This document shows, one piece after another, positions 1-64,000 of a DNA stretch of 64,000 nucleotides. The translations under genes were made by a program, and so were the position numbers. The DNA is taken from contig CALXUE010000002.1 of NCBI GenBank assembly GCA_944391615.1, positions 57,485 through 121,484 of the forward strand, in the 5' to 3' direction. This DNA comes from an uncultured Alphaproteobacteria bacterium (GTDB taxonomy: Bacteria > Pseudomonadota > Alphaproteobacteria > RF32 > CAG-239). Every line of letters begins with the position of its first letter. The stretch's first letter is position 1. The notes beneath the pieces are model-generated. The model had not been told where the DNA came from and searched no databases. It saw only the letters and a list, made by a program, of their open reading frames with translations.

Positions 1-1
1 C

Positions 2-283
2 AAACCCAACCTCATTTTAACCTCTGCCACAAATAAAGAAGGTCTGGATAAATTTCTGCAAAAAGTTGAAGAAGAATTATCAGCCAACGAAACAGAATTA
101 AACATCAATATTCCTGTTGCTGAAGGAAAAATAATTGCTTGGCTGTATGAAAATGCCCGAGTTCAGCAAAAAGAATTAAAATCAAATTTCATCAAATTTA
201 CATGCAAAATTTCCAAAAAAAATTGTGCAAGGCTTGAACAACTGCTAAAAAAATACGGCCTTGCCCCAAGGACAAAGCCGTAA
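2..283 (+). CDS. hflX: GTPase HflX, C-terminal part (5' truncated by window)
   Basis: Manual frame-2 translation KPNLILTSATNKEGLDKFLQKVEEEL...GKIIAWLYENA..., G5-like SA motif plus HflX-like C-terminus; stop TAA 281-283. Confidence 0.6.
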   Translation, partial: KPNLILTSATNKEGLDKFLQKVEEELSANETELNINIPVAEGKIIAWLYENARVQQKELKSNFIKFTCKISKKNCARLEQLLKKYGLAPRTKP

Positions 284-301
284 ATAATTTCCTCAAATCA
301 A

Positions 302-829
302 TTATTCATGAGGGATTGGAGCCTCAGGCATTGGCGCATCGACCTCAGGTTGAGGCAAAGGAGCAGGTGCCACAATGTTGTGATGAGGTTTTGGCTCATG
401 CATTTTCATTGGTTCAGGTCTTATCATCAGTCTTTCATCAGCCATGGGAGCCGGTGATACCTCAGATTTAGGCAAAGGTGGCAAAACCTCAGGATTTTTA
501 GGGCAGGGGCGCTGCGGGCGCTTCATGTCTTCATCACGTTGAGAACGTTGCATATTTTCATCATAGCGGCCATGATGAGCTTTCATTTTTTTTGCCGGAC
601 AGTCAAAATTTTCATCGGCTTGCATCGCAGGACAACCAGTCATAGCGCATCCGTTGCATCCACAAGCAGCCATTCCAGGTTGATAGGGACAAGGATAAGC
701 CTGCATATAACCATGTTCCATCCAAGGTTGATGCATTCTATATGCCGGAGACAGCATTTTTCCGACCAATATACCGGCCAAAAACAATACCACTGCGGCA
801 ATAATCGTAAATAAAGCCTTTTTTTCCAT
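302..829 (-). CDS. Hypothetical membrane-anchored Cys/His/Met/Pro-rich protein
   Basis: 175-aa ORF with AGGAG RBS, N-terminal hydrophobic helix, CPY..CGCNGCAMTGCP cluster. Confidence 0.7.
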   Translation of the reverse strand: MEKKALFTIIAAVVLFLAGILVGKMLSPAYRMHQPWMEHGYMQAYPCPYQPGMAACGCNGCAMTGCPAMQADENFDCPAKKMKAHHGRYDENMQRSQRDEDMKRPQRPCPKNPEVLPPLPKSEVSPAPMADERLMIRPEPMKMHEPKPHHNIVAPAPLPQPEVDAPMPEAPIPHE

Positions 830-932
830 AAGAAAATACTCCTAAAATTTTTTTAACAACGGCACTATAAATCAAAAATCTAATGATTATATTAACAATC
901 GCTAATTTTTAATATAATTATAGGGAGTTGTT

Positions 933-1763
933 ATGTTAAATTTTGAACCCATTTCCATTGATAAAATGGAAGATTACATTAAATTATATAGTATCAACAA
1001 AGTGCAAAATCTATCTGCATCATTTTATTATATGTGGTTTCGGCGCAAAATCAGCAATTATCAGTGGGCGTTTGCAGATAATTTATGCTGGGTCCGATTC
1101 CAAAAAAATAACCAGTGGCAATATAGAGTACCGATAGGAGATGTTAACGAGCAAAAGATAGCCGCATTTTTTTCAACAAAAGATGCCTTGGAGCTGACCG
1201 ATATACCAGAAGAAACAGCATCAGAATTTGCCAAAACAAATAACTTCAGGTTTGAAGAAGATTCAGAAAAAATAGAATACATGTTTTCGAGTGAAAATCT
1301 AAAATCTCTTCCGGGAGAAAAATATCACCTGCGGCGTCAAAATTTAAAATATTTTAATTGGTATTATGATTACCGATTTGTACCGATACGGGCAAAATAC
1401 ATCAAGGAATTAAAACACTTCATAAAAGCCGAATTTGAAGGCCAAATAAACAAGCCCGAATTTCAGCAATCCCACCAATTATTAGATAACTGGAAAATAT
1501 TTCGGCAAAATTTGAGCGGTTATGTCTTGAGGGTCAATAAAAAAATCATCGGAGTAATAATAGGAGAAAAACAAAAAGACCAAGTTTTAATCCACTTGCA
1601 AAAAACGCATCCTGCATACAAAGGAGCCGCTGAAACCATAACCAAACTTTATCTGGAGCAAACACCGGAGGTCACTCAAACAAACTATGGTTTAATGAGC
1701 ATGGCCGAAATAAAAAAACAAAAACCGGAACAAAAATTGATAAAATTCAAATTACTTGCTTAA
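933..1763 (+). CDS. DUF2156 / phosphatidylglycerol lysyltransferase-like GNAT protein
   Basis: EYMF..LKSLPGEKYHLRRQNLKYF and IHLQKT..YKGA motifs. Confidence 0.7.
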   Translation: MLNFEPISIDKMEDYIKLYSINKVQNLSASFYYMWFRRKISNYQWAFADNLCWVRFQKNNQWQYRVPIGDVNEQKIAAFFSTKDALELTDIPEETASEFAKTNNFRFEEDSEKIEYMFSSENLKSLPGEKYHLRRQNLKYFNWYYDYRFVPIRAKYIKELKHFIKAEFEGQINKPEFQQSHQLLDNWKIFRQNLSGYVLRVNKKIIGVIIGEKQKDQVLIHLQKTHPAYKGAAETITKLYLEQTPEVTQTNYGLMSMAEIKKQKPEQKLIKFKLLA

Positions 1764-1770
1764 ATCAAAC

Positions 1771-1803
1771 AAAAAAAGCCGTGCAGAAAACAAGCACGGC
1801 TTT
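1771..1803. terminator. Bidirectional intrinsic terminator between convergent genes
   Basis: aaagccgtgc...gcacggcttt inverted repeat with A/T tails. Confidence 0.6.
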
Positions 1804-1809
1804 ATAACC

Positions 1810-2766
1810 TTATTTTTCCAAGGAAAACAGCGGATGAACAACACGCCTAACATTGGGCAACTTCAAAAAGTCATCCTGCATTTTTCGCAAATATTTCATA
1901 TTTGGTAATTGTGAATGAATCTTATTTATAAGATAGATGACAAATGCCTTAGAAAACCAAGGCAACAATTTGCTTTTGCGCACAAATTTCCAATAAGCAG
2001 ATACCGCTCGCTTATACATCAACCGTCTCGCAAAATCAGGCAATTGCGGATTATCTTGTAAACAATAACAATAAGCTAAAAAGCGGTCATTATCAAGTTG
2101 CAGCTTGTTTCCCGAAAAATTACCGATTTCTTTAGGAACCAAGACCACATCAGCATCCATTTTTACAATACCGTGAGCATAAATAGCCGCACGAATGGGA
2201 ATAGACTCATCTTGAATAAAAACTCTCTCATCCGCACCTTTGGCTTTTTTTAACACCTCGGTTTTAATAAGCTGCCCCATACGCGTAAAACGCCCATGCA
2301 AAACACCATCCAAAGCGTTTTCCCAATATGTATAAGAAAAGTCACCCATAGTCTCATTTTCCAAAAACTGGGGTTCTTTTCCGGTTTTAACAAAACAGCC
2401 ATACACCATATCAGCATTAATTTCTTCAGCAAGATCTAACATTTTTCGAGTTGAATCAATAGGAAAAATATCATCAGAATCAAGCATTCGCACATATTTT
2501 CCATGAGCCAAAGCAATGCCTTGATTGATACGCGGACTAATACCGCGATTGTCTTTATTTTCCGCCAAAATAACGTTAGGAACGTTGCGTGTAAATTTTT
2601 TTATAATATCAACGGATTTATCCGTAGATAAATCATCAATAAAAATAAATTCAGGATTCTCCAATCCGACTTGTCCTAACAAAGCTTTAAGCACCGAGGG
2701 CAAATAATACTCTTTGTTATAAACCGTCATAACAAAACTGACATCAATATTTTTTTTATCAGACAA
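1810..2766 (-). CDS. Glycosyltransferase family 2
   Basis: VSFVMTVYN, FIDDLSTD, LDSDD (DxD) motifs. Confidence 0.85.
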   Translation of the reverse strand: MSDKKNIDVSFVMTVYNKEYYLPSVLKALLGQVGLENPEFIFIDDLSTDKSVDIIKKFTRNVPNVILAENKDNRGISPRINQGIALAHGKYVRMLDSDDIFPIDSTRKMLDLAEEINADMVYGCFVKTGKEPQFLENETMGDFSYTYWENALDGVLHGRFTRMGQLIKTEVLKKAKGADERVFIQDESIPIRAAIYAHGIVKMDADVVLVPKEIGNFSGNKLQLDNDRFLAYCYCLQDNPQLPDFARRLMYKRAVSAYWKFVRKSKLLPWFSKAFVIYLINKIHSQLPNMKYLRKMQDDFLKLPNVRRVVHPLFSLEK

Positions 2767-2786
2767 AATACATCTCCGTAAAAAAA

Positions 2787-3857
2787 TTATAAAGATTGCG
2801 GCACAAGAGATTCTGAATCATCCTCAAACATAATCAACTGATTAGGCTGCCCGTCATCTAAGGAAGATTCGCCGTCTATATTTTGTGGAGAATTTACATC
2901 ATTCCCATTGTCACCAGAAACAACGTTGTTGTCAGCAGATATTTGCTTGTCAGTTGTTTGTACTGTTCCCAAATCCGGCAAAACAACATCAACAGGTTCA
3001 TTGTCAGTAATATCAGAGCTGCCATCATCGGTATTATCTGAACGATAAAGCACGGCATCAGAGGAGTCAGGCTTGATGAGTGATTCAGGTCCAATTTGTT
3101 GTCCATCAGCAGATTTTGGTGCCGGTTCAGTCGTAAAAATAACCAGATTTTTATTTCCGTCCGCATCAGATTCGTCATTTTCATAAGCAGCCTCAGTTTC
3201 AAACACAGTGTCACCGCGTTTGGGGGCAGGGGCTGTGTCTTTGACATTGGTTGAAGCTTGACTTTCAGCATTGTTTTGAGGTACTTTTTCATCAGAAGAA
3301 ATCTCTTTTTGAGACAAAGACGAACTTTCCTCATCTTGAAGTAAATCATTCTTCGTTGCATTGTCTTGAGAAATATCTGCATTTTCAGACAAAAGATTGC
3401 TTTGTTCCGGAAGTTGTTCTGCCATAACAATTTCATCGCGTACAGCTAATTCCTCAGCACTTAACAGCTTTGAAGTGTCGACTTGAGTATTTTCACATTG
3501 CAGCAACCACACATCATAAATCGGGTGGGCAACTGCGTGCAAAGCAGGGGAAGAAGAAACCATCCACCCCTTAAAGATATTCACTTCAGAGCCATCTTCA
3601 TGCTTATCGACCACATCAACAAAAGCAAAATTATCAGGTGTTTCCTCCGGTGGACGTGTTTTACAAGCTCTGACCACGATCGAAAAACTGCCAAACTTGA
3701 CCTCACCGTTAACGGGAGCTTCAAGGACACTGACTTTTCCGGTTAATTTGTTCATCGCCTGTAACTTAGCCGTGTTGGTGTCAATCTCACGAGCATAAAG
3801 ATTGGAAGCAGAAGACAAAAGCACCAAAGTTAAAGCAAATAAAAACTTATTTTTCAT
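2787..3857 (-). CDS. DUF2155 domain protein with long acidic C-terminal tail
   Basis: Signal peptide; NKLTGK, VRACKTRPPEE, FKGWMVSSSPALHAVAHPIYDVWLLQC. Confidence 0.8.
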   Translation of the reverse strand: MKNKFLFALTLVLLSSASNLYAREIDTNTAKLQAMNKLTGKVSVLEAPVNGEVKFGSFSIVVRACKTRPPEETPDNFAFVDVVDKHEDGSEVNIFKGWMVSSSPALHAVAHPIYDVWLLQCENTQVDTSKLLSAEELAVRDEIVMAEQLPEQSNLLSENADISQDNATKNDLLQDEESSSLSQKEISSDEKVPQNNAESQASTNVKDTAPAPKRGDTVFETEAAYENDESDADGNKNLVIFTTEPAPKSADGQQIGPESLIKPDSSDAVLYRSDNTDDGSSDITDNEPVDVVLPDLGTVQTTDKQISADNNVVSGDNGNDVNSPQNIDGESSLDDGQPNQLIMFEDDSESLVPQSL

Positions 3858-4314
3858 CCGTTTTCTCACCGCTGTCCGTAACCATAAAGATAATTTCACC
3901 GACCATATCTTCAATGGTCTTAAAATCTTTAACATTTGTGATAACATCACCGTTTTTCAACAATTCTTTATCATGTCCAGGCTCAATTTTAATAAATTTA
4001 TCACCGATAAGACCATCACCGACAATAGCCGCCACGCTGTCTTTAGGCAATTTAACATCGGGAGCGATACTCATAACAATTTCGGCATCATAATTTTCAT
4101 TATCAAGCTTTTGAGAAATAACTGTACCGACTTTAATCCCATTAATTCTAACATCGGAACCGACATTAAGCCCGCCGACTTTCAAAAATCTGGCCGTAAC
4201 TTCATATCCCTTAACGACTTGCAAATCAGAAACCTTATAAGCAAAATAAAGAAAGAAAGCCGCCACAACGAGCACCACAACACCCATAATAGTTTCCATA
4301 GGTCTTTTATTCAT
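3847..4314 (-). CDS. mlaD: MlaD/MCE family protein
   Basis: GGLNVGSDVRINGIKVG and DGLIGDKFIKIEPG motifs. Confidence 0.85.
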   Translation of the reverse strand: MNKRPMETIMGVVVLVVAAFFLYFAYKVSDLQVVKGYEVTARFLKVGGLNVGSDVRINGIKVGTVISQKLDNENYDAEIVMSIAPDVKLPKDSVAAIVGDGLIGDKFIKIEPGHDKELLKNGDVITNVKDFKTIEDMVGEIIFMVTDSGEKTDEK

Positions 4315-4337
4315 CACACATTTCCTTCCAAAAAAAA

Positions 4338-4817
4338 TTATTTTTTCTGATTAGCTTTACCGATAGAGATAATTCTGTCAATAAGCTCTTCAATCACAAG
4401 CGCATCTTGAGTATAAGAGATAATACCGCCGGGCTGGATATAATCAGGAGACCCACCTGGTTCGATTTCAATATACTTATTACCCATCAAACCGGAACTG
4501 ACAATCGAAGCACTGCTGTCATCCGGAATAAGCACATCATCGCGTACATTTAGCGTCATAATGGCATTAAAATGTTCATCAAGCTTGGCATCAACCACTT
4601 GACCGACAGTCATTCCGGCCAATCTGACTTTATCTCCGACGAGCAAACCATCCGTTCGCCCGAAGCGAGCCGTAATTTCATAAAAATGACCATCATCAAG
4701 TTCTGCGGAAGTTTTTTTACTAAAAAAAGTAAGCACCCCGATAACAAAGATGGCAAGCGCGGCATACAAGCCGATTTTTAAAGAATAAGTTTCTTCTTTA
4801 GAATAAGATTCTGGCAA
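4338..4817 (-). CDS. mlaD: MlaD/MCE family protein (tandem paralog)
   Basis: DGLLVGDKVRLAGMTVG, SGLMGNKYIEIEPGG; start uncertain (TTG). Confidence 0.8.
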   Translation of the reverse strand: MPESYSKEETYSLKIGLYAALAIFVIGVLTFFSKKTSAELDDGHFYEITARFGRTDGLLVGDKVRLAGMTVGQVVDAKLDEHFNAIMTLNVRDDVLIPDDSSASIVSSGLMGNKYIEIEPGGSPDYIQPGGIISYTQDALVIEELIDRIISIGKANQKK

Positions 4818-4971
4818 TTTACAGTCTCCTTAAAAAGCAAACATTTTATATATTGATAGAATAAAATAAACATTTTGTCACCAATCTTTTTAAAAAATAA
4901 AAAAAATGTTAAAATTTAAAAATAATCAGCTAAAATACAAAAATAAGTAATGGAGTTTCGGAAGAACAAAA

Positions 4972-5694
4972 ATGATAACAATCAAGGGATTATCAAAACA
5001 ATTTGGCCCAATAAAAGCACTAGAAGACATAAATTTCAGTGTAAGTCGAGGTGAAATTTTAGCACTTTTAGGTCCGAACGGAGCCGGAAAAACGACACTG
5101 ATTCGCCTTTTAACGGGACTTTTATCCCCAAGCCAAGGTGAAATATATTATGATGATGAAAAATTATCCCAAAACAGAGTCGCAATCTTAAACCACATAG
5201 GTTATATTCCGGAAAATGCACCTTTATATAATGATATGAGTGTATACGAATTTTTAAGATTCGCCGCCCGATTGCATAAAATGAATGACCGCCAAATAGC
5301 CGAAAAACAAACAGATTTAGTACGCACACTTGAGTTGCAAGATGTCATCAATCGCCGCATCGGAGAATTATCCAAAGGTTATCGCCACCGCGTAGCCATC
5401 GCGGGGGCAACCATACATTCTCCGAATATTCTGATTTTGGATGAGCCATCCGAAGGACTTGATCCAAACCAAAAATATGCTTTGCGCCAATTTCTGAAAA
5501 GATTTTCGACCCAAGGCATTGTCATTATGTCAACGCATATTTTGGAAGATGTCGAAGCCATAGCCAGCCGCATAATATTGCTCAACCACGGAAAAATCAT
5601 AGAAGACAGCACCCCGTTTCAATTACGCTACCGCATGCCGGAAAGAGATTTATCAACTGTTTTCCGGCGTCTGACCCAAACCAAAAAACAATAA
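4972..5694 (+). CDS. ABC transporter ATP-binding protein (GldA-like)
   Basis: GPNGAGKT Walker A, LSKGY signature, LILDEP Walker B. Confidence 0.9.
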   Translation: MITIKGLSKQFGPIKALEDINFSVSRGEILALLGPNGAGKTTLIRLLTGLLSPSQGEIYYDDEKLSQNRVAILNHIGYIPENAPLYNDMSVYEFLRFAARLHKMNDRQIAEKQTDLVRTLELQDVINRRIGELSKGYRHRVAIAGATIHSPNILILDEPSEGLDPNQKYALRQFLKRFSTQGIVIMSTHILEDVEAIASRIILLNHGKIIEDSTPFQLRYRMPERDLSTVFRRLTQTKKQ

Positions 5695-5703
5695 CGGAAA
5701 AAC

Positions 5704-6393
5704 ATGATTTCGCAGTTAAAAACCATATTTGCCAAAGAGTTTTATAGCTATTTTAGCAACATCAGCGCCTATTTTGCCGTTGGTGTATATGTTATTTTAA
5801 CTTTAGCCTCAGCTTTTTACTTTGGAGATTTTTTTAAAATAGACAATTCAAATCTCATATCTTTATTCGGTTCCCAACCGGAAATTTTGTCTTTGTTAAT
5901 ACCTGCAATCTGTATGCCGCTATGGAGTGAAGAATATCGCAGCGGAACCATAGAATTTTTATTAACACAACCGGTGGAATATCGTGTTTTGATAATCGGA
6001 AAATATTTAGCATCGGTCGCATTCTGTTTTATAATGCTTTTTCTGACATTGCCGATATTTATAACCACAGCCATATATATCGGAGTAAATCTAGGCACGG
6101 TCATGTGCGGATATTTTGGTATTTTGCTTACAATTTTGGTATTTGCGGCACTTTGCAATCTAATGTCCTTATTGTCATCACGCCCGTTGATAGCTTATCT
6201 TGCAGGATTTTTGGTTATACGTGTGCTTATGTCCTTCAAATTTGAACATTTATCAGGCCTAAGTTTTGAACAAAATTATCAAAACATCATAACCGGCCGC
6301 ATAAGCTTGTCATCATTCATATATTTTGCAAGCATTATTATATTGATTCTGTGGTCGGAAATAGCTTGCTTGACCAGTCAAAAAAAGAATTAA
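5704..6393 (+). CDS. ABC-2 permease (GldF-like)
   Basis: KEFYSYF, WSEEYRSGTIEFLLTQP, multiple TM helices. Confidence 0.85.
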   Translation: MISQLKTIFAKEFYSYFSNISAYFAVGVYVILTLASAFYFGDFFKIDNSNLISLFGSQPEILSLLIPAICMPLWSEEYRSGTIEFLLTQPVEYRVLIIGKYLASVAFCFIMLFLTLPIFITTAIYIGVNLGTVMCGYFGILLTILVFAALCNLMSLLSSRPLIAYLAGFLVIRVLMSFKFEHLSGLSFEQNYQNIITGRISLSSFIYFASIIILILWSEIACLTSQKKN

Positions 6394-6407
6394 ACGGAGA
6401 AAACAAA

Positions 6408-8246
6408 ATGAAAAAACATCTCAAAAACATCATATTTTTTCTGCTTGTTTTAGCTTCATTTATATGCATAAACTATGCCGCCACCACATTGTGGGAAGAA
6501 AGTTATGTAGACCTAAGCACCAACAAAAGCTACACATTGTCTTCGGCCACAAAAAACATCATCAATAATTTGCAGGGCGAACAAACCATTGACCTCTACC
6601 AATCAACAGAAATAGCTCGTGATTATCCGCAAACGGCACAATACGCTGAATACATTAAAGATTTACTCCAACGATACGCCAAGCAATCATCAGGAAAAAT
6701 CAATTTAAACATCATAAAAGTCAAGCCATTTTCTGAAGAAGAAAAAAGCGCCTTTGCCAACGGGCTGAAAGCTTTTTCTGATGCCCAAAAAAAGATAAAT
6801 TTGTTTTTCGGCGCCGTCATTTATAACAGCAACGGAGAAAAACGCGTTATACCAAACTTTGTTGAATATCGCAGAGCATACGCTGAAAAAGACATTTCAG
6901 AAAACATCTACTGGCTCGACAAAGGCGGTAAAAGAGCCAAAATCGGTTTAATAGCACCGGATATAGACCTCAAATACAGCACAACCGGCTTGTTGGATAA
7001 AAACACAAACCTCAATATCTTCAACAAATTATCGGCAGAATATGATATCCAGCCCATTTCAGAATATGCGGTACAAATCGGCGTAGATATAAATACTTTA
7101 ATTGTCATCAATCCTGCGCACAGCTTTGCCCAAATAGGTCAGTATGCACTGGACCAGTTTTTACTGCGTGGCGGCAATTTAATCATCTTTGTAGATGCCG
7201 TAAACGAAAAAACACATCAAGTTAACAATGATGAAGGACTTAACAAACTTCTCAACCATTGGGGTATAAAATATACTTCAGCTCAAACAATAGGAAATAT
7301 AGATTACGCTGAAGATATTATATTAAATAATAAAATCACCAAATATCAACCATGGATGTCCCTAACACCGACAGCCTTCAATCAGGATTCGGACTTAATG
7401 CGAGGCTTAAACATCATTCGAACAAAATCACCGGCAGGATTAGAAATTATATCAAAAAATCGACAATCAGTTAAAGTAACCCCGTTGATAAGCCTAAATA
7501 AGCATAATGAAGTGGTCGACAGTACGCTTGTGGTAAAAAATTATAAGATGCTTGTACCACAAGAGCTAAAAACCACGGACCAAAAATACAACATAGCCTT
7601 GTTACTTGAGGGAAAATTCAGTTCAATGTTTACCCAAAACATAATGGAAGGCACAAAAGTTGCCCCCCAAATGCTGCCGTTTTTGCCACAATCTATGGAA
7701 CAGGGAAGGGTGTTTGTTATATCAGACATTGATATATTGTGGGATGAAAATTATGTTGATACCAGCTTTGCAGGGCAAAATGCTGTTTACGGCTCCGTTC
7801 CGTGGGCCAATAACGGCGATTTGATAGAACACATTGTTAATATGGTAAATAATGATAATAAACTTTTAGGTCTGACCTCAAAACCCATTCTACCGCCCAA
7901 AGGTTTAGAATACCAATTTATGCAAGAAGCCCAAAAACACTACGCACCACAAATAAATACATTGGAAGAAAGATTACAACAATACCAAAAGCAACAAAAT
8001 AATTACAATAGTCAAGATACTTCATTGGGTGACATTCAACAACAAAAACAGTTGGCAGAAAACATAACCCAAACGCAACAACAACTTCAACAAATAAATT
8101 ATCAAATAGATAGAATGCAAAATGCCAAAAAACGCAACTTTGTCATTCTGAACATCGTCTTGATTTTGATATTACTAACAGCACTTGCTGCAAAATTTAA
8201 GTCTGCCCAAAAGAGCAGAAAATTTATGCCGACAGGAGAAAAATAA
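6408..8246 (+). CDS. GldG-family ABC auxiliary protein
   Basis: DLSTNKSYTLS, ALDQFLLRGGNLIIFVD; GGAG RBS before ATG 6408. Confidence 0.8.
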   Translation: MKKHLKNIIFFLLVLASFICINYAATTLWEESYVDLSTNKSYTLSSATKNIINNLQGEQTIDLYQSTEIARDYPQTAQYAEYIKDLLQRYAKQSSGKINLNIIKVKPFSEEEKSAFANGLKAFSDAQKKINLFFGAVIYNSNGEKRVIPNFVEYRRAYAEKDISENIYWLDKGGKRAKIGLIAPDIDLKYSTTGLLDKNTNLNIFNKLSAEYDIQPISEYAVQIGVDINTLIVINPAHSFAQIGQYALDQFLLRGGNLIIFVDAVNEKTHQVNNDEGLNKLLNHWGIKYTSAQTIGNIDYAEDIILNNKITKYQPWMSLTPTAFNQDSDLMRGLNIIRTKSPAGLEIISKNRQSVKVTPLISLNKHNEVVDSTLVVKNYKMLVPQELKTTDQKYNIALLLEGKFSSMFTQNIMEGTKVAPQMLPFLPQSMEQGRVFVISDIDILWDENYVDTSFAGQNAVYGSVPWANNGDLIEHIVNMVNNDNKLLGLTSKPILPPKGLEYQFMQEAQKHYAPQINTLEERLQQYQKQQNNYNSQDTSLGDIQQQKQLAENITQTQQQLQQINYQIDRMQNAKKRNFVILNIVLILILLTALAAKFKSAQKSRKFMPTGEK

Positions 8247-9182
8247 ATGCAGTCAAAATACATAAAACAAGCCTTTGTTCTTTTTATATTTTCACTTTTG
8301 GCGGCTATCGGAACGTATGTGATAAACGAGCAAAAACAGCCGGAAAACATTCAAGGCGAACGCGTGTTTAAAACAAATACACAAAACGCAGCCACCATAG
8401 AACTGCGCGCTCCAAACTTTAAAATAACCCTAGATAAAATAGACAATCTCTGGAGCATACGCGAAGCCGATTCTTATTACGCGGATTATGAAATAGTCAA
8501 AAGTTTAGAAGACTTTATCAATAAAGCAAAAATATTAAAAAAAGCCCCAATAAACAAAGCTGAAGAAAAGCATCGCTACCAAAACGGCCTTGAGATTAAC
8601 ATCTACAATGCCAATCAAGAAAAACAAGACAGCATCATCTTGAGTCTGCAAGAAAAAATAGCCAATAACATATCCGCCAAAATTCAGGGAAAAACCGGAA
8701 ACTTTATCATAGAAATGCCAAGAGTTTTACCTTTGAATATAAAGAATTGGCTTCAGCAACCCCTTCTGAATATTAAAACAGAAGATATAGAAAAGATATC
8801 AATTAATAACCTAAGCGCTACCCGCCGACAGGGAGAAGACTTTTTCAGAACCGATAATGGTAAATTATATAGCATTCGCAACATTGAAAAAATTTTAAAT
8901 TATTTACCATTTGAAGATGTCAAATCGGCCCAAAATTTTGATGAAACGCAATATACAGCATTGAAAACTTACAAAATCACCACGAAATCAGGCCTGATTT
9001 ATGATTTGACACTATACGGCAAGAATTCCGAAATTTGGTTAAAAGAAAAAATTAGCACGACAACTCTTCCAACCACGCAAACCAGTGATTATATAAAGAG
9101 GAACGAATTTTTATATAACTATTGGTACTTCAAACTACCGCCCGAATTAGGCAGCAGCTTGATACGCGAGAGGCTGGAATAA
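8247..9182 (+). CDS. DUF4340-like periplasmic protein
   Basis: N-terminal TM, fourth gene of a gldAFG-like operon, W..(Y)YAD and W.FKLP motifs. Confidence 0.55.
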   Translation: MQSKYIKQAFVLFIFSLLAAIGTYVINEQKQPENIQGERVFKTNTQNAATIELRAPNFKITLDKIDNLWSIREADSYYADYEIVKSLEDFINKAKILKKAPINKAEEKHRYQNGLEINIYNANQEKQDSIILSLQEKIANNISAKIQGKTGNFIIEMPRVLPLNIKNWLQQPLLNIKTEDIEKISINNLSATRRQGEDFFRTDNGKLYSIRNIEKILNYLPFEDVKSAQNFDETQYTALKTYKITTKSGLIYDLTLYGKNSEIWLKEKISTTTLPTTQTSDYIKRNEFLYNYWYFKLPPELGSSLIRERLE

Positions 9183-9185
9183 ATA

Positions 9186-9908
9186 ATGAAGGAAATAAAA
9201 AGAAAATATAGAAGATTATTAAGAGAATTAAAAGAATGTGAAAAAATAAGTAATTCAAAAACATATTTTCTAGCACAAGCGGTGCATGACTTACGCCAAC
9301 CTTTACAGGCTTTACACATATATAGCGATATGTTGCTGGAAACACCACTAAATCCGGAACAAAGAGAATTAGGTGAACGCATTCAAGATTCCACTTCAGA
9401 AATAAAAGAACTTTTGGCAAATTATCTAGATATTTCAAAATTGGATTATGGCGGGGTTATCTATGAACCTTGCGAATTTAGCTTTAAAACCTTAACCGAT
9501 AAATTGGCACAAGAATACAAAACAATTTGCTCACATCATCATAAGAGTTTTCATTATATACCCTGCAATCAAATGATACATAATGACCCGATATTAATAG
9601 AGCGCATGCTGCGCAACTTTTTGAGTAATGCCGTAAAATTCAGTAAGGACAAGGTAATGTTTGGCTGCAGGCATCAAGGAAAAAAGATTATCGTTCAAAT
9701 AATAGATAACGGAAACGGAATTTCAAAAAAAGAGCTGCCATACATTTTTGATGAGTTTTACCAAAGCCGAAAAAATCCACATAATCGTAAACATGGCGCG
9801 GGACTAGGTCTGGCCATAGCAAAAAAAATAGCCGATATAATCGGCTCAAAAATAAAAGTAACCTCAACAGAAGGACAAGGAACAACTTTCAGCTTTAGTC
9901 TGGAGTAG
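9186..9908 (+). CDS. Histidine kinase (HisKA + HATPase_c) lacking a sensor/TM region
   Basis: HDLRQPL H-box, NFLSNAVKF, DNGNGI, GAGLGLAI. Confidence 0.9.
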   Translation: MKEIKRKYRRLLRELKECEKISNSKTYFLAQAVHDLRQPLQALHIYSDMLLETPLNPEQRELGERIQDSTSEIKELLANYLDISKLDYGGVIYEPCEFSFKTLTDKLAQEYKTICSHHHKSFHYIPCNQMIHNDPILIERMLRNFLSNAVKFSKDKVMFGCRHQGKKIIVQIIDNGNGISKKELPYIFDEFYQSRKNPHNRKHGAGLGLAIAKKIADIIGSKIKVTSTEGQGTTFSFSLE

Positions 9909-10353
9909 ACTTTTTATTTTCTTGAAGAATTTTAATATAATCATAGTGCTGTCTGGCCAAATCAAGCAAGCAGCGTTGCGTATTATAGTAAGAAGTACCC
10001 AAATATCCTTCCATAGAAAAAGCATATAAAGAACAATATTCATCACGATATTTGCGCCAATCATCATATAGATTTTTCAAATTACCGCGGAACATGCCCG
10101 AGCCCTTATTCCAAGCATTAAACATTTCATCGTTAGCCAAACTTTGATAAGCATAATCAATAAGTTTTTCAACTCGCAAATTTTCCTTAGCCATACATTC
10201 AGCCAAAGCATCATCACCAATAAGAGAGGCCTTTTGCTGACATTTTTTAAAATCAAAACCTTCCTCAAGCTGCAATGACTGATTCTGAGCAAACGCCCCG
10301 ACAGAAAAAAGACCAGCAGCCAAAGCAAGAGAAAAAAGAAAAGATTTATTCAT
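9895..10353 (-). CDS. LprI/DUF1311-like secreted protein
   Basis: Signal peptide, C...C..E...YQSL...WRKYRDEYC...C pattern. Confidence 0.65.
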   Translation of the reverse strand: MNKSFLFSLALAAGLFSVGAFAQNQSLQLEEGFDFKKCQQKASLIGDDALAECMAKENLRVEKLIDYAYQSLANDEMFNAWNKGSGMFRGNLKNLYDDWRKYRDEYCSLYAFSMEGYLGTSYYNTQRCLLDLARQHYDYIKILQENKKSTPD

Positions 10354-10368
10354 GATTGAGCTCCACGA

Positions 10369-10797
10369 CTATTGAGGATTATTTTCGGTATAAGAAGCCA
10401 TAACGGCATCAACATCTTGCAACAAACGCTTTGTCATATCTAAAGAGCACTGCGCATTAGTCAAGGACGAAATTGTACCTTTTCCCTGAGATTGAGTATA
10501 GGCGAGCAAAGTGCAATAATAAGACCTGAAGATAACCCATTGATCAAGAAAATTTTTCATATTTTGAGCTGTAGGAAGGCTTGGATTTTCCCAACCAGAA
10601 AAATAGGGATTAGAGGCAAGTGTTGCAAGCTTAGAATTAACGGAGCGTAAAACTCTTGCCGCTTCATTATTTGTGCAATTAATCAAGGCATAATCATCTT
10701 GAGCGGCATCCAAACAAGATTGATAAGTATCAGCCCAAGCCAAATGAGCAGAAAAGACAACGGCACACAAACTGCCAAATAAAATTTTTTTATTCAT
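10369..10797 (-). CDS. LprI/DUF1311-like secreted protein (paralog)
   Basis: Signal peptide, same 4-Cys pattern, WVIFRSYYC. Confidence 0.6.
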   Translation of the reverse strand: MNKKILFGSLCAVVFSAHLAWADTYQSCLDAAQDDYALINCTNNEAARVLRSVNSKLATLASNPYFSGWENPSLPTAQNMKNFLDQWVIFRSYYCTLLAYTQSQGKGTISSLTNAQCSLDMTKRLLQDVDAVMASYTENNPQ

Positions 10798-10929
10798 AAA
10801 AGCCTCCCGAAAAAGAATATAAATAAATATAAAATGAAATATTTAACATTCAATTAAGTGACATAAAAATAATATTTTTTTAACAATTTATCATTAAGCT
10901 AAAAAGAACAAAAAAGAAAGGGTGCGATC

Positions 10930-11247
10930 ATGCTCAAAAAATTAAGTATATTAATTGCGGTAATAGTATTAGCTTCATGCATCAGAGTCGAATACAAGCG
11001 TTCTCTGGCAGATAGTTTTGTCGGCATGAAAGAACAAGAGCTTGTAACCAGAATAGGCCCACCGGATAATGTTTATGAAATAGGCAATGCGAGATATTTA
11101 ACATATTATAAAATCGTACAAGGAAATAATGGTTACATTGCCGGCAGATGTAAAATAACCTTTACTTTTTTTGATAAAAAATTAGACAATTGGCAGTATG
11201 ATGGAAATATCTGTAATCAATATATAAACAGTATAGGTTTGCATTAA
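10930..11247 (+). CDS. Small lipoprotein
   Basis: Lipobox VLASC; IGPPD and CKITF motifs. Confidence 0.7.
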   Translation: MLKKLSILIAVIVLASCIRVEYKRSLADSFVGMKEQELVTRIGPPDNVYEIGNARYLTYYKIVQGNNGYIAGRCKITFTFFDKKLDNWQYDGNICNQYINSIGLH

Positions 11248-11250
11248 AAA

Positions 11251-11279
11251 GAAAGGGCTCTTGCGGGAGCTCTTTTTTG
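11251..11279 (+). terminator. Intrinsic terminator
   Basis: aaagggctc-ttgcgg-gagctcttttt hairpin followed by T run. Confidence 0.55.
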
Positions 11280-11393
11280 TTACCGCAGAGAGTTAGGCTT
11301 TGATAAAAAAGCCTTACGAGCCAGAGCGAACCCTTTAGGGTGAGAACCCCTGAAACAAAAAATCCCCCAAGTTAATAAAACCTGAGGGGAAAC

Positions 11394-11469
11394 TGGTAGG
11401 CGCGTGGGGGTTCGAACCCCAGACCCACTGATTAAGAGTCAGTTGCTCTACCAACTGAGCTACGCACCC
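11394..11469 (-). tRNA. tRNA-Lys (CTT)
   Basis: Reverse complement gggtgcgtagctcagttggtagagc...gactCTTaatc...ggttcgaacc...cca; 76 nt. Confidence 0.95.
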
Positions 11470-11559
11470 GACAATGGGGTTGCCGACATCGACAACAAAG
11501 GCAATATAAAACACGATAAAATAATTTGCAACATAAATTTTACAAATTTTGCAATTTTT

Positions 11560-12012
11560 TTAATACTCGATTTTATCTGCCTTGTTTTTCCATAGATTCA
11601 TAATATCAACAGCTTCTTTAAGGTCGATTCTGTGGAGGTTAACAGGATCATCTTCATAAAACACACGATCGCGAAAACCAATATTTTCAGCATCATACCG
11701 GTCAGCTGCATAATAAATTTCTTTGATATTCGCCCATTTAGCAGCATTTAGACACATAGGGCAGGGCTCGCACGAAGTATAAAGTGTGCAACCGGATAAA
11801 TCAAAAGAGTTAATATTTTTACAAGCATTACGAATAGCCATCACTTCACCATGAGCGGTTGGATCATTATCCAAAACGACTCTATTATGCCCTTCGCCGA
11901 TAATATTACCTTGAGCATCAACAATGATAGCACCGAAAGGAGAACTTCCGTTATCAACGGATTTTTTGCTCAGTTCAATAGCTTTTAACAAATTTTCTTG
12001 ATGATTAATCAT
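11560..12012 (-). CDS. Nucleoside/guanine deaminase (Zn-dependent CDA family)
   Basis: PFGA, DPTAHGEV, TSCEPCPMC motifs. Confidence 0.9.
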   Translation of the reverse strand: MINHQENLLKAIELSKKSVDNGSSPFGAIIVDAQGNIIGEGHNRVVLDNDPTAHGEVMAIRNACKNINSFDLSGCTLYTSCEPCPMCLNAAKWANIKEIYYAADRYDAENIGFRDRVFYEDDPVNLHRIDLKEAVDIMNLWKNKADKIEY

Positions 12013-12189
12013 AATTGCCTCACAATAAATTTCAACAAAATGAATAATACGCCAAAAAAAATAGAAGTAAAGAATGTTTAGCATAAAAATCATTAAAAAA
12101 ATTAGAGAAAAAACAACATCCGCAATTGTTCTTTTCTTAAATTTTTTTTAATAAAGACACTTTAGTATCAAACAAGAGGCAAGGTAAAA

Positions 12190-13035
12190 ATGAATACAGC
12201 AATAACGGACATAGACACGACTAATGAAGAAAAAATACTAAAAGAATATTATAATCACTGTGTTGAAAAAGTCGCAGAAAATAATTTTCTGGTTATGTAC
12301 GCAAAAGAAAAATTAAGGCATTCATATCAGGTTATCGGAGCAGGGAATTATATCTTAAAACATGAAAAAATATTTGCCCAAAGTAAAGACAACGATTTTT
12401 TGCGCTCAGCCAAATTAGCTTATTTATTCCATGATATTGGACGTTTTACCGAAATAGAAAAACATTTTTCCAGCCCCGAGCAAAAATATGATCACTCAGT
12501 TCTGAGTTATGAGATATTAAAAACATATTCGGAGTACGCCAAACCCGAAATTTTATTACCAATCAAACATCACGGACATATGATAGATAATTTATATAAA
12601 GACGAGGATTACCAAGCAATAACGGATGCAACACTAAAAGAAAGAATCAATCAAATCGCATTTTTGGTGCGCGATGCGGATAAAATTGCCAATTTTTACT
12701 TGTTAAAAACAGCATGGGCCAAACAAGCCCCGGAGCTAAGCCTCTTTTTTTATGATTTGCCAATAATCCGTCCCAAACAAAAGGCCTTTGACCAGTACTT
12801 AAATCATGAAATGGTTGACAGAGGGCAAGAAACTTCAAAAGGCGAAACATTACTTAATTATCTTTCATGGATATATGACCTAAATTACCAATCCTCTTTT
12901 GAATTTTGCCAAAGAAATGGCGTTTTTTCCATATTTTATCAAATAATAGATGCATATATTCCAGATGATACAGACAAAATCAAAGTCAAAAAACAATTTG
13001 AAAAATCCATCCAAACAACAAATATGAAAGGATAA
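12190..13035 (+). CDS. HD-domain phosphohydrolase
   Basis: KLRHS, FHDIGRF, HH, VRDADKIAN motifs. Confidence 0.8.
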   Translation: MNTAITDIDTTNEEKILKEYYNHCVEKVAENNFLVMYAKEKLRHSYQVIGAGNYILKHEKIFAQSKDNDFLRSAKLAYLFHDIGRFTEIEKHFSSPEQKYDHSVLSYEILKTYSEYAKPEILLPIKHHGHMIDNLYKDEDYQAITDATLKERINQIAFLVRDADKIANFYLLKTAWAKQAPELSLFFYDLPIIRPKQKAFDQYLNHEMVDRGQETSKGETLLNYLSWIYDLNYQSSFEFCQRNGVFSIFYQIIDAYIPDDTDKIKVKKQFEKSIQTTNMKG

Positions 13036-13039
13036 ACAA

Positions 13040-13822
13040 ATGAAAAAAAGATATATCTTATTGGCAGGTATTGCCGTAATAGCCGGCGGGGCTTATTACG
13101 TATATAATTCGCTGGATGCCATTGTCGGCAAATTAGTTAATAAATATGGTAGCGAAGTTCTGGGAACAGAAGTTAATCTTGCAGGTTTCAGCATATCACC
13201 AACCAAAGGCACGGCGGAAATCAACCGCTTAACCATTGCCAACCCCAAAAACTACAAAGAGCCATGTTTATTTGACTTGAACAAGGTCGCCGTTAAAATA
13301 GATATGAAATCTTTAACCTCTGACACCATCATTATTGACAGTATTGAGGTAAACAAACCGGCCATAACTTATGAAATGTTGTCTTTGACACAAAATAACA
13401 TCAAAGAAATACAGGACAATATCAATAACTATCTCAAAAAATCATCATCAGGTGAACAAACAAAAGCTAAAACAGAAACAACAGAAAAAGCCGAAGCTTC
13501 TGAAACCGGCAAAAAAGTCATCATCAAAAAATTAACCATAAGCGATGCCGCTTTAACAGCTGCAGTTGCCGGACAAGACGCGACCTTAAATCTTCCAACC
13601 ATAGAAATGAAAAATCTTGGAGAAGAAAAGACCCAAACAAAAACCAACATTCCGCAGGTCATAGCAAAAGTTATGAACAAAATTTTGAGTGTTGCAATGG
13701 ATAATGTTGTCAGCAACAAACTGAATAACTTTAAAGATGTCGCTAATGAAAACTTAAACAACGTAGTCGGTGGCGTCAAAGACCGCATCAAAGAATTAGG
13801 TATTTTCGGCGGCAAAGAATAA
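13040..13822 (+). CDS. AsmA-like protein
   Basis: N-terminal anchor; G..VLGTEV, LTIANPKNY, IIIDSIEVNKP. Confidence 0.65.
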   Translation: MKKRYILLAGIAVIAGGAYYVYNSLDAIVGKLVNKYGSEVLGTEVNLAGFSISPTKGTAEINRLTIANPKNYKEPCLFDLNKVAVKIDMKSLTSDTIIIDSIEVNKPAITYEMLSLTQNNIKEIQDNINNYLKKSSSGEQTKAKTETTEKAEASETGKKVIIKKLTISDAALTAAVAGQDATLNLPTIEMKNLGEEKTQTKTNIPQVIAKVMNKILSVAMDNVVSNKLNNFKDVANENLNNVVGGVKDRIKELGIFGGKE

Positions 13823-13837
13823 TTTCCATTATTCAAA

Positions 13838-13872
13838 AAAAAAGCAGGGTCCAAGCGGCCCTGTTTTTTTTA
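13838..13872. terminator. Bidirectional terminator
   Basis: A run-gcagggtcc..ggccctgt-T run between convergent genes. Confidence 0.55.
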
Positions 13873-15486
13873 TTTAAGATATTGCGTAATACTGTCAAAT
13901 GTCAAAATCTGAGGCAGAATATAACTTTTTTGATTAATATAAAAGACATAAAGAGGCACACTGTTGCGCCCAAATTGCGCCAAAGATTCCGTAATTTGAG
14001 GTGAACTATTCGTCCAATCCGCGCGAAAGAGAGCAACATTATTTTGCTTTGCCCAATCTAAAAATTGTGCTCTATCCAACACGGCTTTTTCATTCATCAA
14101 GCAGGTCAAACACCATTTAGCGGAATAATCCACAAACACTTTTTGGTTGCTTTGAACTAATTGGTTAATTTTAGCGGCATCAAAATCTTGCCATTCGGAA
14201 TTAGAGTGATTTTTAGTATTTGTAAATATTTGAGCATAGAGCAACCAAGATAGCCATATACAAGTCAAAATCAACGGAATAGCAAGAATATGTTTCAAAC
14301 GCACCATCCACATTCCTGGCTTAGGCAGCAAAAAGGCCACAACTTGAGGAAAAAATCCCGCGAGTAAAAAAGGCAAAGCGTAGCCAAACCCCAAAGCAAG
14401 AAATATCGGCACATAGACCCAAGACGGTTGTGTTAAAACAAAACCAATAGCTGTTCCCATAAAAGGAGCCGAACAAGAACTTGCTATAACAACAGAAAAC
14501 ACACCGGTTAAAAAAGCACCGCCTTTGCCTTCACTCATAAGCCACTTGCTGTTTAAAGAAAAACTAAGTTCAAACACATCTAAGAACATCAAGGTAACAA
14601 TAACAAAAATAACTAACAGCACAGCTACAAAATAGGGTGATTGTAGTTGAAATCCCCAGCCGATACTTTCACCGCTTTGCCTCAAAATCATCATAAGCAA
14701 AGCCAATCCCAAAAAAGAAACAATCACCCCCAAGGCATAAAATACAGCATCGCTTCTAGCTTTTTTAATATCTGTAATATTTTTAACGAGATTAAGCACC
14801 TTAACCGAGAGCACCGGCAAAACACAAGGCATTAAATTTAAGATAATTCCGCCGGCAAAAGCCAAAATCAAAGCCCAAACCACCCCATCAGCCATAAGCG
14901 GTATATCATTATTTTCAGACAGATTTTGAGATTTGTTTTGAGCAAGACGCCTATGCTCCAACAAATGCCTCCATTCGGCGGAAGGCAAAACATTGTGCTG
15001 AACAATAGGTAAAGAAAAAACAAATTGCTTACTTTGCAACAAACATTCATCGCGACAAGCCTGCCATGACACATCTAACTTAAATTCAAGTTTTTTGCTT
15101 GATTTATTTAGGTTGATAGGTTCGAAAGAAGCCAAATAATAAGCATTTTTCTCAAAACCAAATTGCGTGCCCAAATCTGTCACAAAAGTTTGTTCATCAC
15201 CAAAACTTTGGGAAATTAGCTTATACCCGACATTGTCCACCCATTCAACAGTAGTTGGCAAACCGATATCTCCGGGGTTAGGTGCCAGAATATGCCACCC
15301 GTCATCAATATCAAACACCACCATCATCTCAAATTTTTGTTGAGGATTAATGGCTTGAGAACTTGCATAAACCCGCACACTAACAGGAGAAGCATTATAT
15401 TCGGCCACGACAGCCTGTGCCTGCTTAAACACACTTAAGCAAAACACCATCAGATAACAAGCTAATTTTCCCAATTTAAGCAACAT
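13870..15486 (-). CDS. dsbD: DsbD-family thiol:disulfide interchange protein
   Basis: GWHI..NPGDIG, LNLMPCVLPV, SCSAP, WCLTC thioredoxin motif. Confidence 0.9.
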   Translation of the reverse strand: MLLKLGKLACYLMVFCLSVFKQAQAVVAEYNASPVSVRVYASSQAINPQQKFEMMVVFDIDDGWHILAPNPGDIGLPTTVEWVDNVGYKLISQSFGDEQTFVTDLGTQFGFEKNAYYLASFEPINLNKSSKKLEFKLDVSWQACRDECLLQSKQFVFSLPIVQHNVLPSAEWRHLLEHRRLAQNKSQNLSENNDIPLMADGVVWALILAFAGGIILNLMPCVLPVLSVKVLNLVKNITDIKKARSDAVFYALGVIVSFLGLALLMMILRQSGESIGWGFQLQSPYFVAVLLVIFVIVTLMFLDVFELSFSLNSKWLMSEGKGGAFLTGVFSVVIASSCSAPFMGTAIGFVLTQPSWVYVPIFLALGFGYALPFLLAGFFPQVVAFLLPKPGMWMVRLKHILAIPLILTCIWLSWLLYAQIFTNTKNHSNSEWQDFDAAKINQLVQSNQKVFVDYSAKWCLTCLMNEKAVLDRAQFLDWAKQNNVALFRADWTNSSPQITESLAQFGRNSVPLYVFYINQKSYILPQILTFDSITQYLK

Positions 15487-15488
15487 GT

Positions 15489-16196
15489 TTATTTGCGCTC
15501 GGCAATCACAAAATTATAATAAGCTGTGGCAATAATACTAAACGCTTTTACCAAACAGATAATACCGAAGAAAATGGCCAATTCCATAAACCAAGCCGGA
15601 ATAATGCACATAATCACCAGAGCGATAAGCGTTTCAGCACCTTGAGCAATACCGCCCAAATAAAAAGGAGACTTACTAATCACAATTTCCGTCAACTCTT
15701 TTTGTTTAGATGCCACCAAGGCATAGGCAAGCATAGCACAAGCAGAAGCCGCAAAACCAAATAACAAGAAAGTTGCCGCAATGGCATTTTGCTCAGGATT
15801 AGCAAGAGCAAAACCAAAGATAACACCGGTATAAAAGATATAATCCAAAGAGGCATCAAGAAAAATACCAAATTCAGTAACTTTTGTTTTGCGGGCGATT
15901 CTACCGTCAATAGCATCAAACAATCGATTAAGCAAAATACAAATCAAAGCCCAACCAAACATATTCATAGCCAAAAAGTTGATGGCCAGCAACCCAATAG
16001 CAAATCCGATAACGCTGGAAACATTTGCACTTACCCCGTTATCACTAAAGATTTGTGCGCTAGCATCAATAAATTTATAAATAAGCGCACGGCTTTTGGC
16101 AACAGAATTGTTCACAACCGAAACAGCCTTCTTGATTTTGCGCTCATCCAGTTTATTGTAAATTTTGTCTTTAACAGATTTAACTTTTTTGTTCAT
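15489..16196 (-). CDS. CDP-alcohol phosphatidyltransferase family protein
   Basis: DAIDGRIAR...GIFLDASLD signature. Confidence 0.85.
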   Translation of the reverse strand: MNKKVKSVKDKIYNKLDERKIKKAVSVVNNSVAKSRALIYKFIDASAQIFSDNGVSANVSSVIGFAIGLLAINFLAMNMFGWALICILLNRLFDAIDGRIARKTKVTEFGIFLDASLDYIFYTGVIFGFALANPEQNAIAATFLLFGFAASACAMLAYALVASKQKELTEIVISKSPFYLGGIAQGAETLIALVIMCIIPAWFMELAIFFGIICLVKAFSIIATAYYNFVIAERK

Positions 16197-16317
16197 GGAA
16201 AATCCCTCATAAAAAAACACAAAAAACATAGTCCGAATTACATTCTAATGCAACAAAGCTTAAAAGTAAAAAACTCTTATCAAGTTATTAAACAAAAAAA
16301 GGTTCAATAAAAAAAAT

Positions 16318-17352
16318 ATGAGAATAATAAAATATATTTCAATAGCCATCATATGTGTACTGGTATTTTATTTTATCAGCTTTCAAAAAAATGATAAATA
16401 CATCACCCTGCACGGACAAACCATGGGAACTTTTTATAATATAAAGATATTAGCGCCCAACCGACACATTCCCGAAAGCTTGCCGGCCGAAATTGAAAAA
16501 GAATTGGCCAAAGTCAATCAACAAATGTCCGTTTTTATTGAAGATTCCGAAATCAATCAAATAAACCGCTTGCCAGCCCAAAAAGAACTAAAATTATCAT
16601 CAGATATGAGTATCTTATTAAATGATGCCCAAAAGATATACCATAAGAGTAGGGGAGCTTTTGACCCAAGCGTTGCTCCACTCGTTGAACTTTGGGGTTT
16701 TGGTCGAGGCAATATCTCGCATTTTCCGCAAAAAGCAGAAATAGAAAAGAGCCTCCAATCTGTGGGATTTGATAAAATTAAGTTAAATAAAACCAAACAC
16801 ACTTTGTACAAAACAATATCATCAACAACCTTAAATTTATCAGCCATAGCCAAAGGTTACGGCGTAGATAAAATTGCACAGGTTTTAGACAACAATCAAA
16901 TCAACAATTACGTCATTGAAATTGGAGGTGAGATCAGAACAAAAGGCCACAAGGATGACCAGCAATCACCATGGCGCATAAGCTTGACCGCCCCCATTGG
17001 CAACGGCGAGGGAAGTGCTTATATATTAAACCTCACAGATCAGTCTGTGGCCACTTCGGGCAATTATCGCAATTACCATCAGGTCGGCAACAAAAGATTA
17101 TCCCATAGCATTTCACCCCAAACAGGAATGCCGATAGATAATAATATGCTCTCAGTCACGGTAATAACCTCAAATTGCATGGAAGCGGACGCTTATGCCA
17201 CAGCCATAATGATATTGGGAAAAGACAAAGGACTTAAACTGGCCGAACAAGAAAATTTGGCGGTTATCTTGTTCACAGAAGATGAAAACGGCCACATTTC
17301 GTCCCATATATCTTCATTAGCACAAAAATTTATTGAAAAGAGTAACAAATGA
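16318..17352 (+). CDS. apbE: FAD:protein FMN transferase ApbE
   Basis: TMGT, FDPSV, AIAKGYGVD, EIGGE, ATSGNY, ADAYATA. Confidence 0.95.
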   Translation: MRIIKYISIAIICVLVFYFISFQKNDKYITLHGQTMGTFYNIKILAPNRHIPESLPAEIEKELAKVNQQMSVFIEDSEINQINRLPAQKELKLSSDMSILLNDAQKIYHKSRGAFDPSVAPLVELWGFGRGNISHFPQKAEIEKSLQSVGFDKIKLNKTKHTLYKTISSTTLNLSAIAKGYGVDKIAQVLDNNQINNYVIEIGGEIRTKGHKDDQQSPWRISLTAPIGNGEGSAYILNLTDQSVATSGNYRNYHQVGNKRLSHSISPQTGMPIDNNMLSVTVITSNCMEADAYATAIMILGKDKGLKLAEQENLAVILFTEDENGHISSHISSLAQKFIEKSNK

Positions 17353-17783
17353 TAAAAAGACAAGGACAAATCAGCAAAATTTCAGGCCAAGAACTTTACA
17401 TCAGCTTCACACAAAGCGCCATGTGCGCCCATTGCCAAATCAAAGAAAATTGCCTCAGCAGCGCCCATCAAAAACGCGAATTAAAAGCACTCGTTTCCAA
17501 TCCTGCTGATTTTCAAATCGGTGAAACGGTAGAGATAGAAATAAGTACTCTCAATTCAACTTATGCCCTATTACTCGGATACGGACTTCCTCTAATAGTG
17601 CTGCTAGGCGTATCTTTTTTATGCAGTATGGCAAAATTAAGTGAAAACACTAATGCTTTAAGTTCAATCGCCGCAGTCATAATCTATTATATCTGGCTAA
17701 GCTTTTATAAGAAAAAACTTGAAAAAAAGTTTCACATAACTGTGCATAAAATCGCATCGACAAGCAAAATTGGGTGTAATTGA
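17349..17783 (+). CDS. rseC: RseC/MucC family protein
   Basis: SAMCAHCQIKENC, GYGLPL, two TM helices. Confidence 0.8.
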   Translation: MIKRQGQISKISGQELYISFTQSAMCAHCQIKENCLSSAHQKRELKALVSNPADFQIGETVEIEISTLNSTYALLLGYGLPLIVLLGVSFLCSMAKLSENTNALSSIAAVIIYYIWLSFYKKKLEKKFHITVHKIASTSKIGCN

Positions 17784-17851
17784 TAAAAAAACCTTTGAGA
17801 AGAAAACAAAGGTGGTATGATTGCCCAGAATAAAAGAGAAAAGAGGTAAAA

Positions 17852-18697
17852 ATGAACATAATATTGTCAGGCGTGCTCGTTTTAGGGGGAATAGGTTTTT
17901 GCGCAGCCCTAATTTTATACTACGTAGCACAAAAATTTCATACAGATGATGATATGCGCGTTCAAAAAATAGAAAAAATCTTACCGGGGGCTAATTGCGG
18001 CGGTTGCGGACAAGCCGGATGCCACGATTTTGCCGTTGCATGCGCCACATCCGATGAAAAGAGTTTTGAAAAACTTCACTGCACGGTCGGCGGCAATAAA
18101 TTAATGAAAGAAATTGCTGATATTCTTGGTTACAAAGCCGTAGAAAAAGCACCAACGGTTGCCGTTTTGCGCTGTCAGGGCAGTTGCCAAAATGCACCGA
18201 TAAAATTTGAATTTTCAGGATTACAAAGTTGCCGTTTAGCCACTCAAATAGCAACAGCCCGTTCAGAATGTCCTTATGGCTGTATGCGTCTTGGGGATTG
18301 TGTTAATGCTTGCAAATTCGGTGCACTGAAAATGAATCCCAAAACCGGATTGCCGGAAGTTGACGAAAATAAGTGCGTTTCCTGTGGAGCCTGCGTTGCG
18401 GTCTGCCCGAAACAATTATTTGAGATTCGCCCAAAAGGCAAAGACGGAAAAAGGGTCTATGTTGCTTGCCGCAATCAACTAAAAGGAGCTCAGGCACGCA
18501 AAAATTGCTCTGTTGCCTGCATAGCCTGCCAAAAATGTGCTAAAATAAATTCCGAAATCAAAATAGAAAACAACTTATCCTATATTCCGACAAGTGTGGA
18601 TGCAGAGCAATATGGAGAAATTTTAGCAAAAAGCTGCCCAACGGGAGCAATCGTCTATACGGGACTAAAAAAGGAGAATAACCAGCATGAAGACTAA
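17852..18697 (+). CDS. rnfB: Rnf complex subunit B
   Basis: LPGANCGGCG, multiple CxxCxxCxxxCP motifs. Confidence 0.9.
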   Translation: MNIILSGVLVLGGIGFCAALILYYVAQKFHTDDDMRVQKIEKILPGANCGGCGQAGCHDFAVACATSDEKSFEKLHCTVGGNKLMKEIADILGYKAVEKAPTVAVLRCQGSCQNAPIKFEFSGLQSCRLATQIATARSECPYGCMRLGDCVNACKFGALKMNPKTGLPEVDENKCVSCGACVAVCPKQLFEIRPKGKDGKRVYVACRNQLKGAQARKNCSVACIACQKCAKINSEIKIENNLSYIPTSVDAEQYGEILAKSCPTGAIVYTGLKKENNQHED

Positions 18698-20015
18698 AAC
18701 CTTTCCAATGGGCGGAATACACATAGACAAGCACAAAATCACCAGCCACAAAGCAATAATAGATGCCGGTTTGCCGGAATATGTTTACATTCCGATAAAG
18801 CAACATATTGGAGCACCGGCCAAAATTCTTGTTCAAAAAGGAGACAAGGTAAAAGTCGGTACTTTGTTGGCAGATGCTGACGGGCTTGTATCTGCCGACA
18901 TTCATTCTTCAGTTTCGGGTGAAGTCGTAAAAATAGAAGACATCGTCAATGTTGATGCCTATTTGACACCGATGATAGTCATAAAAGTAGAGGGTGATGA
19001 ATATGAAAAGAGCATTGACCGCACACCTGATATTATCAAAGACATAACCTTAAGCCGTGAAGAAATCATTCAACGTATAAGAGAATCAGGAATTGTCGGC
19101 ATGGGCGGAGCCGGATATCCAACGCCGATAAAAACCACCATACCTGAAGGCAAAACCGCCGACACCTTAATTATCAACGGCATTGAATGTGAGGCATATC
19201 TGACCGCCGATGACCGCTTGATGGTAGAGCACGCGGAAGAAATAATTATCGGAGCCAAAATTCTCAATAAGGCTTTAGGAATACAAAACGCCATCATCGC
19301 CATAGATGAAAACAAGCCCGAAGCCATTGAAAAAATGCAAAGTTTGTGTCGTAAATATGTTGGCGTCAATGTTGCCGTCTGTGAGAGCAAATATCCTCAA
19401 GGAGCCGAAAAACAATTAATTAAAGCCATTACCGGCAGAGAAGTCCCGTCAGGAAAACTTCCGATAGATGTTCACTGCATTGTGCAAAATGCCGGCACAA
19501 CATTTGCCGTTTATGAGGCTGTCCAAAAGCATAAACCTCTATACGAAAGAATTATTACCGTCTCAGGCGATGAAGCTGCCGAAACACCCCAAAATTTCAG
19601 AGTAAGAGTAGGGACTCCAGCCTCGTTTTTAATCAAACAAGTTACCAAACATCCCAAAAAGATTGGCAAAGTTATATTTGGCGGAGCCATGATGGGAATA
19701 TCTGCTGTTAATATGGAAGCCCCAACCACCAAATTAACATCAGGCATTTTGCTCTTAACAGACAAAGATGCCAACAAACCCCAATCCAGCGAGTGCATTC
19801 GCTGTGCCCGCTGTGCCGATTTCTGCCCCATGGGCTTGCGGCCATATGCCATAGCAACGGCTTTAAAGAATCATGAGCTATCGGAATTGGGAGGATTACA
19901 TACAATGGACTGCATAGAATGCGGCTCTTGCTCATACATTTGCCCAGCCAGAATTCCTTTATTGGATTATTGCAAGCTTGGTAAAATGGAAGTCAGAAAA
20001 CAACTTAAGAAATAG
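18687..20015 (+). CDS. rnfC: Rnf complex subunit C
   Basis: QHIGAP, GIVGMGGAGYPT, YPQGAEKQL, CIRCARC/CIECGSC. Confidence 0.95.
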   Translation: MKTKTFPMGGIHIDKHKITSHKAIIDAGLPEYVYIPIKQHIGAPAKILVQKGDKVKVGTLLADADGLVSADIHSSVSGEVVKIEDIVNVDAYLTPMIVIKVEGDEYEKSIDRTPDIIKDITLSREEIIQRIRESGIVGMGGAGYPTPIKTTIPEGKTADTLIINGIECEAYLTADDRLMVEHAEEIIIGAKILNKALGIQNAIIAIDENKPEAIEKMQSLCRKYVGVNVAVCESKYPQGAEKQLIKAITGREVPSGKLPIDVHCIVQNAGTTFAVYEAVQKHKPLYERIITVSGDEAAETPQNFRVRVGTPASFLIKQVTKHPKKIGKVIFGGAMMGISAVNMEAPTTKLTSGILLLTDKDANKPQSSECIRCARCADFCPMGLRPYAIATALKNHELSELGGLHTMDCIECGSCSYICPARIPLLDYCKLGKMEVRKQLKK

Positions 20016-20024
20016 AGAAAAATA

Positions 20025-21026
20025 ATGCTAAAGATATCAACAGCACCACACATTAATTCGCCGCAATCAACCCAAAGCATCATGAGAGATGTCATAATCG
20101 CCTTGATGCCGGCCTTTGTCGTTGCTTTATGCGTATTTGGCGTGTCCGCCTTGGAAGTTATAATAACATCCGTGGCCGGTTGCGTCGTGTTTGAATATAT
20201 GATATGCAAATATTTAATGCATATCCAACCCACCACCTGGGACTTATCAGCTGTCGTGACAGGACTGTTACTGGGCTACAATTTGCCGGCCGGTTTTCCA
20301 ATATGGATGAACTTAATTGGCTGTTTTGTGGCAATCGCCATAACTAAAATGGCCTTTGGCGGCATTGGTAAAAACCTGTTTAATCCGGCATTAGCAGGCA
20401 GAGTATTTTTGCTCATATCATTTCCGATGGAGATGACAACATGGCCTAAACCACATATTTTTGACTTTATGAATACGGATATGCAAACCGGCGCGACAAC
20501 TTTAGGCATTTTGAAACATCTAGACGCCGAAACATCAGCCACAGCTTTATCTCGAGCTACCACCAACCAAGAACAACTTCCTGATTATCTGGATATGTTT
20601 TTAGGCAACATAGGCGGGAGTATTGGCGAAATTTCAACTTTAGCCTTAATTTTAGGCTTTATCTATTTGTTGTATAGAAGAATAATCAGCTGGCATATTC
20701 CGGTATATTACATAGCCACTTTTATGATACTAACAACCATCCATTGGTTGCTGACCGGCAGCACGCAGGCCGAACCGATGACTCAACTATTATCCGGCGG
20801 CTTGTTTTTAGGGACCATATTTATGGCAACAGACTATACAACCTCACCGATGTCAAGGCAGGGAAGGATAATTTTTGCCATAGGATGCGGCATTTTAACC
20901 TATGTTATTCGCTTTTATAGTGTTTATCCCGAAGGCGTATCGTTTGCAATATTAATTATGAACGCCTTTGTCCCAATGATAGATAATTTGTGTGTTCCGC
21001 GTGTATTTGGCACAAGGAGAAAATAA
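20025..21026 (+). CDS. rnfD: Rnf complex subunit D
   Basis: FGGIGKNLFNPAL, TGATT, FMATDYTTSP, YPEG. Confidence 0.95.
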   Translation: MLKISTAPHINSPQSTQSIMRDVIIALMPAFVVALCVFGVSALEVIITSVAGCVVFEYMICKYLMHIQPTTWDLSAVVTGLLLGYNLPAGFPIWMNLIGCFVAIAITKMAFGGIGKNLFNPALAGRVFLLISFPMEMTTWPKPHIFDFMNTDMQTGATTLGILKHLDAETSATALSRATTNQEQLPDYLDMFLGNIGGSIGEISTLALILGFIYLLYRRIISWHIPVYYIATFMILTTIHWLLTGSTQAEPMTQLLSGGLFLGTIFMATDYTTSPMSRQGRIIFAIGCGILTYVIRFYSVYPEGVSFAILIMNAFVPMIDNLCVPRVFGTRRK

Positions 21027-21640
21027 TGAAAAAACAACAAGATAAAAAAGATAGTTTAATCAAAATGACCTTGGCTCTGACCCTAATAACGGTTGTCTCA
21101 GCCTTAATATTGGGTTACACATACGAAATTACCAAAAAACCGATAGCCGAGGCCGAAAATCGAGCTGAATTAGCAGCTATTGAGGCCGTTATCGGCACAG
21201 ATTATGACAATAATCCCTATCAGGATAAAATGCTCATTCCGACAAAACACGGCAAAGAAAAGCTAGAACTTTATCCTGCGCGCAAAAACGGAAAAATCAC
21301 ATCATTTGCCATGAAAACGTTTTCAAATCAAGGATTTGGCGGAAAAATTGAATTAATAGTCGGCTTTAATATAAACGGACGTATATTGAATTACCAAATT
21401 CTCTCAAGCAAAGAAACACCTGGACTTGGCTCCAAAATATCAGAAAATAAATTTAAGAGCCAATTCAAAGGATTTGTAGCAAGAACTTCAAGTTTTAAAG
21501 TAACAAAAGATGGTGGAGACATTGACGGTGTAACTGCAGCCACCATCAGCTCCCGCGCCGTCATAGATGCTATAAACCGCGCTTACGGAGCTTATAAAAA
21601 ACTAAATCGGGGAGAAAATAAAAATGAACAAAAACATTAG
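21026..21640 (+). CDS. rnfG: Rnf complex subunit G
   Basis: ETPGLG, IDGVTAATISS FMN-binding motif. Confidence 0.9.
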   Translation: MKKQQDKKDSLIKMTLALTLITVVSALILGYTYEITKKPIAEAENRAELAAIEAVIGTDYDNNPYQDKMLIPTKHGKEKLELYPARKNGKITSFAMKTFSNQGFGGKIELIVGFNINGRILNYQILSSKETPGLGSKISENKFKSQFKGFVARTSSFKVTKDGGDIDGVTAATISSRAVIDAINRAYGAYKKLNRGENKNEQKH

Positions 21641-22223
21641 TATAGAAAACCTAACCCGAGGAATAATCAAAGAAAATCCAACACTGGTCATGTTGCTCGG
21701 AATGTGCCCGACATTGGGCGTATCAACTTCTGCCGAAAACGGATTAGGCATGGGGCTGGCCACTCTGTTTGTGCTGATATTATCAAATTTCGGGATATCT
21801 GTTTTGAAAAATCTCATTCCGGAAGGTGTGAGAATACCTTGCTATATTATTGTAATAGCATCATTTGTTACAGTTATTGAAATGCTCATGGCCGCATGGT
21901 TTCCGGCTTTGTACAAATCATTAGGTATTTACATACCCTTAATTGTCGTTAACTGCATCATTTTGGGCAGAGCAGAGGCTTTTGCATCCAAAAACAATGC
22001 ATTCCAGTCTGTTTTAGACGCTATTGGAATGGGAATAGGCTTTACATTATCTTTAACCGTGCTAGGCAGTATCCGCGAAATTTTGGGAGCAGGGAGCTTT
22101 TTTGGAATTTCGTTGTTCGGAGAAGAGGCCAAAACCATTCTGCTGTTCATTATGCCACCGGGAGCTTTTCTGGCCCTGAGTTTTATGATAATAATGTTTA
22201 ACAAAATACGCGGAGTAAAATAA
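21624..22223 (+). CDS. rnfE: Rnf complex subunit E
   Basis: LGMCPTLGV, IPLIVVNCIILGRAEAFA. Confidence 0.95.
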   Translation: MNKNISIENLTRGIIKENPTLVMLLGMCPTLGVSTSAENGLGMGLATLFVLILSNFGISVLKNLIPEGVRIPCYIIVIASFVTVIEMLMAAWFPALYKSLGIYIPLIVVNCIILGRAEAFASKNNAFQSVLDAIGMGIGFTLSLTVLGSIREILGAGSFFGISLFGEEAKTILLFIMPPGAFLALSFMIIMFNKIRGVK

Positions 22224-22799
22224 ATGAGTTATTTAAGTATCTTTATAGCGGCAATTTTTGTAAACAACATTGTTTTATCACAATTTTTAGGAATATGCCC
22301 ATTTCTTGGCGTTTCCAAAAAAACATCAACCGCACTGGGAATGGGCTTAGCCGTCATGTTTGTCATGACTTTATCTTCCATTGTTACCTATTTGATATAT
22401 CACAATTTTATTATCAAGTATGGCTTAGAGTTTATGACAACGGTCGTCTTTATTTTGGTAATTGCTTCGTTGGTGCAAATAGTTGAAATTATTTTAAGAA
22501 AAGTTTCACCGGCCTTATATCAGGCTCTAGGAATTTTCTTGCCGTTAATCACAACCAATTGCGCAGTTTTAGGAATTGCCTTATTAACAGTACAAAAGAA
22601 TATGGGCTTAACACAAAGTATTGCTTATTCACTTGCAAATGCCATGGGGTTTACTTTAGCAATTGTATTATTTGCAGGTATGAGAGAAAGATTAGCCAAG
22701 AGCAAACTTCCTCAAGCGCTCCAAGGCACGCCGATAGCATTAATCACGGCTGGCCTGTTATCTATGGCCTTTATGGGATTTTCAGGTGTCGGAAATTAA
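22224..22799 (+). CDS. rnfA: Rnf complex subunit A
   Basis: FLGICPFLGVS, LPLITTNCAVLG. Confidence 0.95.
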   Translation: MSYLSIFIAAIFVNNIVLSQFLGICPFLGVSKKTSTALGMGLAVMFVMTLSSIVTYLIYHNFIIKYGLEFMTTVVFILVIASLVQIVEIILRKVSPALYQALGIFLPLITTNCAVLGIALLTVQKNMGLTQSIAYSLANAMGFTLAIVLFAGMRERLAKSKLPQALQGTPIALITAGLLSMAFMGFSGVGN

Positions 22800-22805
22800 T
22801 TTAAC

Positions 22806-23444
22806 TTAAGAGAGTAATGATTTGATTTTTAATATAATTTCATCAAACATTTCATAAGTTAAAACGCCGGTATTAATATTGTATCGAGATGTGTGATAAG
22901 AATCAACCATCAACAGATTATGCTTGTCCAAAGAGTGAACCGCACCATGCTTAAATTTGAGAGCTGACTTTTTATAGCCCAAAACACTTAAAACAGCATT
23001 ATGAGCGATTCCTCCAAGGACAAGAATAATTTTTAGGTTTTTCATAGAGTTAATTTCTGATATTAAGAATTTGCCGCAAGTTTTCACCTCTTCACCGGTT
23101 GGTTTATTTTCGGGCGGTACACAACGCACAGAATTAGTAATTCTGAAATTAATCAATTCAAAACCATCATCTTTACGTTTTTGATAAATTCCTTGAGCAA
23201 AACCATGCTTTTTCAAAATAGGATAGAGCACATCACCGGCATAATCATTAGTAAATGGGCGAGCTGTCTGGTTAGCGCCATGTAATCCGGGAGCCAATCC
23301 AACCACCAAAACCTCAGCATCAATAGAGCCGAAAGGAGGCACGGGACCATTATAATAATTCGGAAATTTCAATTGGTTAGCATGTCTAAATTCAACCAAT
23401 CTTGGACAATAAGAACAATTTTTATCCGGACAAACAAAGCTCAT
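22806..23444 (-). CDS. Uracil-DNA glycosylase family 5 (Fe-S)
   Basis: CSYCPRL, GLAPGLHGANQTARPF, RCVPPENKP, YHTSRYN. Confidence 0.85.
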   Translation of the reverse strand: MSFVCPDKNCSYCPRLVEFRHANQLKFPNYYNGPVPPFGSIDAEVLVVGLAPGLHGANQTARPFTNDYAGDVLYPILKKHGFAQGIYQKRKDDGFELINFRITNSVRCVPPENKPTGEEVKTCGKFLISEINSMKNLKIILVLGGIAHNAVLSVLGYKKSALKFKHGAVHSLDKHNLLMVDSYHTSRYNINTGVLTYEMFDEIILKIKSLLS

Positions 23445-23597
23445 TTTATTTCCTCTATTAAAAAAAATACAATTTTTATGCATAACAGCACTTTAAATTC
23501 TATTTTTATTGATTAAGTAACACAGCGTATCATTCAGTATTTAATGATAACACATATTAATTAATAAAATCTATTTATATATAAATGGAGTAAAAAG

Positions 23598-24176
23598 ATG
23601 AAAAAAATGTTACTTTTAGCGACTTCCGCATGCTTATTTGCCATGAATGCACAAGCAAGTGACATGATGAAAGAAATGAGACCTTATGTTGGTATAGATT
23701 ATGCTTATAGCGATGCAGATATCTCTAAAATCGACAACAAGCAGTATTTTAACCACCAATTCAACACTGGTGACATCAACGTTGGTGTCAGAATGGGTAA
23801 ATACATGGGTGTTGAAGCTTTCTTCCAAAAATCCATGGAAGAAAAGAAAACTGTGTTTAACACCATTAAAACCAAGGCAGACTTTTATGCCTATGGTCTT
23901 GATTTGATGGGATATATGCCTGTTCATGAAAAAATCGAGCTCATCGGAGCATTAGGTGTTGCACAATATGATGTAACAGCCAAAGCACGTAACACTGAAA
24001 CAGGTGCAAAAATTCACAATGATGATAGCGGCTTTGGAATTCGTATGGGAGCCGGTGTACAATATAACATCACCGACAACGTTGCCGTTCGTGCATTAGG
24101 CCGTTACACATGGTTGGATGTTGACAACGTCAACCACTTAAAAGAATTCGTAATTGGTGCAAGATATTCATTCTAA
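23598..24176 (+). CDS. Outer-membrane beta-barrel (OmpA-like transmembrane/porin family)
   Basis: Signal peptide, PYVG, GAGVQYN, C-terminal ARYSF. Confidence 0.85.
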   Translation: MKKMLLLATSACLFAMNAQASDMMKEMRPYVGIDYAYSDADISKIDNKQYFNHQFNTGDINVGVRMGKYMGVEAFFQKSMEEKKTVFNTIKTKADFYAYGLDLMGYMPVHEKIELIGALGVAQYDVTAKARNTETGAKIHNDDSGFGIRMGAGVQYNITDNVAVRALGRYTWLDVDNVNHLKEFVIGARYSF

Positions 24177-24199
24177 AAGCATCAATAAATTCAAACATG

Positions 24200-24234
24200 A
24201 AACATCCTTTCTTGTGCATAAGAAAGGATGTTTA
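24200..24234 (+). terminator. Intrinsic terminator
   Basis: aaacatcctttct...agaaaggatgtttt inverted repeat. Confidence 0.65.
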
Positions 24235-24323
24235 TTTTGTGTATAAATAAGGAAAAACATAGAAAAAGCCATTAAAATAACTAAACTATAAAGAAATAAA
24301 ACCAAAAGAAGAGGTAAGGTCAA

Positions 24324-24671
24324 ATGATTTCACGCTTTCAAACTTATGTTTTAACAACATTTTTTGTATTATTTTTATTAGCCTTGTCATACATGTATAA
24401 CATAACGCCTGTTCTCGATTATGCCGAAAGCGTTTATTATAATGCCCAAAACATATATATATTAATACCAGCACTTATCAGCACGATAGTATTAATGAAA
24501 CAAGGGGGATACTGGCTGTTTATGTTTATCTGCGCCTTAGCTGATTCATTTTACATCTGCTATGATATGGGAGTAGGGATGAGCAATATGAGTTTTTTCA
24601 TCTTAAACATTGTCACCTTTTTAGGAATAGCCTTTTTGATTAATACCGTAATCGCCTTAATAAAAGGATAA
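24324..24671 (+). CDS. Small membrane protein
   Basis: GAGG RBS, about four hydrophobic segments. Confidence 0.6.
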   Translation: MISRFQTYVLTTFFVLFLLALSYMYNITPVLDYAESVYYNAQNIYILIPALISTIVLMKQGGYWLFMFICALADSFYICYDMGVGMSNMSFFILNIVTFLGIAFLINTVIALIKG

Positions 24672-24726
24672 GAGAGAAAAGAGCACTTTCAGTAATTTTA
24701 AGAGGCTTAAGATTAAAATTCGAGTT

Positions 24727-24757
24727 GCCGGAAACTTACGTTTCCGGTATTTTTTTT
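24727..24757 (+). terminator. Intrinsic terminator
   Basis: ccggaaac-ttac-gtttccgg followed by T run. Confidence 0.65.
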
Positions 24758-25411
24758 GCCTAAAATCAATAACAAATCAGCCTCAAAGAAAAGTAAAAGC
24801 ATTTAGATAAAACAAACACAAAACATAGACAAAACACACAGTTTCAATAAACAAACCATAGACAAAAACAACACATAAATAAAATTATTCAGTAAAATCA
24901 ATAGAATATAGATATTGAAATAAAAACAAAGAGCAGGGTGAAGATAAAAAAACTTAAAAATGATTAAAATAAAATTATTCAATGAACATAACATAAGACA
25001 AAGCCAAGATAATGAGCAATTAGCAAATCAGCCTGTTTACTGAGGAATATTTATTTCTAGACTTCATAAGTTCTATGGATACTTAAAACATACATATTTT
25101 ATATAAGGAGAATATCAGTGCCGCATACATAAAATGCCAATATTTTATAGAAGAACTCTATTATATATGCAGGAATCTTTGTAACAATTATTTTCTTATA
25201 AATCATATATTCTATAACACTTATATTCTTATAACTCAAATTTTCAATATTGCATATTTTTAATAACACACATTATCTTATGACTAGTAATTTCATAACA
25301 ACACCTATATTCAAATCCATACAAAACACATACGTTTATCATGAAGCATACATACGGCTACTTTGGAACATAAAAATGCCTATATTTTTCCCCTCTTCTC
25401 CATAACACGTT

Positions 25412-25439
25412 TTGTCGCATAATATATATTCAGAGGCTA
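25412..25439 (+). other. attL: dif-like site (XerC arm, spacer, degenerate XerD arm)
   Basis: TTGTCGCATAA-TATATA-TTCAGAGGCTA. Confidence 0.88.
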
Positions 25440-25750
25440 TATCATCAACAGCCAGAAAACAAGACAAAGCAATACGACTACTTGACAAAATAATAAATAA
25501 ATATTTCAAAATATTTGAATTAATACAAAACGAAAAAACAAAATCAAGACAAGCACTAATACACAACAATAAGAACCTAAAAAGTCTATTAATATACAGA
25601 CTTGTAACAAAATACTACTTACGCGAAAGATACGGAACGATTAATCCGACAGAACTTTCAAACCTCAAAGAAAAAACACACAAAAAAATAAAAAATATAA
25701 TGTCCGAAATCGGGCAAAACATAAAAAAAATAAACGAAATCAAAATCTAA
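25412..25750 (+). CDS. Phage hypothetical basic protein whose 5' end overlaps att (ATG restored on excision)
   Basis: 112-aa ORF MSHNIYSEAI... starting at the TTG of attL; the equivalent position in attR is ATG with an upstream RBS. Confidence 0.6.
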   Translation: MSHNIYSEAISSTARKQDKAIRLLDKIINKYFKIFELIQNEKTKSRQALIHNNKNLKSLLIYRLVTKYYLRERYGTINPTELSNLKEKTHKKIKNIMSEIGQNIKKINEIKI

Positions 25751-25771
25751 TTAATTAAAGGAGTAAAAAAA

Positions 25772-26068
25772 ATGGAAAATTCAGCTAACAAAACAGAAAA
25801 ATCAAAAGTTGTAAATAAAATGAGATTTTACGCGATATTTGACAAGAAAAGCGAAAAATTTTTCACACCAAACGTAAAACCAAACAATGCATGCGCTTTG
25901 CGTGACTTAGAAAGTTTCTGCAAAAGCAAAAACAGCATAATCGGACAATTTCCGAAAGATTTTTCAATGTATTATCTCGGATATATTGACGAAGACAATG
26001 GGGAAATGTTCGGAGAAAAACAATTAATAGGAGAGGCACAAGACTATGTCGAAATCGAAAACAACTAA
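25772..26068 (+). CDS. Microvirus nonstructural protein VP5
   Basis: FYAIFDKK...FPKDFSMYYLGYIDEDNG; AGGAG RBS. Confidence 0.8.
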   Translation: MENSANKTEKSKVVNKMRFYAIFDKKSEKFFTPNVKPNNACALRDLESFCKSKNSIIGQFPKDFSMYYLGYIDEDNGEMFGEKQLIGEAQDYVEIENN

Positions 26069-26147
26069 TTTACTCAATGAAATAGTAAAATATTTAGGTT
26101 GGGTAATCGTCGCAGTGCAAGAACTTGTAAAAGTAATTGCAGAATAA
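26046..26147 (+). CDS. Small amphipathic phage peptide (33 aa)
   Basis: Manual translation MSKSKTTNLLNEIVKYLGWVIVAVQELVKVIAE; GGAGAGG RBS; ends at terminator. Confidence 0.5.
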   Translation: MSKSKTTNLLNEIVKYLGWVIVAVQELVKVIAE

Positions 26148-26181
26148 AAAAAAAGGGCGTGATTTTTCACGCCTTAATTTT
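26146..26181. terminator. Phage hairpin terminator
   Basis: A run-gggcgtga-ttt-tcacgcctt-aatttt. Confidence 0.5.
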
Positions 26182-26210
26182 AATAACAAGAAAGGAAAGG
26201 AAAAAATGTC

Positions 26211-26294
26211 ATGCAAAACTTTAGTAGAACAGCCATTAAAACAAAAAAAATCAATGTCAGACCGAAAGTCTCTTTCGGCGGGAAAAGATTTTAA
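26211..26294 (+). CDS. Microvirus DNA-binding protein VP8 (27 aa)
   Basis: Manual translation MQNFSRTAIKTKKINVRPKVSFGGKRF; resembles the gokushovirus VP8 F.RTA.KTK.IN..P...GG.R. pattern; below the ORF-track cutoff. Confidence 0.75.
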   Translation: MQNFSRTAIKTKKINVRPKVSFGGKRF

Positions 26295-26351
26295 GATATT
26301 AAAAAAAATCAAAATACCTACTTTATACATCAATTTCGAAAGGTTAGGATA

Positions 26352-26816
26352 ATGAAAATTGAAAATACAACTTATGATAGAACTAAAAAAACGCCGTTTA
26401 ACGGTTGGAATAAAATTAACAAATGTTGCATCACTTATGATGACAATTCTAAAATTCGTAGAAATGGCAAAGAAATAAGTCTTCAAGAATTTATAAATGC
26501 AAATAACCAAGACTGCACAATTTACCAAGTATATGACAAATACATGGGAAATATGAAATTGACACAACAAGCACTTTGCAACATTTCGCATAAAGTAGCA
26601 GACGAATTGTCAGGAATGGACTTGGCAACAGCATTGAATACGATGAACAAAGCTGAACAAGCTTGGAATAATTTACCACAAGCAATTAAACAAGAATTTG
26701 GAAACAGTGTCCAAGCGTTCCAAAAAAACGGTTTACAATGGGCAAAAAATAAAATTGCAGAATTTAACAAACCGAAACAAAAAGTTACTGAAGAAAAAAA
26801 AGAAAATAAGGAGTAA
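26352..26816 (+). CDS. Microvirus internal scaffolding protein VP3
   Basis: DLATALN..AEQAWNNLPQAIKQEFGNS VP3-like motif; immediately upstream of VP1. Confidence 0.7.
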   Translation: MKIENTTYDRTKKTPFNGWNKINKCCITYDDNSKIRRNGKEISLQEFINANNQDCTIYQVYDKYMGNMKLTQQALCNISHKVADELSGMDLATALNTMNKAEQAWNNLPQAIKQEFGNSVQAFQKNGLQWAKNKIAEFNKPKQKVTEEKKENKE

Positions 26817-26822
26817 TACACA

Positions 26823-28511
26823 ATGGCAAGAAACGAAGAAATCTCAGTTTATGGAATACCAGAAGTATACAAAAACCGCTATAATCACCAATATACATGT
26901 CGGAGAAAAACAACCTTCAACATAGGCGATATCGTACCGATTTATACCTCTATTTTGGTACAACCGGGAGATACAATCTCACTCAATGCACGTTCATTCT
27001 TTAGATTGACGACCTCACTATTTCCGCCTATGGACAATTTAACCGCGGACATATTCTGTTTTGCAGAAGATTGGCAAAATGTTTGGGAACACACAAAGGA
27101 ATTCTGGGGAGAAGATGAAGCAACACCATTTGATGAATTACCAGAATACACCGTGCCACAAATAGAAATAACGCCAACAGATGAAATTTTGCATAATGAT
27201 ATTTTGCATCACATATCATTACCACAAATGAAAGCAGACGAAGCCGCAATTCCTGAAATAACTCGCGTAAATAACATATCCGTAGAAGCTTTATCATATA
27301 GAACGTATATAGATATTTATAATAGATTTTTCCGAGACCAAAACTATATAACAAAATATGACCTTGAAACAGGAGATACACAAACAAAACCCGAAAATGG
27401 AACATGGGCAGGCAAAAAAAGAGCAAGAACTCTTTTAAAAGCGGCCAGATTGCACGACTATTTCTCAGGAACACCAGAAGCTCAAAAAGGTGACCCAGAA
27501 ACATTGCCTCTTGGAACAAGCGCACCAATCATAGGAACAGGGACAATCATAGGAAACGGAAAACCAGTAACTTGGACAAATGCTGACGGGACAAGTTCGA
27601 CTAATATTGCAACCGCGGCCTCAGGTGACGGGGAATTAAGACTAGCACCGTCATCCGGCTTGATTTCAACTATGTACGCTCCAACAGACGCAGCAGACGC
27701 ATACTTAAAACTTGATATGACGAACACTCAAGTTGACCTTGCGAATGCAGTCGCGAGTACCTTAAACGCTCTAAGGCTTGTAACAGCCAACCAGCACATT
27801 AAAGAAGAGTTAATGTGGTACGGCTCACGATTTGAAGAAATCATCTTTAGCCAATGGGGCGTTAGCATGGACGCGACCTCATTCCGTATTCCTGAATATC
27901 TTGGCGGAAAACGTATTTCTTTAAATATGGACACTGTTTTACAGACATCAAGCACAGACGCCGAAAGCCCACAAGGTAACGCGGCAGGATATTCCGTGAC
28001 TTTTGATGAAGACCATCTATTCACAAAATCATTTAAAACATGGCAAATTTTGATGATTTTAGTAGTGGTAAGACAAGACCACACATACTCATATGGCGTA
28101 GCAAATCAACACCTTAAAAAACGCAAATTTGACTTTTATTGGGATAAATTTGACGGATTAGGCGCACAGCCAAGAAGTAAAGCCGAACTTGCATTAACTG
28201 GAACAGATTCCGATAATGACACTTGGAACTTTGCGCCAGCTTGGAGAGAATACATCTCAGAAGTTGACCGCGCAACGGGTTTAATGGTGCCAGGGGTAGA
28301 AAACAGCCTTGCAAACTACACCTATAACGATGAATACACCAGTGTACCAAACTCAGGCGAAGAATGGATTAATGAAATTCCGAACTATGTCGACCGTACC
28401 TTGGTTGTACCATCATCAACAACAGACCAAATTATGGCTGATTTTGTTTTTGAAATCAACAAAACATCTATTATCAAAAATTACAAATTGCCAGGATTGG
28501 ACAAGCTCTAA
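26823..28511 (+). CDS. Microvirus major capsid protein VP1
   Basis: KTTFNIG...VQPGDT, PPMDNL, YNRFFRDQN, HDYF, RIPEYLGG, TKSF, AWREY; 562 aa. Confidence 0.93.
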   Translation: MARNEEISVYGIPEVYKNRYNHQYTCRRKTTFNIGDIVPIYTSILVQPGDTISLNARSFFRLTTSLFPPMDNLTADIFCFAEDWQNVWEHTKEFWGEDEATPFDELPEYTVPQIEITPTDEILHNDILHHISLPQMKADEAAIPEITRVNNISVEALSYRTYIDIYNRFFRDQNYITKYDLETGDTQTKPENGTWAGKKRARTLLKAARLHDYFSGTPEAQKGDPETLPLGTSAPIIGTGTIIGNGKPVTWTNADGTSSTNIATAASGDGELRLAPSSGLISTMYAPTDAADAYLKLDMTNTQVDLANAVASTLNALRLVTANQHIKEELMWYGSRFEEIIFSQWGVSMDATSFRIPEYLGGKRISLNMDTVLQTSSTDAESPQGNAAGYSVTFDEDHLFTKSFKTWQILMILVVVRQDHTYSYGVANQHLKKRKFDFYWDKFDGLGAQPRSKAELALTGTDSDNDTWNFAPAWREYISEVDRATGLMVPGVENSLANYTYNDEYTSVPNSGEEWINEIPNYVDRTLVVPSSTTDQIMADFVFEINKTSIIKNYKLPGLDKL

Positions 28512-28783
28512 TGGCTGAAAGTTTGGATTTATACATAGCCGAAATTGATGAGTTGGCGGGAAAAGTCCAAGCAGACTTGGTGCGTGCAGTAGACAACTAT
28601 TGCACGCTTTACCAAGCAATGCAAGACATTAAACCAACTGTCAAAAAAGAAAAACCGAACTATGACAAAGAAATCATAAAAAAGCTACAAAATGCAAGCT
28701 ATTCGGACAATTTGTTTAATAAAAAAATTCTTAAAAAGAAAGGGTTGAAAAAATGGGATTATTTAGCTCTATTGGCGGAATAA
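28511..28783 (+). CDS. Phage hypothetical protein
   Basis: 90-aa ORF coupled to the VP1 stop (TAATG). Confidence 0.55.
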   Translation: MAESLDLYIAEIDELAGKVQADLVRAVDNYCTLYQAMQDIKPTVKKEKPNYDKEIIKKLQNASYSDNLFNKKILKKKGLKKWDYLALLAE

Positions 28784-29418
28784 TTAACGATTTGACAGGC
28801 GTATCATCAAGTGCAAATCAAGGTTTTAAATATTCACAAGCTTTATCAAACCTCAATTTCGAACAACAAAAATATTTTGCACAAAATGCACACCAAATGG
28901 AAATGGCAGACCTCCAAAAAGCAGGACTCAACCCTGCATTAACCGCAACCGGTGGTTCAGGTGCTTCCGCAAGCGGGGGAGGAGGCATAGCCGGAAATGG
29001 TGGATCGCCAACGGCGAACATATTCGGTATTATGTCAGAATTAGCAGGAGTATTTAACGCAACTAAACAAACCAATGCAAACACCGAGCTACAAGGCGCA
29101 CAAGCAATTAAAACGCTTGCAGAAACAAAAAATCTACCTCAAGAGCTTAAAAATGACACTATGCGAGCACTTGCCGACAAAATGAACGCCGAAACAGGCG
29201 CAACAAATGCAAAGACAAACCAATGGAACGCATGGAACAACGAATATAACAATATGACTAATAGATTGCAATATCTACTTGATGAAAAACGCGCAAATGC
29301 TGGAAAACTCGGCGAATGGGTAGGAGCTGAAAACGCATCTAAAGTAACACGCGGAAAATATTCATTACCGAGAATGTTTTTCGACCTTCTATTCGATGGG
29401 CAAATTCCAAAATTTTAA
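28753..29418 (+). CDS. Microvirus DNA pilot protein VP2
   Basis: Gly-rich N-terminus, AHQMEMADLQKAGLNPAL signature, coiled-coil repeats. Confidence 0.88.
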   Translation: MGLFSSIGGIINDLTGVSSSANQGFKYSQALSNLNFEQQKYFAQNAHQMEMADLQKAGLNPALTATGGSGASASGGGGIAGNGGSPTANIFGIMSELAGVFNATKQTNANTELQGAQAIKTLAETKNLPQELKNDTMRALADKMNAETGATNAKTNQWNAWNNEYNNMTNRLQYLLDEKRANAGKLGEWVGAENASKVTRGKYSLPRMFFDLLFDGQIPKF

Positions 29419-29544
29419 AACACAAACAAAAATTAATTGAATTAATAAAATAAAAAGAAAAATGCAAAAAGGAATAAAACAGCGAGCCAAAAAATTGCCA
29501 ATAGTCCAATTAAAACCGCGTGAAATATCTTTTTTGTTAAACAT
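29389..29544 (-). CDS. Antisense single-TM phage peptide (51 aa; second copy 30109-30264)
   Basis: Manual translation MFNKKDISRGFNWTIGNFLARCFIPFCIFLFILLIQLIFVCVLKFWNLPIE; GAGG 7 nt upstream. Confidence 0.45.
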   Translation of the reverse strand: MFNKKDISRGFNWTIGNFLARCFIPFCIFLFILLIQLIFVCVLKFWNLPIE

Positions 29545-29576
29545 GTCAAAACCTCAGTCAATAGGAGTTAAAAGTA

Positions 29577-29732
29577 ATGTACGGAGCAAATAATAACACA
29601 AATAATTTATACGGTCAAGACAATGGATTTGATAGAATTAAAAGCGGAATTAATAACGCAAAATCTATTAAATCGGGCTATGACAAAATCAATGACATAG
29701 CTAAATCAATATTAGCAATGATTGCAGGTTAA
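29577..29732 (+). CDS. Small phage protein (51 aa; second copy 30297-30452)
   Basis: AGGAG RBS; MYGANNNTNNLYGQDNGFDRIKSGINNAKSIKSGYDKINDIAKSILAMIAG. Confidence 0.55.
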   Translation: MYGANNNTNNLYGQDNGFDRIKSGINNAKSIKSGYDKINDIAKSILAMIAG

Positions 29733-29880
29733 AAAAATGACCCAAAAGGACAGGGTATAAGCTTATACACCGATATTTTTAATTAATCGGTGTCACTGGG
29801 CGGTATAGTATCAAGGCGCACAAGCAATTAAAACGCTTGCAGAAACAAAAAATCTACCTCAAGAGCTTAAAAATGACACT

Positions 29881-30138
29881 ATGCGAGCACTTGCCGACAA
29901 AATGAACGCCGAAACAGGCGCAACAAATGCAAAGACAAACCAATGGAACGCATGGAACAACGAATATAACAATATGACTAATAGATTGCAATATCTACTT
30001 GATGAAAAACGCGCAAATGCTGGAAAACTCGGCGAATGGGTAGGAGCTGAAAACGCATCTAAAGTAACACGCGGAAAATATTCATTACCGAGAATGTTTT
30101 TCGACCTTCTATTCGATGGGCAAATTCCAAAATTTTAA
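29881..30138 (+). pseudogene. Duplicated C-terminal fragment of VP2
   Basis: Identical to the last 85 aa of VP2; created by the duplication. Confidence 0.75.
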
Positions 30139-30514
30139 AACACAAACAAAAATTAATTGAATTAATAAAATAAAAAGAAAAATGCAAAAAGGAATAAAAC
30201 AGCGAGCCAAAAAATTGCCAATAGTCCAATTAAAACCGCGTGAAATATCTTTTTTGTTAAACATGTCAAAACCTCAGTCAATAGGAGTTAAAAGTAATGT
30301 ACGGAGCAAATAATAACACAAATAATTTATACGGTCAAGACAATGGATTTGATAGAATTAAAAGCGGAATTAATAACGCAAAATCTATTAAATCGGGCTA
30401 TGACAAAATCAATGACATAGCTAAATCAATATTAGCAATGATTGCAGGTTAAAAAAATGACCCAAAAGGACAGGGTATAAGCTTATACACCGATATTTTT
30501 AATTAATCGGTGTC

Positions 30515-30552
30515 ACTGGGCGGTATAGTATCAAGTAGACCAACCGCCCAGT
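30515..30552 (-). other. Putative rolling-circle origin hairpin with CTACTTG/ATA nick motif in the loop
   Basis: Stem actgggcggt/accgcccagt, 18-nt loop, minus strand reads CTACTTGATA (30538-30529); just upstream of rep. Confidence 0.7.
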
Positions 30553-30596
30553 TTTTTTTCCTAAAAAAAAATCCAAAAAAAGAGCAGGGGGCGCAA

Positions 30597-31724
30597 ATGG
30601 TTTGTTTATGTCCTAAAGTCGCATACCAAAGGAAATTTTATCCAATAGACGGCAATATATCCGAAAGAAACTTAAAAAGATTAAATAAAATATCATTTCA
30701 ATATCACAGAGGTTGGAAACAAATATTAATTCCATGCGGAGAATGTCCAGCGTGCAAACTTGCAAAAGCTAACGAATGGGCTGTCAGAATTAACAACGAA
30801 GCAGAAACATGGAAAAATAAAGGAATTTTTGTCACCTTAACTTATAATACACCAAATTTGCCACTTACAAAAGACGGATTAATGACCCTACAAAAAAGGG
30901 ACATGCAACTATTCAAGAAAAGATTAAGAAAATACATATCGAAACATAACGAGGGAATAACCGAATGGATTAATCCCAAAAACGGAAAAATTGAAAAACC
31001 GATTCGAACTTTCGAATGTGGAGAATATGGGCCGACAAAAGGAAGACCACATTATCACCAAATCATATTTAACTGGATACCAAACGACCTAGTCGAGAAA
31101 GAAATATCAAAAGACGGATATCCACTTTATAAATCAAAAACACTACAAAAAATATGGGGCAAAGGCTTTGTTTTGATAGGAATGATAAGCTTTGAAAGTG
31201 CCAGCTATGTTGCAAGATATACCATGAAAAAAGCAGGACTTGCAAAAACAAAACGTGTCTATTATGACGCTTGCGAATACAATGAAGAAACCAAAAATTT
31301 TGAAATGAAAACAAAATACAAAACAGAAAAGGGGGAGATAGAACCAGAATTTATAACGATGTCAACATCGCCAGGGATTGGATATTGCTATTTTATAAAA
31401 AATCAAGAAAGTATTATAAAAAACAATGGGTTATTGATAAAAGTTAAAGGAAAAGTAAAATTAAAATCAATACCACGATATTATAGAAAAATCATGGAAC
31501 GCCAAAACTGGAAAAAATACGAAAAATGGAAATACGAAAACCAAAAACAAGCAGACGAAAAACAAAAAAAACTTGTCAACAGCTACAAACTGCCAGAAGA
31601 AATGATTTTCGAATTAAAAGTGCAATTTGTAAACAATATTTTTCTTGACACAATTAGAAATAAATTTAACTTATTGAAAAGAAACAATATTTTATATGAC
31701 GAAGAAACAAAAGAAGATGAATAA
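30597..31724 (+). CDS. Microvirus replication initiator VP4 (HUH Rep)
   Basis: PCGECPAC, FVTLTY (motif I), CGEYG..RPHYH (motif II), YVARYTMKK (motif III). Confidence 0.95.
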   Translation: MVCLCPKVAYQRKFYPIDGNISERNLKRLNKISFQYHRGWKQILIPCGECPACKLAKANEWAVRINNEAETWKNKGIFVTLTYNTPNLPLTKDGLMTLQKRDMQLFKKRLRKYISKHNEGITEWINPKNGKIEKPIRTFECGEYGPTKGRPHYHQIIFNWIPNDLVEKEISKDGYPLYKSKTLQKIWGKGFVLIGMISFESASYVARYTMKKAGLAKTKRVYYDACEYNEETKNFEMKTKYKTEKGEIEPEFITMSTSPGIGYCYFIKNQESIIKNNGLLIKVKGKVKLKSIPRYYRKIMERQNWKKYEKWKYENQKQADEKQKKLVNSYKLPEEMIFELKVQFVNNIFLDTIRNKFNLLKRNNILYDEETKEDE

Positions 31725-31728
31725 TTGA

Positions 31729-31920
31729 TTAAGTTATACACAATCGCTACAGCGCATTGTGAGGTGCGCGCTCATGTGCATAACTTAAAAAAAAAATAAT
31801 TTTATATATTGACAACAAAAAAAATTTGTGATTCCGTATAATCACGGACAAGGTGAATTTGCTCTTTTTCACCTTGTCTATCATAAAGAGTTAACAAAAA
31901 GAGCAAAGAAAGGGCTAAAA
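31729..31920 (+). promoter_or_regulatory. Structured phage intergenic region and leader ending in an RBS before the attR ATG
   Basis: Several inverted repeats, TTGACA 31809 and TATAAT 31837 (22-bp spacing, non-ideal), AAAGGG before ATG 31921. Confidence 0.5.
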
Positions 31921-31948
31921 ATGTCGCATAATATATATTATGTTAAAT
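31921..31948 (+). other. dif: dif site (attR), canonical XerC/XerD target
   Basis: ATGTCGCATAA-TATATA-TTATGTTAAAT; XerD arm identical to E. coli dif; KOPS converge here. Confidence 0.93.
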
Positions 31949-32002
31949 ATAACTGTTTTTAAGACACTAAAATAAGATAAAAAGAATATGTGTACAACAA
32001 AA

Positions 32003-33595
32003 CTATATTGCAGCTTTAATCAATTCTTGAGTATAAATATGCTGCGGCTTTTCAAAAAGCAACTTTGTCGGCTGACACTCAACAATTTTTCCTTGATTCA
32101 AAACAGCCACCCAATCAGACATAGCACGAACAACACGCATATCATGCGTAATAAAAATATAACTAAGCTGCTGTTCATTCTGAATACGTTTTAACAAGCT
32201 TAAAACCTGAGCTTGAGTCGTCACATCAAGCGCCGATGTCGGTTCATCCAAAATCAAAATTTTAGGTTTCAAAATTAAACTTCGTGCTATGGCAATCCTT
32301 TGCCGCTGTCCACCTGAAAATTCAAACGGATACTTATCTAGCACATCGGCATCTAACTCAACTGATTTCAAAATATCAATAACTTTACGTTTTTTTTCAG
32401 CCTTTCCCATTTCCGGAAAATGAACATTTAATCCTTCCGCAACAATCTGCTCGACAGTCATTCTAGGATTAAGCGACGTATAAGGATCTTGAAACACAAT
32501 CTGCAAATTACGCCTAAACTGTTTATTATCAAAGCTTTCTGCAGACTTTTGCAATAATTTTATTTCTCCGCCAGCCTTAGGGTTAAGTTTGGCCAATGCA
32601 AACCCCAAAGTTGTCTTTCCTGAACCAGATTCTCCGACAATACCCAAACACTCACCTTGTTTTAATATCAAATCAACCCTATCCAACACCGAATGATAAG
32701 TCAAAACCCTTCCCCAAAAATTCTTCTTTTCCGGATACTTAACAGTAATATTTTTTCCTTCTAAAACAATAGGTTGATTATCATTTTGCAACAAGTTACT
32801 CTTTTTTTCATCAAGTTTCACCGCTTTCAAAAGAGATTGAGTGTAGCTTTGTTTTGGCGCATTAAAAATTTGTTCAACTCCGCCCTGCTCTACGATTTGC
32901 CCATTTTTCATCACACACACACGGTGGGCAATTTTTCCGACCAAGTTCAAATCATGGCTGATAAACAAAATCGCCATACCCATTTTTTGCTGTAATTTCA
33001 ATAACAAATCAATAATTTGTTTTTGCACGGTAACATCCAAAGCCGTTGTTGGTTCATCAGCAATCAATAACTTCGGCCGATTTGCGATTGCCATGGCAAT
33101 CATAACACGTTGCCTTTGACCTCCGGACAACTCATAAGGATAAGCCTTAAATTTTTGTTTAGCTTGTTTAATTCCCGTTGCATTCAAAAGGCGTATTGCC
33201 TCACGGACAGCTTGTTTTTCCGTCATTTTTTGATGTAATTGTATAGCTTCGACAATTTGTTGCCCAACTCTATGTAACGGGTTAAGAGAAGACATCGGTT
33301 CTTGAAAAATAAAAGCCACATCCCCACCCCGCATTTTCTGTAATTGAGCATCATTCATAGTCATAATATTTTGATTTTCAAACAAAATTTCAGATTTATT
33401 TTGATAATCAGCCCCTTCGACTAATTTCAAAACAGACAAAGCCGAAACCGACTTACCAGAACCTGACTCACCCACCAACCCTAAAATTTCACCGTTTTGA
33501 ATGGCAAAATTAACATCATGAACAACCGTTTGACCATTAAAAGAAATTGTCAAATGCCTGACATCAAGCAAAATATTATCTTTAATATCCGCCAT
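32003..33595 (-). CDS. yejF: Peptide ABC transporter, dual ATPase (YejF-like)
   Basis: Two GESGSGK and two SGGQRQR motifs. Confidence 0.85.
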   Translation of the reverse strand: MADIKDNILLDVRHLTISFNGQTVVHDVNFAIQNGEILGLVGESGSGKSVSALSVLKLVEGADYQNKSEILFENQNIMTMNDAQLQKMRGGDVAFIFQEPMSSLNPLHRVGQQIVEAIQLHQKMTEKQAVREAIRLLNATGIKQAKQKFKAYPYELSGGQRQRVMIAMAIANRPKLLIADEPTTALDVTVQKQIIDLLLKLQQKMGMAILFISHDLNLVGKIAHRVCVMKNGQIVEQGGVEQIFNAPKQSYTQSLLKAVKLDEKKSNLLQNDNQPIVLEGKNITVKYPEKKNFWGRVLTYHSVLDRVDLILKQGECLGIVGESGSGKTTLGFALAKLNPKAGGEIKLLQKSAESFDNKQFRRNLQIVFQDPYTSLNPRMTVEQIVAEGLNVHFPEMGKAEKKRKVIDILKSVELDADVLDKYPFEFSGGQRQRIAIARSLILKPKILILDEPTSALDVTTQAQVLSLLKRIQNEQQLSYIFITHDMRVVRAMSDWVAVLNQGKIVECQPTKLLFEKPQHIYTQELIKAAI

Positions 33596-34617
33596 CAACG
33601 CCTCCTTCTCGGATTAAAAGCATCACGAACACCTTCACCGATAAAAATAAGCAATGTCAATAACATAGACAATACAATAAAAATCGTAATTCCAATCCAA
33701 GGCGCCTGTAAATTATCTTTGCCTTGCCGCACCAAATCCCCCAAGGAAGGATAATCAGCCGACAACCCCAATCCCAAAAAATCCAAAGCACTTAACGCCA
33801 CAATTGCATCAGAAAGCAAAAACGGCACATAAGTAATCGTTGCCACAACTGCATTAGGCAAAATATGCTTAAAAATAATTTTAACATTGCTAACACCTAA
33901 AGCCTTTGCCGCTTTAACAAACTCAAAATTACGCGTACGCAAAAACTCTGCACGAACCACCGGAATCAAAGCACTCCACGAAAATAACAGCATAATAAAC
34001 AATAAAGTCATAAAACTAGGAACAAACACACTTGCAACAATTATCAATATAAAAAGCTGAGGTAAAGCATCCCAAATTTCCAAGAACCTCTGCACAAACA
34101 AATCAATTTTTCCACCAAAATATCCTTGCACTGCGCCAATAACAATTCCGATAACTGAGGCAAAAAAAGTCAACACAACCGAAAAAACAACCGAAAGTCT
34201 AATTCCATAAAGGATACGCGCCACAATGTCCCGCCCCTCATCATCAGTTCCCAACCAATGTTGAGCTGAAGGCGGCGTCGGAGTTGGTTTATCCAAATCA
34301 TAATCAACAGAGTTAAAAGAATATGGAATAACAGGCATCACCATCCAACCGTTTTGCATAATTTTTTGCACAATAAATGGATCTTTATAATCAGCCTCAG
34401 TAGCAAAATCTCCGTCAAAATACTCATCCGTATATGTTTGAATAAACGGAAATAAAATCTCTCCTTTATATTTCACAACCAGAGGCTTGTCATTGGCAAT
34501 AATCTCAGCCAAAAAGGACAACAAAAAAATACCAAGAAACAGCACCAACGACCAATAAGCGCGCCGATTTGCCTTAAAATTCTGCCATCGTCTTTGGTTT
34601 ATCTTAGATAAAAACAT
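33595..34617 (-). CDS. yejE: Peptide ABC permease (YejE-like)
   Basis: INQRRWQNFKANRRAYWS, HWLGTDDEGRD, GEGVRDAFNP. Confidence 0.85.
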   Translation of the reverse strand: MFLSKINQRRWQNFKANRRAYWSLVLFLGIFLLSFLAEIIANDKPLVVKYKGEILFPFIQTYTDEYFDGDFATEADYKDPFIVQKIMQNGWMVMPVIPYSFNSVDYDLDKPTPTPPSAQHWLGTDDEGRDIVARILYGIRLSVVFSVVLTFFASVIGIVIGAVQGYFGGKIDLFVQRFLEIWDALPQLFILIIVASVFVPSFMTLLFIMLLFSWSALIPVVRAEFLRTRNFEFVKAAKALGVSNVKIIFKHILPNAVVATITYVPFLLSDAIVALSALDFLGLGLSADYPSLGDLVRQGKDNLQAPWIGITIFIVLSMLLTLLIFIGEGVRDAFNPRRRR

Positions 34618-34623
34618 ACCACC

Positions 34624-36906
34624 CTATTGAGCTATCTCGCGTTGAACATTTGTTTCCACATTAACCTTTACCTGAACTTGAGGCTTTTCCGGCTTAGGAG
34701 CAGGCGCTTTAGTTTCTGATTTTTTCTTTTCAGCGTCTAAAGTTTCTTGAGGCTTTTCATTCTCTAATTTCTTATCAGCTTTCGCCTTTTCTTCTTTTTT
34801 ATTTTCGGTGAGAGTAATTGAGGGCTCAACTTCTTTTTTAAACAATGGCTCCACCTTAACCTCCTCTCCTTCTTGAATCATATCAGGAACTTTTGGTGCC
34901 GGCGCAACTTGTTTATCAGCATCATTTTGTATAGGCAAGATAGTTTCAGTTTTATTGCCATCCGCCGATATATTTTTTTCTGCCTCTTGAACATCTTTTT
35001 CCAATTCCTTAACTAAGCTTTCAGAAGAGGCATCATCTTCTTGAGCCTTATTCCAATACTTATACCAAAATTTATAAAAATTCTGGCTTCTAGCAATTTC
35101 TTCTGCACTAAATTTGAAATCAGCCAAAGTCTGCAACGTTTTTTGTGCTTCTTTCGTATAATACAAATCGGCAAACGGCACGCACTTTTTCTGACGATAG
35201 AGATAATCCGAAACCAACGCCGCACTTGAGCAAATTTTTGTATCTGTTTCAAATTTATTAATCGCGCTATCCCGAATAGCCAACCAAACATTCTGTTGAG
35301 AAGCAAAACGAACCTTAACATCAGAATTAGCTTTGTTATTACCATCCAAAATCGGAGAAATTCCTTGCAAAACAATAACATTCTGCTTAGATTTGCCTGA
35401 AGAATTCAAATCATCCATAAATTTTTGCAGCCGCCCGAACAAACAACTATATTGCTCAGCATAAGCAGCATATTTTTCAGACACTCCCGACTTTGTGCTT
35501 TTCATACTAATCCATTGATTTTGAGGTTTAAGCATACAAAACTCATTATAAACAAAGACATCAGCCGGCAAATCCAAAGCCACCAGATAATAAGTATTAC
35601 CCTTGTCCTTCAAAATATCTTGTGTCAAATTATCCAACACATTCAAAGAATGCACAATATAGAGCTTGCCAAAACTTGGAGATACCAATCCGGCTTTCTC
35701 CAACATTGCCTTAAATGTTTTAGAAACCTCATTATTCTGGCTCAAAATACCTGTTGATTCAAGCCACTGTGAAAGAATAAATTTTTCCTTATCTTCAACA
35801 TTTTTGAATTCATCCAACATCACCGGCATAGAAATCTTAGACGTGCATCTTTGCGAATTATTATCATGATGATAAGTGCACAAATTCATATTTTCGGACT
35901 GATAAGCACTTATATTATATAAGCCCTTATCAAAAACATAAGCCAATTTATTTGCCTTAAGCTGTGGCAAGTGCCGGCTCAGTTTAGAAAAATCCCAGCT
36001 TCTGTTAGAAAGCGGAGCTTTAATAATATCATCCTCTGATTTGTCACCCAAATTCATAAGATAAGCCAAATTTTCTTGCTCACTTTCATCCGTAACATAA
36101 GCATTAGGAAACACTTCAAAATTATTTTTCTCAGCAAATCCCAGCATAATGTTTTTCAAATCTTTAAGGGACTTATTGCTTTCAAACTTGCCAGACAACT
36201 CAGCCACATAAGGATAAGCGGCAGCGTTTGGCAACAAAATATGCACAAACTTTTTATCCCCTTTATTATTGACCAAAGGCTGAGCATTATCCGTTTTCCA
36301 AAACTCATCTTTAGGCTTATCATTCCAATAATTTCCAAAGATAACATAAGCGTCAAGCAAAGCCAAAAAAGCGCATAGAAAAGCTAAATTATAATTATGA
36401 GCAAAAATCAAATAAATAAACAACAAAACAAACACCAAAACGGCAGCCGCAATATGCGAATAACCGCTGATGGCATTTCCCCAACTTTCATTAACATACA
36501 TCTTAACCGTGTCGCTCAAAAAATTATAAATATCAAACAGAGCAAATTGATTAAGAAGCGCAAATACAAACAATGCCGCCACAATCGACAAAGCCGTATT
36601 TTGCAACAAACAAGAAAAAGACAAAACAAACATCACACCCAAGGACACATAAAACAGCATCCACAAGATACCGCTTATTTCGGGTGCCATAGACGATTCG
36701 CCAAACACGTCAAAAGTGCCAGCTTTTACAAACAAGCCAAAATTCAGGCTCAAGAGCAAAAACATCAAAAATGTCTTGATAAACAAGCTTAAAAAATAAT
36801 TTCCGACACAATAAGCCTTTAATCTAAGGCGGCTTTGCGCCGGCAAAAGCATTTCTTGAGCATTATTATTGGTGTTATTAGTGCCATCAATAAAAACATC
36901 GTCCAT
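34624..36906 (-). CDS. Multi-TM membrane protein with a periplasmic domain, possibly a degenerate sulfatase/AP fold
   Basis: 760 aa, about five N-terminal TM helices, charged C-terminal tail; GGAGG RBS. Confidence 0.6.
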   Translation of the reverse strand: MDDVFIDGTNNTNNNAQEMLLPAQSRLRLKAYCVGNYFLSLFIKTFLMFLLLSLNFGLFVKAGTFDVFGESSMAPEISGILWMLFYVSLGVMFVLSFSCLLQNTALSIVAALFVFALLNQFALFDIYNFLSDTVKMYVNESWGNAISGYSHIAAAVLVFVLLFIYLIFAHNYNLAFLCAFLALLDAYVIFGNYWNDKPKDEFWKTDNAQPLVNNKGDKKFVHILLPNAAAYPYVAELSGKFESNKSLKDLKNIMLGFAEKNNFEVFPNAYVTDESEQENLAYLMNLGDKSEDDIIKAPLSNRSWDFSKLSRHLPQLKANKLAYVFDKGLYNISAYQSENMNLCTYHHDNNSQRCTSKISMPVMLDEFKNVEDKEKFILSQWLESTGILSQNNEVSKTFKAMLEKAGLVSPSFGKLYIVHSLNVLDNLTQDILKDKGNTYYLVALDLPADVFVYNEFCMLKPQNQWISMKSTKSGVSEKYAAYAEQYSCLFGRLQKFMDDLNSSGKSKQNVIVLQGISPILDGNNKANSDVKVRFASQQNVWLAIRDSAINKFETDTKICSSAALVSDYLYRQKKCVPFADLYYTKEAQKTLQTLADFKFSAEEIARSQNFYKFWYKYWNKAQEDDASSESLVKELEKDVQEAEKNISADGNKTETILPIQNDADKQVAPAPKVPDMIQEGEEVKVEPLFKKEVEPSITLTENKKEEKAKADKKLENEKPQETLDAEKKKSETKAPAPKPEKPQVQVKVNVETNVQREIAQ

Positions 36907-37029
36907 GGAAAAGCCTCCTGAAACAACAAAACAATATTACCCAGATTTAAGCATATAAGAATAGATATTTAAAGCAAAAAACCCCGAGATTGCACAACCT
37001 CGGGGATATAAATGAAAAAATAATCCAAA

Positions 37030-37644
37030 TTATCTTGAATAGTATTCGATAACCAGATTTGGTTCCATCTCGCAAGCATAAGGAATATCAGCAAATTTCG
37101 GAACAAAAGTAAATTTGGCAGTCATTTTTTTGCTATCAACTTCCAAATATCCCGGAAAATCGCGTGTAGTAGATTCCAAAGAGGCAGCGATTAAAGGATT
37201 CTGTTTAGACTTTTCTCTAACTTCAATAACATCACCAACTTTAACCATATAAGAAGGGATATTAACTTTTTTACCGTTAACCAAGATATGATTGTGGTTA
37301 ACAAATTGACGAGCAGCAAAAACGGTCGGAACAAATTTAGCTCTAAACACCAAATTATCCAATCTGCTTTCCAACAAACCAACCAAGTTTTCAGCGGCAT
37401 CGCCTCTTCTTCTGATAGCTTCTGCATAATATTTAGCAAATTGTTTTTCAGAAATATTACCATAAGAAGTTTTTAACTTTTGCTTAGCATTTAATTGCTC
37501 GCCATAGTCAGTCATTTTCTTTTGTCTTGCACCATGCTGACCCGGAGCAGTTTCTCTTTTAACATAAGAAGAATGTTCTTCACCGAAGATAGAAGCTCTA
37601 TAACGGCGAGTAGCTTTTTTCTTAGCGTTTTCAATACTTTTCAT
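37030..37644 (-). CDS. rpsD: 30S ribosomal protein S4
   Basis: PGQHG, LESRLDN, ARQFVNH, IEYYSR. Confidence 0.97.
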
Positions 37645-37909
37645 ATAAGTTTTCCTTAACTTTTATTAACACAACATTATTGTCTCGGTAGTTTTGATAC
37701 CGTACGGAAGACAAGCATACACTCCAACATCCAACGCACGCTTTCATCCATATGAACCAAACGGGGCGCAATACACAAAGAAAGCGTCCACATTCCCGAA
37801 AGTGACTTGAAAATAACACAAAAAATATAAATTTCAAGCAAAATCTTCACATTAAACTGGATTTTTTATATCAAATTGTATACACTAAGCCCAATATAAG
37901 GAAAAACAA

Positions 37910-39634
37910 ATGTCATACAACTATTTATTTGAGCAAGCCATTAAATTACATGAAGCCGGCCGGCTAAACGAAGCTGAGCAAATTTACCGCCAAATTCTTG
38001 AGGCCACCCCCGAAAATCCGGATGTTTTAAACCTGCTCGGACTAATAGCACAAAGCAAAAATATTCACACTGAAGCCATAAGCCTATTTGCCAAAGCTCT
38101 CAGGCAAACACCGCAATACGCTCCTTATTTATTCAACCTCGGCGTATCATATGAGGCTATAGGAAAATATCACGAAGCCCTGGAAGCTTATACCAAAGTT
38201 GTACAACTTGCCCCGGAAATAAAAGAAACCTATTTCAAATTAGGCACTATTTATAAAATCATGGGCAATCAGCCAACCGCCATAAATTATTATAATCAAG
38301 CCTTAGAAAAAGACAAAGATTATATTGATGCCTTAGTCGCCAAAGCCCTGCTCTCCGACATTCCGGAACAAACCTTGCAGTCTTTGTGCCAAAAATACAA
38401 TAAAGAACCTTTGCCCAAATATGAATTAAGCCGCTTTTATATCGAACATAATCAATACGCCAAAGCCTTGCCCTTGGCTGAAAAAATCCACCAAGCTTTC
38501 CCCAACACACCGCAGTTTTGTTATATTCTTGGCCAAATTGAAGAGCATATAAATGAAAAAGACAAAGCAGAACAACTTTATCGCCAAGCAATAAGGCTTA
38601 ACCCAAAATATATTGATGCACTTAATGCTTTAGCGGCACTTCTGAGTCGAAAATCCTGTTATCAAGAGGCAGAACAACTTTTCAAAGAGGTTATGAATTT
38701 ATCACCTCAAAACATTGCCGCCCGCATAAATTATGCCGATATGCTTTATCACGCCGGTCGTTTACAGGAAGCGGTTGAACGTTATCACGAAGCCCTGCCC
38801 TTAGCACCAAACAGCCCTGAATTATCCAACAATTTCGGCATAATCTTAAAAGATTTAGGCGAATATGAAGAAGCTTTAGGCTTGTTTTTCAATGCTCTGA
38901 GTAAATACAAAAACAATGACTCCGTCTCCATTAACATTGCGGAAACACTCACCAAGTTAGCTATTCAAGATTCACAAAAAGCTCAAGAAATTGCCAAGAA
39001 TTGGCAAAAATCATATCCTAACAACATTTTTGCCCGCCATTTCAACCAAGATAATGTAGATAAGGAATATTCAGCCAAACTTTTTGATAATTTTGCTCCA
39101 ACTTATGAAAAGACATTGGAGAATATCCAATACAACTTGCCCCAAGAAATACAAAATACCATCGGTGTTCCCAAAGGATTAATTATTGACCTTGGATGCG
39201 GCACGGGCAAAATCGCTGAGCGACTCAAATCAGCTGATAACACATTTATAGGCGTCGACATTTCTCAAAAGATGCTCGACATTGCCCAAACCAAAGGCTT
39301 GTATAAAGAACTAATCTGTGCAGACATTTTAAATTGGTTAAAAGTAAAACTCCCCAAACAAACATCTTTAATTATAGCTGCAGATGTTTTTTGTTATATC
39401 AAAGATTTATCGGAGATTATTCAGGCTTGCGCACCCTACCCTTTGTGCTTTTCAATAGAAAAATCATCAACAGATAAAACCGAATTTTCAGCCACCGGGC
39501 GCTATCAACATGCCGCAGGCGAGATTAATCATTTGTTAACAAAAAACGGATATTCTAAGATAAATCAAAAACTTATAACTTTACGACAGGAAGATAACAA
39601 AAATGTAGACGGACTAATTTTTACTGCCGAATAA
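37910..39634 (+). CDS. TPR-repeat protein with C-terminal SAM methyltransferase
   Basis: TPR repeats; DLGCGTG, GVDISQKM, AADVF. Confidence 0.85.
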   Translation: MSYNYLFEQAIKLHEAGRLNEAEQIYRQILEATPENPDVLNLLGLIAQSKNIHTEAISLFAKALRQTPQYAPYLFNLGVSYEAIGKYHEALEAYTKVVQLAPEIKETYFKLGTIYKIMGNQPTAINYYNQALEKDKDYIDALVAKALLSDIPEQTLQSLCQKYNKEPLPKYELSRFYIEHNQYAKALPLAEKIHQAFPNTPQFCYILGQIEEHINEKDKAEQLYRQAIRLNPKYIDALNALAALLSRKSCYQEAEQLFKEVMNLSPQNIAARINYADMLYHAGRLQEAVERYHEALPLAPNSPELSNNFGIILKDLGEYEEALGLFFNALSKYKNNDSVSINIAETLTKLAIQDSQKAQEIAKNWQKSYPNNIFARHFNQDNVDKEYSAKLFDNFAPTYEKTLENIQYNLPQEIQNTIGVPKGLIIDLGCGTGKIAERLKSADNTFIGVDISQKMLDIAQTKGLYKELICADILNWLKVKLPKQTSLIIAADVFCYIKDLSEIIQACAPYPLCFSIEKSSTDKTEFSATGRYQHAAGEINHLLTKNGYSKINQKLITLRQEDNKNVDGLIFTAE

Positions 39635-39652
39635 TTTTTTAAGGAGGTCAAA

Positions 39653-40309
39653 ATGACTACTGAAGAAATAATAGACATCTATGATGAGAATATGACACCC
39701 ATAGGCACAGCCCCCAAAGAACAAGCTCATCGTGAAGGTCTGTGGCACAAATCCTTCCGTTGCTGGGTCATAAGAATCACCCCTGAAAAAAAATGTAAAG
39801 TATGGTTGCAATTGCGTAGCAAAAACAAACGCCTATACCCGAGCTTGTTGGCAACATCTGCTGCCGGACATCTAAAACAAGGTGAACAAAACCGCGATGG
39901 CATCCGTGAGTTGGAAGAAGAAATCGGCTTAAAAATTTCCAAAGAAAAATTAGTCAAACTATTTACTTCAAAAAAATCATATCGTGATGAAAATATGATA
40001 GACAACGAGTTCAACCCCACCTATTTATATGAAACCTCTCTTGATTTCAGGGATTTAACCTTATCACCTGATGAGGTTGATGGTATTTTTGAGTTTGATT
40101 TAGAAGACTTGCAAAACTTGTTTAATCATAAAATTGAAAAAATATTTTCATCAGGCTTGGTTCGTAATGAAGATACAGGCAAACAAGAATACAAAACCGG
40201 ATATTTTTGTTATGAAGACTTTGTTCCGCACGATGATAGCTATTACTTAAAAGTTTTTTCAATTATCAAACGTTATTGTGATTCCAAAATTGCCGCTTCG
40301 GCCGCCTAA
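39653..40309 (+). CDS. NUDIX hydrolase (IDI-like)
   Basis: AHREGLWH, AGHLKQGE...RELEEEIG. Confidence 0.85.
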   Translation: MTTEEIIDIYDENMTPIGTAPKEQAHREGLWHKSFRCWVIRITPEKKCKVWLQLRSKNKRLYPSLLATSAAGHLKQGEQNRDGIRELEEEIGLKISKEKLVKLFTSKKSYRDENMIDNEFNPTYLYETSLDFRDLTLSPDEVDGIFEFDLEDLQNLFNHKIEKIFSSGLVRNEDTGKQEYKTGYFCYEDFVPHDDSYYLKVFSIIKRYCDSKIAASAA

Positions 40310-40440
40310 ATTCCAACAATGAATAATAGCTGAAGGTTAATTTGCAAAAAATGTTATTTTTATAAAAAAAGTTCTTGACCTTTGAATCGTTTTTATGTAA
40401 AAAGCTTTCTGTGAGTGTTGCAAAATATTCTCATTCTGCT

Positions 40441-40530
40441 GGAGAGGTGGCAGAGCGGTTTAATGCAGCGGTCTTGAAAACCGTCGAGGGCGCGAGCCCT
40501 CCCAGAGTTCGAATCTCTGCCTCTCCGCCA
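40441..40530 (+). tRNA. tRNA-Ser (TGA)
   Basis: ggagaggtggcagagcgg...gtcTTGAaaac, long variable arm, gttcgaatc, CCA. Confidence 0.95.
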
Positions 40531-40860
40531 ATTAAATAAAACGTTCTTTCAGAAATGAAAGAGCGTTTTTTTTGTGGCGGAGATACGCTTCGAACGGCGT
40601 GGCGAGGCCACTTGTTCTCACCGGGCAGAGCTTTCAATTCATCTATGGCTTATGACAGGCACTATCGTGTCTTTATAAGCCAAGATATCATTGGTTTTAC
40701 AGAAGAAAACGACATTTAAAGTCGTTTTCTCTTAGCAACTCTCTCCGCCAATTAAATAAAACGTTCTTTCAGAAATGGAGGAACGTTTTTTATGGCGAAA
40801 AAAAACATTTCAAACAGAGTGGTTAAAACCGCTTGTTCTCACCGGGCATAGCTTTCAATT
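40521..40860 (+). repeat. Degenerate ~220-bp-period direct repeat starting at the tRNA-Ser 3' end
   Basis: 37 bp identical at 40521 and 40741; cttgttctcaccgggca.agctttcaatt at 40611 and 40832. Confidence 0.8.
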
Positions 40861-40876
40861 TTGAAAGAAAATCGAT

Positions 40877-42742
40877 TTAACGCTCAAAAAGCTTTTCAAT
40901 ATTTTTGATTTTAAGTTCCACATAAGTCGGGCGCCCATGGTTACATTGACCGGAACGTTCGGTATGTTCCATTTCACGCAAAAGATGATTCATCTCATCA
41001 ATGCTTAACTTGCGACCTGCGCGAACAGAGCCATGACAAGCAATTGTAGCACAAGCCAAGTGCATTTTATGCGTAAGTGTAAATTCTTTGCCCCATTCAG
41101 CCATTTCCTCAACCAAATCGACAATCAATTTTTTAACATCACAATCTTTAAGCAAAGCCGGTACTTCACGAACAATAACCGCCGTAGAACCAAATTCTTC
41201 CACCACCAAACCAAGTTGCTTCAATCCTTCGGCATTTTCCAAAATTCGTGTTTTATCAGAAAGGCTTAAGTCAACAATTTCCGGAATAAGCAAAATTTGC
41301 GTTGCAACTTGTTGATTACTCATCAAACTTTGCTTAAGTTTTTCCATCACAATACGTTCATGCGCCGCGTGTTGATCAACAATAATAATACTATCTTCCG
41401 ATTGAGCAATAATATAAGTATCATGGAATTGAGCCTTAGCCAAGCCCAAATGTCCAATATTTTCAGATTCGAAATGAGATGTAGCCAAAGAGGACACATC
41501 ATCAATTTTCACGGAATAAGCCCGTTCCAAAGCGGGCAACTCAGCTTGACGCCTACCCCCGCCATTACCATGCGGCATCAAGCTTTGATAAAATCCTTTG
41601 GGCGCTGCCATCACATGCTCTTGCAAAATTCCTGAACGTCTATAATCAGCCTCAAAATCAGGATTAGCAGCTTGAGCCACATCACCGATAGGTTCACTTA
41701 TCTCTACCAGATGAGAAACATCCAAAGTATCCGCAGCTCTTTCTGCTCCTTGAGCCAGAGCCTGCCGCACAGCACTCACCAACAAGCCGCGCACTAAAGC
41801 ATTATCAAAAAACCTAACTTCTGCCTTAGTCGGATGCACATTAACATCAACATACGCCGGATTAACATCAAAAAACAATGCACACATCGGATACCGATTA
41901 GATGCAAGCACATCTTGATAAGCACCTTTAAGCGCGCCAAGCAAAAGTTTGTCACGTACGGGACGATTATTCACAAACAAATATTGCGACAGAGAATTAG
42001 CACGGTTAAGTGTCGGCAAAGAAACATAACCACTGATTTTAACACTTTCTCGCTCAGCATCAATCAACACGGAGTTTTGAGCAAATTCTTTTCCCATAAC
42101 TTCAGATAAGCGCTTCAAACGTGCATCAAAGAGTTCTCCCTGACAAGCGTTAAGATTAATTTTCTTTTTATCATCTGAAATAAGAGAAAAAGAAATATGC
42201 GGATTAGCCATGGCAATCCGATTGAGCATATCAACACATTGTCCGGCCTCAGCAGCCGCAGACTTCAAAAACTTCAAACGTGCCGGTGTTGCAAAAAACA
42301 AATCACGTACCTCAATTCGCGTTCCTTTCGGATAAGCCGCTGGAGCAATTTCTTGCTTTTGTCCACCGTTTATCTCGAGTTTCCAAGCATTTTCAGCTCC
42401 CTGTTGACGTGATGTTATGCTCATTCTGGCAACAGACGCAATGGAAGGCAAAGCTTCACCCCGAAAACCTAAAAAGTTGATATTAAACAAATTATCATCG
42501 GGGAGTTTGGAAGTTGCATGCCGCTCAACCGCCAAAGACAAATCTTCTTGAGACATACCCTTTCCGTCATCAGCCACAGCAATAAGACTTTTACCTCCGT
42601 CAACTAATGTAACGGTGATTGACTTTGCTCCGGCATCAATCGCATTTTCTACCAACTCCTTAACCACCGACGCCGGCCGCTCGATAACCTCACCGGCGGC
42701 AATCTGATTAACAAGGTTGGATGGAAGAATGCGAATAGGCAT
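40877..42742 (-). CDS. mutL: DNA mismatch repair protein MutL
   Basis: NQIAAGEVIERP, GFRGEAL, DQHAAHER, CNHGRP. Confidence 0.97.
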   Translation of the reverse strand: MPIRILPSNLVNQIAAGEVIERPASVVKELVENAIDAGAKSITVTLVDGGKSLIAVADDGKGMSQEDLSLAVERHATSKLPDDNLFNINFLGFRGEALPSIASVARMSITSRQQGAENAWKLEINGGQKQEIAPAAYPKGTRIEVRDLFFATPARLKFLKSAAAEAGQCVDMLNRIAMANPHISFSLISDDKKKINLNACQGELFDARLKRLSEVMGKEFAQNSVLIDAERESVKISGYVSLPTLNRANSLSQYLFVNNRPVRDKLLLGALKGAYQDVLASNRYPMCALFFDVNPAYVDVNVHPTKAEVRFFDNALVRGLLVSAVRQALAQGAERAADTLDVSHLVEISEPIGDVAQAANPDFEADYRRSGILQEHVMAAPKGFYQSLMPHGNGGGRRQAELPALERAYSVKIDDVSSLATSHFESENIGHLGLAKAQFHDTYIIAQSEDSIIIVDQHAAHERIVMEKLKQSLMSNQQVATQILLIPEIVDLSLSDKTRILENAEGLKQLGLVVEEFGSTAVIVREVPALLKDCDVKKLIVDLVEEMAEWGKEFTLTHKMHLACATIACHGSVRAGRKLSIDEMNHLLREMEHTERSGQCNHGRPTYVELKIKNIEKLFER

Positions 42743-42752
42743 ATATTTTCTC

Positions 42753-44402
42753 TTATTTTCTCAAATACTTAACAAGTTTAATTAAAGCATTTGTTGAACA
42801 ATCGTGGTTAAGCTCAATATTTTCATTCTGCAACTGCGGCAAAATTCCCAAAGTCAACTTTTTACCAAGTTCAACACCCATCTGGTCAAAAGAATCAATA
42901 TTCCAAATAATCCCTTGCACAAAAACCTTATGCTCATAAGCTGCAACCAAAGCCCCCAAAGTATAAGGATCAACCTTTTTCAAAATAAACGTGTTAGAAG
43001 GACGATTTCCGCTAAAGCTTTTGAACTTTTTCAAAAATTCAACTTCTTCAGGATTTTTACCGGCAGCTTTAAGCTCCTCAGCAGCTTCTTTAACCGTTTT
43101 GCCTTTCATCAAGGCCTCACCTTGAGCCAAAACATTTGCCAATAAAATTTCGTGATGATTGCCCATTTCGTTATGAGAAATTGCCGGAACAATAAAGTCG
43201 CAAGGCACAATTTCCGTTCCTTGATGAATAAGTTGGAAGAATGAGTGCTGAACATCTGTTCCTGCCCCGCCAAACAAAGCCGGACCTGTTGCATATTTGA
43301 TAAAATCACCACTCAAATCCACAGATTTTCCGTTTGATTCCATATCAAGCTGTTGCAAATAAGCCGGTAGAAACTTCAAATATTGATCATAAGGAATAAC
43401 ACAATAACGATGTATTCCCATAAAATTATTATACCAAATACCGATTAAAGCCATTATAACCGGAATATTATGCTCAAAATCCGTTTCAGCAAAATGCTTA
43501 TCCATGGCATAAGCCCCTTCAAGCATTTTTTCAAAGTTATCCATTCCGATAGCAATGGCAAGAGACAATCCGATAGCCGACCACATAGAATAACGACCGC
43601 CGACAAAATCCCAAAATTCAAACATATTCTTTGTATCAATACCAAATTTTGCAACTTCTTCCGCATTGGTTGAAAGAGCCACAAAATGCTTAGAAACAGC
43701 AGGCTCGCCCAAAGCATCAACCAACCACTTGCGGCAAGTCTTGGCATTGGTAATGGTTTCAATTGTCGTAAAAGTTTTTGAGGCCACAATAAACAGCGTC
43801 GTTTCAGGATCAACTTTATTTAACACTTCGGCACAAGCTGTTCCATCAATATTTGAAATAAAATAGCACTGAATTCCTTTCATCCAATATTTACGCAAAG
43901 CCTCAGTAGCCATAAAAGGCCCCAAATCAGATCCACCAATACCGATATTAACAATATTTGTCAGTTTTTTGCCGGTATATCCCGTAAAACGTCCAAAGCG
44001 TACATCCTCGCTAAACTGGCGCATTTTTTTCAAAACAGCATTTATTTCGGGCATAACATCTTTACCGTTAACCATAATCGGATGATTGTCACGGTTACGC
44101 AATGCAATATGCAAAACAGCTCTTTTTTCGGTCACATTGATTTTATCACCTCTAAACATAGCCTTTATCTTTTCATCCAAATGGCGAGAACGAGCCAACT
44201 CCAAAAGATAAGACATTGTTTTATCCGTAATTCTGTTTTTAGAATAATCCAAAAACAACGTATCATTGAGGGACAAAGAAAACTTTTCAGCTCTTTTATC
44301 ATCTTTTGCAAATAAATCCTTCATCAACACATTGCGCATAGACTTTGCATGACTTTCCAACTTTTTCCAAGCCTTAGATTTATTAATTGCACTGCTAAAC
44401 AT
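42753..44402 (-). CDS. pgi: Glucose-6-phosphate isomerase
   Basis: IGIGGSDLGP, VGGRYS, QQLDMESNGK, DQMGVELGK. Confidence 0.97.
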   Translation of the reverse strand: MFSSAINKSKAWKKLESHAKSMRNVLMKDLFAKDDKRAEKFSLSLNDTLFLDYSKNRITDKTMSYLLELARSRHLDEKIKAMFRGDKINVTEKRAVLHIALRNRDNHPIMVNGKDVMPEINAVLKKMRQFSEDVRFGRFTGYTGKKLTNIVNIGIGGSDLGPFMATEALRKYWMKGIQCYFISNIDGTACAEVLNKVDPETTLFIVASKTFTTIETITNAKTCRKWLVDALGEPAVSKHFVALSTNAEEVAKFGIDTKNMFEFWDFVGGRYSMWSAIGLSLAIAIGMDNFEKMLEGAYAMDKHFAETDFEHNIPVIMALIGIWYNNFMGIHRYCVIPYDQYLKFLPAYLQQLDMESNGKSVDLSGDFIKYATGPALFGGAGTDVQHSFFQLIHQGTEIVPCDFIVPAISHNEMGNHHEILLANVLAQGEALMKGKTVKEAAEELKAAGKNPEEVEFLKKFKSFSGNRPSNTFILKKVDPYTLGALVAAYEHKVFVQGIIWNIDSFDQMGVELGKKLTLGILPQLQNENIELNHDCSTNALIKLVKYLRK

Positions 44403-44416
44403 AATATAAGATTCTC

Positions 44417-45838
44417 CTATTTAGACTGAACACTAATCAAATTAAACCAAACCAAATTTTGCGGGTCGAAATACTTTTTCGCGGCATTATTAACCTCCTC
44501 CAAAGTAACAGCCTGCACATAAGCATTACGCTTAAGCAAAAAGTCCTTACCCAAATTTTCTTTTTGCATAGCTACCAAAGTAGCAGAAATATTATCAATA
44601 TCGGCAAACCTTAAATTAAAAGACGAGAGCAAATATCCTTTAGCCGCATCAAGTTCGTCTTCTGAAACGCCCTCAGCACCCATTTTTGCCCATTCCTGCG
44701 TAACAATTTTTTTTGCCTCATCAAAATTTTCAGGAGTTGAAGAAAAACCGCCTCTCATCATCACCGCTTTATCTGCCAAAGACAAATAGTTATATACCCC
44801 ATAAGTCAAAGCCTTATCCTCACGAACAGCCTTAGACAAACGGGAGTTTAACCCCTGCCCGGCAAAAACTTCATTTGCAATATAAAGCGGATAAAATTCA
44901 GGGTTATCACGTTTAACGCTGGGCGCCACGAATGCGGCCATATTTTGCGCTGCCTTAAAATTCATAGCTTCTTGCCTTGTGGCAAAATCAATCCTTGCCT
45001 CAGGAACAAAAACCTGCATACCGGTTTCGGGCAAATCCGCAAAAATATCATCAATCAAACGCTTTGCATCATCTTCGGAAATATCACCGACAATCCCCAC
45101 AATCAACTTATTGCGCGTAAAATGATGTTTAACAAAATCATTCAGCTTTTGTGCATTAATATGTCTAATGTCAGAAGCCTCACCGATGGGATTATGACCA
45201 TAAGCATGATTTCCAAACAAAGATTTATTAACAAACAGCCCGAACTGGCTTTGCGGATATTCTTTTTGTTGCTGCAAAGCAGTCAAAAATTGGGATTTAA
45301 CACGTTCAATATCTTCACTATCAAATCTTGGTTCACTTAGAACAAGCTTCAACATTTTCGCAGCCAACTTTTGATTTTTTGTCAGCGTTTTTAATAATCC
45401 TGAAAAATCATCTTTATCCGTATCAAAAGAAATAACAATACCATTTTGCTCTAAAATTGTCTTAAAAGCATCACTGTCATATTTTCCTGCGCCATCCGTC
45501 AATAAAGCTGCAACCATATTAGCCATTCCAAGCTCGCCTTTGTCATCATAAGCCGTACCCGCATTTTCAAAAGCAAAACTTATAGAAATAATCGGATTAT
45601 TCGTATCTCGCAAATAATAAGCTTTTATACCGTCTCGCGTAATAATTTCTTTAACATCGGCATGGAAAGTCGTATTTTTAAACATAGAGTTCTCATTGAT
45701 TTTTTGAGGATTAAATCCAAAATACGAAACAACTTTTTCACCCACCAGCCACAACAAAGCGCAAACGGCAACAAAGGCAATCAATTTCAAAACTGCCGGA
45801 ACCTTTGATGACTTTTTATGATAAATTCTTCGAACCAT
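44417..45838 (-). CDS. M16 family peptidase, non-catalytic subunit
   Basis: M16 fold motifs (SRLSKAVRED..LTYG); no HxxEH. Confidence 0.85.
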   Translation of the reverse strand: MVRRIYHKKSSKVPAVLKLIAFVAVCALLWLVGEKVVSYFGFNPQKINENSMFKNTTFHADVKEIITRDGIKAYYLRDTNNPIISISFAFENAGTAYDDKGELGMANMVAALLTDGAGKYDSDAFKTILEQNGIVISFDTDKDDFSGLLKTLTKNQKLAAKMLKLVLSEPRFDSEDIERVKSQFLTALQQQKEYPQSQFGLFVNKSLFGNHAYGHNPIGEASDIRHINAQKLNDFVKHHFTRNKLIVGIVGDISEDDAKRLIDDIFADLPETGMQVFVPEARIDFATRQEAMNFKAAQNMAAFVAPSVKRDNPEFYPLYIANEVFAGQGLNSRLSKAVREDKALTYGVYNYLSLADKAVMMRGGFSSTPENFDEAKKIVTQEWAKMGAEGVSEDELDAAKGYLLSSFNLRFADIDNISATLVAMQKENLGKDFLLKRNAYVQAVTLEEVNNAAKKYFDPQNLVWFNLISVQSK

Positions 45839-45839
45839 A

Positions 45840-47177
45840 TCAATCTCCCTTAGCAGGCATCAAGACGCCCTGTGCCGAAATAGAATTTTCCAACAATTTT
45901 GCGGCCTGTTGAACATCTCCAAACTTAACAGCCTGAATATTAGCATCATAATTTTGTATTTCATCAACATTCATCCCCGCCAAAGCAAACCCACCGGCAA
46001 TATAAGCAGCATCGTTAGGATTATCTTTCAGATAAACAATACCGGATAACATTTTGTTTTTCACGATATTAAGTTCATCCCAAGTCAACATTTTCATTGC
46101 ATCTTTGATAGCATCATTCAGCTTATCTTCAAAAAGCTGCGAAGACACGTTAGGCGACAACACGGCCGAAATCGAAAAACGCCCATAACTTTGAGCCGCA
46201 AAATCATAAGAGGTAGAAATTCCGACAGCCACTTGTTCTTCTTTAACCAAACGTTTATACAAATATGAAGTCTCACCTTCGCCCAAATAAGCGGACAAGA
46301 CCGACAAAGCATAACTCATCTTTTTATCTTGAGAAAAAGAGGGTACAACAAAACTTCTGACAAATCTTGAAGTATTAATATCTTTGCTTTTCATTAAAGT
46401 TTTTGTTGAACTAATATTTTCAAGCTTCGGAAAATCAATATTTTTTAAAGTTTCGCGAGGAGCAATATTGCCATAATATTTTTCGGCCAAAGTCCGTGCG
46501 GCAACGGAATCAACATCACCGGCAATAACTAAAACAGCATTATTGGGTGCATAATATGTATCATAAAACGCCTGCACATCATCCAAAGTTAATGACAAAA
46601 TTTCATCTGGTGTTCCGGTAACAGGCCGACCATAAGGATGCTCTTGCCACAAATTGCGCTGCATCATCTCCCCAAAATAAGCTGTTGGATTATTTTCAAT
46701 AACTTGTTTGCGTTCTTGATAAACAATTTTTTGCTCTTTATCAAAGGCTTCTTGTGTTATATTCAAGTTTTGCATACGGTCAGATTCCAACGCCATCATC
46801 AATTCCAAACGGCTCAAATCAGCAAACTCGTGATAAGCTGTTTCATCAAGAGATGTAAAAGCATTGGCATCGGCACCGTTTTCAGTCACAATTTTATTAA
46901 ATTCACCATCTTTAACTTTTTTTGTGCCCCGAAACATCAAATGTTCCAACAAATGTGCCATTCCGCCTTTGCCAACCGGCTCATTCACCGCGCCAACCTT
47001 ATACCACACCATATGTTTAACAATCGGTGCTTTATGATTGGGAATAACCAACACTTGCAATCCGTTATCCAAATAAAATTCTTCAACATCAAAGAGCTTT
47101 GCCTGAGAAGAATCAATCCTTAAAAAGCTACCAAAGGCAACACTTAAAAATAAATATTTAAGCCATTTTTTATTCAT
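45840..47177 (-). CDS. M16 family zinc peptidase
   Basis: GMAHLLEHLMFRGT, NAFTS, YYAPNNA. Confidence 0.92.
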   Translation of the reverse strand: MNKKWLKYLFLSVAFGSFLRIDSSQAKLFDVEEFYLDNGLQVLVIPNHKAPIVKHMVWYKVGAVNEPVGKGGMAHLLEHLMFRGTKKVKDGEFNKIVTENGADANAFTSLDETAYHEFADLSRLELMMALESDRMQNLNITQEAFDKEQKIVYQERKQVIENNPTAYFGEMMQRNLWQEHPYGRPVTGTPDEILSLTLDDVQAFYDTYYAPNNAVLVIAGDVDSVAARTLAEKYYGNIAPRETLKNIDFPKLENISSTKTLMKSKDINTSRFVRSFVVPSFSQDKKMSYALSVLSAYLGEGETSYLYKRLVKEEQVAVGISTSYDFAAQSYGRFSISAVLSPNVSSQLFEDKLNDAIKDAMKMLTWDELNIVKNKMLSGIVYLKDNPNDAAYIAGGFALAGMNVDEIQNYDANIQAVKFGDVQQAAKLLENSISAQGVLMPAKGD

Positions 47178-47475
47178 GCTTTGCACTCATTTCTTGATTA
47201 AGTTCAGTGCGAATATTGTCATTAGTCTTCTGTGCGTTTAATTGTTTCAAAAAAGCTTGTTCTCCTTTCGAAAGACCAGAGAGCTTGCTTTGAAAAGTTT
47301 TTTGCTTAGCCATCGGCGCCAACGGACGATTATCATACTCCGGCGGCAAGTATAAAGGAGCCCGTGACATCACCATAAATTCATCCGGAGATTGTTTAGC
47401 CAAAGACATTTTATCGCTTGTTCCACAAGCACCCAACAAGCACACAAGTCCCAACAACACCAAAACTTTTTTCAT
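47170..47475 (-). CDS. DUF3035 lipoprotein
   Basis: Lipobox LGAC, PDEF.V..RAPL..PP.Y. Confidence 0.75.
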   Translation of the reverse strand: MKKVLVLLGLVCLLGACGTSDKMSLAKQSPDEFMVMSRAPLYLPPEYDNRPLAPMAKQKTFQSKLSGLSKGEQAFLKQLNAQKTNDNIRTELNQEMSAKHE

Positions 47476-47982
47476 TTAATTTTCCTCCTTTGCCTTAAAT
47501 TTATGAAATAAAGCATCAATAATAATAAGCGCAGCCCCGATACAAATAAAAGAATCCGCAGCATTAAACGCCGGCCAATGATGCCCGCCGATATGAAAAT
47601 CCAAAAAGTCGAACACGGCACCAATACACACACGGTCAATAACATTGCCGATAGCGCCACCGACAATCATCCCTAACGCAACTTGTAAAAGCTTGGAATT
47701 TTCGTGTTTCATCCACCAAAGCAAATACCCAACAATAATCAATGCTAAGAGAGATAATGCAATCATTCCCCACAATCCATGATTATTAAACATCGAAAAG
47801 CTCACACCGGTATTCCACGCCGTAACAATATTAAAATAGTCATTAACCATAATGATACCACGTCCGGAAAGCAAATTCTCCCGCACAAAATACTTGCTAA
47901 TCTGGTCCACCACAAAAGCTAACAAAGCTACACAAAGCCCTAAGCGCAAAACATATCTCCTAAAAAAAATAACCACAGGCAA
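47476..47982 (-). CDS. lspA: Lipoprotein signal peptidase
   Basis: DQISK, NTGVSF, GNVIDR, FNAAD; start uncertain. Confidence 0.92.
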   Translation of the reverse strand: MPVVIFFRRYVLRLGLCVALLAFVVDQISKYFVRENLLSGRGIIMVNDYFNIVTAWNTGVSFSMFNNHGLWGMIALSLLALIIVGYLLWWMKHENSKLLQVALGMIVGGAIGNVIDRVCIGAVFDFLDFHIGGHHWPAFNAADSFICIGAALIIIDALFHKFKAKEEN

Positions 47983-48044
47983 TTATACGCATAGATTTAC
48001 AAATGATAAAGCCTTAAAAAATATATGTGAACAAAAAAACAACC

Positions 48045-49475
48045 TTAAAACAGCAAAAGCTTAGCCAGCCCAAGAAAAATAAAATATCCGCCAGAATCAG
48101 TCAACGCAATCAAAAACACACCGGAAGAAACGGCCGGATCAACTTTAAGTTTGTTCAAAATAAGCGGAATAAGGATACCTGCCAAACTTGCAATACACAA
48201 ATTACAAACCATGGCAATAGCAATAACCAAGCTCAAATCTTTATATTGAGGAAACACAAACCAAGAAATTGCGGCAATAAGAGAAGCAAACAACAAGCCA
48301 TTCATTAAGCCCACCATAAATTCTTTGCCAATCATACGCAAAGTATTTCTGGAAGTAAGCTCTTTTGTTGCCAAGGCGCGCACCACAACCGCCAAGGTTT
48401 GATTACCTGTTGTTCCGCCCATAGAAGCCACTATCGGCATCAAAACCGCCAAAAGAGAAAGCTGAGCAATCAAACTTTCAAATCCCTTAACCACAGAAGA
48501 GGCCAAAAGCGTTGCAAACAAGTTTGTAATCAACCAAGGAATTCTTGATTTCCAAATACTATTAACGGATTTATAAACATCACCCTCTTCAGCACCTGAC
48601 AAATGCATAATATCTTCAGAAACTTCTTCATGCACAATATCAACCACATCGTCAATATTAATCACGCCCACCAAATGTCCTTTGTTGTCAACAACAACGG
48701 CCGAACGCCACCCATATTCACGGAACATATGCGCCACTTCTTCTTGGTCGGTATAAACATCAACCGGCACGATTTCCCCGTTCATAATATTGCTGAGTTT
48801 TTCATTTGCTTTGGCACGCAAAAGTTTATCCAAAGCAAGCTCGCCTGTTGGATGCATTTTGTCATCGACCATAAAAAGAGTATAAAATTCATCAGGCAAA
48901 TTTTCCTCGGTCAACAAAAAGTTTTTGGCTTCTTTAACCGTCCAATCATCCGGTACGGACACAAAATCACGAGACATAATACGTCCGGCAGAGTCTTCCG
49001 GATAATGAAGGGATGATTTGACTTGAAATTTCAGTTCGGGAGAAAGTTTATTGATGATTTGCGTTTGTTCGTCATCATCCATATGTTCCAAAATTTCAAC
49101 CGCATCATCAGAATCCAATTCATTAACGATGTTAACAATTTGCTTTTCATCCAAGGATTCAATAACTTGCTCTTGAACAACTTCATTCAGTTCCGGAAAC
49201 ACACTAGGATCAAGATGTCCGCCAATAATTTCAATTAACTTTTTACGGTCATCAACATCCAATGCCTCAATAAGTTTGGCCAAATCATATTCATCAAGGC
49301 CTTCAACAATTTTTCGAATATGAGAAGTATCGTTTTCTTCCAAACCAATCATAATGGAATTAACAATTTTGGGCCCCAGCCCCAAAACCTGTTTTTCAGG
49401 AGTCAAAGATTCTTTAACACGTTTTTTGCGCTGAGATTTCAGAACGAGCTTACGCGATTTGACGTTTTTTTTCAT
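48045..49475 (-). CDS. mgtE: Magnesium transporter MgtE
   Basis: YPEDSAGRIM, CBS pair, GGTTGNQ, DPAVSSG. Confidence 0.93.
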   Translation of the reverse strand: MKKNVKSRKLVLKSQRKKRVKESLTPEKQVLGLGPKIVNSIMIGLEENDTSHIRKIVEGLDEYDLAKLIEALDVDDRKKLIEIIGGHLDPSVFPELNEVVQEQVIESLDEKQIVNIVNELDSDDAVEILEHMDDDEQTQIINKLSPELKFQVKSSLHYPEDSAGRIMSRDFVSVPDDWTVKEAKNFLLTEENLPDEFYTLFMVDDKMHPTGELALDKLLRAKANEKLSNIMNGEIVPVDVYTDQEEVAHMFREYGWRSAVVVDNKGHLVGVINIDDVVDIVHEEVSEDIMHLSGAEEGDVYKSVNSIWKSRIPWLITNLFATLLASSVVKGFESLIAQLSLLAVLMPIVASMGGTTGNQTLAVVVRALATKELTSRNTLRMIGKEFMVGLMNGLLFASLIAAISWFVFPQYKDLSLVIAIAMVCNLCIASLAGILIPLILNKLKVDPAVSSGVFLIALTDSGGYFIFLGLAKLLLF

Positions 49476-49893
49476 AATCCCTCCTCCTTCTACAAAACCA
49501 AATAAGATTCCATAACTTGATTAACCTTTTACCCGTTTTAAATAACAAGCAAAAGCCCAAAATAAACATATACACAAAAAGAAAACGGCAGGATATTGCC
49601 ATCCAACCGCCTTCAAAACAGATTTCACGCAAAAGCACTAATCACGAAGCACAAAACCACCAACACAACAAATTCAATAAAAGCGGCAGTAAAGAACAAA
49701 CGTTGATCAGAAACATCAACCACACGGTGAGCACACTTTTGCGAAGCGAAACATTTTCGCATAAAATACCAAAAATTACCCATAATAAAAATAATAATAT
49801 TAAAAACACTCCGTGTTTTGCCACCAAAAACAACAATTGTCAAGCAAGATAGAACAGATACAAAAAAAATCCCTCAAAGGGATTTCAAAAAAA

Positions 49894-49979
49894 TGGTGCG
49901 GTCAAGAAGACTTGAACTTCCACGGGCTTAGCCCATAACGACCTCAACGTTACGCGTCTACCAGTTCCGCCATGACCGC
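49894..49979 (-). tRNA. tRNA-Leu (GAG)
   Basis: Reverse complement gcggtcatggcggaactggtagacgcg..ttGAGgt..gttcaagtc..cca. Confidence 0.93.
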
Positions 49980-50198
49980 AAATCATCATCAAACACAACA
50001 TTTAATAATCTAGTTCGAAAAATAAATCAAGTATTTTTTTATAAAATTTTGCAAAAAAAACAAAATAACCTAATAATTAAAACTCAGATTTTGTGAAAAA
50101 TAATAAGATTTAAGAAAAAAAATGCCGCAGCATACAAAGTAGTATGTGAGGACATTTTTTGTTCGCAAAATCTGTATTAGTTTTCCAAAAGATGAGTT

Positions 50199-50525
50199 TT
50201 AAATAGTCATTTGCATAATTTCTTTATAAGCCTTTACCGCTGAGTCACGTAGAGCAACGACCGTATCCAAGGTCTGCTCGGCATTGGCAATAGCTAAAAC
50301 AACATCCTGCACATCGGCTTTGCCGGCGATTCCTTGCATAGATATTTTTTCAGCATGATTAGCCACGTCAACAGCTTCATTCATCACAGAAGAAAGAACA
50401 TCACTAAAACCGGAAGATTTAGAAGGTTCTTCAACCGGTTTTTGAGGTTGAACCGGCCCCATACCACTGATACGTCCCAAAGCTTGCTGATAAGCATTCA
50501 TTGCACTGGCCACATCACTAATCAT
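50199..50525 (-). CDS. fliE: Flagellar hook-basal body protein FliE
   Basis: VVALRD.AV.AYKEIMQM. Confidence 0.9.
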   Translation of the reverse strand: MISDVASAMNAYQQALGRISGMGPVQPQKPVEEPSKSSGFSDVLSSVMNEAVDVANHAEKISMQGIAGKADVQDVVLAIANAEQTLDTVVALRDSAVKAYKEIMQMTI

Positions 50526-50544
50526 CGAACTTTCCCCCTAATCT

Positions 50545-50958
50545 TTATTTTAACACATCCAAAATTTTAGAATTCAAATCACGCGACGTCTGCATAACCG
50601 AAAGATTAGCTTCATAAGAACGTTGCGCTTCTTTCATATCCATCATTTCGATAAGCGGATTAACATTTGGCATAGACACATAACCTTGCGCATCCGCAAC
50701 CGGACTATTGGGATCATATTTTTTAATAAACTCAGACTGGTCTTTTATAACCTTGTCGACTTTAACCATATCGGCACCGGTTTCTTTATCAACATATTGC
50801 TTGAAGGTAACAACCTGACGACGATAAGGCTCTCCGCCTTTTGTTGTTACCACAGATTCGGCATTAGCCATATTTTCAGAAATAATGCGCAAGCGCTGAG
50901 CCTGAGCTTTCATCCCTGAAACAGCAATATCTGCACTGACAGACAAATCACCTCTCAT
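50545..50958 (-). CDS. flgC: Flagellar rod protein FlgC
   Basis: SENMANA, PYRRQ, PNVN..EM, RSYEAN. Confidence 0.95.
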   Translation of the reverse strand: MRGDLSVSADIAVSGMKAQAQRLRIISENMANAESVVTTKGGEPYRRQVVTFKQYVDKETGADMVKVDKVIKDQSEFIKKYDPNSPVADAQGYVSMPNVNPLIEMMDMKEAQRSYEANLSVMQTSRDLNSKILDVLK

Positions 50959-50971
50959 TTACCGTCCCCCT

Positions 50972-51394
50972 TTATCCTGAAATTTTAGTATTAGCAACTT
51001 TTATCAGGTTTTTATATGCGCTATAAATCGTTACCATACGATTATAATCACCTTTAGTTTTGCTGACTTCATTGAGTTGATCTTCAAGCACGACGCCATT
51101 ACCGTCTATACTGAGCGGATTTGTCGGCTTAGGCGTATAAACGCGGTTTGGCACATTTTGTGCAGTTTTGCTTGGCAAATCCATATGCAAAGGATTCGTT
51201 TTAACAAGTTCCAATTCTTGTTTTTTTTGCGCTTCACCGAGTTCTTTGGAAAAATCAGGTTTTTCAACATCTTTGGGCAAATAATCAGGCGTATTGGCAT
51301 TGGCCACATTTGTTGCCAAAACCTTCTGCCGCGCACTTAAATAAGAGCGCTCTTTATCAATCATACGAAACAAAGTCAGATTATTCAAATCCAT
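50972..51394 (-). CDS. flgB: Flagellar rod protein FlgB
   Basis: RQKVLATNVANANTPDY, DGNGV. Confidence 0.92.
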   Translation of the reverse strand: MDLNNLTLFRMIDKERSYLSARQKVLATNVANANTPDYLPKDVEKPDFSKELGEAQKKQELELVKTNPLHMDLPSKTAQNVPNRVYTPKPTNPLSIDGNGVVLEDQLNEVSKTKGDYNRMVTIYSAYKNLIKVANTKISG

Positions 51395-51463
51395 AACTTT
51401 ATTCACTCCCCAATTACCCATCGACAAGACATGCATATAGAGCATAATCCCCACAACTTTATA

Positions 51464-51479
51464 TGCAAGAACGGTGCCA
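51464..51479 (-). promoter_or_regulatory. Sigma54 -24/-12 promoter of flgBC-fliE
   Basis: Minus strand TGGCAC-CGTTC-TTGCA, a consensus match 70 bp upstream of flgB. Confidence 0.8.
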
Positions 51480-51559
51480 AAAAATAAGCTGTTGCCAAAA
51501 CCAAAATAAAAGCATACACTATTCATAATGACAAGAACAACTTAAACAGGCACACCACC

Positions 51560-51871
51560 ATGTCTGAAGCAGATAATAACAAAACTGAAAAAAAATACAA
51601 TGCAGAGGATGAGTTTTCCCCAGCTTATGCTGTTGCGCTAGGTTATCAAAAAGAAAGAGACAACGCACCAAAGGTTTTAGCCAAAGGCCAAAATAAAATT
51701 GCACAAAAGATTGTCGAGATTGCAGAGGCTGAGGGAATAGAAATACATCAGGATGCAGACCTGGTTGAGATATTAAAAACCGTTGATATTGATGCCGAAA
51801 TTCCGGTTGAAGCCTTTGCCGCCGTGGCAGAAATCATTTCATATATTTATAAAGCAAACGCCAAAGCATAA
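51560..51871 (+). CDS. FlhB C-terminal-like (EscU/YscU family) protein
   Basis: AVALGY...APKVLAKG...AVAEII. Confidence 0.85.
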   Translation: MSEADNNKTEKKYNAEDEFSPAYAVALGYQKERDNAPKVLAKGQNKIAQKIVEIAEAEGIEIHQDADLVEILKTVDIDAEIPVEAFAAVAEIISYIYKANAKA

Positions 51872-51898
51872 AAAAAGCCTCGTTAAACGAGGCTAAAA
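51870..51898. terminator. Terminator between convergent genes
   Basis: agcctcg-ttaaa-cgaggct with A run. Confidence 0.55.
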
Positions 51899-51915
51899 AG
51901 AACTATAAAAAAGAA

Positions 51916-52845
51916 CTATTCTTTTTTCGAATCAAAGAAATTTTTATCATCCGGTGCTGCCAATTCGAACTGAGCCGACCGTTTATGAACATCTTTAGTC
52001 AGCAAGTTAACCACAATAAACTTTCCATCGACCTGCCCCACAACCCAAGCAGCATTTTCAGGAACACAAGCATTTTCATAAATAGGAATCAAGTGTCCAT
52101 AAAATTTGATATTAGGATAATGTTTTTGAATAACCTTAAACATTCCCCGCACTTCATCTTTATTCAAGATTTCAGAATGCCGTCTGACAAAATGCGTTCC
52201 GGTAAAATAAAAGACTTTTCCGCTAGGCAAAGTGAGCAACTTCGGTGCATTTAAAAAGGTCAACTTACCAGCATCAAAACAACGTTCCACCGAATTAGAA
52301 ACCTCAACGGCACATTCCTTATGTTCAAACTCATAAAAATAGCCGTATTTTTGGCCATCAAAATAAGGAAGCAACGACTTATTTGGCACAAAAGCCTCTC
52401 TCTCCCACATTTTGTTAGAAGAAAAAAGCAACCGAGCATTAAGCCGCAAGCGAGCTTCATTTTCATTTTTAGGAGCTTCTTTTGGAAATTGTTTGAATTC
52501 CAAACAAAAATCATCTATGCGAGTATCAAAATAAAGACGCACATAAGCATTTCCCACATAGACACGGTCATGTTTCAAATAAGATGTAGACAAAAACACA
52601 TTTTTTTCTAACGACGTTTCATTAGCTAAGGGATAATAGAGCACATAACACTTAACATCCGGATTTTCTTTGTTTATAAAAGAAACCACAACAGCAAAGG
52701 TATGTGCCTCATCTTTTTCACCCAGCAAGCCGACACGCTTCAACTCAGGTTGTTCCGCCACACTAAAGCCCATAAGCTCACGCTGATAAACATCTTGCAA
52801 ATGTTTGCCAATACGCATCAAATCCAATTTCTTTTTTATTTCCAT
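51916..52845 (-). CDS. Hypothetical protein
   Basis: About 309-aa ORF, no recognised motif; start uncertain. Confidence 0.55.
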   Translation of the reverse strand: MEIKKKLDLMRIGKHLQDVYQRELMGFSVAEQPELKRVGLLGEKDEAHTFAVVVSFINKENPDVKCYVLYYPLANETSLEKNVFLSTSYLKHDRVYVGNAYVRLYFDTRIDDFCLEFKQFPKEAPKNENEARLRLNARLLFSSNKMWEREAFVPNKSLLPYFDGQKYGYFYEFEHKECAVEVSNSVERCFDAGKLTFLNAPKLLTLPSGKVFYFTGTHFVRRHSEILNKDEVRGMFKVIQKHYPNIKFYGHLIPIYENACVPENAAWVVGQVDGKFIVVNLLTKDVHKRSAQFELAAPDDKNFFDSKKE

Positions 52846-52951
52846 AATAACACAAATTATAATTATACAAATAAGAATAAAAAATATCTGGAAAGATACC
52901 ACCTTTTCATATTTTGTCAAGATGGAGGAAGGCAAGAAAAACAGGATGCTT

Positions 52952-54160
52952 TTATTTTTTCTGCAAAACACAAACAAAAAAGCCATCTGTTTGTGTCAAA
53001 TAAGGAGAAAACTTTGCCATATATGGATTAGAAAAAGGATAAGCACCATTGAGATTGTTTTCCCAAATTGGACGCAAATCAACGGCTTTTACATCAGCAT
53101 GTTTTTCCACAAAGTTTTGAATAATACCCTCGTCTTCATCTTCCAAAACAGAACAAGTCATATAAACAATCCGCCCACCTGCAGACGTGTGTTTATATGC
53201 TTTTTCAAGGATTTCAGCTTGGACGCGGGTTAATTCGGCAAGTTGCCCTAGCGTCAATCTAAACTTTGCATCTGGCGCGCGCCGCCACGTGCCTGTACCA
53301 CTACAAGGAGCATCAACCACAAACAGATTAAAAGTTTCATTTTGCAAATTATCAATAACTTCAAAACTTTTGGAGTTCAAACGGCAGGCTCTGTCTTTAA
53401 GGGCATCCATACGTTTTGGATTAGCATCATGCACAAATACTTTGCCCTTACCTTCCATAAGATATAACATTGTCAAAGTTTTTCCGCCGGCTCCGGCGCA
53501 ATAATCAATAATTTTTTCATAAGGTTTAGGCTGAGCTAAAATTGCCCCAATCTGAGAAGCTTCATCCTGCACATCGACCTCTCCGTTCTGATAAGCCGCA
53601 CAATTATTAAGATTAACGCGTTCAAAGGAGCGAATTCCGATTGGAGAATAAGGCGTCGGCCGAAAGAATAAACCCTCACTTTGCAAATGCTTAATCACAT
53701 CGGCCACAGATGATGTATTAATACGCAAATCAGCACTGGCCGGCTCGTTTAATGATTTTAAGATAGAAATATTTTTAATTTTATCAAACAACCACTGAGG
53801 AGTCTCAGCCTCGACCCAAGTAGGATAAGACTTTTCTTCAAGATTTTTAAGCCAATTTTTTTCATCTTTGGTTAAAGACGACAAAGCATATTCATCTGTG
53901 CCAAAAATCAAATCCAAATCTTCGTCTTTAAGATAAACCATTAGGATTTTACGGACATCCAAACTTTCAGCCTCAAAACTCAAACGACAGCGATGACGAA
54001 TAATATCCCACACTTTTTCAACAATAAAACGCCTGTCTTTAGACCCGATATACTTATGCGCGCGTAAATAAGTGTTTATGATATTATCTGCCGGATATTT
54101 ATCTTCAAAAACCTCCGTTAAAATATCGGCCACAGCGGCCCAACGCGCACCAAGTTGCAT
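52952..54160 (-). CDS. RsmB/NOP2 family m5C RNA methyltransferase
   Basis: QDEASQ, DYCAGAGGKT, DAPCSGTG, YMTCS, TDGFF. Confidence 0.92.
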   Translation of the reverse strand: MQLGARWAAVADILTEVFEDKYPADNIINTYLRAHKYIGSKDRRFIVEKVWDIIRHRCRLSFEAESLDVRKILMVYLKDEDLDLIFGTDEYALSSLTKDEKNWLKNLEEKSYPTWVEAETPQWLFDKIKNISILKSLNEPASADLRINTSSVADVIKHLQSEGLFFRPTPYSPIGIRSFERVNLNNCAAYQNGEVDVQDEASQIGAILAQPKPYEKIIDYCAGAGGKTLTMLYLMEGKGKVFVHDANPKRMDALKDRACRLNSKSFEVIDNLQNETFNLFVVDAPCSGTGTWRRAPDAKFRLTLGQLAELTRVQAEILEKAYKHTSAGGRIVYMTCSVLEDEDEGIIQNFVEKHADVKAVDLRPIWENNLNGAYPFSNPYMAKFSPYLTQTDGFFVCVLQKK

Positions 54161-54178
54161 TTTAATCAAGCCCCATAA

Positions 54179-54898
54179 TTACTTCTCAGCATTACTTGTT
54201 TCAACAGAATTTCCTCGAAACCCCATAGCCACCAAATATTCCTCCGGCGACCCTTCACGACTGGCATCCGGTTTAGCATGAACAACTTTTACAAAATTCT
54301 TTTTAATATCATTAAGCAAAGAGTTTTCCATGCCGCCTTTAAACACTTTGGCAATAAAAATTCCCCCATCATCCAAAACTTCTTTTGCAAATTCATAAGC
54401 AATTTCCACCAAAGCAATAGTGCGCAGATGGTCTGTCTGCTGATGACCAATCGTATTTGCCGCCATATCACTCATCACAATATCGGCTTTTCCATCAAGC
54501 AATGTTTTAAGTTTATCAGCAGCATCCGGTTCGGTAAAATCTTGTTGAATGAGTGTGGCTCCGGCTATCGGCTGTGTTTCCAAAATATCTATGCCGACAA
54601 CTTTGCCGGTTCCTTTATTACGCATAACAGCCACTTGCGTCCATCCACCGGGCGCACACCCCAAATCAACAATACGCTTTCCTTTTCCCAGAAAATGGAA
54701 CCGCTCATCTAATTGAATAAGCTTAAATGCGGCACGCGAACGATATCCCACACGCTGAGCCTCGGCCACATATGGATCATTAAGTTGTCTCTGCAACCAC
54801 TTTGTAGAAGATTTGCTGCGAAACTTGGCCGTTTTAACACGCACAGCCAAGCTTTTACGCCCTCTGACTTCTTTAGCGGATTTTGTGAGTCTTGTCAT
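54179..54898 (-). CDS. rlmE: 23S rRNA Um2552 methyltransferase RlmE
   Basis: YRSRAAFKL, DLGCAPGGW, SDMAAN, AKP.ASR. Confidence 0.95.
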   Translation of the reverse strand: MTRLTKSAKEVRGRKSLAVRVKTAKFRSKSSTKWLQRQLNDPYVAEAQRVGYRSRAAFKLIQLDERFHFLGKGKRIVDLGCAPGGWTQVAVMRNKGTGKVVGIDILETQPIAGATLIQQDFTEPDAADKLKTLLDGKADIVMSDMAANTIGHQQTDHLRTIALVEIAYEFAKEVLDDGGIFIAKVFKGGMENSLLNDIKKNFVKVVHAKPDASREGSPEEYLVAMGFRGNSVETSNAEK

Positions 54899-55832
54899 AG
54901 CTAATCAACTCTTCAACGATTCCGTCTTTAGCACTACGCAACGAAGCCACAATCGTGTTAGCACCAAGACCGGAAAAAATTTCTTGCAACATAACCACGG
55001 CCGGCACAAACATACTGGCTCTTTTTTCACCGATGTTAGGATTTTTAGCCATATCTTCAACCGTGGCAGTTTTCAAATCATCCAAAACTTTATCAATATC
55101 TTTAAGCTTAAAAGTCAAACCGTCACATTGATTGCGGTCATAAACCTCAAAACCATGAATAAGAGAAACCAAACGTAGCGGTGTGCTGGAAGTTGCCACG
55201 AAACTGATTTTTCCGGCATAATCATCATAATTACTGCTGCGCTTAAACCCTTCGACCCAGCGTTTAACTTCAACTTTAAGGCGTTCTGCATTATTATGAT
55301 TGTAAGTTTCGAGTTGAAAAGCATCCGCAGCCGTCCGGGACCCCCAAGGAATGGAAACAGCCCCCATCATTTCGGGGTTATTTCCATTGGTTGCCAACAC
55401 AATTTCGGTAGAGCCGCCACCCAAATCCACGACCACGACATAAGGATTTTTATTACGCACATGAGAAACAGCCCCCTTCAAATTCAATCTGGCTTCTTCA
55501 AAAGGGGTCACCACATCAATATGGATACCGGTTTTATCATAAACTTTACTAATAAACTCGCCGGCATTTTTAGCACTACGACAAGCCGCCGTGCCGATAG
55601 CCCGCATTTTAACGATATCATAATGCGATAAAATCTCATGAAACAACTTAAAACAATCCATTCCGCGGGCAATAGCCTCATCAGTAAGCATCATTTGTGC
55701 CTGCATTCCCTCACCCAAGCGTGTCGGAATAGAGTCTTGATAAGCCACCTTGCCCTTTTGATTAACAATCAACAAGCGGCAAGAATTTGTACCCAAATCA
55801 ATCGCAGCATAATATTTATCAGCCATAGTCAC
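54873..55832 (-). CDS. Ppx/GppA phosphatase (paralog 2)
   Basis: AIDLGTNSCRL, TAACR, EEARL, DLGGGSTE. Confidence 0.9.
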   Translation of the reverse strand: MTMADKYYAAIDLGTNSCRLLIVNQKGKVAYQDSIPTRLGEGMQAQMMLTDEAIARGMDCFKLFHEILSHYDIVKMRAIGTAACRSAKNAGEFISKVYDKTGIHIDVVTPFEEARLNLKGAVSHVRNKNPYVVVVDLGGGSTEIVLATNGNNPEMMGAVSIPWGSRTAADAFQLETYNHNNAERLKVEVKRWVEGFKRSSNYDDYAGKISFVATSSTPLRLVSLIHGFEVYDRNQCDGLTFKLKDIDKVLDDLKTATVEDMAKNPNIGEKRASMFVPAVVMLQEIFSGLGANTIVASLRSAKDGIVEELISYDKTHKIR

Positions 55833-56998
55833 TTCCTATTTTCTGTTGAAGGGTTAAAAGATTTTCGTTTAGAATTCGTATGATTATTAGAACTTCCACG
55901 CCGATTAGAAAACCGATGTCTGCCATAAGGCGAGCGGCGATTATTATTTTTCTGAACACGGTTAGGATATTTTTGATTTTGGTGCATCAAATCAAGAAGA
56001 ATCCCCTCTCGAATACCTCTGTCAGCCACAGTAATTTCAGCAATAGGCCAAAACGAGCAAAGAGCTTCAATAATAGCACAACCGGCAATAGTCAAATCAG
56101 CCTTTTGCGCCCCGATACACGGATGCTTGCGCCGTCCCTCATCTCCCAAAAGTTTAATTTTAGAAATAGCACGGCTAATATCGCGCTTAGAGATAGAGAT
56201 ACCATCAACCGCCGAACGATTATAGCGCGGCAAATTAAGATGCACGGCCCCCAACACGGTAACCGTACCGGAAGTACCGATGACTTGAATTTCCTGATTT
56301 TTAATAGCGTCATAAATATGATACTTGTCGTCAAATTCTTTTAAGATTTTGTGGGTACGTTCAATAATGGTATTATAAGCCAAATCCGTCATATCTTTGG
56401 AGGGAAAAGCTTCCGAAATAGTCACCACCCCATAAGGCAGAGAAACAAAACCTTCAATAAAGGTTTTACCCGTATTTGTAATGCGAGCCAACGAAATTTC
56501 GGTAGAGCCGCCGCCAATATCAAAAACCAATGTCCGTTTAATACAGCGGTTTAAGAGCGGAATACACCCCACCACAGCAAGCCTAGCCTCTTCCTTTGAA
56601 GAAATCGTTTCGATTGTTAACCCGGTTTCACGCTTAACAATGTCCATAAATTCTTTGCAGTTTTTAGCTCGTCTGCAAGCAGCCGTCGCCACAAAACGAG
56701 AGCGGAATATAGGGGAATATTCATTAATCACACCGGCACAAACTTTAAGAGCAGCCACAGTCCGACGAATAGCGTGCTTGGATAAAATATTATCCTGAAT
56801 AATGCCCTCACCCAAGCGAGTCACTTTAGAAAAAGTTTCAATCACTTGAAAAGCCGTCGGCGTCGGAGAAGCAATCACCAAGCGGCAAGAAGTCGTCCCC
56901 AAATCAATCGCCGCGTAAACAGGGCGAGCTTGCTCATCATCCAGACGAGCAAGCCCCTTACGATTTTCATAAGTTTTGTGCGGCCAATTCGTGTTCAT
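55829..56998 (-). CDS. Ppx/GppA phosphatase (paralog 1)
   Basis: AIDLGTTSCRL, DIGGGSTE, GTSGT, DRGIREG. Confidence 0.9.
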   Translation of the reverse strand: MNTNWPHKTYENRKGLARLDDEQARPVYAAIDLGTTSCRLVIASPTPTAFQVIETFSKVTRLGEGIIQDNILSKHAIRRTVAALKVCAGVINEYSPIFRSRFVATAACRRAKNCKEFMDIVKRETGLTIETISSKEEARLAVVGCIPLLNRCIKRTLVFDIGGGSTEISLARITNTGKTFIEGFVSLPYGVVTISEAFPSKDMTDLAYNTIIERTHKILKEFDDKYHIYDAIKNQEIQVIGTSGTVTVLGAVHLNLPRYNRSAVDGISISKRDISRAISKIKLLGDEGRRKHPCIGAQKADLTIAGCAIIEALCSFWPIAEITVADRGIREGILLDLMHQNQKYPNRVQKNNNRRSPYGRHRFSNRRGSSNNHTNSKRKSFNPSTENRK

Positions 56999-57014
56999 TC
57001 ATGCCCAACTTTCA

Positions 57015-58172
<1,158 letters not shown>

Positions 58173-58245
58173 TTATAATTTTATTAACGCAACAAAAAAA
58201 TCAGAATTTTTTGAATTTTGACTTAAAAACAAAGGCAAAAAAAAA

Positions 58246-58875
58246 TTACGAAGCACGCAAAAATTCCGAAACGGGATTAAAGCTTTCGCGGTGCACACCC
58301 TTGACTGCGCCATATTGCCTGAGGGCATCAAGATGCGCTTTTGTGCCATAACCGGCATTTTTATCAAAAAGATATTGCGGATATTTTTTAGCCAAATCAG
58401 CCATATAATGATCACGATAAACCTTTGCCAAAATTGAGGCTGCAGCAATAGAATAAGACTTTGCATCTCCTTTGACAATGGTATCATTTTCGACAGGAAA
58501 TCCTTTTGGATGTTGATTACCGTCAACAATCGCCCGATTCACTTTGACTTTGAGTTGAGAAAAAGCCCGATTCATTGCCAAGAAAGTCGCTTGAAGAATA
58601 TTGAGACGATCAATTTCTTCCACATTTGCCTCACCTATTCCGAAATCAATTTTTCCTTCTTGCCGGAGTTGAAAGAGTTGAGCAAAAAGTTTTTCACGTC
58701 TGGCCGGCGTTAATTTTTTAGAGTCATCCAGATGAGCTAAAAAATCCTCAGGCAAATTTTTATCCAAAATAACAACTGCTCCGGCCACAACTGGTCCGGC
58801 CAACGGCCCGCGCCCTGCCTCGTCCACACCTGCCACAAGTTCATCATAAGAATTTTCAATTTTAAAATCAGGCAT
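58246..58875 (-). CDS. rnhB: Ribonuclease HII
   Basis: GVDEAGRGPLAGPV, DSKKL, KGD..SIAAASILAKV. Confidence 0.95.
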   Translation of the reverse strand: MPDFKIENSYDELVAGVDEAGRGPLAGPVVAGAVVILDKNLPEDFLAHLDDSKKLTPARREKLFAQLFQLRQEGKIDFGIGEANVEEIDRLNILQATFLAMNRAFSQLKVKVNRAIVDGNQHPKGFPVENDTIVKGDAKSYSIAAASILAKVYRDHYMADLAKKYPQYLFDKNAGYGTKAHLDALRQYGAVKGVHRESFNPVSEFLRAS

Positions 58876-58894
58876 TTGCAAAACTTTCTTAAAT

Positions 58895-59428
58895 TCAAAC
58901 TCGAGGTTTACATCCACAATAATTTTGACTGTATAGGTTAAGTTCTTTTATAAGCTGTGCGCGGCGTTCTTGCATACCGCCTTTGCGCCCTTCAACAAGA
59001 TCATAAGGAACTCCGGTTTCTATTGAGGCTAACTCAGCCGCTTGATTAACTTGCGCCAAATTTTTGTAGCGAGATACGCCCAAAACCGACGCCACAGCAG
59101 AAAATCCATGGGATAAGGCATATTCCATAACACGTTTTAAGCGCATATGAAAGCAAACAGAACAACGCTTGCCGCGTTCGGGTTCATTTTCAAGTCCAAG
59201 CGTTAAGGCACACCACCGTTCATTATCATATTCCAACTCAATAAACGGCACCTGATAGAGTTCACACACCTTTTTGTTTTCGGCACAACGCTTTTGATAT
59301 TCGCTCACAGGCCTGATGTTGGGGTTATAAAACACCACGGCAAAATCGCGTTTTTCTTGAGCCAGTTTTTCAATCACGGCACAAGAACACGGCGCGCAAC
59401 AAGACAACAGCAACAATTTATCTGACAT
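58895..59428 (-). CDS. queH: Epoxyqueuosine reductase QueH
   Basis: SCCAPCS, FYNPNI, RCSVCF..RL, YSQNYCGC. Confidence 0.88.
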   Translation of the reverse strand: MSDKLLLLSCCAPCSCAVIEKLAQEKRDFAVVFYNPNIRPVSEYQKRCAENKKVCELYQVPFIELEYDNERWCALTLGLENEPERGKRCSVCFHMRLKRVMEYALSHGFSAVASVLGVSRYKNLAQVNQAAELASIETGVPYDLVEGRKGGMQERRAQLIKELNLYSQNYCGCKPRV

Positions 59429-59491
59429 TTTTTCTTTCCTCAAATTTGGCTGATAATACCAAAATATCCTCTTTTTTTCAAGTATAATAAG

Positions 59492-59998
59492 TTACAAATT
59501 CAACAATTCCTGCCGCCACTTGCGCAATTTTTCCGCTTGGGGGATTGAGGCATTAGCCGGACTTGTTGAGGGCATAAGCACACAAGAAATACCTTTTTCT
59601 TCCGCCCAAGCTTTGTTCAAGCTTTTCATAAAAGAATCATAAGCTTTGCGCCCGTTGAACAAAAGTTTTTTGAGCTTTGGCGCTTGAACGGAGAGAACGG
59701 AAAAATCATTCGGCATGGCGTTTTTAATAGCGGAATCAAGGCTCCCTGCCCGCTCACAAACTTGCAACACATCCCATAAGCCGATATGATGATTGATTAA
59801 CCCTTGCACACGAGAGGAATATGGATTGTTAAAAGCAATATCGGGAAACACTTCCTCAACAAATTTCCAAAACAAGTTTTTAGGATGACCATAATATTCC
59901 TGCTTGGCTAGAGAAACTTCTCCGGGCATAGACCCAATCACCATAGCCACAACATTTTCATCAACCTTAGCCGCCATACATTGCTTTTTATTTGTCAT
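59492..59998 (-). CDS. UDG-superfamily DNA-deoxyinosine glycosylase
   Basis: GSMPG..SL...YY.HP.N.FW, GLWDV, PSTSPAN. Confidence 0.85.
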   Translation of the reverse strand: MTNKKQCMAAKVDENVVAMVIGSMPGEVSLAKQEYYGHPKNLFWKFVEEVFPDIAFNNPYSSRVQGLINHHIGLWDVLQVCERAGSLDSAIKNAMPNDFSVLSVQAPKLKKLLFNGRKAYDSFMKSLNKAWAEEKGISCVLMPSTSPANASIPQAEKLRKWRQELLNL

Positions 59999-60123
59999 TG
60001 CTTCACCTCTAAATAAAAAAAAACAGCCCAAAGATTCGCATCTTCGAGCTGTAAAAATTCTCAAATCTCTCAGAAAGAACACCGTAACTATATATCACAC
60101 ATCACGGTATTCAAAGAAAAAAA

Positions 60124-60279
60124 TCAACCGACGATACCGTCATAATTACCGCTTTTTTTCTTGCGTTTTTGATTAGCGGCACGTTCCCGTTGGTATTCGG
60201 TCATCTGTGATGCAGATTTTTTGAATGAACCTTTTTCTTTCTTCTGATTTCTCGAGTTTGTAAAATTTTTGTTTCCCAT
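60124..60279 (-). CDS. Small basic hypothetical protein (51 aa)
   Basis: MGNKNFTNSRNQKKEKG...; no clear RBS. Confidence 0.35.
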   Translation of the reverse strand: MGNKNFTNSRNQKKEKGSFKKSASQMTEYQRERAANQKRKKKSGNYDGIVG

Positions 60280-60473
60280 AATGGTAAAAAATTTAGTTAA
60301 TAATAAAGTTAATAATCTCAAAACGAATAGTGTATTAGCACATTATTTTCTTTTGTCAACAACTTTTTGTCAAAAAAATTATATTTTTTATAAATTATAC
60401 AATTGACAAAAAACACAAGATAGAATAACTTGAATCCGAAAAGAAATTATTATAACTATAAAACTTTACAATT

Positions 60474-60911
60474 ATGCTGATAACATTCAATTTTTTCGAA
60501 ATTTTCGGAATTTTATGTTTAGCGTTTATCTGTTCCTCAATTTTGGCCTTTATCGGCTACAAAATCACCTGTTGGTATGAAAACAAAAAATACCAAAAGA
60601 AACAAGCCCAAGAATTTGCTGATTTTGCAAATCATCTTGCTGATAAAAGTGACTGGGAGTTAAAAACGGCCCTAAAATTTTATCAAAAACATCCCAAATA
60701 CGGAAAGCCGGAGTACCCCAAGTTGATTGAAGCGGAAATGCAGAGCAGAAAACAGACTGATGAAGCCATATTTCAAGCTCAATTACAAAACGCTAGTGAT
60801 GTTGCGCTTACCGCTATGTTAAAAATTCAAACTTTTTCAGGCGATTACAAACGCAAGCGAATGATTGAAGCGGAGTTGCAAAAACGCAAACGACAAAAAA
60901 GCGTAATCTAA
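60474..60911 (+). CDS. Hypothetical TM protein with a two-fold internal repeat
   Basis: N-terminal TM; repeats ending LIEAEMQSRKQ and MIEAELQKRKR. Confidence 0.6.
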   Translation: MLITFNFFEIFGILCLAFICSSILAFIGYKITCWYENKKYQKKQAQEFADFANHLADKSDWELKTALKFYQKHPKYGKPEYPKLIEAEMQSRKQTDEAIFQAQLQNASDVALTAMLKIQTFSGDYKRKRMIEAELQKRKRQKSVI

Positions 60912-61036
60912 ACTAAAAAAAAATAACCACCTGCCCCAAAAAGCAGCTGGTTATTTTTTTTATGCTCTACGCCATAGCAGACTCCCTTAATACCCAAATA
61001 ACAGAAATTCTTAGCCAATCCTAAATAAGATTGAAA

Positions 61037-61888
61037 TTATTCTTCATAAATCGGTTGATAATTTTCAACATCAGCATCTTTAATAAGGTTAATTGTCGTC
61101 ATTGCATTAGCCAAACCAATGTAAGGAATAGCTTGAACCATCGCTGCCAAGAGTGTTTCTTTATCATTACCGGCTTTCAAGGCACCAACAACATGTGCGC
61201 TTAATTGTTTTTCCGCCCCCAAAGTTGTTAAAACAATAAGCGACAATAGTTCACGTTGCTTAATAGATAATCCATTTCGTGTATAAAAATCACCGAAACA
61301 AAATGTGGTTAAAGTATCTGGCACAACCTTTTGATATTCATTGGGCAAGGTAGACATCGCATGTTTAACCTCATCTCCATACAGCTTATTTTGAATTGCC
61401 AAACCTTTTTCAAGCCTGTTGTCATCCGTTGTAGTTGATGCATTTTCTATTGGTAGCTTAATTCCGCGTTCTTTGGCAACTTCGTTAAACACACCTATGG
61501 CATTAAGTGTACGCGGAAAGCCAATAAACGGCGCACATTGATAAATAGCTTCTCTAATTTCTAAAGGAGAGTTTCCAACATTAAGCGCTGCATTAATATG
61601 AGCTTTCAGTTGTGGCAAAGTCTGCATGGTTGATAAAGCCACAACCGTGATTAATTCCCTATCTTTTTGCGACAAATTTCCGGTAAAAAAGACTTCGCCG
61701 AAAATATTCCGTTGTAAAATTTCCATAAATTCAGGATCAGTCGGACTAGGCGTACGCTCCCCACCAAAAAGTTCTTTATAAACCACATCAGCTTTATCTG
61801 CCCTTGTCATAACTTTTTTCTCCTCAGCCACAGCAATATGAATAAAACACAATACCCCTAAACATAAAGCACAAATAAATCTTTTCAT
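61037..61888 (-). CDS. Double carboxymuconolactone decarboxylase (CMD/AhpD-like) protein
   Basis: Two copies of RELI/L..L.T....L.AH...AL..G....E...Q..P..G; signal-like N-terminus. Confidence 0.85.
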   Translation of the reverse strand: MKRFICALCLGVLCFIHIAVAEEKKVMTRADKADVVYKELFGGERTPSPTDPEFMEILQRNIFGEVFFTGNLSQKDRELITVVALSTMQTLPQLKAHINAALNVGNSPLEIREAIYQCAPFIGFPRTLNAIGVFNEVAKERGIKLPIENASTTTDDNRLEKGLAIQNKLYGDEVKHAMSTLPNEYQKVVPDTLTTFCFGDFYTRNGLSIKQRELLSLIVLTTLGAEKQLSAHVVGALKAGNDKETLLAAMVQAIPYIGLANAMTTINLIKDADVENYQPIYEE

Positions 61889-63498
61889 TATAATTTTCCT
61901 TGCAATGTTTTATAAAAAGTCCACCCTCCGGCATAACTCAAAACATTATCAAACCCACTTTGCATAAGGATTCGAGCCACGACATAACTTGTATACCCCT
62001 TAAAGCAATGTACCATAATCGGCTTATCTTTAGGGAGTTCGTTCAAACGGGAGCGAATTTGCGCTGCCGGAATATTAATGGCTCCATCAATATGCTCTTT
62101 TGCATAAACATTTTCGGGCCGTACATCCAGAACAGTCAAACCGCTAAAATCAGTACCAAAATAAGGTTTCACAAGCCCTTGGCGAACATTTTCAATTGCC
62201 ATACCGATAAGATTGACAGGGTCTTTTGCACCGGAATATGGCGGAGCATAGCAAAGCTCGGCATCACGCAAATCAGCCGTTGTTCCTTTGAGGCGCATAA
62301 TGGTTGCAATCACATCAATCCGCTTATCGATGCCTTCTTTGCCGACCGCCTGAGCACCAAGTATTTTTCCTTCTTGAGTATAGATAACTTTTAAGGTCAA
62401 GTTCTGAGCATGAGGATAATATCCGGCATGAGAGTTAGCGATAATAACCATTTTTTCATAAGCAATTCCGGCTTTTTGCAATTGTTTTTCATTGTTACCG
62501 GTAAAAGCTGCGGTTAGGTCAAACACTTTAACAATTCCCGTTCCTTGTGTTGCGGTATAAGGATATGGATTATTTCCGGCAATATGGTCGGCAATCAAAC
62601 GCCCTTGCCTGTTAGCAGGCCCCGCCAAAGCAATCATAACCTGCTGAACCGACACAAAATCTTTGACTGCCACACTATCACCGCAAGCATAAATATCAGC
62701 AATATTCGTCTGCATAAATTCATTGGTGATAATAGCTCCACGTTCGGTTAAAGCAATACCTGTAGCCTTTGCTAACGCCGTATCAGGCCGAACCCCAATT
62801 GCCAAGATCACCATGTCCGCCTCAACTTTTTGCCCCGAATTAAGCATCACACCATCAGGAACAATTTCCTTTAAGCCATCGGAAAGATAAAGCTTCAATC
62901 CCTTACTTTTCATTTCTTGGTGAATTTGCGCCGCCATATCTTCATCCAACGGCATCAATACTTGAGCAGACATTTCAACTAAAGAGGTCTGGAGTCCGAG
63001 ATGACAAAGATTTTCAGCCACTTCAACACCGATAAACCCGCCACCGACAACAACCGTATTGCGAGGTTTCTTCTCAGCAATAAAAGCCTTTATTTTGTCA
63101 GCATCGGATAAAGACTTAACCACAAAATGAGGCAAATTATCTAATCCGGAAATATTCGGCACAAAAGGCGCAGCCCCTGTTGCCAACACCAACTTGTCGT
63201 ATGCAAATTTTTCACCTTGAACCGTTACAACTTCTTTGGCTGTTGGATTAATCTGCACGACTTCTGAATTAAGATGAATATCGATATTAAATAATTTTTT
63301 CATAAAAGCCGGCGTTGCCACTTGCATTTCATCTCTGCTTTCAATCACATCACCGATAAAATAAGGCAACCCGCAACTGGCAATAGACGTTTCAGCCGTT
63401 TTTTCCAAAATGGTTATTTGCGCTTTTTCATCCAAACGACGCATACGTGCGGCAAAACTAGCTCCGCCTGCTCCACCGCCGACCACAACAACTCTCAT
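61888..63498 (-). CDS. CoA-disulfide reductase with rhodanese domain
   Basis: GGGAGG, SIASCGLPY, GGGFIG, ANRQGR, YAPPYSGAKDP, C-terminal rhodanese. Confidence 0.9.
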   Translation of the reverse strand: MRVVVVGGGAGGASFAARMRRLDEKAQITILEKTAETSIASCGLPYFIGDVIESRDEMQVATPAFMKKLFNIDIHLNSEVVQINPTAKEVVTVQGEKFAYDKLVLATGAAPFVPNISGLDNLPHFVVKSLSDADKIKAFIAEKKPRNTVVVGGGFIGVEVAENLCHLGLQTSLVEMSAQVLMPLDEDMAAQIHQEMKSKGLKLYLSDGLKEIVPDGVMLNSGQKVEADMVILAIGVRPDTALAKATGIALTERGAIITNEFMQTNIADIYACGDSVAVKDFVSVQQVMIALAGPANRQGRLIADHIAGNNPYPYTATQGTGIVKVFDLTAAFTGNNEKQLQKAGIAYEKMVIIANSHAGYYPHAQNLTLKVIYTQEGKILGAQAVGKEGIDKRIDVIATIMRLKGTTADLRDAELCYAPPYSGAKDPVNLIGMAIENVRQGLVKPYFGTDFSGLTVLDVRPENVYAKEHIDGAINIPAAQIRSRLNELPKDKPIMVHCFKGYTSYVVARILMQSGFDNVLSYAGGWTFYKTLQGKL

Positions 63499-63587
63499 CT
63501 TTTCCTCCCGATTTTTGATAAACTCATCACAGTTTACAATAAAAAAACAATCTTTCAAGCAATATTCCTAAGACATTCATGCCTTAA

Positions 63588-64000
63588 TTATTTATTCAAA
63601 ACATCAATAACGACAAACTCTGACTTACAGCCGGTTTTGAATTTCACACGCCAGTCGGAGATACCTGAAGTCACGATAAAATCAGTTTGCCCGCGCCTTT
63701 CATACCCATAAATTTTATCATTAAGCCCCGCCCACAAACTGACATAATTGAACGGGAACAGCTGCCCGCCGTGCGTATGTCCGGACACAACCAAATCAAT
63801 CCCCGCCGCTTGCTCGTTGGCATAATCATTAGGCTGATGGTCCATCACAATCATATATTTGCTTTTATCAAGATTTTGCAACAAAGAAGATATTGACTTT
63901 CTGTCGCGCCCTCGCCTGTTTTCATAAGCATCTTTTCGCCCGATAAGATAAAATTTATCATCAATAAGAATAGCCTCATCTTGTAAAACAAAAATACCAC
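63588..64000 (-). CDS. Metallophosphoesterase (YkuE-like), 5' truncated by window
   Basis: DHQP, SGHTHGGQ, VTSG, SEFV. Confidence 0.85.
   Translation of the reverse strand, partial: GIFVLQDEAILIDDKFYLIGRKDAYENRRGRDRKSISSLLQNLDKSKYMIVMDHQPNDYANEQAAGIDLVVSGHTHGGQLFPFNYVSLWAGLNDKIYGYERRGQTDFIVTSGISDWRVKFKTGCKSEFVVIDVLNK

Follow-up and report, generated by a model that had tools for sequence, protein, structure and literature searches.

The 6.5-kb insert analysed here is very probably a gokushovirus-like Microviridae prophage residing in the host dif site via the host recombinases XerC/XerD, i.e., an integrative mobile element exploiting Xer (IMEX), with a swap of the start signals of the putative accessory gene ORF112 upon integration. 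As far as the compared genomes indicate, this start-signal swap is a lineage-specific quirk of a known integration mode. All positions refer to the window, the whole stretch of DNA that was analysed (64,000 nucleotides).

Identity and gene content of the prophage

The insert comprises 6509 bp, or 5789 bp once a 720-bp duplication is subtracted, and its seven ORFs follow the gokushovirus-like order ORF112-VP5-VP3-VP1-orf90-VP2-VP4, all on the forward strand. Assignment to gokushovirus-like Microviridae was based on five genes encoded on the same strand of a genome of roughly 4.5-6.5 kb, and all five were found, namely the F-type major capsid protein, the HUH replication initiator, the pilot protein, the internal scaffold and VP5 (PF02305 at 4e-86, PF23343, phrog_8693, PF09675, and PF20577). 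ORF112 (25412..25750) is followed by VP5 (25772..26068), which matched Phage_ORF5 (PF20577) and phrog_1670 (DNA binding protein), and by a G+C-rich hairpin (26154..26175) that is terminator-like on both strands and separates VP5 from VP3. The internal scaffold protein VP3 (26352..26816; Chlamy_scaf, PF09675), the major capsid protein VP1 (26823..28511; Phage_F, PF02305, E-value 4e-86), and the DNA pilot protein VP2 (28753..29418; phrog_8693) were likewise assigned by family matches. Between VP1 and VP2 lies orf90 (28511..28783), which is without a family match; relatives carry a small ORF there as well. The replication initiator VP4 (30597..31724; phrog_942, PF23343) has a frame open from the GTG at 30510, and alignments to relatives start at residue 29-30, corresponding to the ATG at 30597. 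Of the gene set VP5-VP8-VP3-VP1-VP2 given in the original prediction, VP5, VP3, VP1, and VP2 stand, while the full set is to be read in the seven-gene order above.

An exact forward-strand tandem duplication with a period of 720 bp (29092..30535; copies at 29092-29815 and 29812-30535) doubles the 3' portion of VP2 together with the spacer between VP2 and VP4, and is missing in a related integrated copy (run X1). VP1 and VP4 showed 49-54% identity to complete circular microvirus genomes of 5.8 kb, and the nearest free genomes (5.78-5.82 kb) have the same gene order as the prophage.

The integration site

The prophage is flanked by an 18-bp repeat, the shared core TGTCGCATAATATATATT, which occurs exactly at 25413-25430 and 31922-31939. 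When up to three mismatches were allowed the sole further match to the core was the inverted half of attR itself (shuffles: mean of 0.15 matches, with three reached in 1/100). The right-hand site, attR (31921..31948, forward strand), is a complete 28-bp dif sequence, ATGTCGCATAA TATATA TTATGTTAAAT, with arms that are palindromic at 8/11 positions and 18% G+C, located in non-coding DNA and unique in the 1.57-Mb genome. The left-hand site, attL (25412..25439, forward strand), is a hybrid consisting of the host XerC-side arm TTGTCGCATAA, the centre TATATA, and the phage right arm TTCAGAGGCTA, which is degenerate and identical to the host right arm at 3/11 positions. Compared with each other, attL and attR agree at 10/11 positions in the left arms, 6/6 in the centre, and 3/11 in the right arms; thus one regenerated dif and one hybrid dif-like site with a common central region flank the element, as in IMEXs. 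Judged by its sequence, the 18-bp att core is made up of two parts of the host dif site, the XerC-side arm and the 6-bp central region. The original prediction took it for a phage att core only, and recognised neither the host dif nor the known XerC/XerD route.

As a dif target we looked for an imperfect palindrome of 28 bp that is single-copy and lies in non-coding, G+C-poor DNA of the terminus region, which is what was found, with the caveat that the skew maximum is displaced by about 28-34 kb. One copy of dif was present in 12/15 genomes of the same genus and in 11/11 of the high-quality ones, and a reversed-pattern control gave none. The inner arms of attR, CGCATAA and TTATG, recur in alphaproteobacterial dif sites tabulated in PMC2731167 (Table 1). 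Genes converge on the site, and the sign of the GC skew switches within this contig; the maximum of the cumulative GC skew, however, is found not at the site but ~34 kb to its left (~28 kb if the prophage is removed), which counts against the dif reading. Empty syntenic sites were found at 5/11 loci in relatives, where the same outer-membrane-protein gene on the left and the same ABC ATPase gene on the right lie within 3 kb of the dif site with nothing in between. VP1 had no match in the 14 other genomes of the same genus.

None of the seven prophage ORFs matched an integrase or recombinase family, and a PF00589 search of the whole genome returned only two genes, both on other contigs. One of the encoded proteins scored best as XerD (TIGR02225 at 324 bits, just below the cut-off of 329.6; NF001399 at 336 bits, above the cut-off of 279) and the other best as XerC (TIGR02224 at 320.9 bits, just below the NCBIfam equivalog cut-off of 335.15), so that the host appears to encode a XerC/XerD pair. 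Since the phage has no recombinase of its own, the host has two Xer-like recombinases, and the target is dif, we infer that integration depends on XerC/XerD and that the prophage is an Xer-exploiting element. Xer-dependent integration of gokushoviruses was proven experimentally in Escherichia coli, where both arms of the phage motif were required according to that report (PMC7062461); as the phage right arm here matches the host XerD arm at 3/11 positions only, the order of strand exchange and the reversibility may differ.

The proposed route is that the phage enters dif, the chromosomal dimer-resolution site, by means of host XerC/XerD. Its attP, ATGTCGCATAA-TATATA-TTCAGAGGCTA, would copy the host XerC arm and centre while the right arm is degenerate, and recombination with the host site TTGTCGCATAA-TATATA-TTATGTTAAAT would regenerate a full dif at attR and leave the hybrid site at attL.

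Exchange of the ORF112 start signals

Within the putative circle attP would lie in the Rep-to-VP5 intergenic region, and ORF112 would directly adjoin it, the triplet at the outer end of the XerC arm serving as its start codon. From 31921, attR reads ATG TCG CAT AAT ATA TAT TAT GTT after ...gaaagggctaaaa, and this ATG, the outermost triplet of the XerC-side arm, opens a remnant frame of 13 codons, MSHNIYYVKYNCF plus stop (31921..31962, forward strand). From 25412, attL reads TTG TCG CAT AAT ATA TAT TCA GAG after ...cccctcttctccataacacgtt, with an in-frame TAA at 25403. These readings confirm what had been predicted, i.e., an RBS-like motif and ATG giving only a 13-aa peptide at attR, and at attL a TTG preceded by pyrimidine-rich DNA and heading a 112-codon frame. 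It also holds, reading the two sequences separately, that a crossover anywhere in the core stays in frame, because both copies are in the same codon phase.

The Rep-to-att leader (31725..31920, forward strand) contains three hairpins that are conserved in five relatives, one of them maintained by compensatory changes; the spacer that comes next varies in length. Here the spacer carries the SD-like motif AAAGGG (31909-31914) 6 nt upstream of the ATG, and the attR leader AAAGAAAGGGCTAAAAATG resembles the ribosome-binding region of VP2, AAAGAAAGGGTTGAAAAAATG. An SD-like motif was present at 24/36 naively called host gene starts, and none was found before the attL TTG. The geometry originally proposed is borne out: in the circle the attR leader and ATG would head ORF112, while the prophage has a host-supplied TTG without an SD-like motif. 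The element thus has an attP that abuts one of its genes, with the first base of the start codon and the whole 5' region exchanged on integration. The crossover would set ATG with AAAGGG in the circle against TTG after pyrimidine-rich host DNA in the prophage, leaving the protein sequence unchanged. In-frame start codons of ORF112 occur at codons 1 and 97 only, and since the att codon is the only usable one of these, integration swaps ATG plus SD for TTG without SD; the frame in the circle continues without a stop as far upstream as a GTG at 31828, so that the ATG is not the sole conceivable start. ORF112 would then be translated efficiently only when the phage DNA is circular or replicative, and poorly in the integrated state.

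The same attP motif is found at the same intergenic place in a further prophage, which has the same attL/attR design, and in two free phages. The XerC-arm-plus-spacer motif is carried by the free relatives bajarodmic virus 505 and 741 and by IMG/VR contig L036, in which the frame of the att xTG meets a stop 5, 5, and 8 codons on, respectively, and prophage L018 has a stop 8 codons after its xTG. In the relatives compared, the expectation that free relatives keep ATG-TCG-CAT-AAT in frame with a conserved ORF accordingly fails, as these four of the same att type stop after 5-8 codons. ORF112 was absent from 11/11 related loci tested and from three large collections, and the attP-VP5 slot holds different small ORFs in different relatives, so an ORF112 at attP appears to be a feature of this lineage alone.

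Weighing the alternative readings

ORF112, whose predicted product is helical and basic (pI 10.1), is probably a real gene. That the frame is open by mere chance within A-rich spacer DNA, which would make the overlap with the start codon meaningless, is very unlikely, although the protein is of low complexity (K-, N-, and I-rich), had no relative in Pfam, PHROG, PDB or Atlas, and gave a structure model of only moderate confidence (pLDDT 70). An open frame of 112 codons had a frequency of 0.0005 among 20,000 shuffles of the same composition. Five homologues (77-98% identity) have the N-terminal S-[HN]-N in common; four of the five start with M, and in the fifth (P0004) this position is L and is preceded by an extension of host origin, so that this homologue stems from an integrated copy. 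All being at least 77% identical, their conservation could be merely phylogenetic; against this, the homologues retain the frame despite 2-23% amino-acid differences, with a 4-residue insertion near the N-terminus as the sole change in length, and a related contig (X11 record 6) differs at 21/353 bases across ORF112 without a gap.

If ORF112 is accepted as a gene, its role in lysogeny has to be weighed. According to the original prediction integration is a repressor-free off switch, which decapitates ORF112, cuts the structural genes from a leader promoter and silences the prophage. The swap of start codon and SD is real, the phage genes share one strand and would all follow the leader in the circle, the leader is conserved and structured, and no repressor-like protein is found among the seven ORFs. 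Moreover, att-junction promoter switching by state is documented for ICEKp1, ICEclc, and ICEEc1 (PMC13023037), and in bajarodmic virus 505 the only promoter-like site of the region spans attP, with the dif centre as its -10. We nevertheless consider such a switch quite unlikely. With ORF112 missing from 11/11 related loci and the att xTG opening no frame in them, it cannot be general for the phage group. The supposed leader promoter upstream of the structural genes did not materialise either: no canonical promoter was found in the leader (TTGACA and TATAAT are 22 nt apart) and promoter-like sites were at chance level (24 versus 26.7±5.1 in shuffles), while the terminator-like hairpin intervenes between VP5 and VP3. 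VP5, VP3, VP1, VP2, and VP4 are each preceded by a purine-rich, SD-like stretch (not so orf90, whose start lies at the VP1 stop), and upstream host genes point into the prophage so that read-through is possible. Family, fold, and feature comparisons gave no regulator, lysis or recombination signature for ORF112, and the lysogeny of E. coli gokushoviruses is described as passive and leaky, with no such switch, in PMC7062461. That the overlap is plain genome compaction, with ORF112 adequately expressed in both states, from TTG in the prophage, and possibly a 'moron' (e.g., for superinfection exclusion), is conceivable if rather doubtful. In 11/11 same-genus sites a TTG contributed by the host dif stands at this position in frame, so that the frame survives integration, the attP-VP5 slot varies as expected of an accessory slot, and a weak promoter-like site is present at attL (25402-25430). 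Transcripts from that site would begin downstream of the TTG, however, the TTG lacks the SD-like motif seen at most host starts, and the close match of the circle-form SD-like motif to that of VP2 suggests selection for initiation at the ATG. A circle-specific factor, toggled at the level of translation by Xer recombination and acting on the balance of lysis and lysogeny or of integration and excision, appears improbable; if true, ORF112 could help Xer to act on an attP without XerD arm and then shut itself off once integrated, so that a dif mimic would contain a switch that is topological and needs no repressor. We rate the start-signal swap as a side-effect or a means of minor tuning, and not as what lysogeny rests on.

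Comparison with known systems

The filamentous vibriophages CTXphi, VGJphi, and TLCphi hijack XerC/XerD at dif with an attP that mimics part of dif. They belong to the Inoviridae, whereas the element described here is a member of the Microviridae whose attP has full identity in the central region and a poor XerD arm. All three are named in PMC3091885 and PMC7062461. The Enterogokushovirus prophages of Escherichia (EC6098; Kirchberger & Ochman, 2020; PMC7062461) are, like the prophage here, integrase-free and flanked by one bacterial-type and one phage-type dif motif; their integration by XerC/XerD was shown by experiment, and their repressor-free lysogeny is described there as passive, reversible Xer integration in which circles persist. 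That paper also mentions, for E. coli gokushoviruses, dif motifs located at the 5' ends of genes, with alternative start codons. Compared with these prophages (4.3-4.7 kb when integrated), the genome here is larger (5.8 kb), and the host is a Gram-negative bacterium with a small genome, the named prophage-bearing relatives being MAGs labelled uncultured Azospirillaceae, Azospirillum or Acetobacter. Further differences are that the complete dif is found on the downstream side of the phage genes, that the right arm of the phage can hardly be recognised, and that an accessory ORF starts inside the XerC arm. The proviruses BMV1-7 of Bacteroidetes (Krupovic & Forterre, 2011; PMC3091885) are also integrase-free Microviridae with dif-like direct repeats, for which Xer use was inferred from sequence, but capsid lineage and host phylum differ; the BMV1 site is located between mutS and a glycoside hydrolase gene, and a GC-skew or terminus test could not be made in that case, whereas the site here is shown to be the conserved single-copy dif.

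In mycobacteriophage BPs, which has integration-dependent immunity (PMC4557955), attP also lies inside a phage gene so that integration alters the gene output. In that phage, which has an integrase of its own, the repressor gene loses its 3' end and so gives a stable product, and the function is proven, whereas in the present case the exchange is limited to the first base and the 5' signals of a putative gene without an assigned role, and the protein is the same. In ICEKp1, ICEclc, and ICEEc1 the circular and integrated forms likewise place different upstream signals before the att-adjacent gene; that gene is the integrase of the element and the switch is transcriptional and measured (PMC13023037), while the switch predicted here would be at least translational and would concern ORF112.

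A Microvirus Prophage at the Chromosomal dif Site

The window was searched for the 18-mer TGTCGCATAATATATATT, which occurs in exact copies at 25413-25430 and 31922-31939; with up to 3 mismatches allowed the sole additional match was the inverted half of the second site, and shuffled sequences gave a mean of 0.15 matches. Seven ORFs lie between the two copies, all on one strand: ORF112 (25412-25750), VP5 (PF20577), the VP3 scaffold (PF09675), the VP1 capsid protein (PF02305, E-value 4e-86), orf90 between VP1 and VP2, the VP2 pilot protein (phrog_8693), and the VP4 replication initiator (phrog_942). The closest relatives among 50,697 phage genomes were two microviruses from rodent faeces, bajarodmic virus 505 and bajarodmic virus 741, whose complete circular genomes of 5.78-5.82 kb have the gene order of the prophage and whose VP1 and VP4 are 49-54% identical to its own. 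From one core to the other the insert spans 6509 bp, or 5789 bp if an exact tandem duplication (29092-30535, period 720 bp, 724 matching bases) is discounted. The duplicated stretch takes in the 3' portion of VP2 together with the spacer before VP4, and one copy each of VP2 and VP4 remains intact. This duplication could be a recent real event or an assembly artefact; a related integrated copy in sequencing run X1 is without it (814 bases skipped, 96 other letters instead). A G+C-rich hairpin between VP5 and VP3 (26154-26175), terminator-like on both strands, could divide ORF112 and VP5 from the structural genes.

The 28-mer at attR (31921-31948) consists of ATGTCGCATAA, the centre TATATA, and TTATGTTAAAT, with arms palindromic at 8 of 11 positions and a G+C content of 18%. 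It shares the inner-arm motifs CGCATAA and TTATG with alphaproteobacterial dif sites such as those of Agrobacterium and Bartonella listed in Table 1 of PMC2731167. A 27-mer of attR is single in the 1.57-Mb assembly, the runners-up having 6 mismatches, and of 15 same-genus genomes 12 have the dif sequence exactly once, as do all 11 of high quality (reversed-pattern control: 0). Since no VP1 match was found in the 14 other genomes of the genus, their dif sites are taken to be empty. All 11 empty sites examined read tTTGTCGCATAATATAT.. with unrelated immediate flanks; five of them lie, within a 3-kb locus, between the outer-membrane-protein gene known from the window's left flank and the ABC ATPase gene known from its right flank, and one further site has the 115-aa gene of that left flank together with the ATPase gene.

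Genes are mostly on the + strand left of the site and almost all on the - strand right of it, and the GC skew of the contig passes from positive to negative, reaching its cumulative maximum about 34 kb to the left of dif. Strongly negative skew begins directly after the prophage, and a stretch of weak skew lies between the maximum and dif. In positions 1-25000 (contig C2, 55-83 kb) the skew is weak or slightly negative despite genes mostly on the + strand. An earlier rearrangement, or acquisition of DNA beside the terminus, could lie behind this pattern. Two tandem 33-bp units, 82% alike, are found at 25182-25247, within 740 bp of non-coding host DNA to the left of attL, and in the relative from run X1 68 other letters replace 9 bases between 25364 and 25374.

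Only two tyrosine recombinases were found genome-wide in the host, one scoring best as XerD and the other as XerC, and none of the seven prophage ORFs is a recombinase gene. An integrase encoded by the phage was considered as the agent of integration and rejected, no integrase gene having been found; a tRNA-type attachment site was likewise rejected, the site being dif. At the level of sequence, then, a microvirus prophage sits in a conserved single-copy dif site, the phage without a recombinase and the host with a XerC/XerD pair. Because the att site is the host dif, the host has a XerC/XerD-like pair, and the prophage is without a recombinase, we regard it as a putative integrative mobile element exploiting Xer (IMEX), with integration presumably catalysed by Xer. 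This route was proposed for Bacteroidetes microviruses (PMC3091885) and is reported in PMC7062461 as proven experimentally for E. coli gokushoviruses using xerC and xerD mutants and dif-deleted phages.

Occurrence in Related Genomes and Metagenomes

Of 201 genomes in the host's family, 6 carry a prophage with VP1, this genome included. Related prophages were found in MAGs labelled uncultured Azospirillaceae, Azospirillum sp. or Acetobacter sp., and in two Clostridia MAGs; the window's host has outer-membrane-type proteins. Two loci (L022 and L023) in MAGs labelled Clostridia or Clostridiales resemble microvirus prophages with VP1, VP2, and VP4 (in L022 also VP5), their VP1 being 33-35% identical to that of the window.

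Chicken-gut and manure metagenomes of 8 studies contain contigs related to the region (shares 0.17-0.40), which are 88-99% alike where compared; the comparison covered 4 of the 22 listed runs (X1, X5, X9, and X11). Contigs from run X1 bridge both the attL and the attR junction in the integrated form. Among the 7 joints listed, a listing that excludes 52 loose ends and 89 pieces, none joined attR to attL as in a circle and none skipped the prophage as in an empty site, although contigs drop rare forms and the absence of either is not implied. The host group, which occurs in chicken-gut metagenomes, is poorly known and, it appears, uncultured.

Crossover Anatomy and Design of the att Sites

Between attL (25412-25439) and attR the left arms are identical at 10 of 11 positions, the centres at 6 of 6, and the right arms at 3 of 11; the sole left-arm difference is the outermost base, T or A. 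From this comparison of arms and centres the phage attP would read ATGTCGCATAA-TATATA-TTCAGAGGCTA, with the XerC side and the centre of dif copied faithfully and the right arm degenerate. A complete dif is regenerated as attR, and therefore chromosome dimer resolution should be preserved.

The same motif is present in virus 505 (...gatATGTCGCATAATATATAATgtgg) and virus 741 (...aatTTGTCGCATAATGTATAATgcg), in both cases in the non-coding stretch after VP4. The prophage L018, from a MAG labelled uncultured Azospirillaceae, is built as in the window: the right arm is degenerate at attL, and attR is a full dif. The opposite design was found in the prophage L011, a second type of microvirus prophage in the same host family: its att sites (8620-8648 and 14284-14311) have the centre and the right (XerD-side) arm in common, and it is the left (XerC-side) arm that differs. 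This prophage carries a hydrophobic 43-aa ORF between VP4 and att. Two att designs are seen within the phage family, some members carrying a copy of the XerC arm and others of the XerD arm, which could inform the evolution of dif mimics in small phages.

ORF112 and the Exchange of Its Start Signals

The original prediction placed the phage att site inside the start codon of a phage ORF, and this was borne out by the sequence: the start codon of ORF112 lies in the XerC arm, and the crossover exchanges the 5' signals. The comparison supports an ATG with a Shine-Dalgarno (SD) sequence in the circle and a TTG without one in the prophage, the protein being identical in both. The leader in the circular form, AAAGAAAGGGCTAAAAATG, is closely like the initiation region of VP2, and the flank of attL is rich in pyrimidines. 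Of 36 naive host gene starts, 24 have an SD-like 4-mer upstream. We infer that ORF112 is translated less from the prophage than from the circle. The only in-frame start codons are codon 1 and codon 97, and in the circular form the frame is additionally open back to a GTG at 31828.

That ORF112 is a gene was examined separately. Despite being 53% A, the 360 nt from attL to VP5 contain an open frame of 112 codons, a length reached in a fraction of 0.0005 of 20,000 shuffles. Five homologous proteins with 77-98% identity were found in a collection of 5.8 billion proteins, with sequence changes distributed along the whole length and N-termini reading M-S-[HN]-N in four and L-S-H-N in the fifth. One of them (P0004) has the N-terminal extension MPIFFPSSPQHV, whose first nine residues, MPIFFPSSP, equal the translated host flank of the window's attL; by this match its copy is an integrated one, in the site used here. 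ORF112 encodes a basic protein (pI 10.1, 24 K+R vs 10 D+E), and its AlphaFold2 model has three helices with a pLDDT of 70.

Other searches with ORF112 gave no relatives: tblastn found none at E≤1 in 50,697 phage records and none in 11 related loci, and the pattern matches of its alignment to contigs from IMG/VR, JGI metagenomes, and GTDB genomes were in no case confirmed by tblastn. The only Pfam hit at E≤1 was FAP206 (16 bits vs a cut-off of 33), PHROGs gave no match, Foldseek retrieved 0 PDB matches at E≤0.001, and the best ESM Atlas score, 0.81, was under the useful level. A complex prediction of ORF112 with the host XerC-like and XerD-like proteins, run without controls, scored 0.00, which gives neither support nor counter-evidence and counts neither way.

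Conservation of the Start-Codon Arrangement and the Leader

It had also been expected that related free microviruses would keep the start in frame with a conserved ORF; instead, the start-like triplet at the outer end of the XerC arm is followed by a stop after 5, 5, 8, and 8 codons in the four relatives of the same att type (viruses 505 and 741, the IMG/VR contig L036, and the prophage L018). The att motif was sought in 12 free genomes, nine of which were without it by the criterion used. In viruses 505 and 741 and in L018 the interval between attP and VP5 holds a conserved ORF of 70-74 aa, which has an ATG of its own 40-65 nt past att, and an ORF of 57-88 aa. Since these three relatives hold other genes there, the position next to attP is an accessory slot with exchangeable content, which ORF112 happens to occupy right up to the recombination site. 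Outside the ORF112 lineage the start-codon device is not conserved. According to PMC7062461, dif motifs in gokushovirus genomes are sometimes located at a gene's 5' or 3' end.

The stretch from the replication initiator gene (Rep) to att was aligned for five related regions (window 31725-31900, virus 505 4023-4260, virus 741, L018, and L013). Directly behind the Rep stop comes a long hairpin, followed by an A-run, by the hairpin GTGATT..AATCAC, by a third hairpin, and by a spacer; all three hairpins are kept across the five relatives, the third by compensatory changes (GGACAAGGTGA...TCACCTTGTCT in the window, GGCGGGGGTG...CGCTCCCGCT in others). A complementary-strand origin, a Rep origin, a promoter, or a regulatory element are guesses at their role. 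The spacer between the third hairpin and attP varies from 0 to about 45 nt and in the window takes in the SD-like AAAGGG (31909-31914) as well as the first base of the ATG. A consensus scan found no + strand promoter in 31726-31920, where TTGACA (31809-31814) and TATAAT (31837-31842) are separated by 22 nt; one weak promoter-like site (9/12) ends at 31725. Overall, 24 promoter-like sites were found vs 26.7±5.1 by chance, and with counts at chance level the promoter and terminator scans were rejected as evidence for or against a leader promoter. In virus 505 the region's sole sigma-70-like match, a consensus match only, spans attP (4254-4282; TTAAGA, 17 nt, TATAAT); the dif centre forms its -10, and integration would therefore replace its -35.

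Implications and Comparison with Known Systems

The region adds a clear case of a microvirus that would lysogenise via host XerC/XerD outside the Enterobacteria and Bacteroidetes, in which the dif site of the host is defined, sister genomes provide empty sites, and the relatives include free phages. The overlap with the start codon makes a simple case, open to testing, of translation signals that may be rewired by site-specific recombination; no description of a microvirus att within a start codon acting as a switch was found in the limited literature collection searched. The further proposal, that integration silences the structural genes or maintains lysogeny as a repressor-free off switch, is so far unsupported. 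If ORF112 affects lysogeny, currently a hypothesis, this would bear on how repressor-less microvirus prophages stay quiet. By analogy, an integration-dependent switch is plausible in kind: a related logic is described for mycobacteriophage BPs, which has its attP inside its repressor gene (PMC4557955), and for ICEKp1, ICEclc, and ICEEc1, whose promoters are switched according to the element's state (PMC13023037).

Follow-up and report, generated by a model that had tools for sequence, protein, structure and literature searches.

Positions 25412 to 31948 of the window, i.e., of the whole stretch of 64,000 nucleotides that was analysed, constitute a complete gokushovirus-type prophage inserted at the dif site of its host. 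The initial annotation had placed a gokushovirus-like prophage at exactly these coordinates, which proved right, and the Pfam and PHROGs searches recovered VP5, VP3, VP1, VP2 and VP4, in this order and with all core ORFs at full length.

Gene content and att sites of the prophage

The features of the prophage and of its host flanks are as follows:

24324..24671, plus strand: host left-flank gene, 115 aa, syntenic beside empty dif sites of sister species
25412..25439, plus strand: attL, with XerC arm TTGTCGCATAA from the host, spacer TATATA and degenerate, phage-derived XerD arm TTCAGAGGCTA
25412..25750, plus strand: ORF112, 112 aa, lysine-rich, predicted three-helix protein
25772..26068, plus strand: VP5 (Phage_ORF5, DNA-binding non-structural protein), PF20577 6e-18, phrog_1670 1.5e-20
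26137..26352, plus strand: small ORF of 71 aa, uncertain gene, with a partial, weak tblastn match to the G159 prophage (E 6e-4)
26352..26816, plus strand: VP3 internal scaffolding protein, PF09675 Chlamy_scaf 4e-12, phrog_1642
26823..28511, plus strand: VP1 major capsid protein, 562 aa, PF02305 4e-86 over 16-558, phrog_514 6e-119
28511..28783, plus strand: small ORF of 90 aa between VP1 and VP2, from the ORF list
28753..29418, plus strand: VP2 DNA pilot protein, 221 aa, phrog_8693 2e-18
29092..30535, plus strand: exact tandem duplication with period 720 (29092-29815 repeated at 29812-30535)
29577-29732 and copy 30297-30452, plus strand: 51-aa ORF inside the duplication
30597..31724, plus strand: VP4 replication initiator (Rep), PF23343 2e-17, phrog_942 1e-91
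31725..31920, plus strand: three hairpins in conserved non-coding DNA that immediately precedes attP, from a 6-phage alignment
31921..31948, plus strand: attR, a canonical host dif, with XerC arm ATGTCGCATAA from the phage, spacer TATATA and XerD arm TTATGTTAAAT from the host
32003..33598, minus strand: host right-flank ABC-transporter ATPase, syntenic beside empty dif sites of sister species

Judged from sequence, the Phage_F jelly-roll capsid protein VP1, the Chlamydia-phage-type scaffold VP3, VP5, the rolling-circle Rep VP4, VP2 and the grouping of VP1 fit gokushovirus-type Microviridae (Kirchberger 2022, Family 3). The open frame of VP4 begins at GTG 30510 (30510-31724), with ATG 30597 being the likely start, since the alignments of relatives begin at residue 29-30. 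No family match was obtained for the 71-aa ORF in PHROGs and domain searches or for the 90-aa ORF in Pfam, PHROGs and NCBIfam; the VP1-VP2 interval of relatives likewise holds a small ORF. A Pfam scan of the element's eight plus-strand ORFs and one minus-strand ORF revealed neither an integrase nor another tyrosine recombinase.

One unit of the phage measures 6,509 bp, which falls to 5,789 bp once one copy of the internal 720-bp duplication is subtracted. This duplication spans the 3' end of VP2, the 51-aa ORF and intergenic DNA before VP4. Both lengths are compatible with the ~4-6.5 kb of the circular ssDNA genomes that gokushovirus-type phages pack into a T=1 capsid. The duplication is missing from a ~95%-identical prophage in metagenome run X1; it could hamper genome packaging or be an assembly error. 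Compensatory changes were found in 7 of the 31 predicted pairs of the hairpins at 31725..31920, a possible origin or regulatory region.

An exact 18-bp repeat, TGTCGCATAATATATATT, marks both ends of the prophage. It corresponds to the XerC arm plus spacer of the single dif of the host, and its only copies within the 64-kb window are those at 25413 and 31922. Allowing ≤3 mismatches on both strands of the window, three matches were obtained, the third of which is the palindromic counterpart within attR; 0.15 matches are expected by chance, and three were reached by one of 100 shuffles. The same search yielded no second, inverted att half-site of the CTX-phi type. Of the 11 positions of the left XerD arm, 3 agree with the host arm; in the spacer, 6 of 6 agree. 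Accordingly, attP was reconstructed as ATGTCGCATAA-TATATA-TTCAGAGGCTA, located in the VP4-VP5 intergenic region, and its earlier description as a site with an intact XerC arm and spacer and a broken XerD arm was correct. The further claim that attR leaves the host a canonical dif was likewise upheld, attR differing from the genus consensus solely at the outermost base of the XerC arm.

Host, empty sites and related phages

The host had been recognised as alphaproteobacterial by its marker genes, and both CcrM (57015-58115, minus strand) and rpsD (37030-37644, minus strand) are present in the window. Relatives of the host are deposited as Azospirillaceae or Acetobacter MAGs. The host genome comprises 1.57 Mb in 32 contigs and contains a single dif. 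Both gene orientation and GC skew converge on this site, a terminus-like setting. Exactly one dif was found in 12 of the 15 genomes of the genus, the three genomes without it being 85-88% complete; among those with dif, an A at position 1 of the site occurs in G000 only.

An exact copy of the predicted empty site, TTGTCGCATAATATATATTATGTTAAAT, is present in five of the 14 genomes of sister species. At six sister-species loci, dif lies between OMP/orf115 and the ABC ATPase with no phage in between, the locus of G014 being a variant with UDG and orf115 left of dif. The empty-site data derive from sister species, the metagenome scan having yielded no conspecific contigs. The single genomic dif, the flanking repeat and these empty loci agree with the insertion at dif that had been proposed initially.

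Exactly two PF00589 matches, i.e., tyrosine recombinases, were detected in the host, on contigs C1 and C8 and thus off the prophage contig. One scores best as XerD and the other as XerC, with 324 bits for TIGR02225 and 321 bits for TIGR02224 as best equivalogs, both slightly below the curated cut-offs. The host also encodes an FtsK with a gamma domain (PF09397 1e-27). An element devoid of its own recombinase, at the only dif of a host with XerC, XerD and FtsK-gamma, and flanked by dif and a dif-like site, corresponds to an IMEX (integrative mobile element exploiting Xer), with a predicted dependence on Xer.

In a VP1 tree of 27 rows (quick search, midpoint rooted, without bullavirus outgroup), the prophage VP1 was placed with 99% support inside a clade of eight rows that includes microviruses from rodent faeces, with Chp2, phiMH2K and SpV4 among the remaining rows. 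VP1 had been called divergent; this holds insofar as the best match in the phage collection is 49%, but the protein lies within known gokushovirus diversity. Among the nearest circular GenBank genomes, 3 of 5 contain an attP ~230-250 nt after VP4, with a perfect XerC-arm core, the spacer TATATA or TGTATA, and XerD arms agreeing at 4 to 8 of 11 positions. The attL/attR layout of the prophage at 25412-31948 recurs in the G159 prophage (VP1 47%).

In sister phages from the same host family the polarity is reversed: their XerD arm is perfect and their XerC arm degenerate. Related phages of this one host family thus retain either the XerC or the XerD arm of dif, rarely both, a pattern consistent with selection that keeps one flank functional and the other crippled.

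Integration route and the role of ORF112

We consider it probable, with good confidence, that the element is a temperate gokushovirus-type microvirus integrated by Xer at dif via the attP of its replicative form. In the proposed route, the double-stranded replicative form would carry attP (ATGTCGCATAA-TATATA-TTCAGAGGCTA), which host XerC and XerD would recombine with chromosomal dif (TTGTCGCATAA-TATATA-TTATGTTAAAT), with the crossover in the 6-bp central region that both sites share. The right-end product, attR, would be a fully functional dif serving chromosome-dimer resolution, and attL would end up without a usable XerD arm. As has been proposed for the gonococcal island and TLC-phi, the crippled arm may protect the prophage from excision by FtsK-activated XerCD whenever the cell divides, so that the lysogen would be stable yet reversible. 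Degenerate XerD arms are described to block FtsK-driven excision for the gonococcal genetic island (GGI) and for mini-TLC constructs (PMC6744903; PMC9226527).

As to the course of the reaction, a complete two-step exchange by XerC and XerD, of the TLC-phi/GGI type, is favoured over a XerC-only exchange completed by replication, on account of a central region that is identical throughout; this part of the reading is less certain, the balance leaning modestly towards it. Integration of enterogokushoviruses is reported to require the dif motif of the phage together with XerC and XerD, and in E. coli it was abolished once the phage dif had its XerD half deleted (PMC7062461), hence an arm agreeing at 3 of 11 positions may need extra help.

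ORF112 overlaps the site concerned. Its sole possible start codon falls within the XerC arm and reads TTG without a Shine-Dalgarno sequence in the prophage, but ATG preceded by AAGGG in the circular form. Integration parts the ORF from both signals, and it would therefore be properly equipped for translation only on the circle. The degenerate XerD arm codes for residues 7-10, and four of the five homologues in other assemblies conserve it. These five are its only close homologues, and four matches were found among 1.84 billion representatives. No DUF3653, HTH or other match was obtained in Pfam, NCBIfam or PHROG, and the model (pLDDT 70) is a generic three-helix bundle, i.e., an uninformative fold. 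Thus, the initial, speculative proposal of a XafT-like role was not supported by family or fold. It was also weakened by the absence of a homologue from G159, bv505 and bv741, clade members whose XerD arms are equally degenerate and whose attP-proximal small ORFs gave no domain match over the curated cut-off. DUF3653 itself was found neither in the ORFs of the element (E≤0.01) nor in the attP-proximal ORFs of five relatives (E≤0.05). We conclude that ORF112 is a narrow ORFan and an accessory gene, and that nothing ties it to Xer.

These data bear on two other routes of integration. In a reaction resembling that of CTX-phi/VGJ-phi, XerC alone would swap one strand pair, replication would resolve the Holliday junction, and XerD would be at most architectural. 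This is conceivable but doubtful: across attP sites with degenerate XerD arms, conservation is confined to the XerC arm and the spacer next to it, and phage replication passes through ssDNA and dsDNA forms, as in filamentous IMEXs, yet there is no second inverted att copy for a CTX-like ssDNA hairpin, and the sister phages of opposite polarity would be left unexplained. Moreover, both sides have the same central region, whereas the homology of VGJ-type sites is, as far as known, limited to the XerC side. Alternatively, as in TLC-phi, XerD might act first at a barely bound attP, activated by a phage factor other than DUF3653, with ORF112 as the candidate; integration, by removing ATG and Shine-Dalgarno sequence, would then turn the activator off and lock the prophage. 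The fully identical central region next to an XerD arm of 3/11 speaks for this, as do the start of ORF112 inside attP and its being a real ORF, the length of its open frame being matched by 0 of 5000 shuffles. A T at arm position 2 and a G at position 5 are kept in all five degenerate XerD arms compared, and the first and fifth innermost XerD-arm positions are given as crucial for TLC attP integration (Miele et al. 2022, PMC9226527). Activators beyond DUF3653 are suggested as possible (PMC6744903). Nevertheless, the missing family match, the few homologues, the generic fold and the equally degenerate arms of phages without ORF112 make this route unlikely. Very unlikely is the far-reaching version, in which gut gokushoviruses of these small-genome alphaproteobacteria would generally enter dif in the TLC-phi/GGI manner, ORF112 would found a new family of Xer-activators unrelated to DUF3653, a XerD-binding arm would be unneeded, and integration would shut the activator off, thereby locking the prophage.

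Two further explanations deny an active prophage altogether. That the element is a decaying, immobile remnant whose left att site has mutated away would conform with its internal duplication and with the failure to detect an excised circle or an empty site in the same species; in none of the four metagenome runs checked was 25.4 kb joined to 31.9 kb. However, the core ORFs are all full length, the degenerate arm, which encodes residues 7-10 of ORF112, is conserved, the XerD arms of free circular relatives diverge similarly, and a ~95%-identical copy occupies the same site in another data set, which renders decay highly improbable. An assembly chimera, with a free phage genome joined to a host contig, might be suspected from the 32 contigs of the host assembly and from the exact 724-nt duplication, which resembles an assembler product. 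Such a junction artefact had been named initially as a concern, but independent Logan contigs of ~95-98% identity from other runs bridge attL and attR (X1) or attR (X9), implying that the assembly is not chimeric. In addition, P0004, from yet another assembly, reads from the host flank into ORF112, and the flanking gene order is the same at the six sister-species loci; a chimera can practically be dismissed. An Xer-integrated temperate phage, putatively active, is the reading retained here.

Comparison with known systems

Gokushovirus lysogeny at dif in E. coli, variable XerD arms and a catalogued prophage of the same host group are already known. The present prophage extends Xer/dif lysogeny of integrase-less gokushoviruses from Enterobacteriaceae to an uncultured gut lineage of Alphaproteobacteria, with clean junctions and with natural empty sites from sister species. 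It assigns hosts to a clade of "orphan" microviruses from rodent, chicken and human gut, and the natural series of att variants offers a way into Xer activation and the prevention of excision.

XerCD/dif integration of enterobacterial gokushoviruses, given in the initial annotation as established, agrees with Kirchberger & Ochman 2020 (PMC7062461). Like EC6098 and the E. coli gokushovirus prophages described there, the element has no integrase, lies beside the chromosomal dif with a VP1-VP5 core and has a conserved bacterial dif as one flank. Unlike the EC6098 group, it resides in a gut alphaproteobacterium instead of an enterobacterium, measures ~5.8-6.5 kb instead of 4.3-4.7 kb, and combines a spacer identical to dif with an essentially absent XerD arm (3/11). 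In the 27-row tree, which includes Chp2, phiMH2K and SpV4, its VP1 falls into a separate clade with rodent-faeces microviruses. The genus Enterogokushovirus has an enterobacterial host and a place in the monophyletic VP1/VP4 clade as criteria, and by the first of these the CcrM-carrying host sets the phage apart from it. The degenerate XerD arm and the overlap of att with a gene, both emphasised initially, are real, but both kinds of feature were known: phage dif motifs are reported to vary most in spacer and XerD arm, and dif-like motifs to overlap gene ends in some enterogokushoviruses (Kirchberger & Ochman 2020, PMC7062461).

The prophage Family3_MNTT01000014_Acetobacter_sp_46_36 (= G052 / L029 / L136) is also gokushovirus-type and stems from a MAG of the same bacterial family, but its VP1 is just 35-38% identical and its att spacer is TAACTC. 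Kirchberger et al. 2022 (PMC9239249) catalogue it in Table S1, in a listing that does not discuss dif. Bajarodmic viruses 1048, 505, 741 and 456 (PQ007319, PQ006667, PQ006964, PQ006602), circular genomes from rodent faeces, have the nearest VP1 in the phage collection (47-49%), the same gene order, sizes of 5.78-5.90 kb and, in 3 of 4, a TTGTCGCATAA- or ATGTCGCATAA-type attP after VP4. In contrast to the prophage, their records show free circles and name no host; they lack an ORF112 homologue and carry attP in non-coding DNA.

The likeness to TLC-phi, pointed out initially, holds for the site architecture, i.e., a degenerate XerD arm next to an identical central region. The central region of TLC-phi also matches dif. 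The prophage differs in having no XafT/DUF3653 protein and in being a microvirus and not a filamentous satellite; XerD-first catalysis, independent of FtsK, is a feature of TLC-phi and could be extended to the prophage only by analogy. As described for this satellite phage of Vibrio cholerae (PMC6744903; PMC9226527), the attP XerD arm is strongly off dif, the reaction is fully reversible in principle and a functional dif is left after integration. The GGI shares this site architecture and, like the prophage, has no XafT-like protein according to these sources, but it is a large island and not a phage, and its arm differs at only four outer positions, compared with 8 of 11 in the prophage.

Prophage genome and attachment sites

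A gokushovirus-type microvirus genome was found to be complete at 25412-31948, with every core gene on the + strand.

Features of the element (window coordinates, strand, description)
25412-25439, +, attL, left prophage end: TTGTCGCATAA TATATA TTCAGAGGCTA
25772-26068, +, VP5 (PF20577)
26352-26816, +, VP3 scaffold (PF09675, Chlamydia-phage scaffold family)
26823-28511, +, VP1 capsid (PF02305, 4e-86)
28753-29418, +, VP2 pilot protein (phrog_8693)
open frame from GTG 30510, likely start ATG 30597, +, VP4 Rep (PF23343, phrog_942)
31921-31948, +, attR, right prophage end: ATGTCGCATAA TATATA TTATGTTAAAT

The ATG at 30597, which is preceded by GGAG, is the likely start of VP4, since its relatives align only from residue 29-30. 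The gaps between the core genes are occupied by small ORFs of 112, 71, 90 and 51 aa, for which no family match above the curated cut-off was obtained in Pfam, PHROGs or NCBIfam. No integrase-like ORF was found in the element. The host genome encodes two tyrosine recombinases only, one XerD-like and one XerC-like and both on contigs other than that of the element, as well as an FtsK with a gamma domain.

The 18-mer TGTCGCATAATATATATT occurs in exactly two copies in the 64-kb window, at 25413 and 31922. Reading the sequence at 31921-31948 confirmed attR to be a canonical dif, as claimed in the initial annotation, and the left site was likewise as described there, with the XerC arm and spacer kept and the XerD arm degenerate (3 of 11 positions matching). 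With the crossover placed in the spacer, the reconstructions of the phage site attP (ATGTCGCATAA-TATATA-TTCAGAGGCTA) and of the empty host site attB (TTGTCGCATAA-TATATA-TTATGTTAAAT) were found to be correct.

The spacer between VP4 and attP (window 31725-31920; 12089-12316 in locus L025; 3900-4130 in locus L031) is conserved across six phages. Three hairpins are predicted in it, with compensatory changes in 7 of 31 pairs; the third stem differs in sequence in the window's phage, with the pairing kept. The region could serve as an origin of complementary-strand synthesis or in regulation.

Integration locus, empty sites and assembly integrity

The host is placed among the small-genome gut Alphaproteobacteria by CcrM and by the names under which related metagenome-assembled genomes are recorded (MAGs; uncultured Azospirillaceae, Azospirillum, Acetobacter); we take this group to be RF32/CAG-239 in GTDB. 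The dif motif is unique within the host genome (1.57 Mb, 32 contigs). To the left of the element, the large ORFs at 16318-24176 and a small host gene at 24324-24671 lie on the + strand, with the exception of the UDG gene (22806-23483), and most of the large ORFs right of it (32003-63558) lie on the - strand. Across the element, the GC skew changes from about zero or positive to values of -0.2 to -0.35. The cumulative skew of the whole contig peaks 30-35 kb before the element and then forms a plateau up to it; the assignment to the terminus is thus consistent, but not sharp. A complete Rnf electron-transport operon (rnfBCDGEA, 17852-22799) lies approximately 2.6 kb upstream of the integration site.

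Within the genus, exactly one dif match was present in 12 of 15 genomes, the source genome included; the three genomes lacking a match are 85-88% complete. The predicted empty site TTGTCGCATAATATATATTATGTTAAAT was recovered exactly in 5 of the 14 other congeneric genomes. The source genome alone among them carries an A at dif position 1, as expected if this base is phage-derived. At 6 of 11 other loci, dif is preceded on the left by homologues of the window's left-flank genes and followed on the right by the ABC ATPase, and nothing intervenes; these homologues are a porin-like outer membrane protein and/or a 115-aa ORF and, in genome G014, UDG and the 115-aa ORF. One further sister-species locus begins 60 nt left of dif, and the remaining four are arranged otherwise, with the ABC operon left and rpsD right of dif. 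This second arrangement was also seen, with the same 28-mer, in two human-gut metagenome contigs. All of these empty sites belong to sister species, whose nucleotide identity across the ABC ATPase gene region is 64-69%. A metagenome scan with the 27-mer dif gave 82 loci; the 80 that were retrieved included no conspecific locus and no same-species empty site, and two of them came from distant relatives, with ABC genes ~70% identical at the nucleotide level. Within the genus, the ABC-transporter operon is found on either side of dif (L118-L120, L128, L067 and L071 versus L121-L129) and is always directed towards it, which, from the gene order, looks like an inversion across the terminus.

A chimeric assembly is contradicted by Logan contigs of other runs, which hold a prophage of ~95-98% identity at the same place. 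In run X1, one contig leads from host DNA through attL to VP1 and another from VP4 through attR to the ABC gene; in run X9, attR is bridged by one contig; and in P0004, a gene call from another assembly, the host flank is read straight through attL into the 112-aa ORF that overlaps attL (ORF112). Most of the runs in which the sequence occurs bear a chicken-gut label. Neither a joint linking 25.4 kb to 31.9 kb nor a back-joint of the circle was present in X1, X5, X9 or X11, an absence which means little because these data are contigs. In X5, two contigs end and start exactly at 31922, the first base of the att repeat, a pattern compatible with several configurations (occupied, empty or circular) coexisting in the sample, though no proof of it. 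Word depth in X5 was 9-15 in the flanks versus 2-7 over most of the phage; contig depth is not a copy number, and the difference could reflect a mixed population.

A 724-nt stretch is repeated head-to-tail at 29092-30535 with 100% identity and a period of 720; the 3' end of VP2, the 51-aa ORF and the DNA preceding VP4 are thereby present twice, and no gene is interrupted. The repeat is missing from the ~95%-identical prophage in X1, where the contig skips 814 nt and has 96 other letters in their place. The second copy stems either from a recent duplication event or from misassembly.

Relatives and polarity of the att sites

VP1, regarded as divergent in the initial annotation, is at most 49% identical to any of 3,266 phage records that it matches, but it falls within the known diversity of gokushoviruses. 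When the whole element was compared by megablast with 50,697 phage records, no match was obtained; single-protein VP1 scans confirmed no relative among genome contigs and gave no pattern match among viral contigs, and the exact 29-mer across attL was absent from viral contigs. VP1 was matched best by "bajarodmic" genomes, which are circular, 5.8-5.9 kb long and derived from rodent faeces. Five circular genomes were retrieved, and in three of them an attP follows VP4 at a distance of 230-250 nt; each has a perfect XerC-arm core, the spacer being TATATA or TGTATA and the XerD arm matching at 4 to 8 of 11 positions. A dif-like core was present in 7 of 8 IMG/VR relatives, one being a perfect site on the opposite strand.

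In the host's family, PF02305 was found in 9 of 282 genomes. The prophage of genome G159 (VP1 identity 47%) has the same att layout as that of the window. The polarity is reversed in G085 and G178, where it is the XerC arm of the phage that is degenerate (matching at 6 and 8 of 11 positions), with a perfect XerD arm, so that the intact dif lies on the opposite side of the prophage; at the G197 site, the XerC arm is likewise degenerate (7 of 11 matching). Two att polarities are thus seen within one bacterial family, L023, L026 and L030 (G178, G085 and G197) versus the window, L025 and L027. In a VP1 tree from a quick search, midpoint-rooted and computed without any Enterogokushovirus sequence, the window's phage branches off first within an eight-member clade (99% SH-aLRT), and host-family prophages make up three or more lineages, with Chp2, phiMH2K and SpV4 placed among them. 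VP1 of the "Acetobacter sp. 46_36" prophage (L029, G052) is identical to that of IMG/VR contig L142. The flanking motifs of L029 and of six IMG/VR relatives have a TAACTC spacer; that of the host-family dif is TATATA or TGTATA.

ORF112, proposed mechanism and known systems

ORF112 is a real ORF, with 112 open codons being reached in 0 of 5000 shuffles. Its only in-frame ATG, GTG or TTG codons are at the XerC-arm codon and, as an ATG, 16 codons before the stop. In the prophage form, the start is TTG and is not preceded by a purine-rich tract; in the circular form, it is ATG, 6 nt after AAGGG, similar to the VP2 start region. The phage-side ATG, now at attR, opens a 13-codon frame running into host DNA.

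The proposal that ORF112 acts like XafT, the accessory factor of the Vibrio phage TLC-phi, is left without support and is an unlikely reading, because ORF112 is an ORFan and relatives sharing the degenerate XerD arm have no homologue. Five homologues (79-98% identity) were found. Pfam gave a sub-threshold FAP206 match only (0.0069), and no hit came from PHROGs, NCBIfam or a tblastn search of phages. The AlphaFold model from 6 input sequences is a three-helix bundle (pLDDT 70, pTM 0.42), to which Foldseek matched no structure in PDB or BFVD at E ≤ 0.001. With an ORF112 profile, no hit below E 0.027 was obtained among 2,581 ORFs from 27 loci of relatives and references. A profile search of 1.84 billion representatives produced no convincing match, its hits being a close homologue, two repeat proteins and a protein of 64 aa. 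The conserved core ERYGTINPTELSNLKEKTHK (residues 72-91) resembles the seven-fold repeat unit of P0006, a 458-aa DUF7487 protein (PF24308, 1e-93), and a similar core is found in the 64-aa protein P0008. A 51-aa host-flank ORF (25250-25405) stops at TAA, 7 nt before attL; in P0004, from another strain, this stop is read as Q and the frame continues into ORF112. This could be a fusion made by the gene caller, or it could allow expression from the integrated prophage.

The site structure, the lack of an integrase and the host Xer/FtsK set are established from the sequence. In the proposed mechanism, attP and dif would be recombined by the host XerCD within the identical spacer; the crippled XerD arm would then stabilise the lysogen, with attR serving the chromosome. 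Integration of Enterogokushovirus EC6098 requires XerC and XerD together with the two halves of its dif motif, and the spacer and XerD arm are the most variable parts of its phage dif (PMC7062461). Excision of the gonococcal genetic island is prevented by FtsK stripping the recombinases off degenerate XerD arms, and attP variants deviating from dif escape FtsK-driven excision (PMC6744903, PMC9226527). The five attP sites whose XerD arm is degenerate all retain T at position 2 and G at position 5 of this arm, and Miele et al. describe the first and fifth innermost XerD-arm positions as critical for TLC attP (PMC9226527). Together, these make some XerD contact at the cleavage side of attP plausible, the conservation being weak evidence because the phages are related.

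The literature searches returned no paper describing dif integration of gokushoviruses in these alphaproteobacteria. Kirchberger & Ochman 2020, whose supplements may list related MAGs, describe lysogeny of gokushoviruses through dif, variability of the XerD arm and dif motifs located at the ends of genes, and report dif-like motifs in another 48 MAGs (PMC7062461), and Table S1 of Kirchberger et al. 2022 includes the prophage of "Acetobacter sp. 46_36", of the same host family (PMC9239249). We conclude that the phage belongs to an already known type, the dif-integrated gokushoviruses, with an almost arm-less attP, a split start codon and both att polarities in one host family as modest additional features.

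Follow-up and report, generated by a model that had tools for sequence, protein, structure and literature searches.

The locus examined here raises the question of why part of a prophage is present twice in tandem, and whether the replication protein (Rep, VP4) of the phage made the break from which the second copy arose. The window is the whole 64,000-nucleotide stretch of DNA that was analysed; its relevant features are collected in Table 1, and a slash within a motif marks a cut or a joint.

The prophage and its duplication

By its Pfam and PHROG matches and its translation, the element was identified as a Microviridae prophage of the gokushovirus type in a gut bacterium, with intact VP1, VP2, VP3 and Rep/VP4 genes, in agreement with the prophage named in the preliminary description. 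VP2 can be counted as intact because the duplication begins within it and copy 1 reaches the normal stop. All the assigned prophage genes are on the plus strand, and the unit between the dif sites, with the extra copy excluded, is ~5.79 kb, which is inside the ~4-6.5 kb of Microviridae; free relatives measure 5.7-5.9 kb. In the translation of Rep, the motifs FVTLTY, HYHQIIF and YVARYTMKK correspond to motifs I-III of an HUH Rep with two tyrosines, and H152, H154, Y204 and Y208 were invariant among 13 Reps. Rep had 0 matches in the 60 related genomes searched, and the scan of viral contigs with Rep as a single protein gave no relative.

Judged from its flanks, the prophage sits at the only dif of the host and would have been integrated there via XerCD (IMEX-type). 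Free relatives carry a similar half-conserved dif-like site downstream of Rep (at 4265 in L003; also L007 and L009). At the matching locus, four genus relatives (L023, L025, L026 and L027) have this dif 28-mer with a single mismatch, and genus relatives without the phage carry the same dif there. No integrase was found among the 10 ORFs scanned against PHROGs, a set that covered the small ORFs only partly. GC skew showed no sign change at dif, so the terminus is not confirmable by skew. Gokushovirus prophages of enterobacteria at dif were described by Kirchberger and Ochman (2020, PMC7062461), and their paper reports XerC/XerD dependence of integration for E. coli gokushoviruses. Like those prophages, the present one adjoins the host dif, lies between a conserved dif and a degenerate one of phage origin, and has no integrase among the ORFs tested; unlike them, it resides in a host genome of 1.57 Mb and 38% GC, is 5.8 kb rather than 4.3-4.7 kb long, and differs in gene order. 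Their paper uses none of the terms origin of replication, hairpin, tandem, duplication or rolling circle, and its supplementary lists of dif-bearing genomes may include this clade.

As shown by self-comparison of the window, positions 29092-29815 are the same as 29812-30535 over 724 of 724 nt, with 0 mismatches and a period of 720. A 720-bp segment is present here as two tandem copies, and since these overlap by the 4-nt CAAG, the joint can be placed anywhere inside it. Identity at period 720 ends on the left at 29091 (a, against t at 29811) and on the right at 29816 (g, against t at 30536). The automated repeat listing gave only 300 nt of the duplication, and the full extent was obtained from the period-720 comparison. 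A perfect repeat of 724 nt does not occur by chance. The 720-bp duplication claimed in the preliminary description is thus confirmed in the assembled sequence, and the three minus-strand readings quoted there, at the hairpin (~30531/30532), at the VP2 site (~29091/29092) and at the joint (29811/29812), were all found as written. The 25-mers across the joint, the left boundary and the intact origin occur once each in the 1.57-Mb assembly, and the duplicated unit is absent from all other contigs. The new joint is a half-origin without the right arm and folds weakly (z -2.0).

Table 1. Features of the prophage and of its duplication, in window coordinates
Feature	Position	Strand	Remarks
Left dif-like site, hybrid attL	25412..25439		XerC-side arm and 6-nt centre match host dif; other arm degenerate
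Small DNA-binding or non-structural protein, 98 aa	25772..26068	+	phrog_1670, E 1.5e-20
VP3 internal scaffolding protein, 154 aa	26352..26816	+	Pfam Chlamy_scaf PF09675, 4.4e-12; phrog_1642
VP1 major capsid protein, 562 aa	26823..28511	+	Pfam Phage_F PF02305, 4.4e-86; phrog_514, 6.1e-119
VP2 DNA pilot protein, 221 aa	28753..29418	+	phrog_8693, 2e-18; ORF list
Left breakpoint CAAG in VP2 (minus strand CTTG)	29092..29095		minus-strand context gcgcCTTG/tagc
Duplication copy 1	29092..29811		720 nt, 100% identical to copy 2; VP2 codons ~114 to stop, small ORFs 29462-29593 and 29577-29732, two upstream hairpins; right end holds left arm and half of the loop of the origin hairpin
Novel joint 29811/29812	29795..29826		left arm of origin hairpin and loop up to TAT-CAAG, fused to VP2-internal sequence
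Duplication copy 2	29812..30531		720 nt; VP2 fragment truncated 5' and second set of small ORFs
Two extra small hairpins	30475..30513		palindrome 30475-30488; 8-bp stem 30487-30513; just upstream of origin hairpin
Conserved origin-type hairpin	30515..30552		10-bp stem, 18-nt loop; just upstream of Rep (VP4)
Predicted Rep nick CTTG/ATA	between 30531 and 30532	-	homology with phiX174 G4305/A4306
Rep (VP4), 375 aa	30597..31724	+	phrog_942, 4.2e-90; Pfam REP_ORF2-G2P, 1.6e-17
Complete dif, attR	31922..31949		sole complete dif in the assembly

The origin-type hairpin and the predicted nick

On its right side the repeat ends within the loop of the origin-type hairpin. The loop sequence is TATAGTATCAAGTAG in the coding strand and CTACTTGATACTATA in the opposite strand. 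Folded as DNA, the hairpin has -13.9 kcal/mol (z = -4.9), and 0 of 200 shuffles were equally stable. It is kept in all 18 aligned relatives, which are members of the same clade; pairing holds for 94.4% of their stem cells and fell to 28-41% once the partners had been slid. Compensatory double changes were found in 8 of the 10 stem pairs and one-sided (G-T) changes in none, and the loop core C.AG is invariant throughout. These results supported a structure that is conserved at the level of DNA and whose invariant loop core lies at the joint of the duplication, and the origin-type hairpin assigned to the joint beforehand stands.

Other readings of the sequence around the loop were discarded. An intrinsic terminator was rejected, the loop being 13-20 nt long and at least 6 T following the stem in only 2 of 18 relatives, and a circovirus-like nonamer in the plus-strand loop was dropped because the relatives do not retain it. 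Exact-pattern matches to the origin/joint 18-mer (5 metagenome, 2 genome and 1 viral contig) were unrelated and due to chance. The two extra small hairpins are present in copy 1 as well (8-bp stem at 29767-29793), and by eye the five closest relatives have counterparts of them with altered stems.

The minus-strand loop reads ACTTGATA and contains the phiX174-type cleavage motif CTTG/AT. In the phiX174 record the viral-strand origin is annotated at base 4306, the A directly after CTTG in CAACTTG/ATA. The 10-mer TCTACTTGAT, found here in the minus-strand loop, also lies within the hairpin loop of Chlamydia phage Chp2, there on the coding strand. ACTTG was also present in the best hairpin loop of SpV4, of phiMH2K and of 5 of the 6 other GenBank gokushoviruses, and in that of 47 of 80 IMG/VR contigs, compared with 1.8 per 80 expected from shuffles. 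The nick previously read on the minus strand is thereby backed by homology. In its appendix, PMC7072734 lists pC194-derived 'RCORI' sequences that contain the heptamer CTTGATA. Counts of ACTTG per strand, compared with motif avoidance in mind, showed no consistent pattern, the viral strand of phiX174 having 6.

Rep here resembles the phiX174 gene A protein in being a homologous enzyme with HUH and YxxxY, and the ACTTG/ATA core lies at the predicted cut in both. In phiX174, however, gene A itself contains the origin, which is on the coding (viral) strand and not part of a hairpin loop. The present origin is intergenic, sits within a hairpin loop and belongs to the non-coding strand. The duplication alone places the break only within 30531-30536. 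The joint interval 29811-29816 takes in the bond predicted from phiX174, as expected from the earlier claim that the joint lies at the nick motif. The literature searched held no experimental mapping of a gokushovirus origin; the comparison gives a definition of it as a co-varying stem plus a loop with TACTTGAT, and one natural rearrangement breaks at the predicted bond.

How the duplication may have arisen

With moderate confidence, we consider the duplication to be an illegitimate join that depended on a Rep nick, which is an already known kind of event. Rep, a two-tyrosine HUH enzyme, would cut the loop at CTTG/ATA on the strand opposite the genes, and synthesis from the nick would displace the minus strand leftwards, past the small ORFs and on into VP2. 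Its end, displaced or broken, would then join aberrantly at the 4-nt CTTG microhomology 720 nt away, producing the joint ...GCGCCTTG/ATACTATA.... Such a joint may have existed as a 720-nt circle, which was threaded into the prophage by the assembler or recombined back, or alternatively as a tandem duplication formed directly in the chromosome. Rep as the maker of the break, the strand that was cut and the physical form of the product are what we infer, and the duplication would also imply an active Rep.

In rolling-circle replicons, recombination of this kind has one end fixed where Rep nicks and the other at sites of little or no homology, and it yields deletions, duplications and small circles. 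The proposed 720-nt product follows the logic by which the A protein resolves a plasmid with two phiX174 origins into a pair of smaller circles, although the second site here is a 4-nt match and no copy of the origin. Illegitimate recombination at the nick site was reportedly described by Michel and Ehrlich in 1986 for M13/f1 gene II protein and for pC194-type plasmids; those cases were experimental and used plasmid constructs, whereas the present one is a single natural prophage event read from an assembly. Subgenomic and defective DNAs of eukaryotic Rep-encoding ssDNA viruses are reviewed in PMC3187698. In the sections of that review on such DNAs, small circles from a rolling-circle genome likewise keep the origin sequence and recombination is tied to the virion-strand origin; those DNAs have a complete origin and were physically demonstrated, whereas the 720-nt unit here would hold half a hairpin and is hypothetical.

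For the breakpoint in VP2, the preliminary description had proposed premature cleavage and ligation at a pseudo-site. The VP2 breakpoint has CTTG alone in common with the origin, is followed after the cut by T, not A or G, and showed no significant local fold (z -0.11). Three CTTG sites on the minus strand are nearer to the origin and were bypassed, and one of them, TCTTG/AC at 29616, resembles the origin more than the VP2 site does. We therefore do not prefer sequence-specific premature termination to joining by microhomology at a nick that Rep had made.

A second endpoint without origin-like context, with nearer CTTG sites skipped, would also be in keeping with a tandem duplication made independently of Rep, by slippage or template switching between the two CAAG in the host chromosome. 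The 4-nt microhomology is typical of such events, other perfect in-contig repeats exist in the genome, and the hairpin, which is stable as single-stranded DNA, would perhaps stall the fork. The position at the origin motif would then be a coincidence or a structural effect. However, it is the invariant 4 nt of the 18-nt loop, and not the stem base, that contain the endpoint, and a random breakpoint with 5-position ambiguity would hit one given position of the 5.8-kb phage with an estimated chance of 2 x 5/5790 = 0.002. We regard this course of events as unlikely.

The joint and the two-copy layout are known here from the assembled contig alone. Contig ends share 77-mers and no 99-mers, and the assembly thus appears to be of the de Bruijn type with a largest k of 77, so the two-copy layout of a 720-nt repeat rests on assembler heuristics. 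In other samples, contigs from 3 public runs contain prophages that are 90-97% identical and single-copy, which makes the event recent and private to this assembly. The joint was found in 0 of 4 other-sample runs; 3 of them cover the place and have the un-duplicated boundary, and the fourth (X1) has no coverage of 29762-29980. Because all four runs come from other samples, the missing joint there is uninformative on the source sample. In a pure assembly artefact, the prophage would have one copy, molecules with the joint would be absent at any meaningful frequency, and the joint would stem from chimeric reads or a graph error, the assembler having walked the loop once. An artefact would fit the single copy in all related prophages elsewhere. 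It would also fit the 100% identity of the copies, as expected from one graph edge used twice, and a 720-nt repeat is unresolvable by k-mers in a k=77 de Bruijn assembly. On the other hand, de Bruijn assemblers invent no joint k-mers and normally prune low-coverage chimeras, other repeats of 574-863 nt were resolved in the same assembly, and an artefact would have no reason to fall on a conserved origin motif. An artefact of this sort is decidedly improbable.

It is very doubtful that the hairpin instead serves to initiate the complementary strand, to bind Rep or to terminate transcription, and that the break reflects such a function (e.g. a primer start or a stall). Conserved hairpins adjoining Rep in small microviruses are reported in section 3.8 of PMC9865509, which in that section weighs a role in negative-strand initiation without deciding, and T8 follows the hairpin in the window. 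Against this, only 2 of the 18 aligned relatives have the T-run, the phiX174 cleavage motif lies in the loop, and 0 G-T pairs among 170 paired cells speak against an RNA-only structure.

The duplication, if real, would be ordinary Rep-associated illegitimate recombination. At 12% over unit length, the prophage would then probably be too long to package, judging from phiX174 work.

Loop orientation and strand polarity

A newer finding than the duplication is that this clade and a few other lineages have the origin loop in flipped orientation to their genes. All 18 aligned clade members carry the origin motif on the non-coding strand, as do phiCA82 and L052. A set of 19 Reps form one supported clade, all with the flipped loop, and a flipped loop occurs in at least one other lineage as well.

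In Microviridae the textbook polarity is plus-sense, the virion DNA having mRNA sense. An origin motif on the non-coding strand predicts virion DNA opposite in sense to the mRNAs, and a minus-strand nick conflicts with the textbook polarity, a conflict unmentioned in the preliminary description. Since rolling-circle synthesis packages the nicked strand, the phages of the flipped clade would package the antisense strand and would be negative-sense Microviridae. We tentatively suggest, as a possibility held at somewhat less than even confidence, that the gokushovirus origin loop can invert between its own arms, that the flipped clade packages the antisense strand, and that the 720-bp duplication is the only physical trace so far of Rep cutting there.

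Mean AT skew was +0.32 in 25 flipped genomes compared with +0.01 in 55 direct ones, a comparison with only 2 well-supported independent contrasts, too few for statistics. The A-rich coding strand is suggestive and agrees with the negative-sense reading. Counterexamples to composition as a strand indicator are phiMH2K and one Ciona-gut virus, which are A-rich with the motif on the coding strand.

Gokushoviruses are the dominant ssDNA phages of animal guts, and the inverted loop across a whole clade opens the polarity of the packaged strand to direct test. Should it prove reversed, textbook accounts of Microviridae as plus-sense would need qualifying, and strand-aware virome methods would read the phages of the flipped clade differently.

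Gokushovirus prophage at the dif site

All phage genes of the element lay on the plus strand, and the element was flanked by host genes, one for an outer-membrane beta-barrel protein, the other for an ABC transporter. The complete dif-like 28-mer was unique in the assembly, and a full dif site, with one mismatch, was found at the corresponding locus in four genus relatives, while Rep was absent from all 60 related genomes searched. Free relatives from faecal viromes (Rep identity 41-54%, genomes of 5.7-5.9 kb) had a gene order identical to that of the prophage, and a similar dif half-site was found downstream of their Rep (at 4265 in the relative L003; also in L007 and L009). Gene content, flanking host genes, dif sites and free relatives together indicate that the element is a gokushovirus prophage at dif, ~5.79 kb long without its extra copy, like the E. 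coli gokushovirus prophages shown in PMC7062461. Because the host has no dif other than the one occupied by the prophage, and matching half-sites occur in the free relatives, an XerCD-dependent temperate life is probable for the whole phage group, in a host outside the enterobacteria.

Features of the prophage and related origin hairpins (hairpins of other phages in the coordinates of their own genomes)
Feature	Position	Strand	Remark
Half-degenerate dif copy	25412-25439		
Small DNA-binding protein	25772-26068	+	
VP3 scaffold	26352-26816	+	
VP1 capsid	26823-28511	+	
90-aa ORF	between VP1 and VP2 in gene order	+	
VP2 pilot protein	28753-29418	+	
Small ORFs	after VP2, before hairpin	+	
Putative origin hairpin	30515-30552		stem 10 bp, loop 18 nt
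Rep/VP4	30597-31724	+	motifs FVTLTY, HYHQIIF, YVARYTMKK
Complete dif-like 28-mer	31922-31949		
Chp2 hairpin	2904-2941		motif on coding strand; 10-mer common to window minus strand
SpV4 hairpin	512-544		motif on coding strand
phiMH2K hairpin	3296-3335		motif on coding strand

Around the element, a 115-aa ORF (24324-24671) between the porin gene and dif had no PHROG or Pfam match and was followed by ~700 nt of AT-rich non-coding DNA. Two strong overlapping hairpins (31847-31907; stems 11 and 12 bp) lay between Rep and dif, with no counterpart in the free relatives scanned. Across window 1-64000, GC skew was negative on either side of dif (~-0.1 left, ~-0.2 right) with no sign change, which is unexpected for a replication terminus.

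The putative origin hairpin and the strand of its nick motif

The hairpin directly upstream of Rep (DNA fold -13.9 kcal/mol, z = -4.9) was found at the same place in all of 17 relatives, a non-random set of 16 GenBank records from the top of the best 60 of 2,994 tblastn matches and one IMG/VR contig. In the resulting 18-row alignment, 94.4% of stem cells were paired, compared with 28-41% for slid partners; two-sided changes occurred in 8 of the 10 stem pairs and one-sided changes in none, and the loop core C.AG was unchanged in every row. The stem contained no G-T pair across this alignment and a T-run followed it in only 2 of the 18 rows, which argues for a DNA-level element and counters its reading as a transcription terminator. 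Two further small hairpins directly upstream (30475-30513, copy at 29755-29793), whose counterparts in the five closest relatives had altered stems when compared by eye, are candidate start signals for the complementary strand.

The preliminary description placed the nick at CTTG/ATA on the minus strand. The loops of the window's clade read TATAG..TCAAGT on the coding strand, and classical gokushoviruses carry the reverse complement on that strand, inside the loop of the best hairpin in each genome. This held for Chp2, SpV4 and phiMH2K and, among six more GenBank genomes scanned over their full length, for five; no motif hairpin was found in the blackfly virus genome, scanned likewise. The viral strand of phiX174 reads CAACTTG/ATA, the origin in its record (4306) being the A after CTTG. 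Since the loop motif is common to classical gokushoviruses and phiX174, the proposed minus-strand nick rests on real homology, and the motif thus runs opposite to the genes in this phage. No conserved alternative hairpin with a coding-strand motif was found in the prophage or the clade's three complete free genomes. The loop motif (TACTTGAT type) lay on the non-coding strand ("flipped", as opposed to "direct") throughout the Rep clade (window; L003-L013, L033-L038, L051, L052), and phiCA82 from turkey gut was flipped too.

The literature searched contained no mapped or proposed gokushovirus origin and no report of negative-sense Microviridae; the older Chp2, SpV4 and phiMH2K papers, outside its scope, may mention the hairpins described here. 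The terms "origin of replication", "hairpin", "tandem", "duplication" and "rolling circle" do not occur in the text of PMC7062461.

The 720-nt duplication and its source

Positions 29092-29815 and 29812-30535 were identical over 724 nt with a period of 720; the two copies are in tandem, with the joint free to be placed anywhere within the shared CAAG. The minus-strand sequences quoted earlier for hairpin, VP2 site and joint were all three present as written. The joint 25-mer occurred once in the 1.57-Mb, 32-contig assembly, and no part of the phage was found on its other contigs. No gene was broken, VP2 being whole in copy 1 and present as a 5'-truncated fragment in copy 2.

Logan contigs from four public runs of four studies (X1, X2, X6, X7) were compared over 29762-33600. 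The prophages in X2, X6 and X7 were 90-97% identical, that of X6 lying on a 37.9-kb contig that extends across Rep and dif and into the ABC gene of the host. The match began at 29812 in each of them, and the unaligned letters preceding it in X6 and X7 were VP2 sequence left of 29092; these prophages are the single-copy form. The joint was seen in none of the four runs, X1 having no coverage at that place. Since the related prophages are single-copy and the joint was seen in no run, the duplication is recent and confined to this assembly.

The same runs showed that 30057-30197 (= 29337-29477), the VP2 end and following spacer, is a local hypervariable patch, replaced in all four by ~89-141 diverged letters, similar in length to the window's patch in prophages 90-97% identical. 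X1 seems to hold the same host carrying another variant of the prophage: its host flank (32792-33600) was 99-100% identical (0-2 differences in 245-566 nt) and its Rep region only ~93%.

A Rep-nick-dependent join is, in our judgement, somewhat probable. The origin strand, nicked at CTTG/ATA, would be displaced over 720 nt and then sealed into a 720-nt circle at the next CTTG that could serve; recombination of this circle back into the prophage, or an assembler loop walked once, would give the tandem form. The joint alone is silent on the strand, since a mirror event on the plus strand yields an identical one. Of the earlier interpretation, the minus-strand nick at CTTG/ATA is supported by homology, and the sequence-specific "pseudo-origin" in VP2 (CAAG at 29092) is less favoured: this site has only CTTG in common with the origins, its cut would be followed by T, a position held by A or G in all origins, and three CTTG sites nearer the origin, one more origin-like, were bypassed. 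For these reasons we favour a Rep-made nick joined through microhomology over faithful premature termination. Such joining of Rep-made nicks is known from M13 and pC194.

Rep-independent slippage is an unlikely source of the two copies, which share CAAG at their joint; the right end of the duplication lies inside the invariant loop core of the origin hairpin. An assembly-only artefact is quite unlikely. Contig ends shared exact 77-mers and not 99-mers, which we read as a de Bruijn assembly with a largest k of 77, so the placement of a 720-nt repeat in two copies depends on pairing or coverage heuristics. In de Bruijn assemblers, joint k-mers should themselves derive from reads, and further exact repeats of 574-863 nt were retained inside contigs of the source assembly. 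Among the long exact repeats inside its contigs (G000 C3:10026-12900; C10:36925-37804; C10:1-700) were one of 863 nt at spacing 1293 as well as perfect tandem arrays with a period of 313-315. Conserved hairpins beside Rep are described, with function left open, for two clades of very small microviruses in section 3.8 of PMC9865509; that the present hairpin has another function is highly improbable.

Loop orientation among gokushoviruses

The best 80 of 589 confirmed IMG/VR contigs, from a 13-Rep alignment, were oriented by Rep and scanned for perfect stems of at least 7 bp closing a 6-26-nt loop that held either ACTTG[AT] or the complementary motif. Among these 80, the motif was on the Rep strand in 47, on the other strand only in 7 and on neither in 26, against 1.8 (Rep strand) and 1.6 (other strand) per 80 in mononucleotide shuffles; with stems of at least 8 bp, 42 and 4 were observed against 0 and 0.2. 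The flipped loop of L124 (4187-4216) was the exact reverse complement of the direct loop of L070 (1968-1997), with near-identical arms. The pair looks like a pure loop inversion, as would be expected if the two arms had recombined.

On a quick Rep tree (80 rows, blackfly row omitted), the window fell in a 19-row clade, all flipped (SH-aLRT 95), with SpV4 as its long-branched sister. Orientation required five changes on this tree, at least two of them forced by supported branches, and a careful 27-row tree agreed. Mean coding-strand AT skew was +0.32 in flipped (25) and +0.01 in direct rows (55), with two direct genomes A-rich as exceptions (IMG/VR rows alone: Mann-Whitney p 2.6e-4, rows related and non-independent); with non-independent relatives and just two supported contrasts, this link is a hint only. 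The duplication itself would be nothing new in kind, an illegitimate recombination event at the nick of a rolling-circle replicon. What is newer is how the origin loop is oriented: it is flipped across the whole clade.
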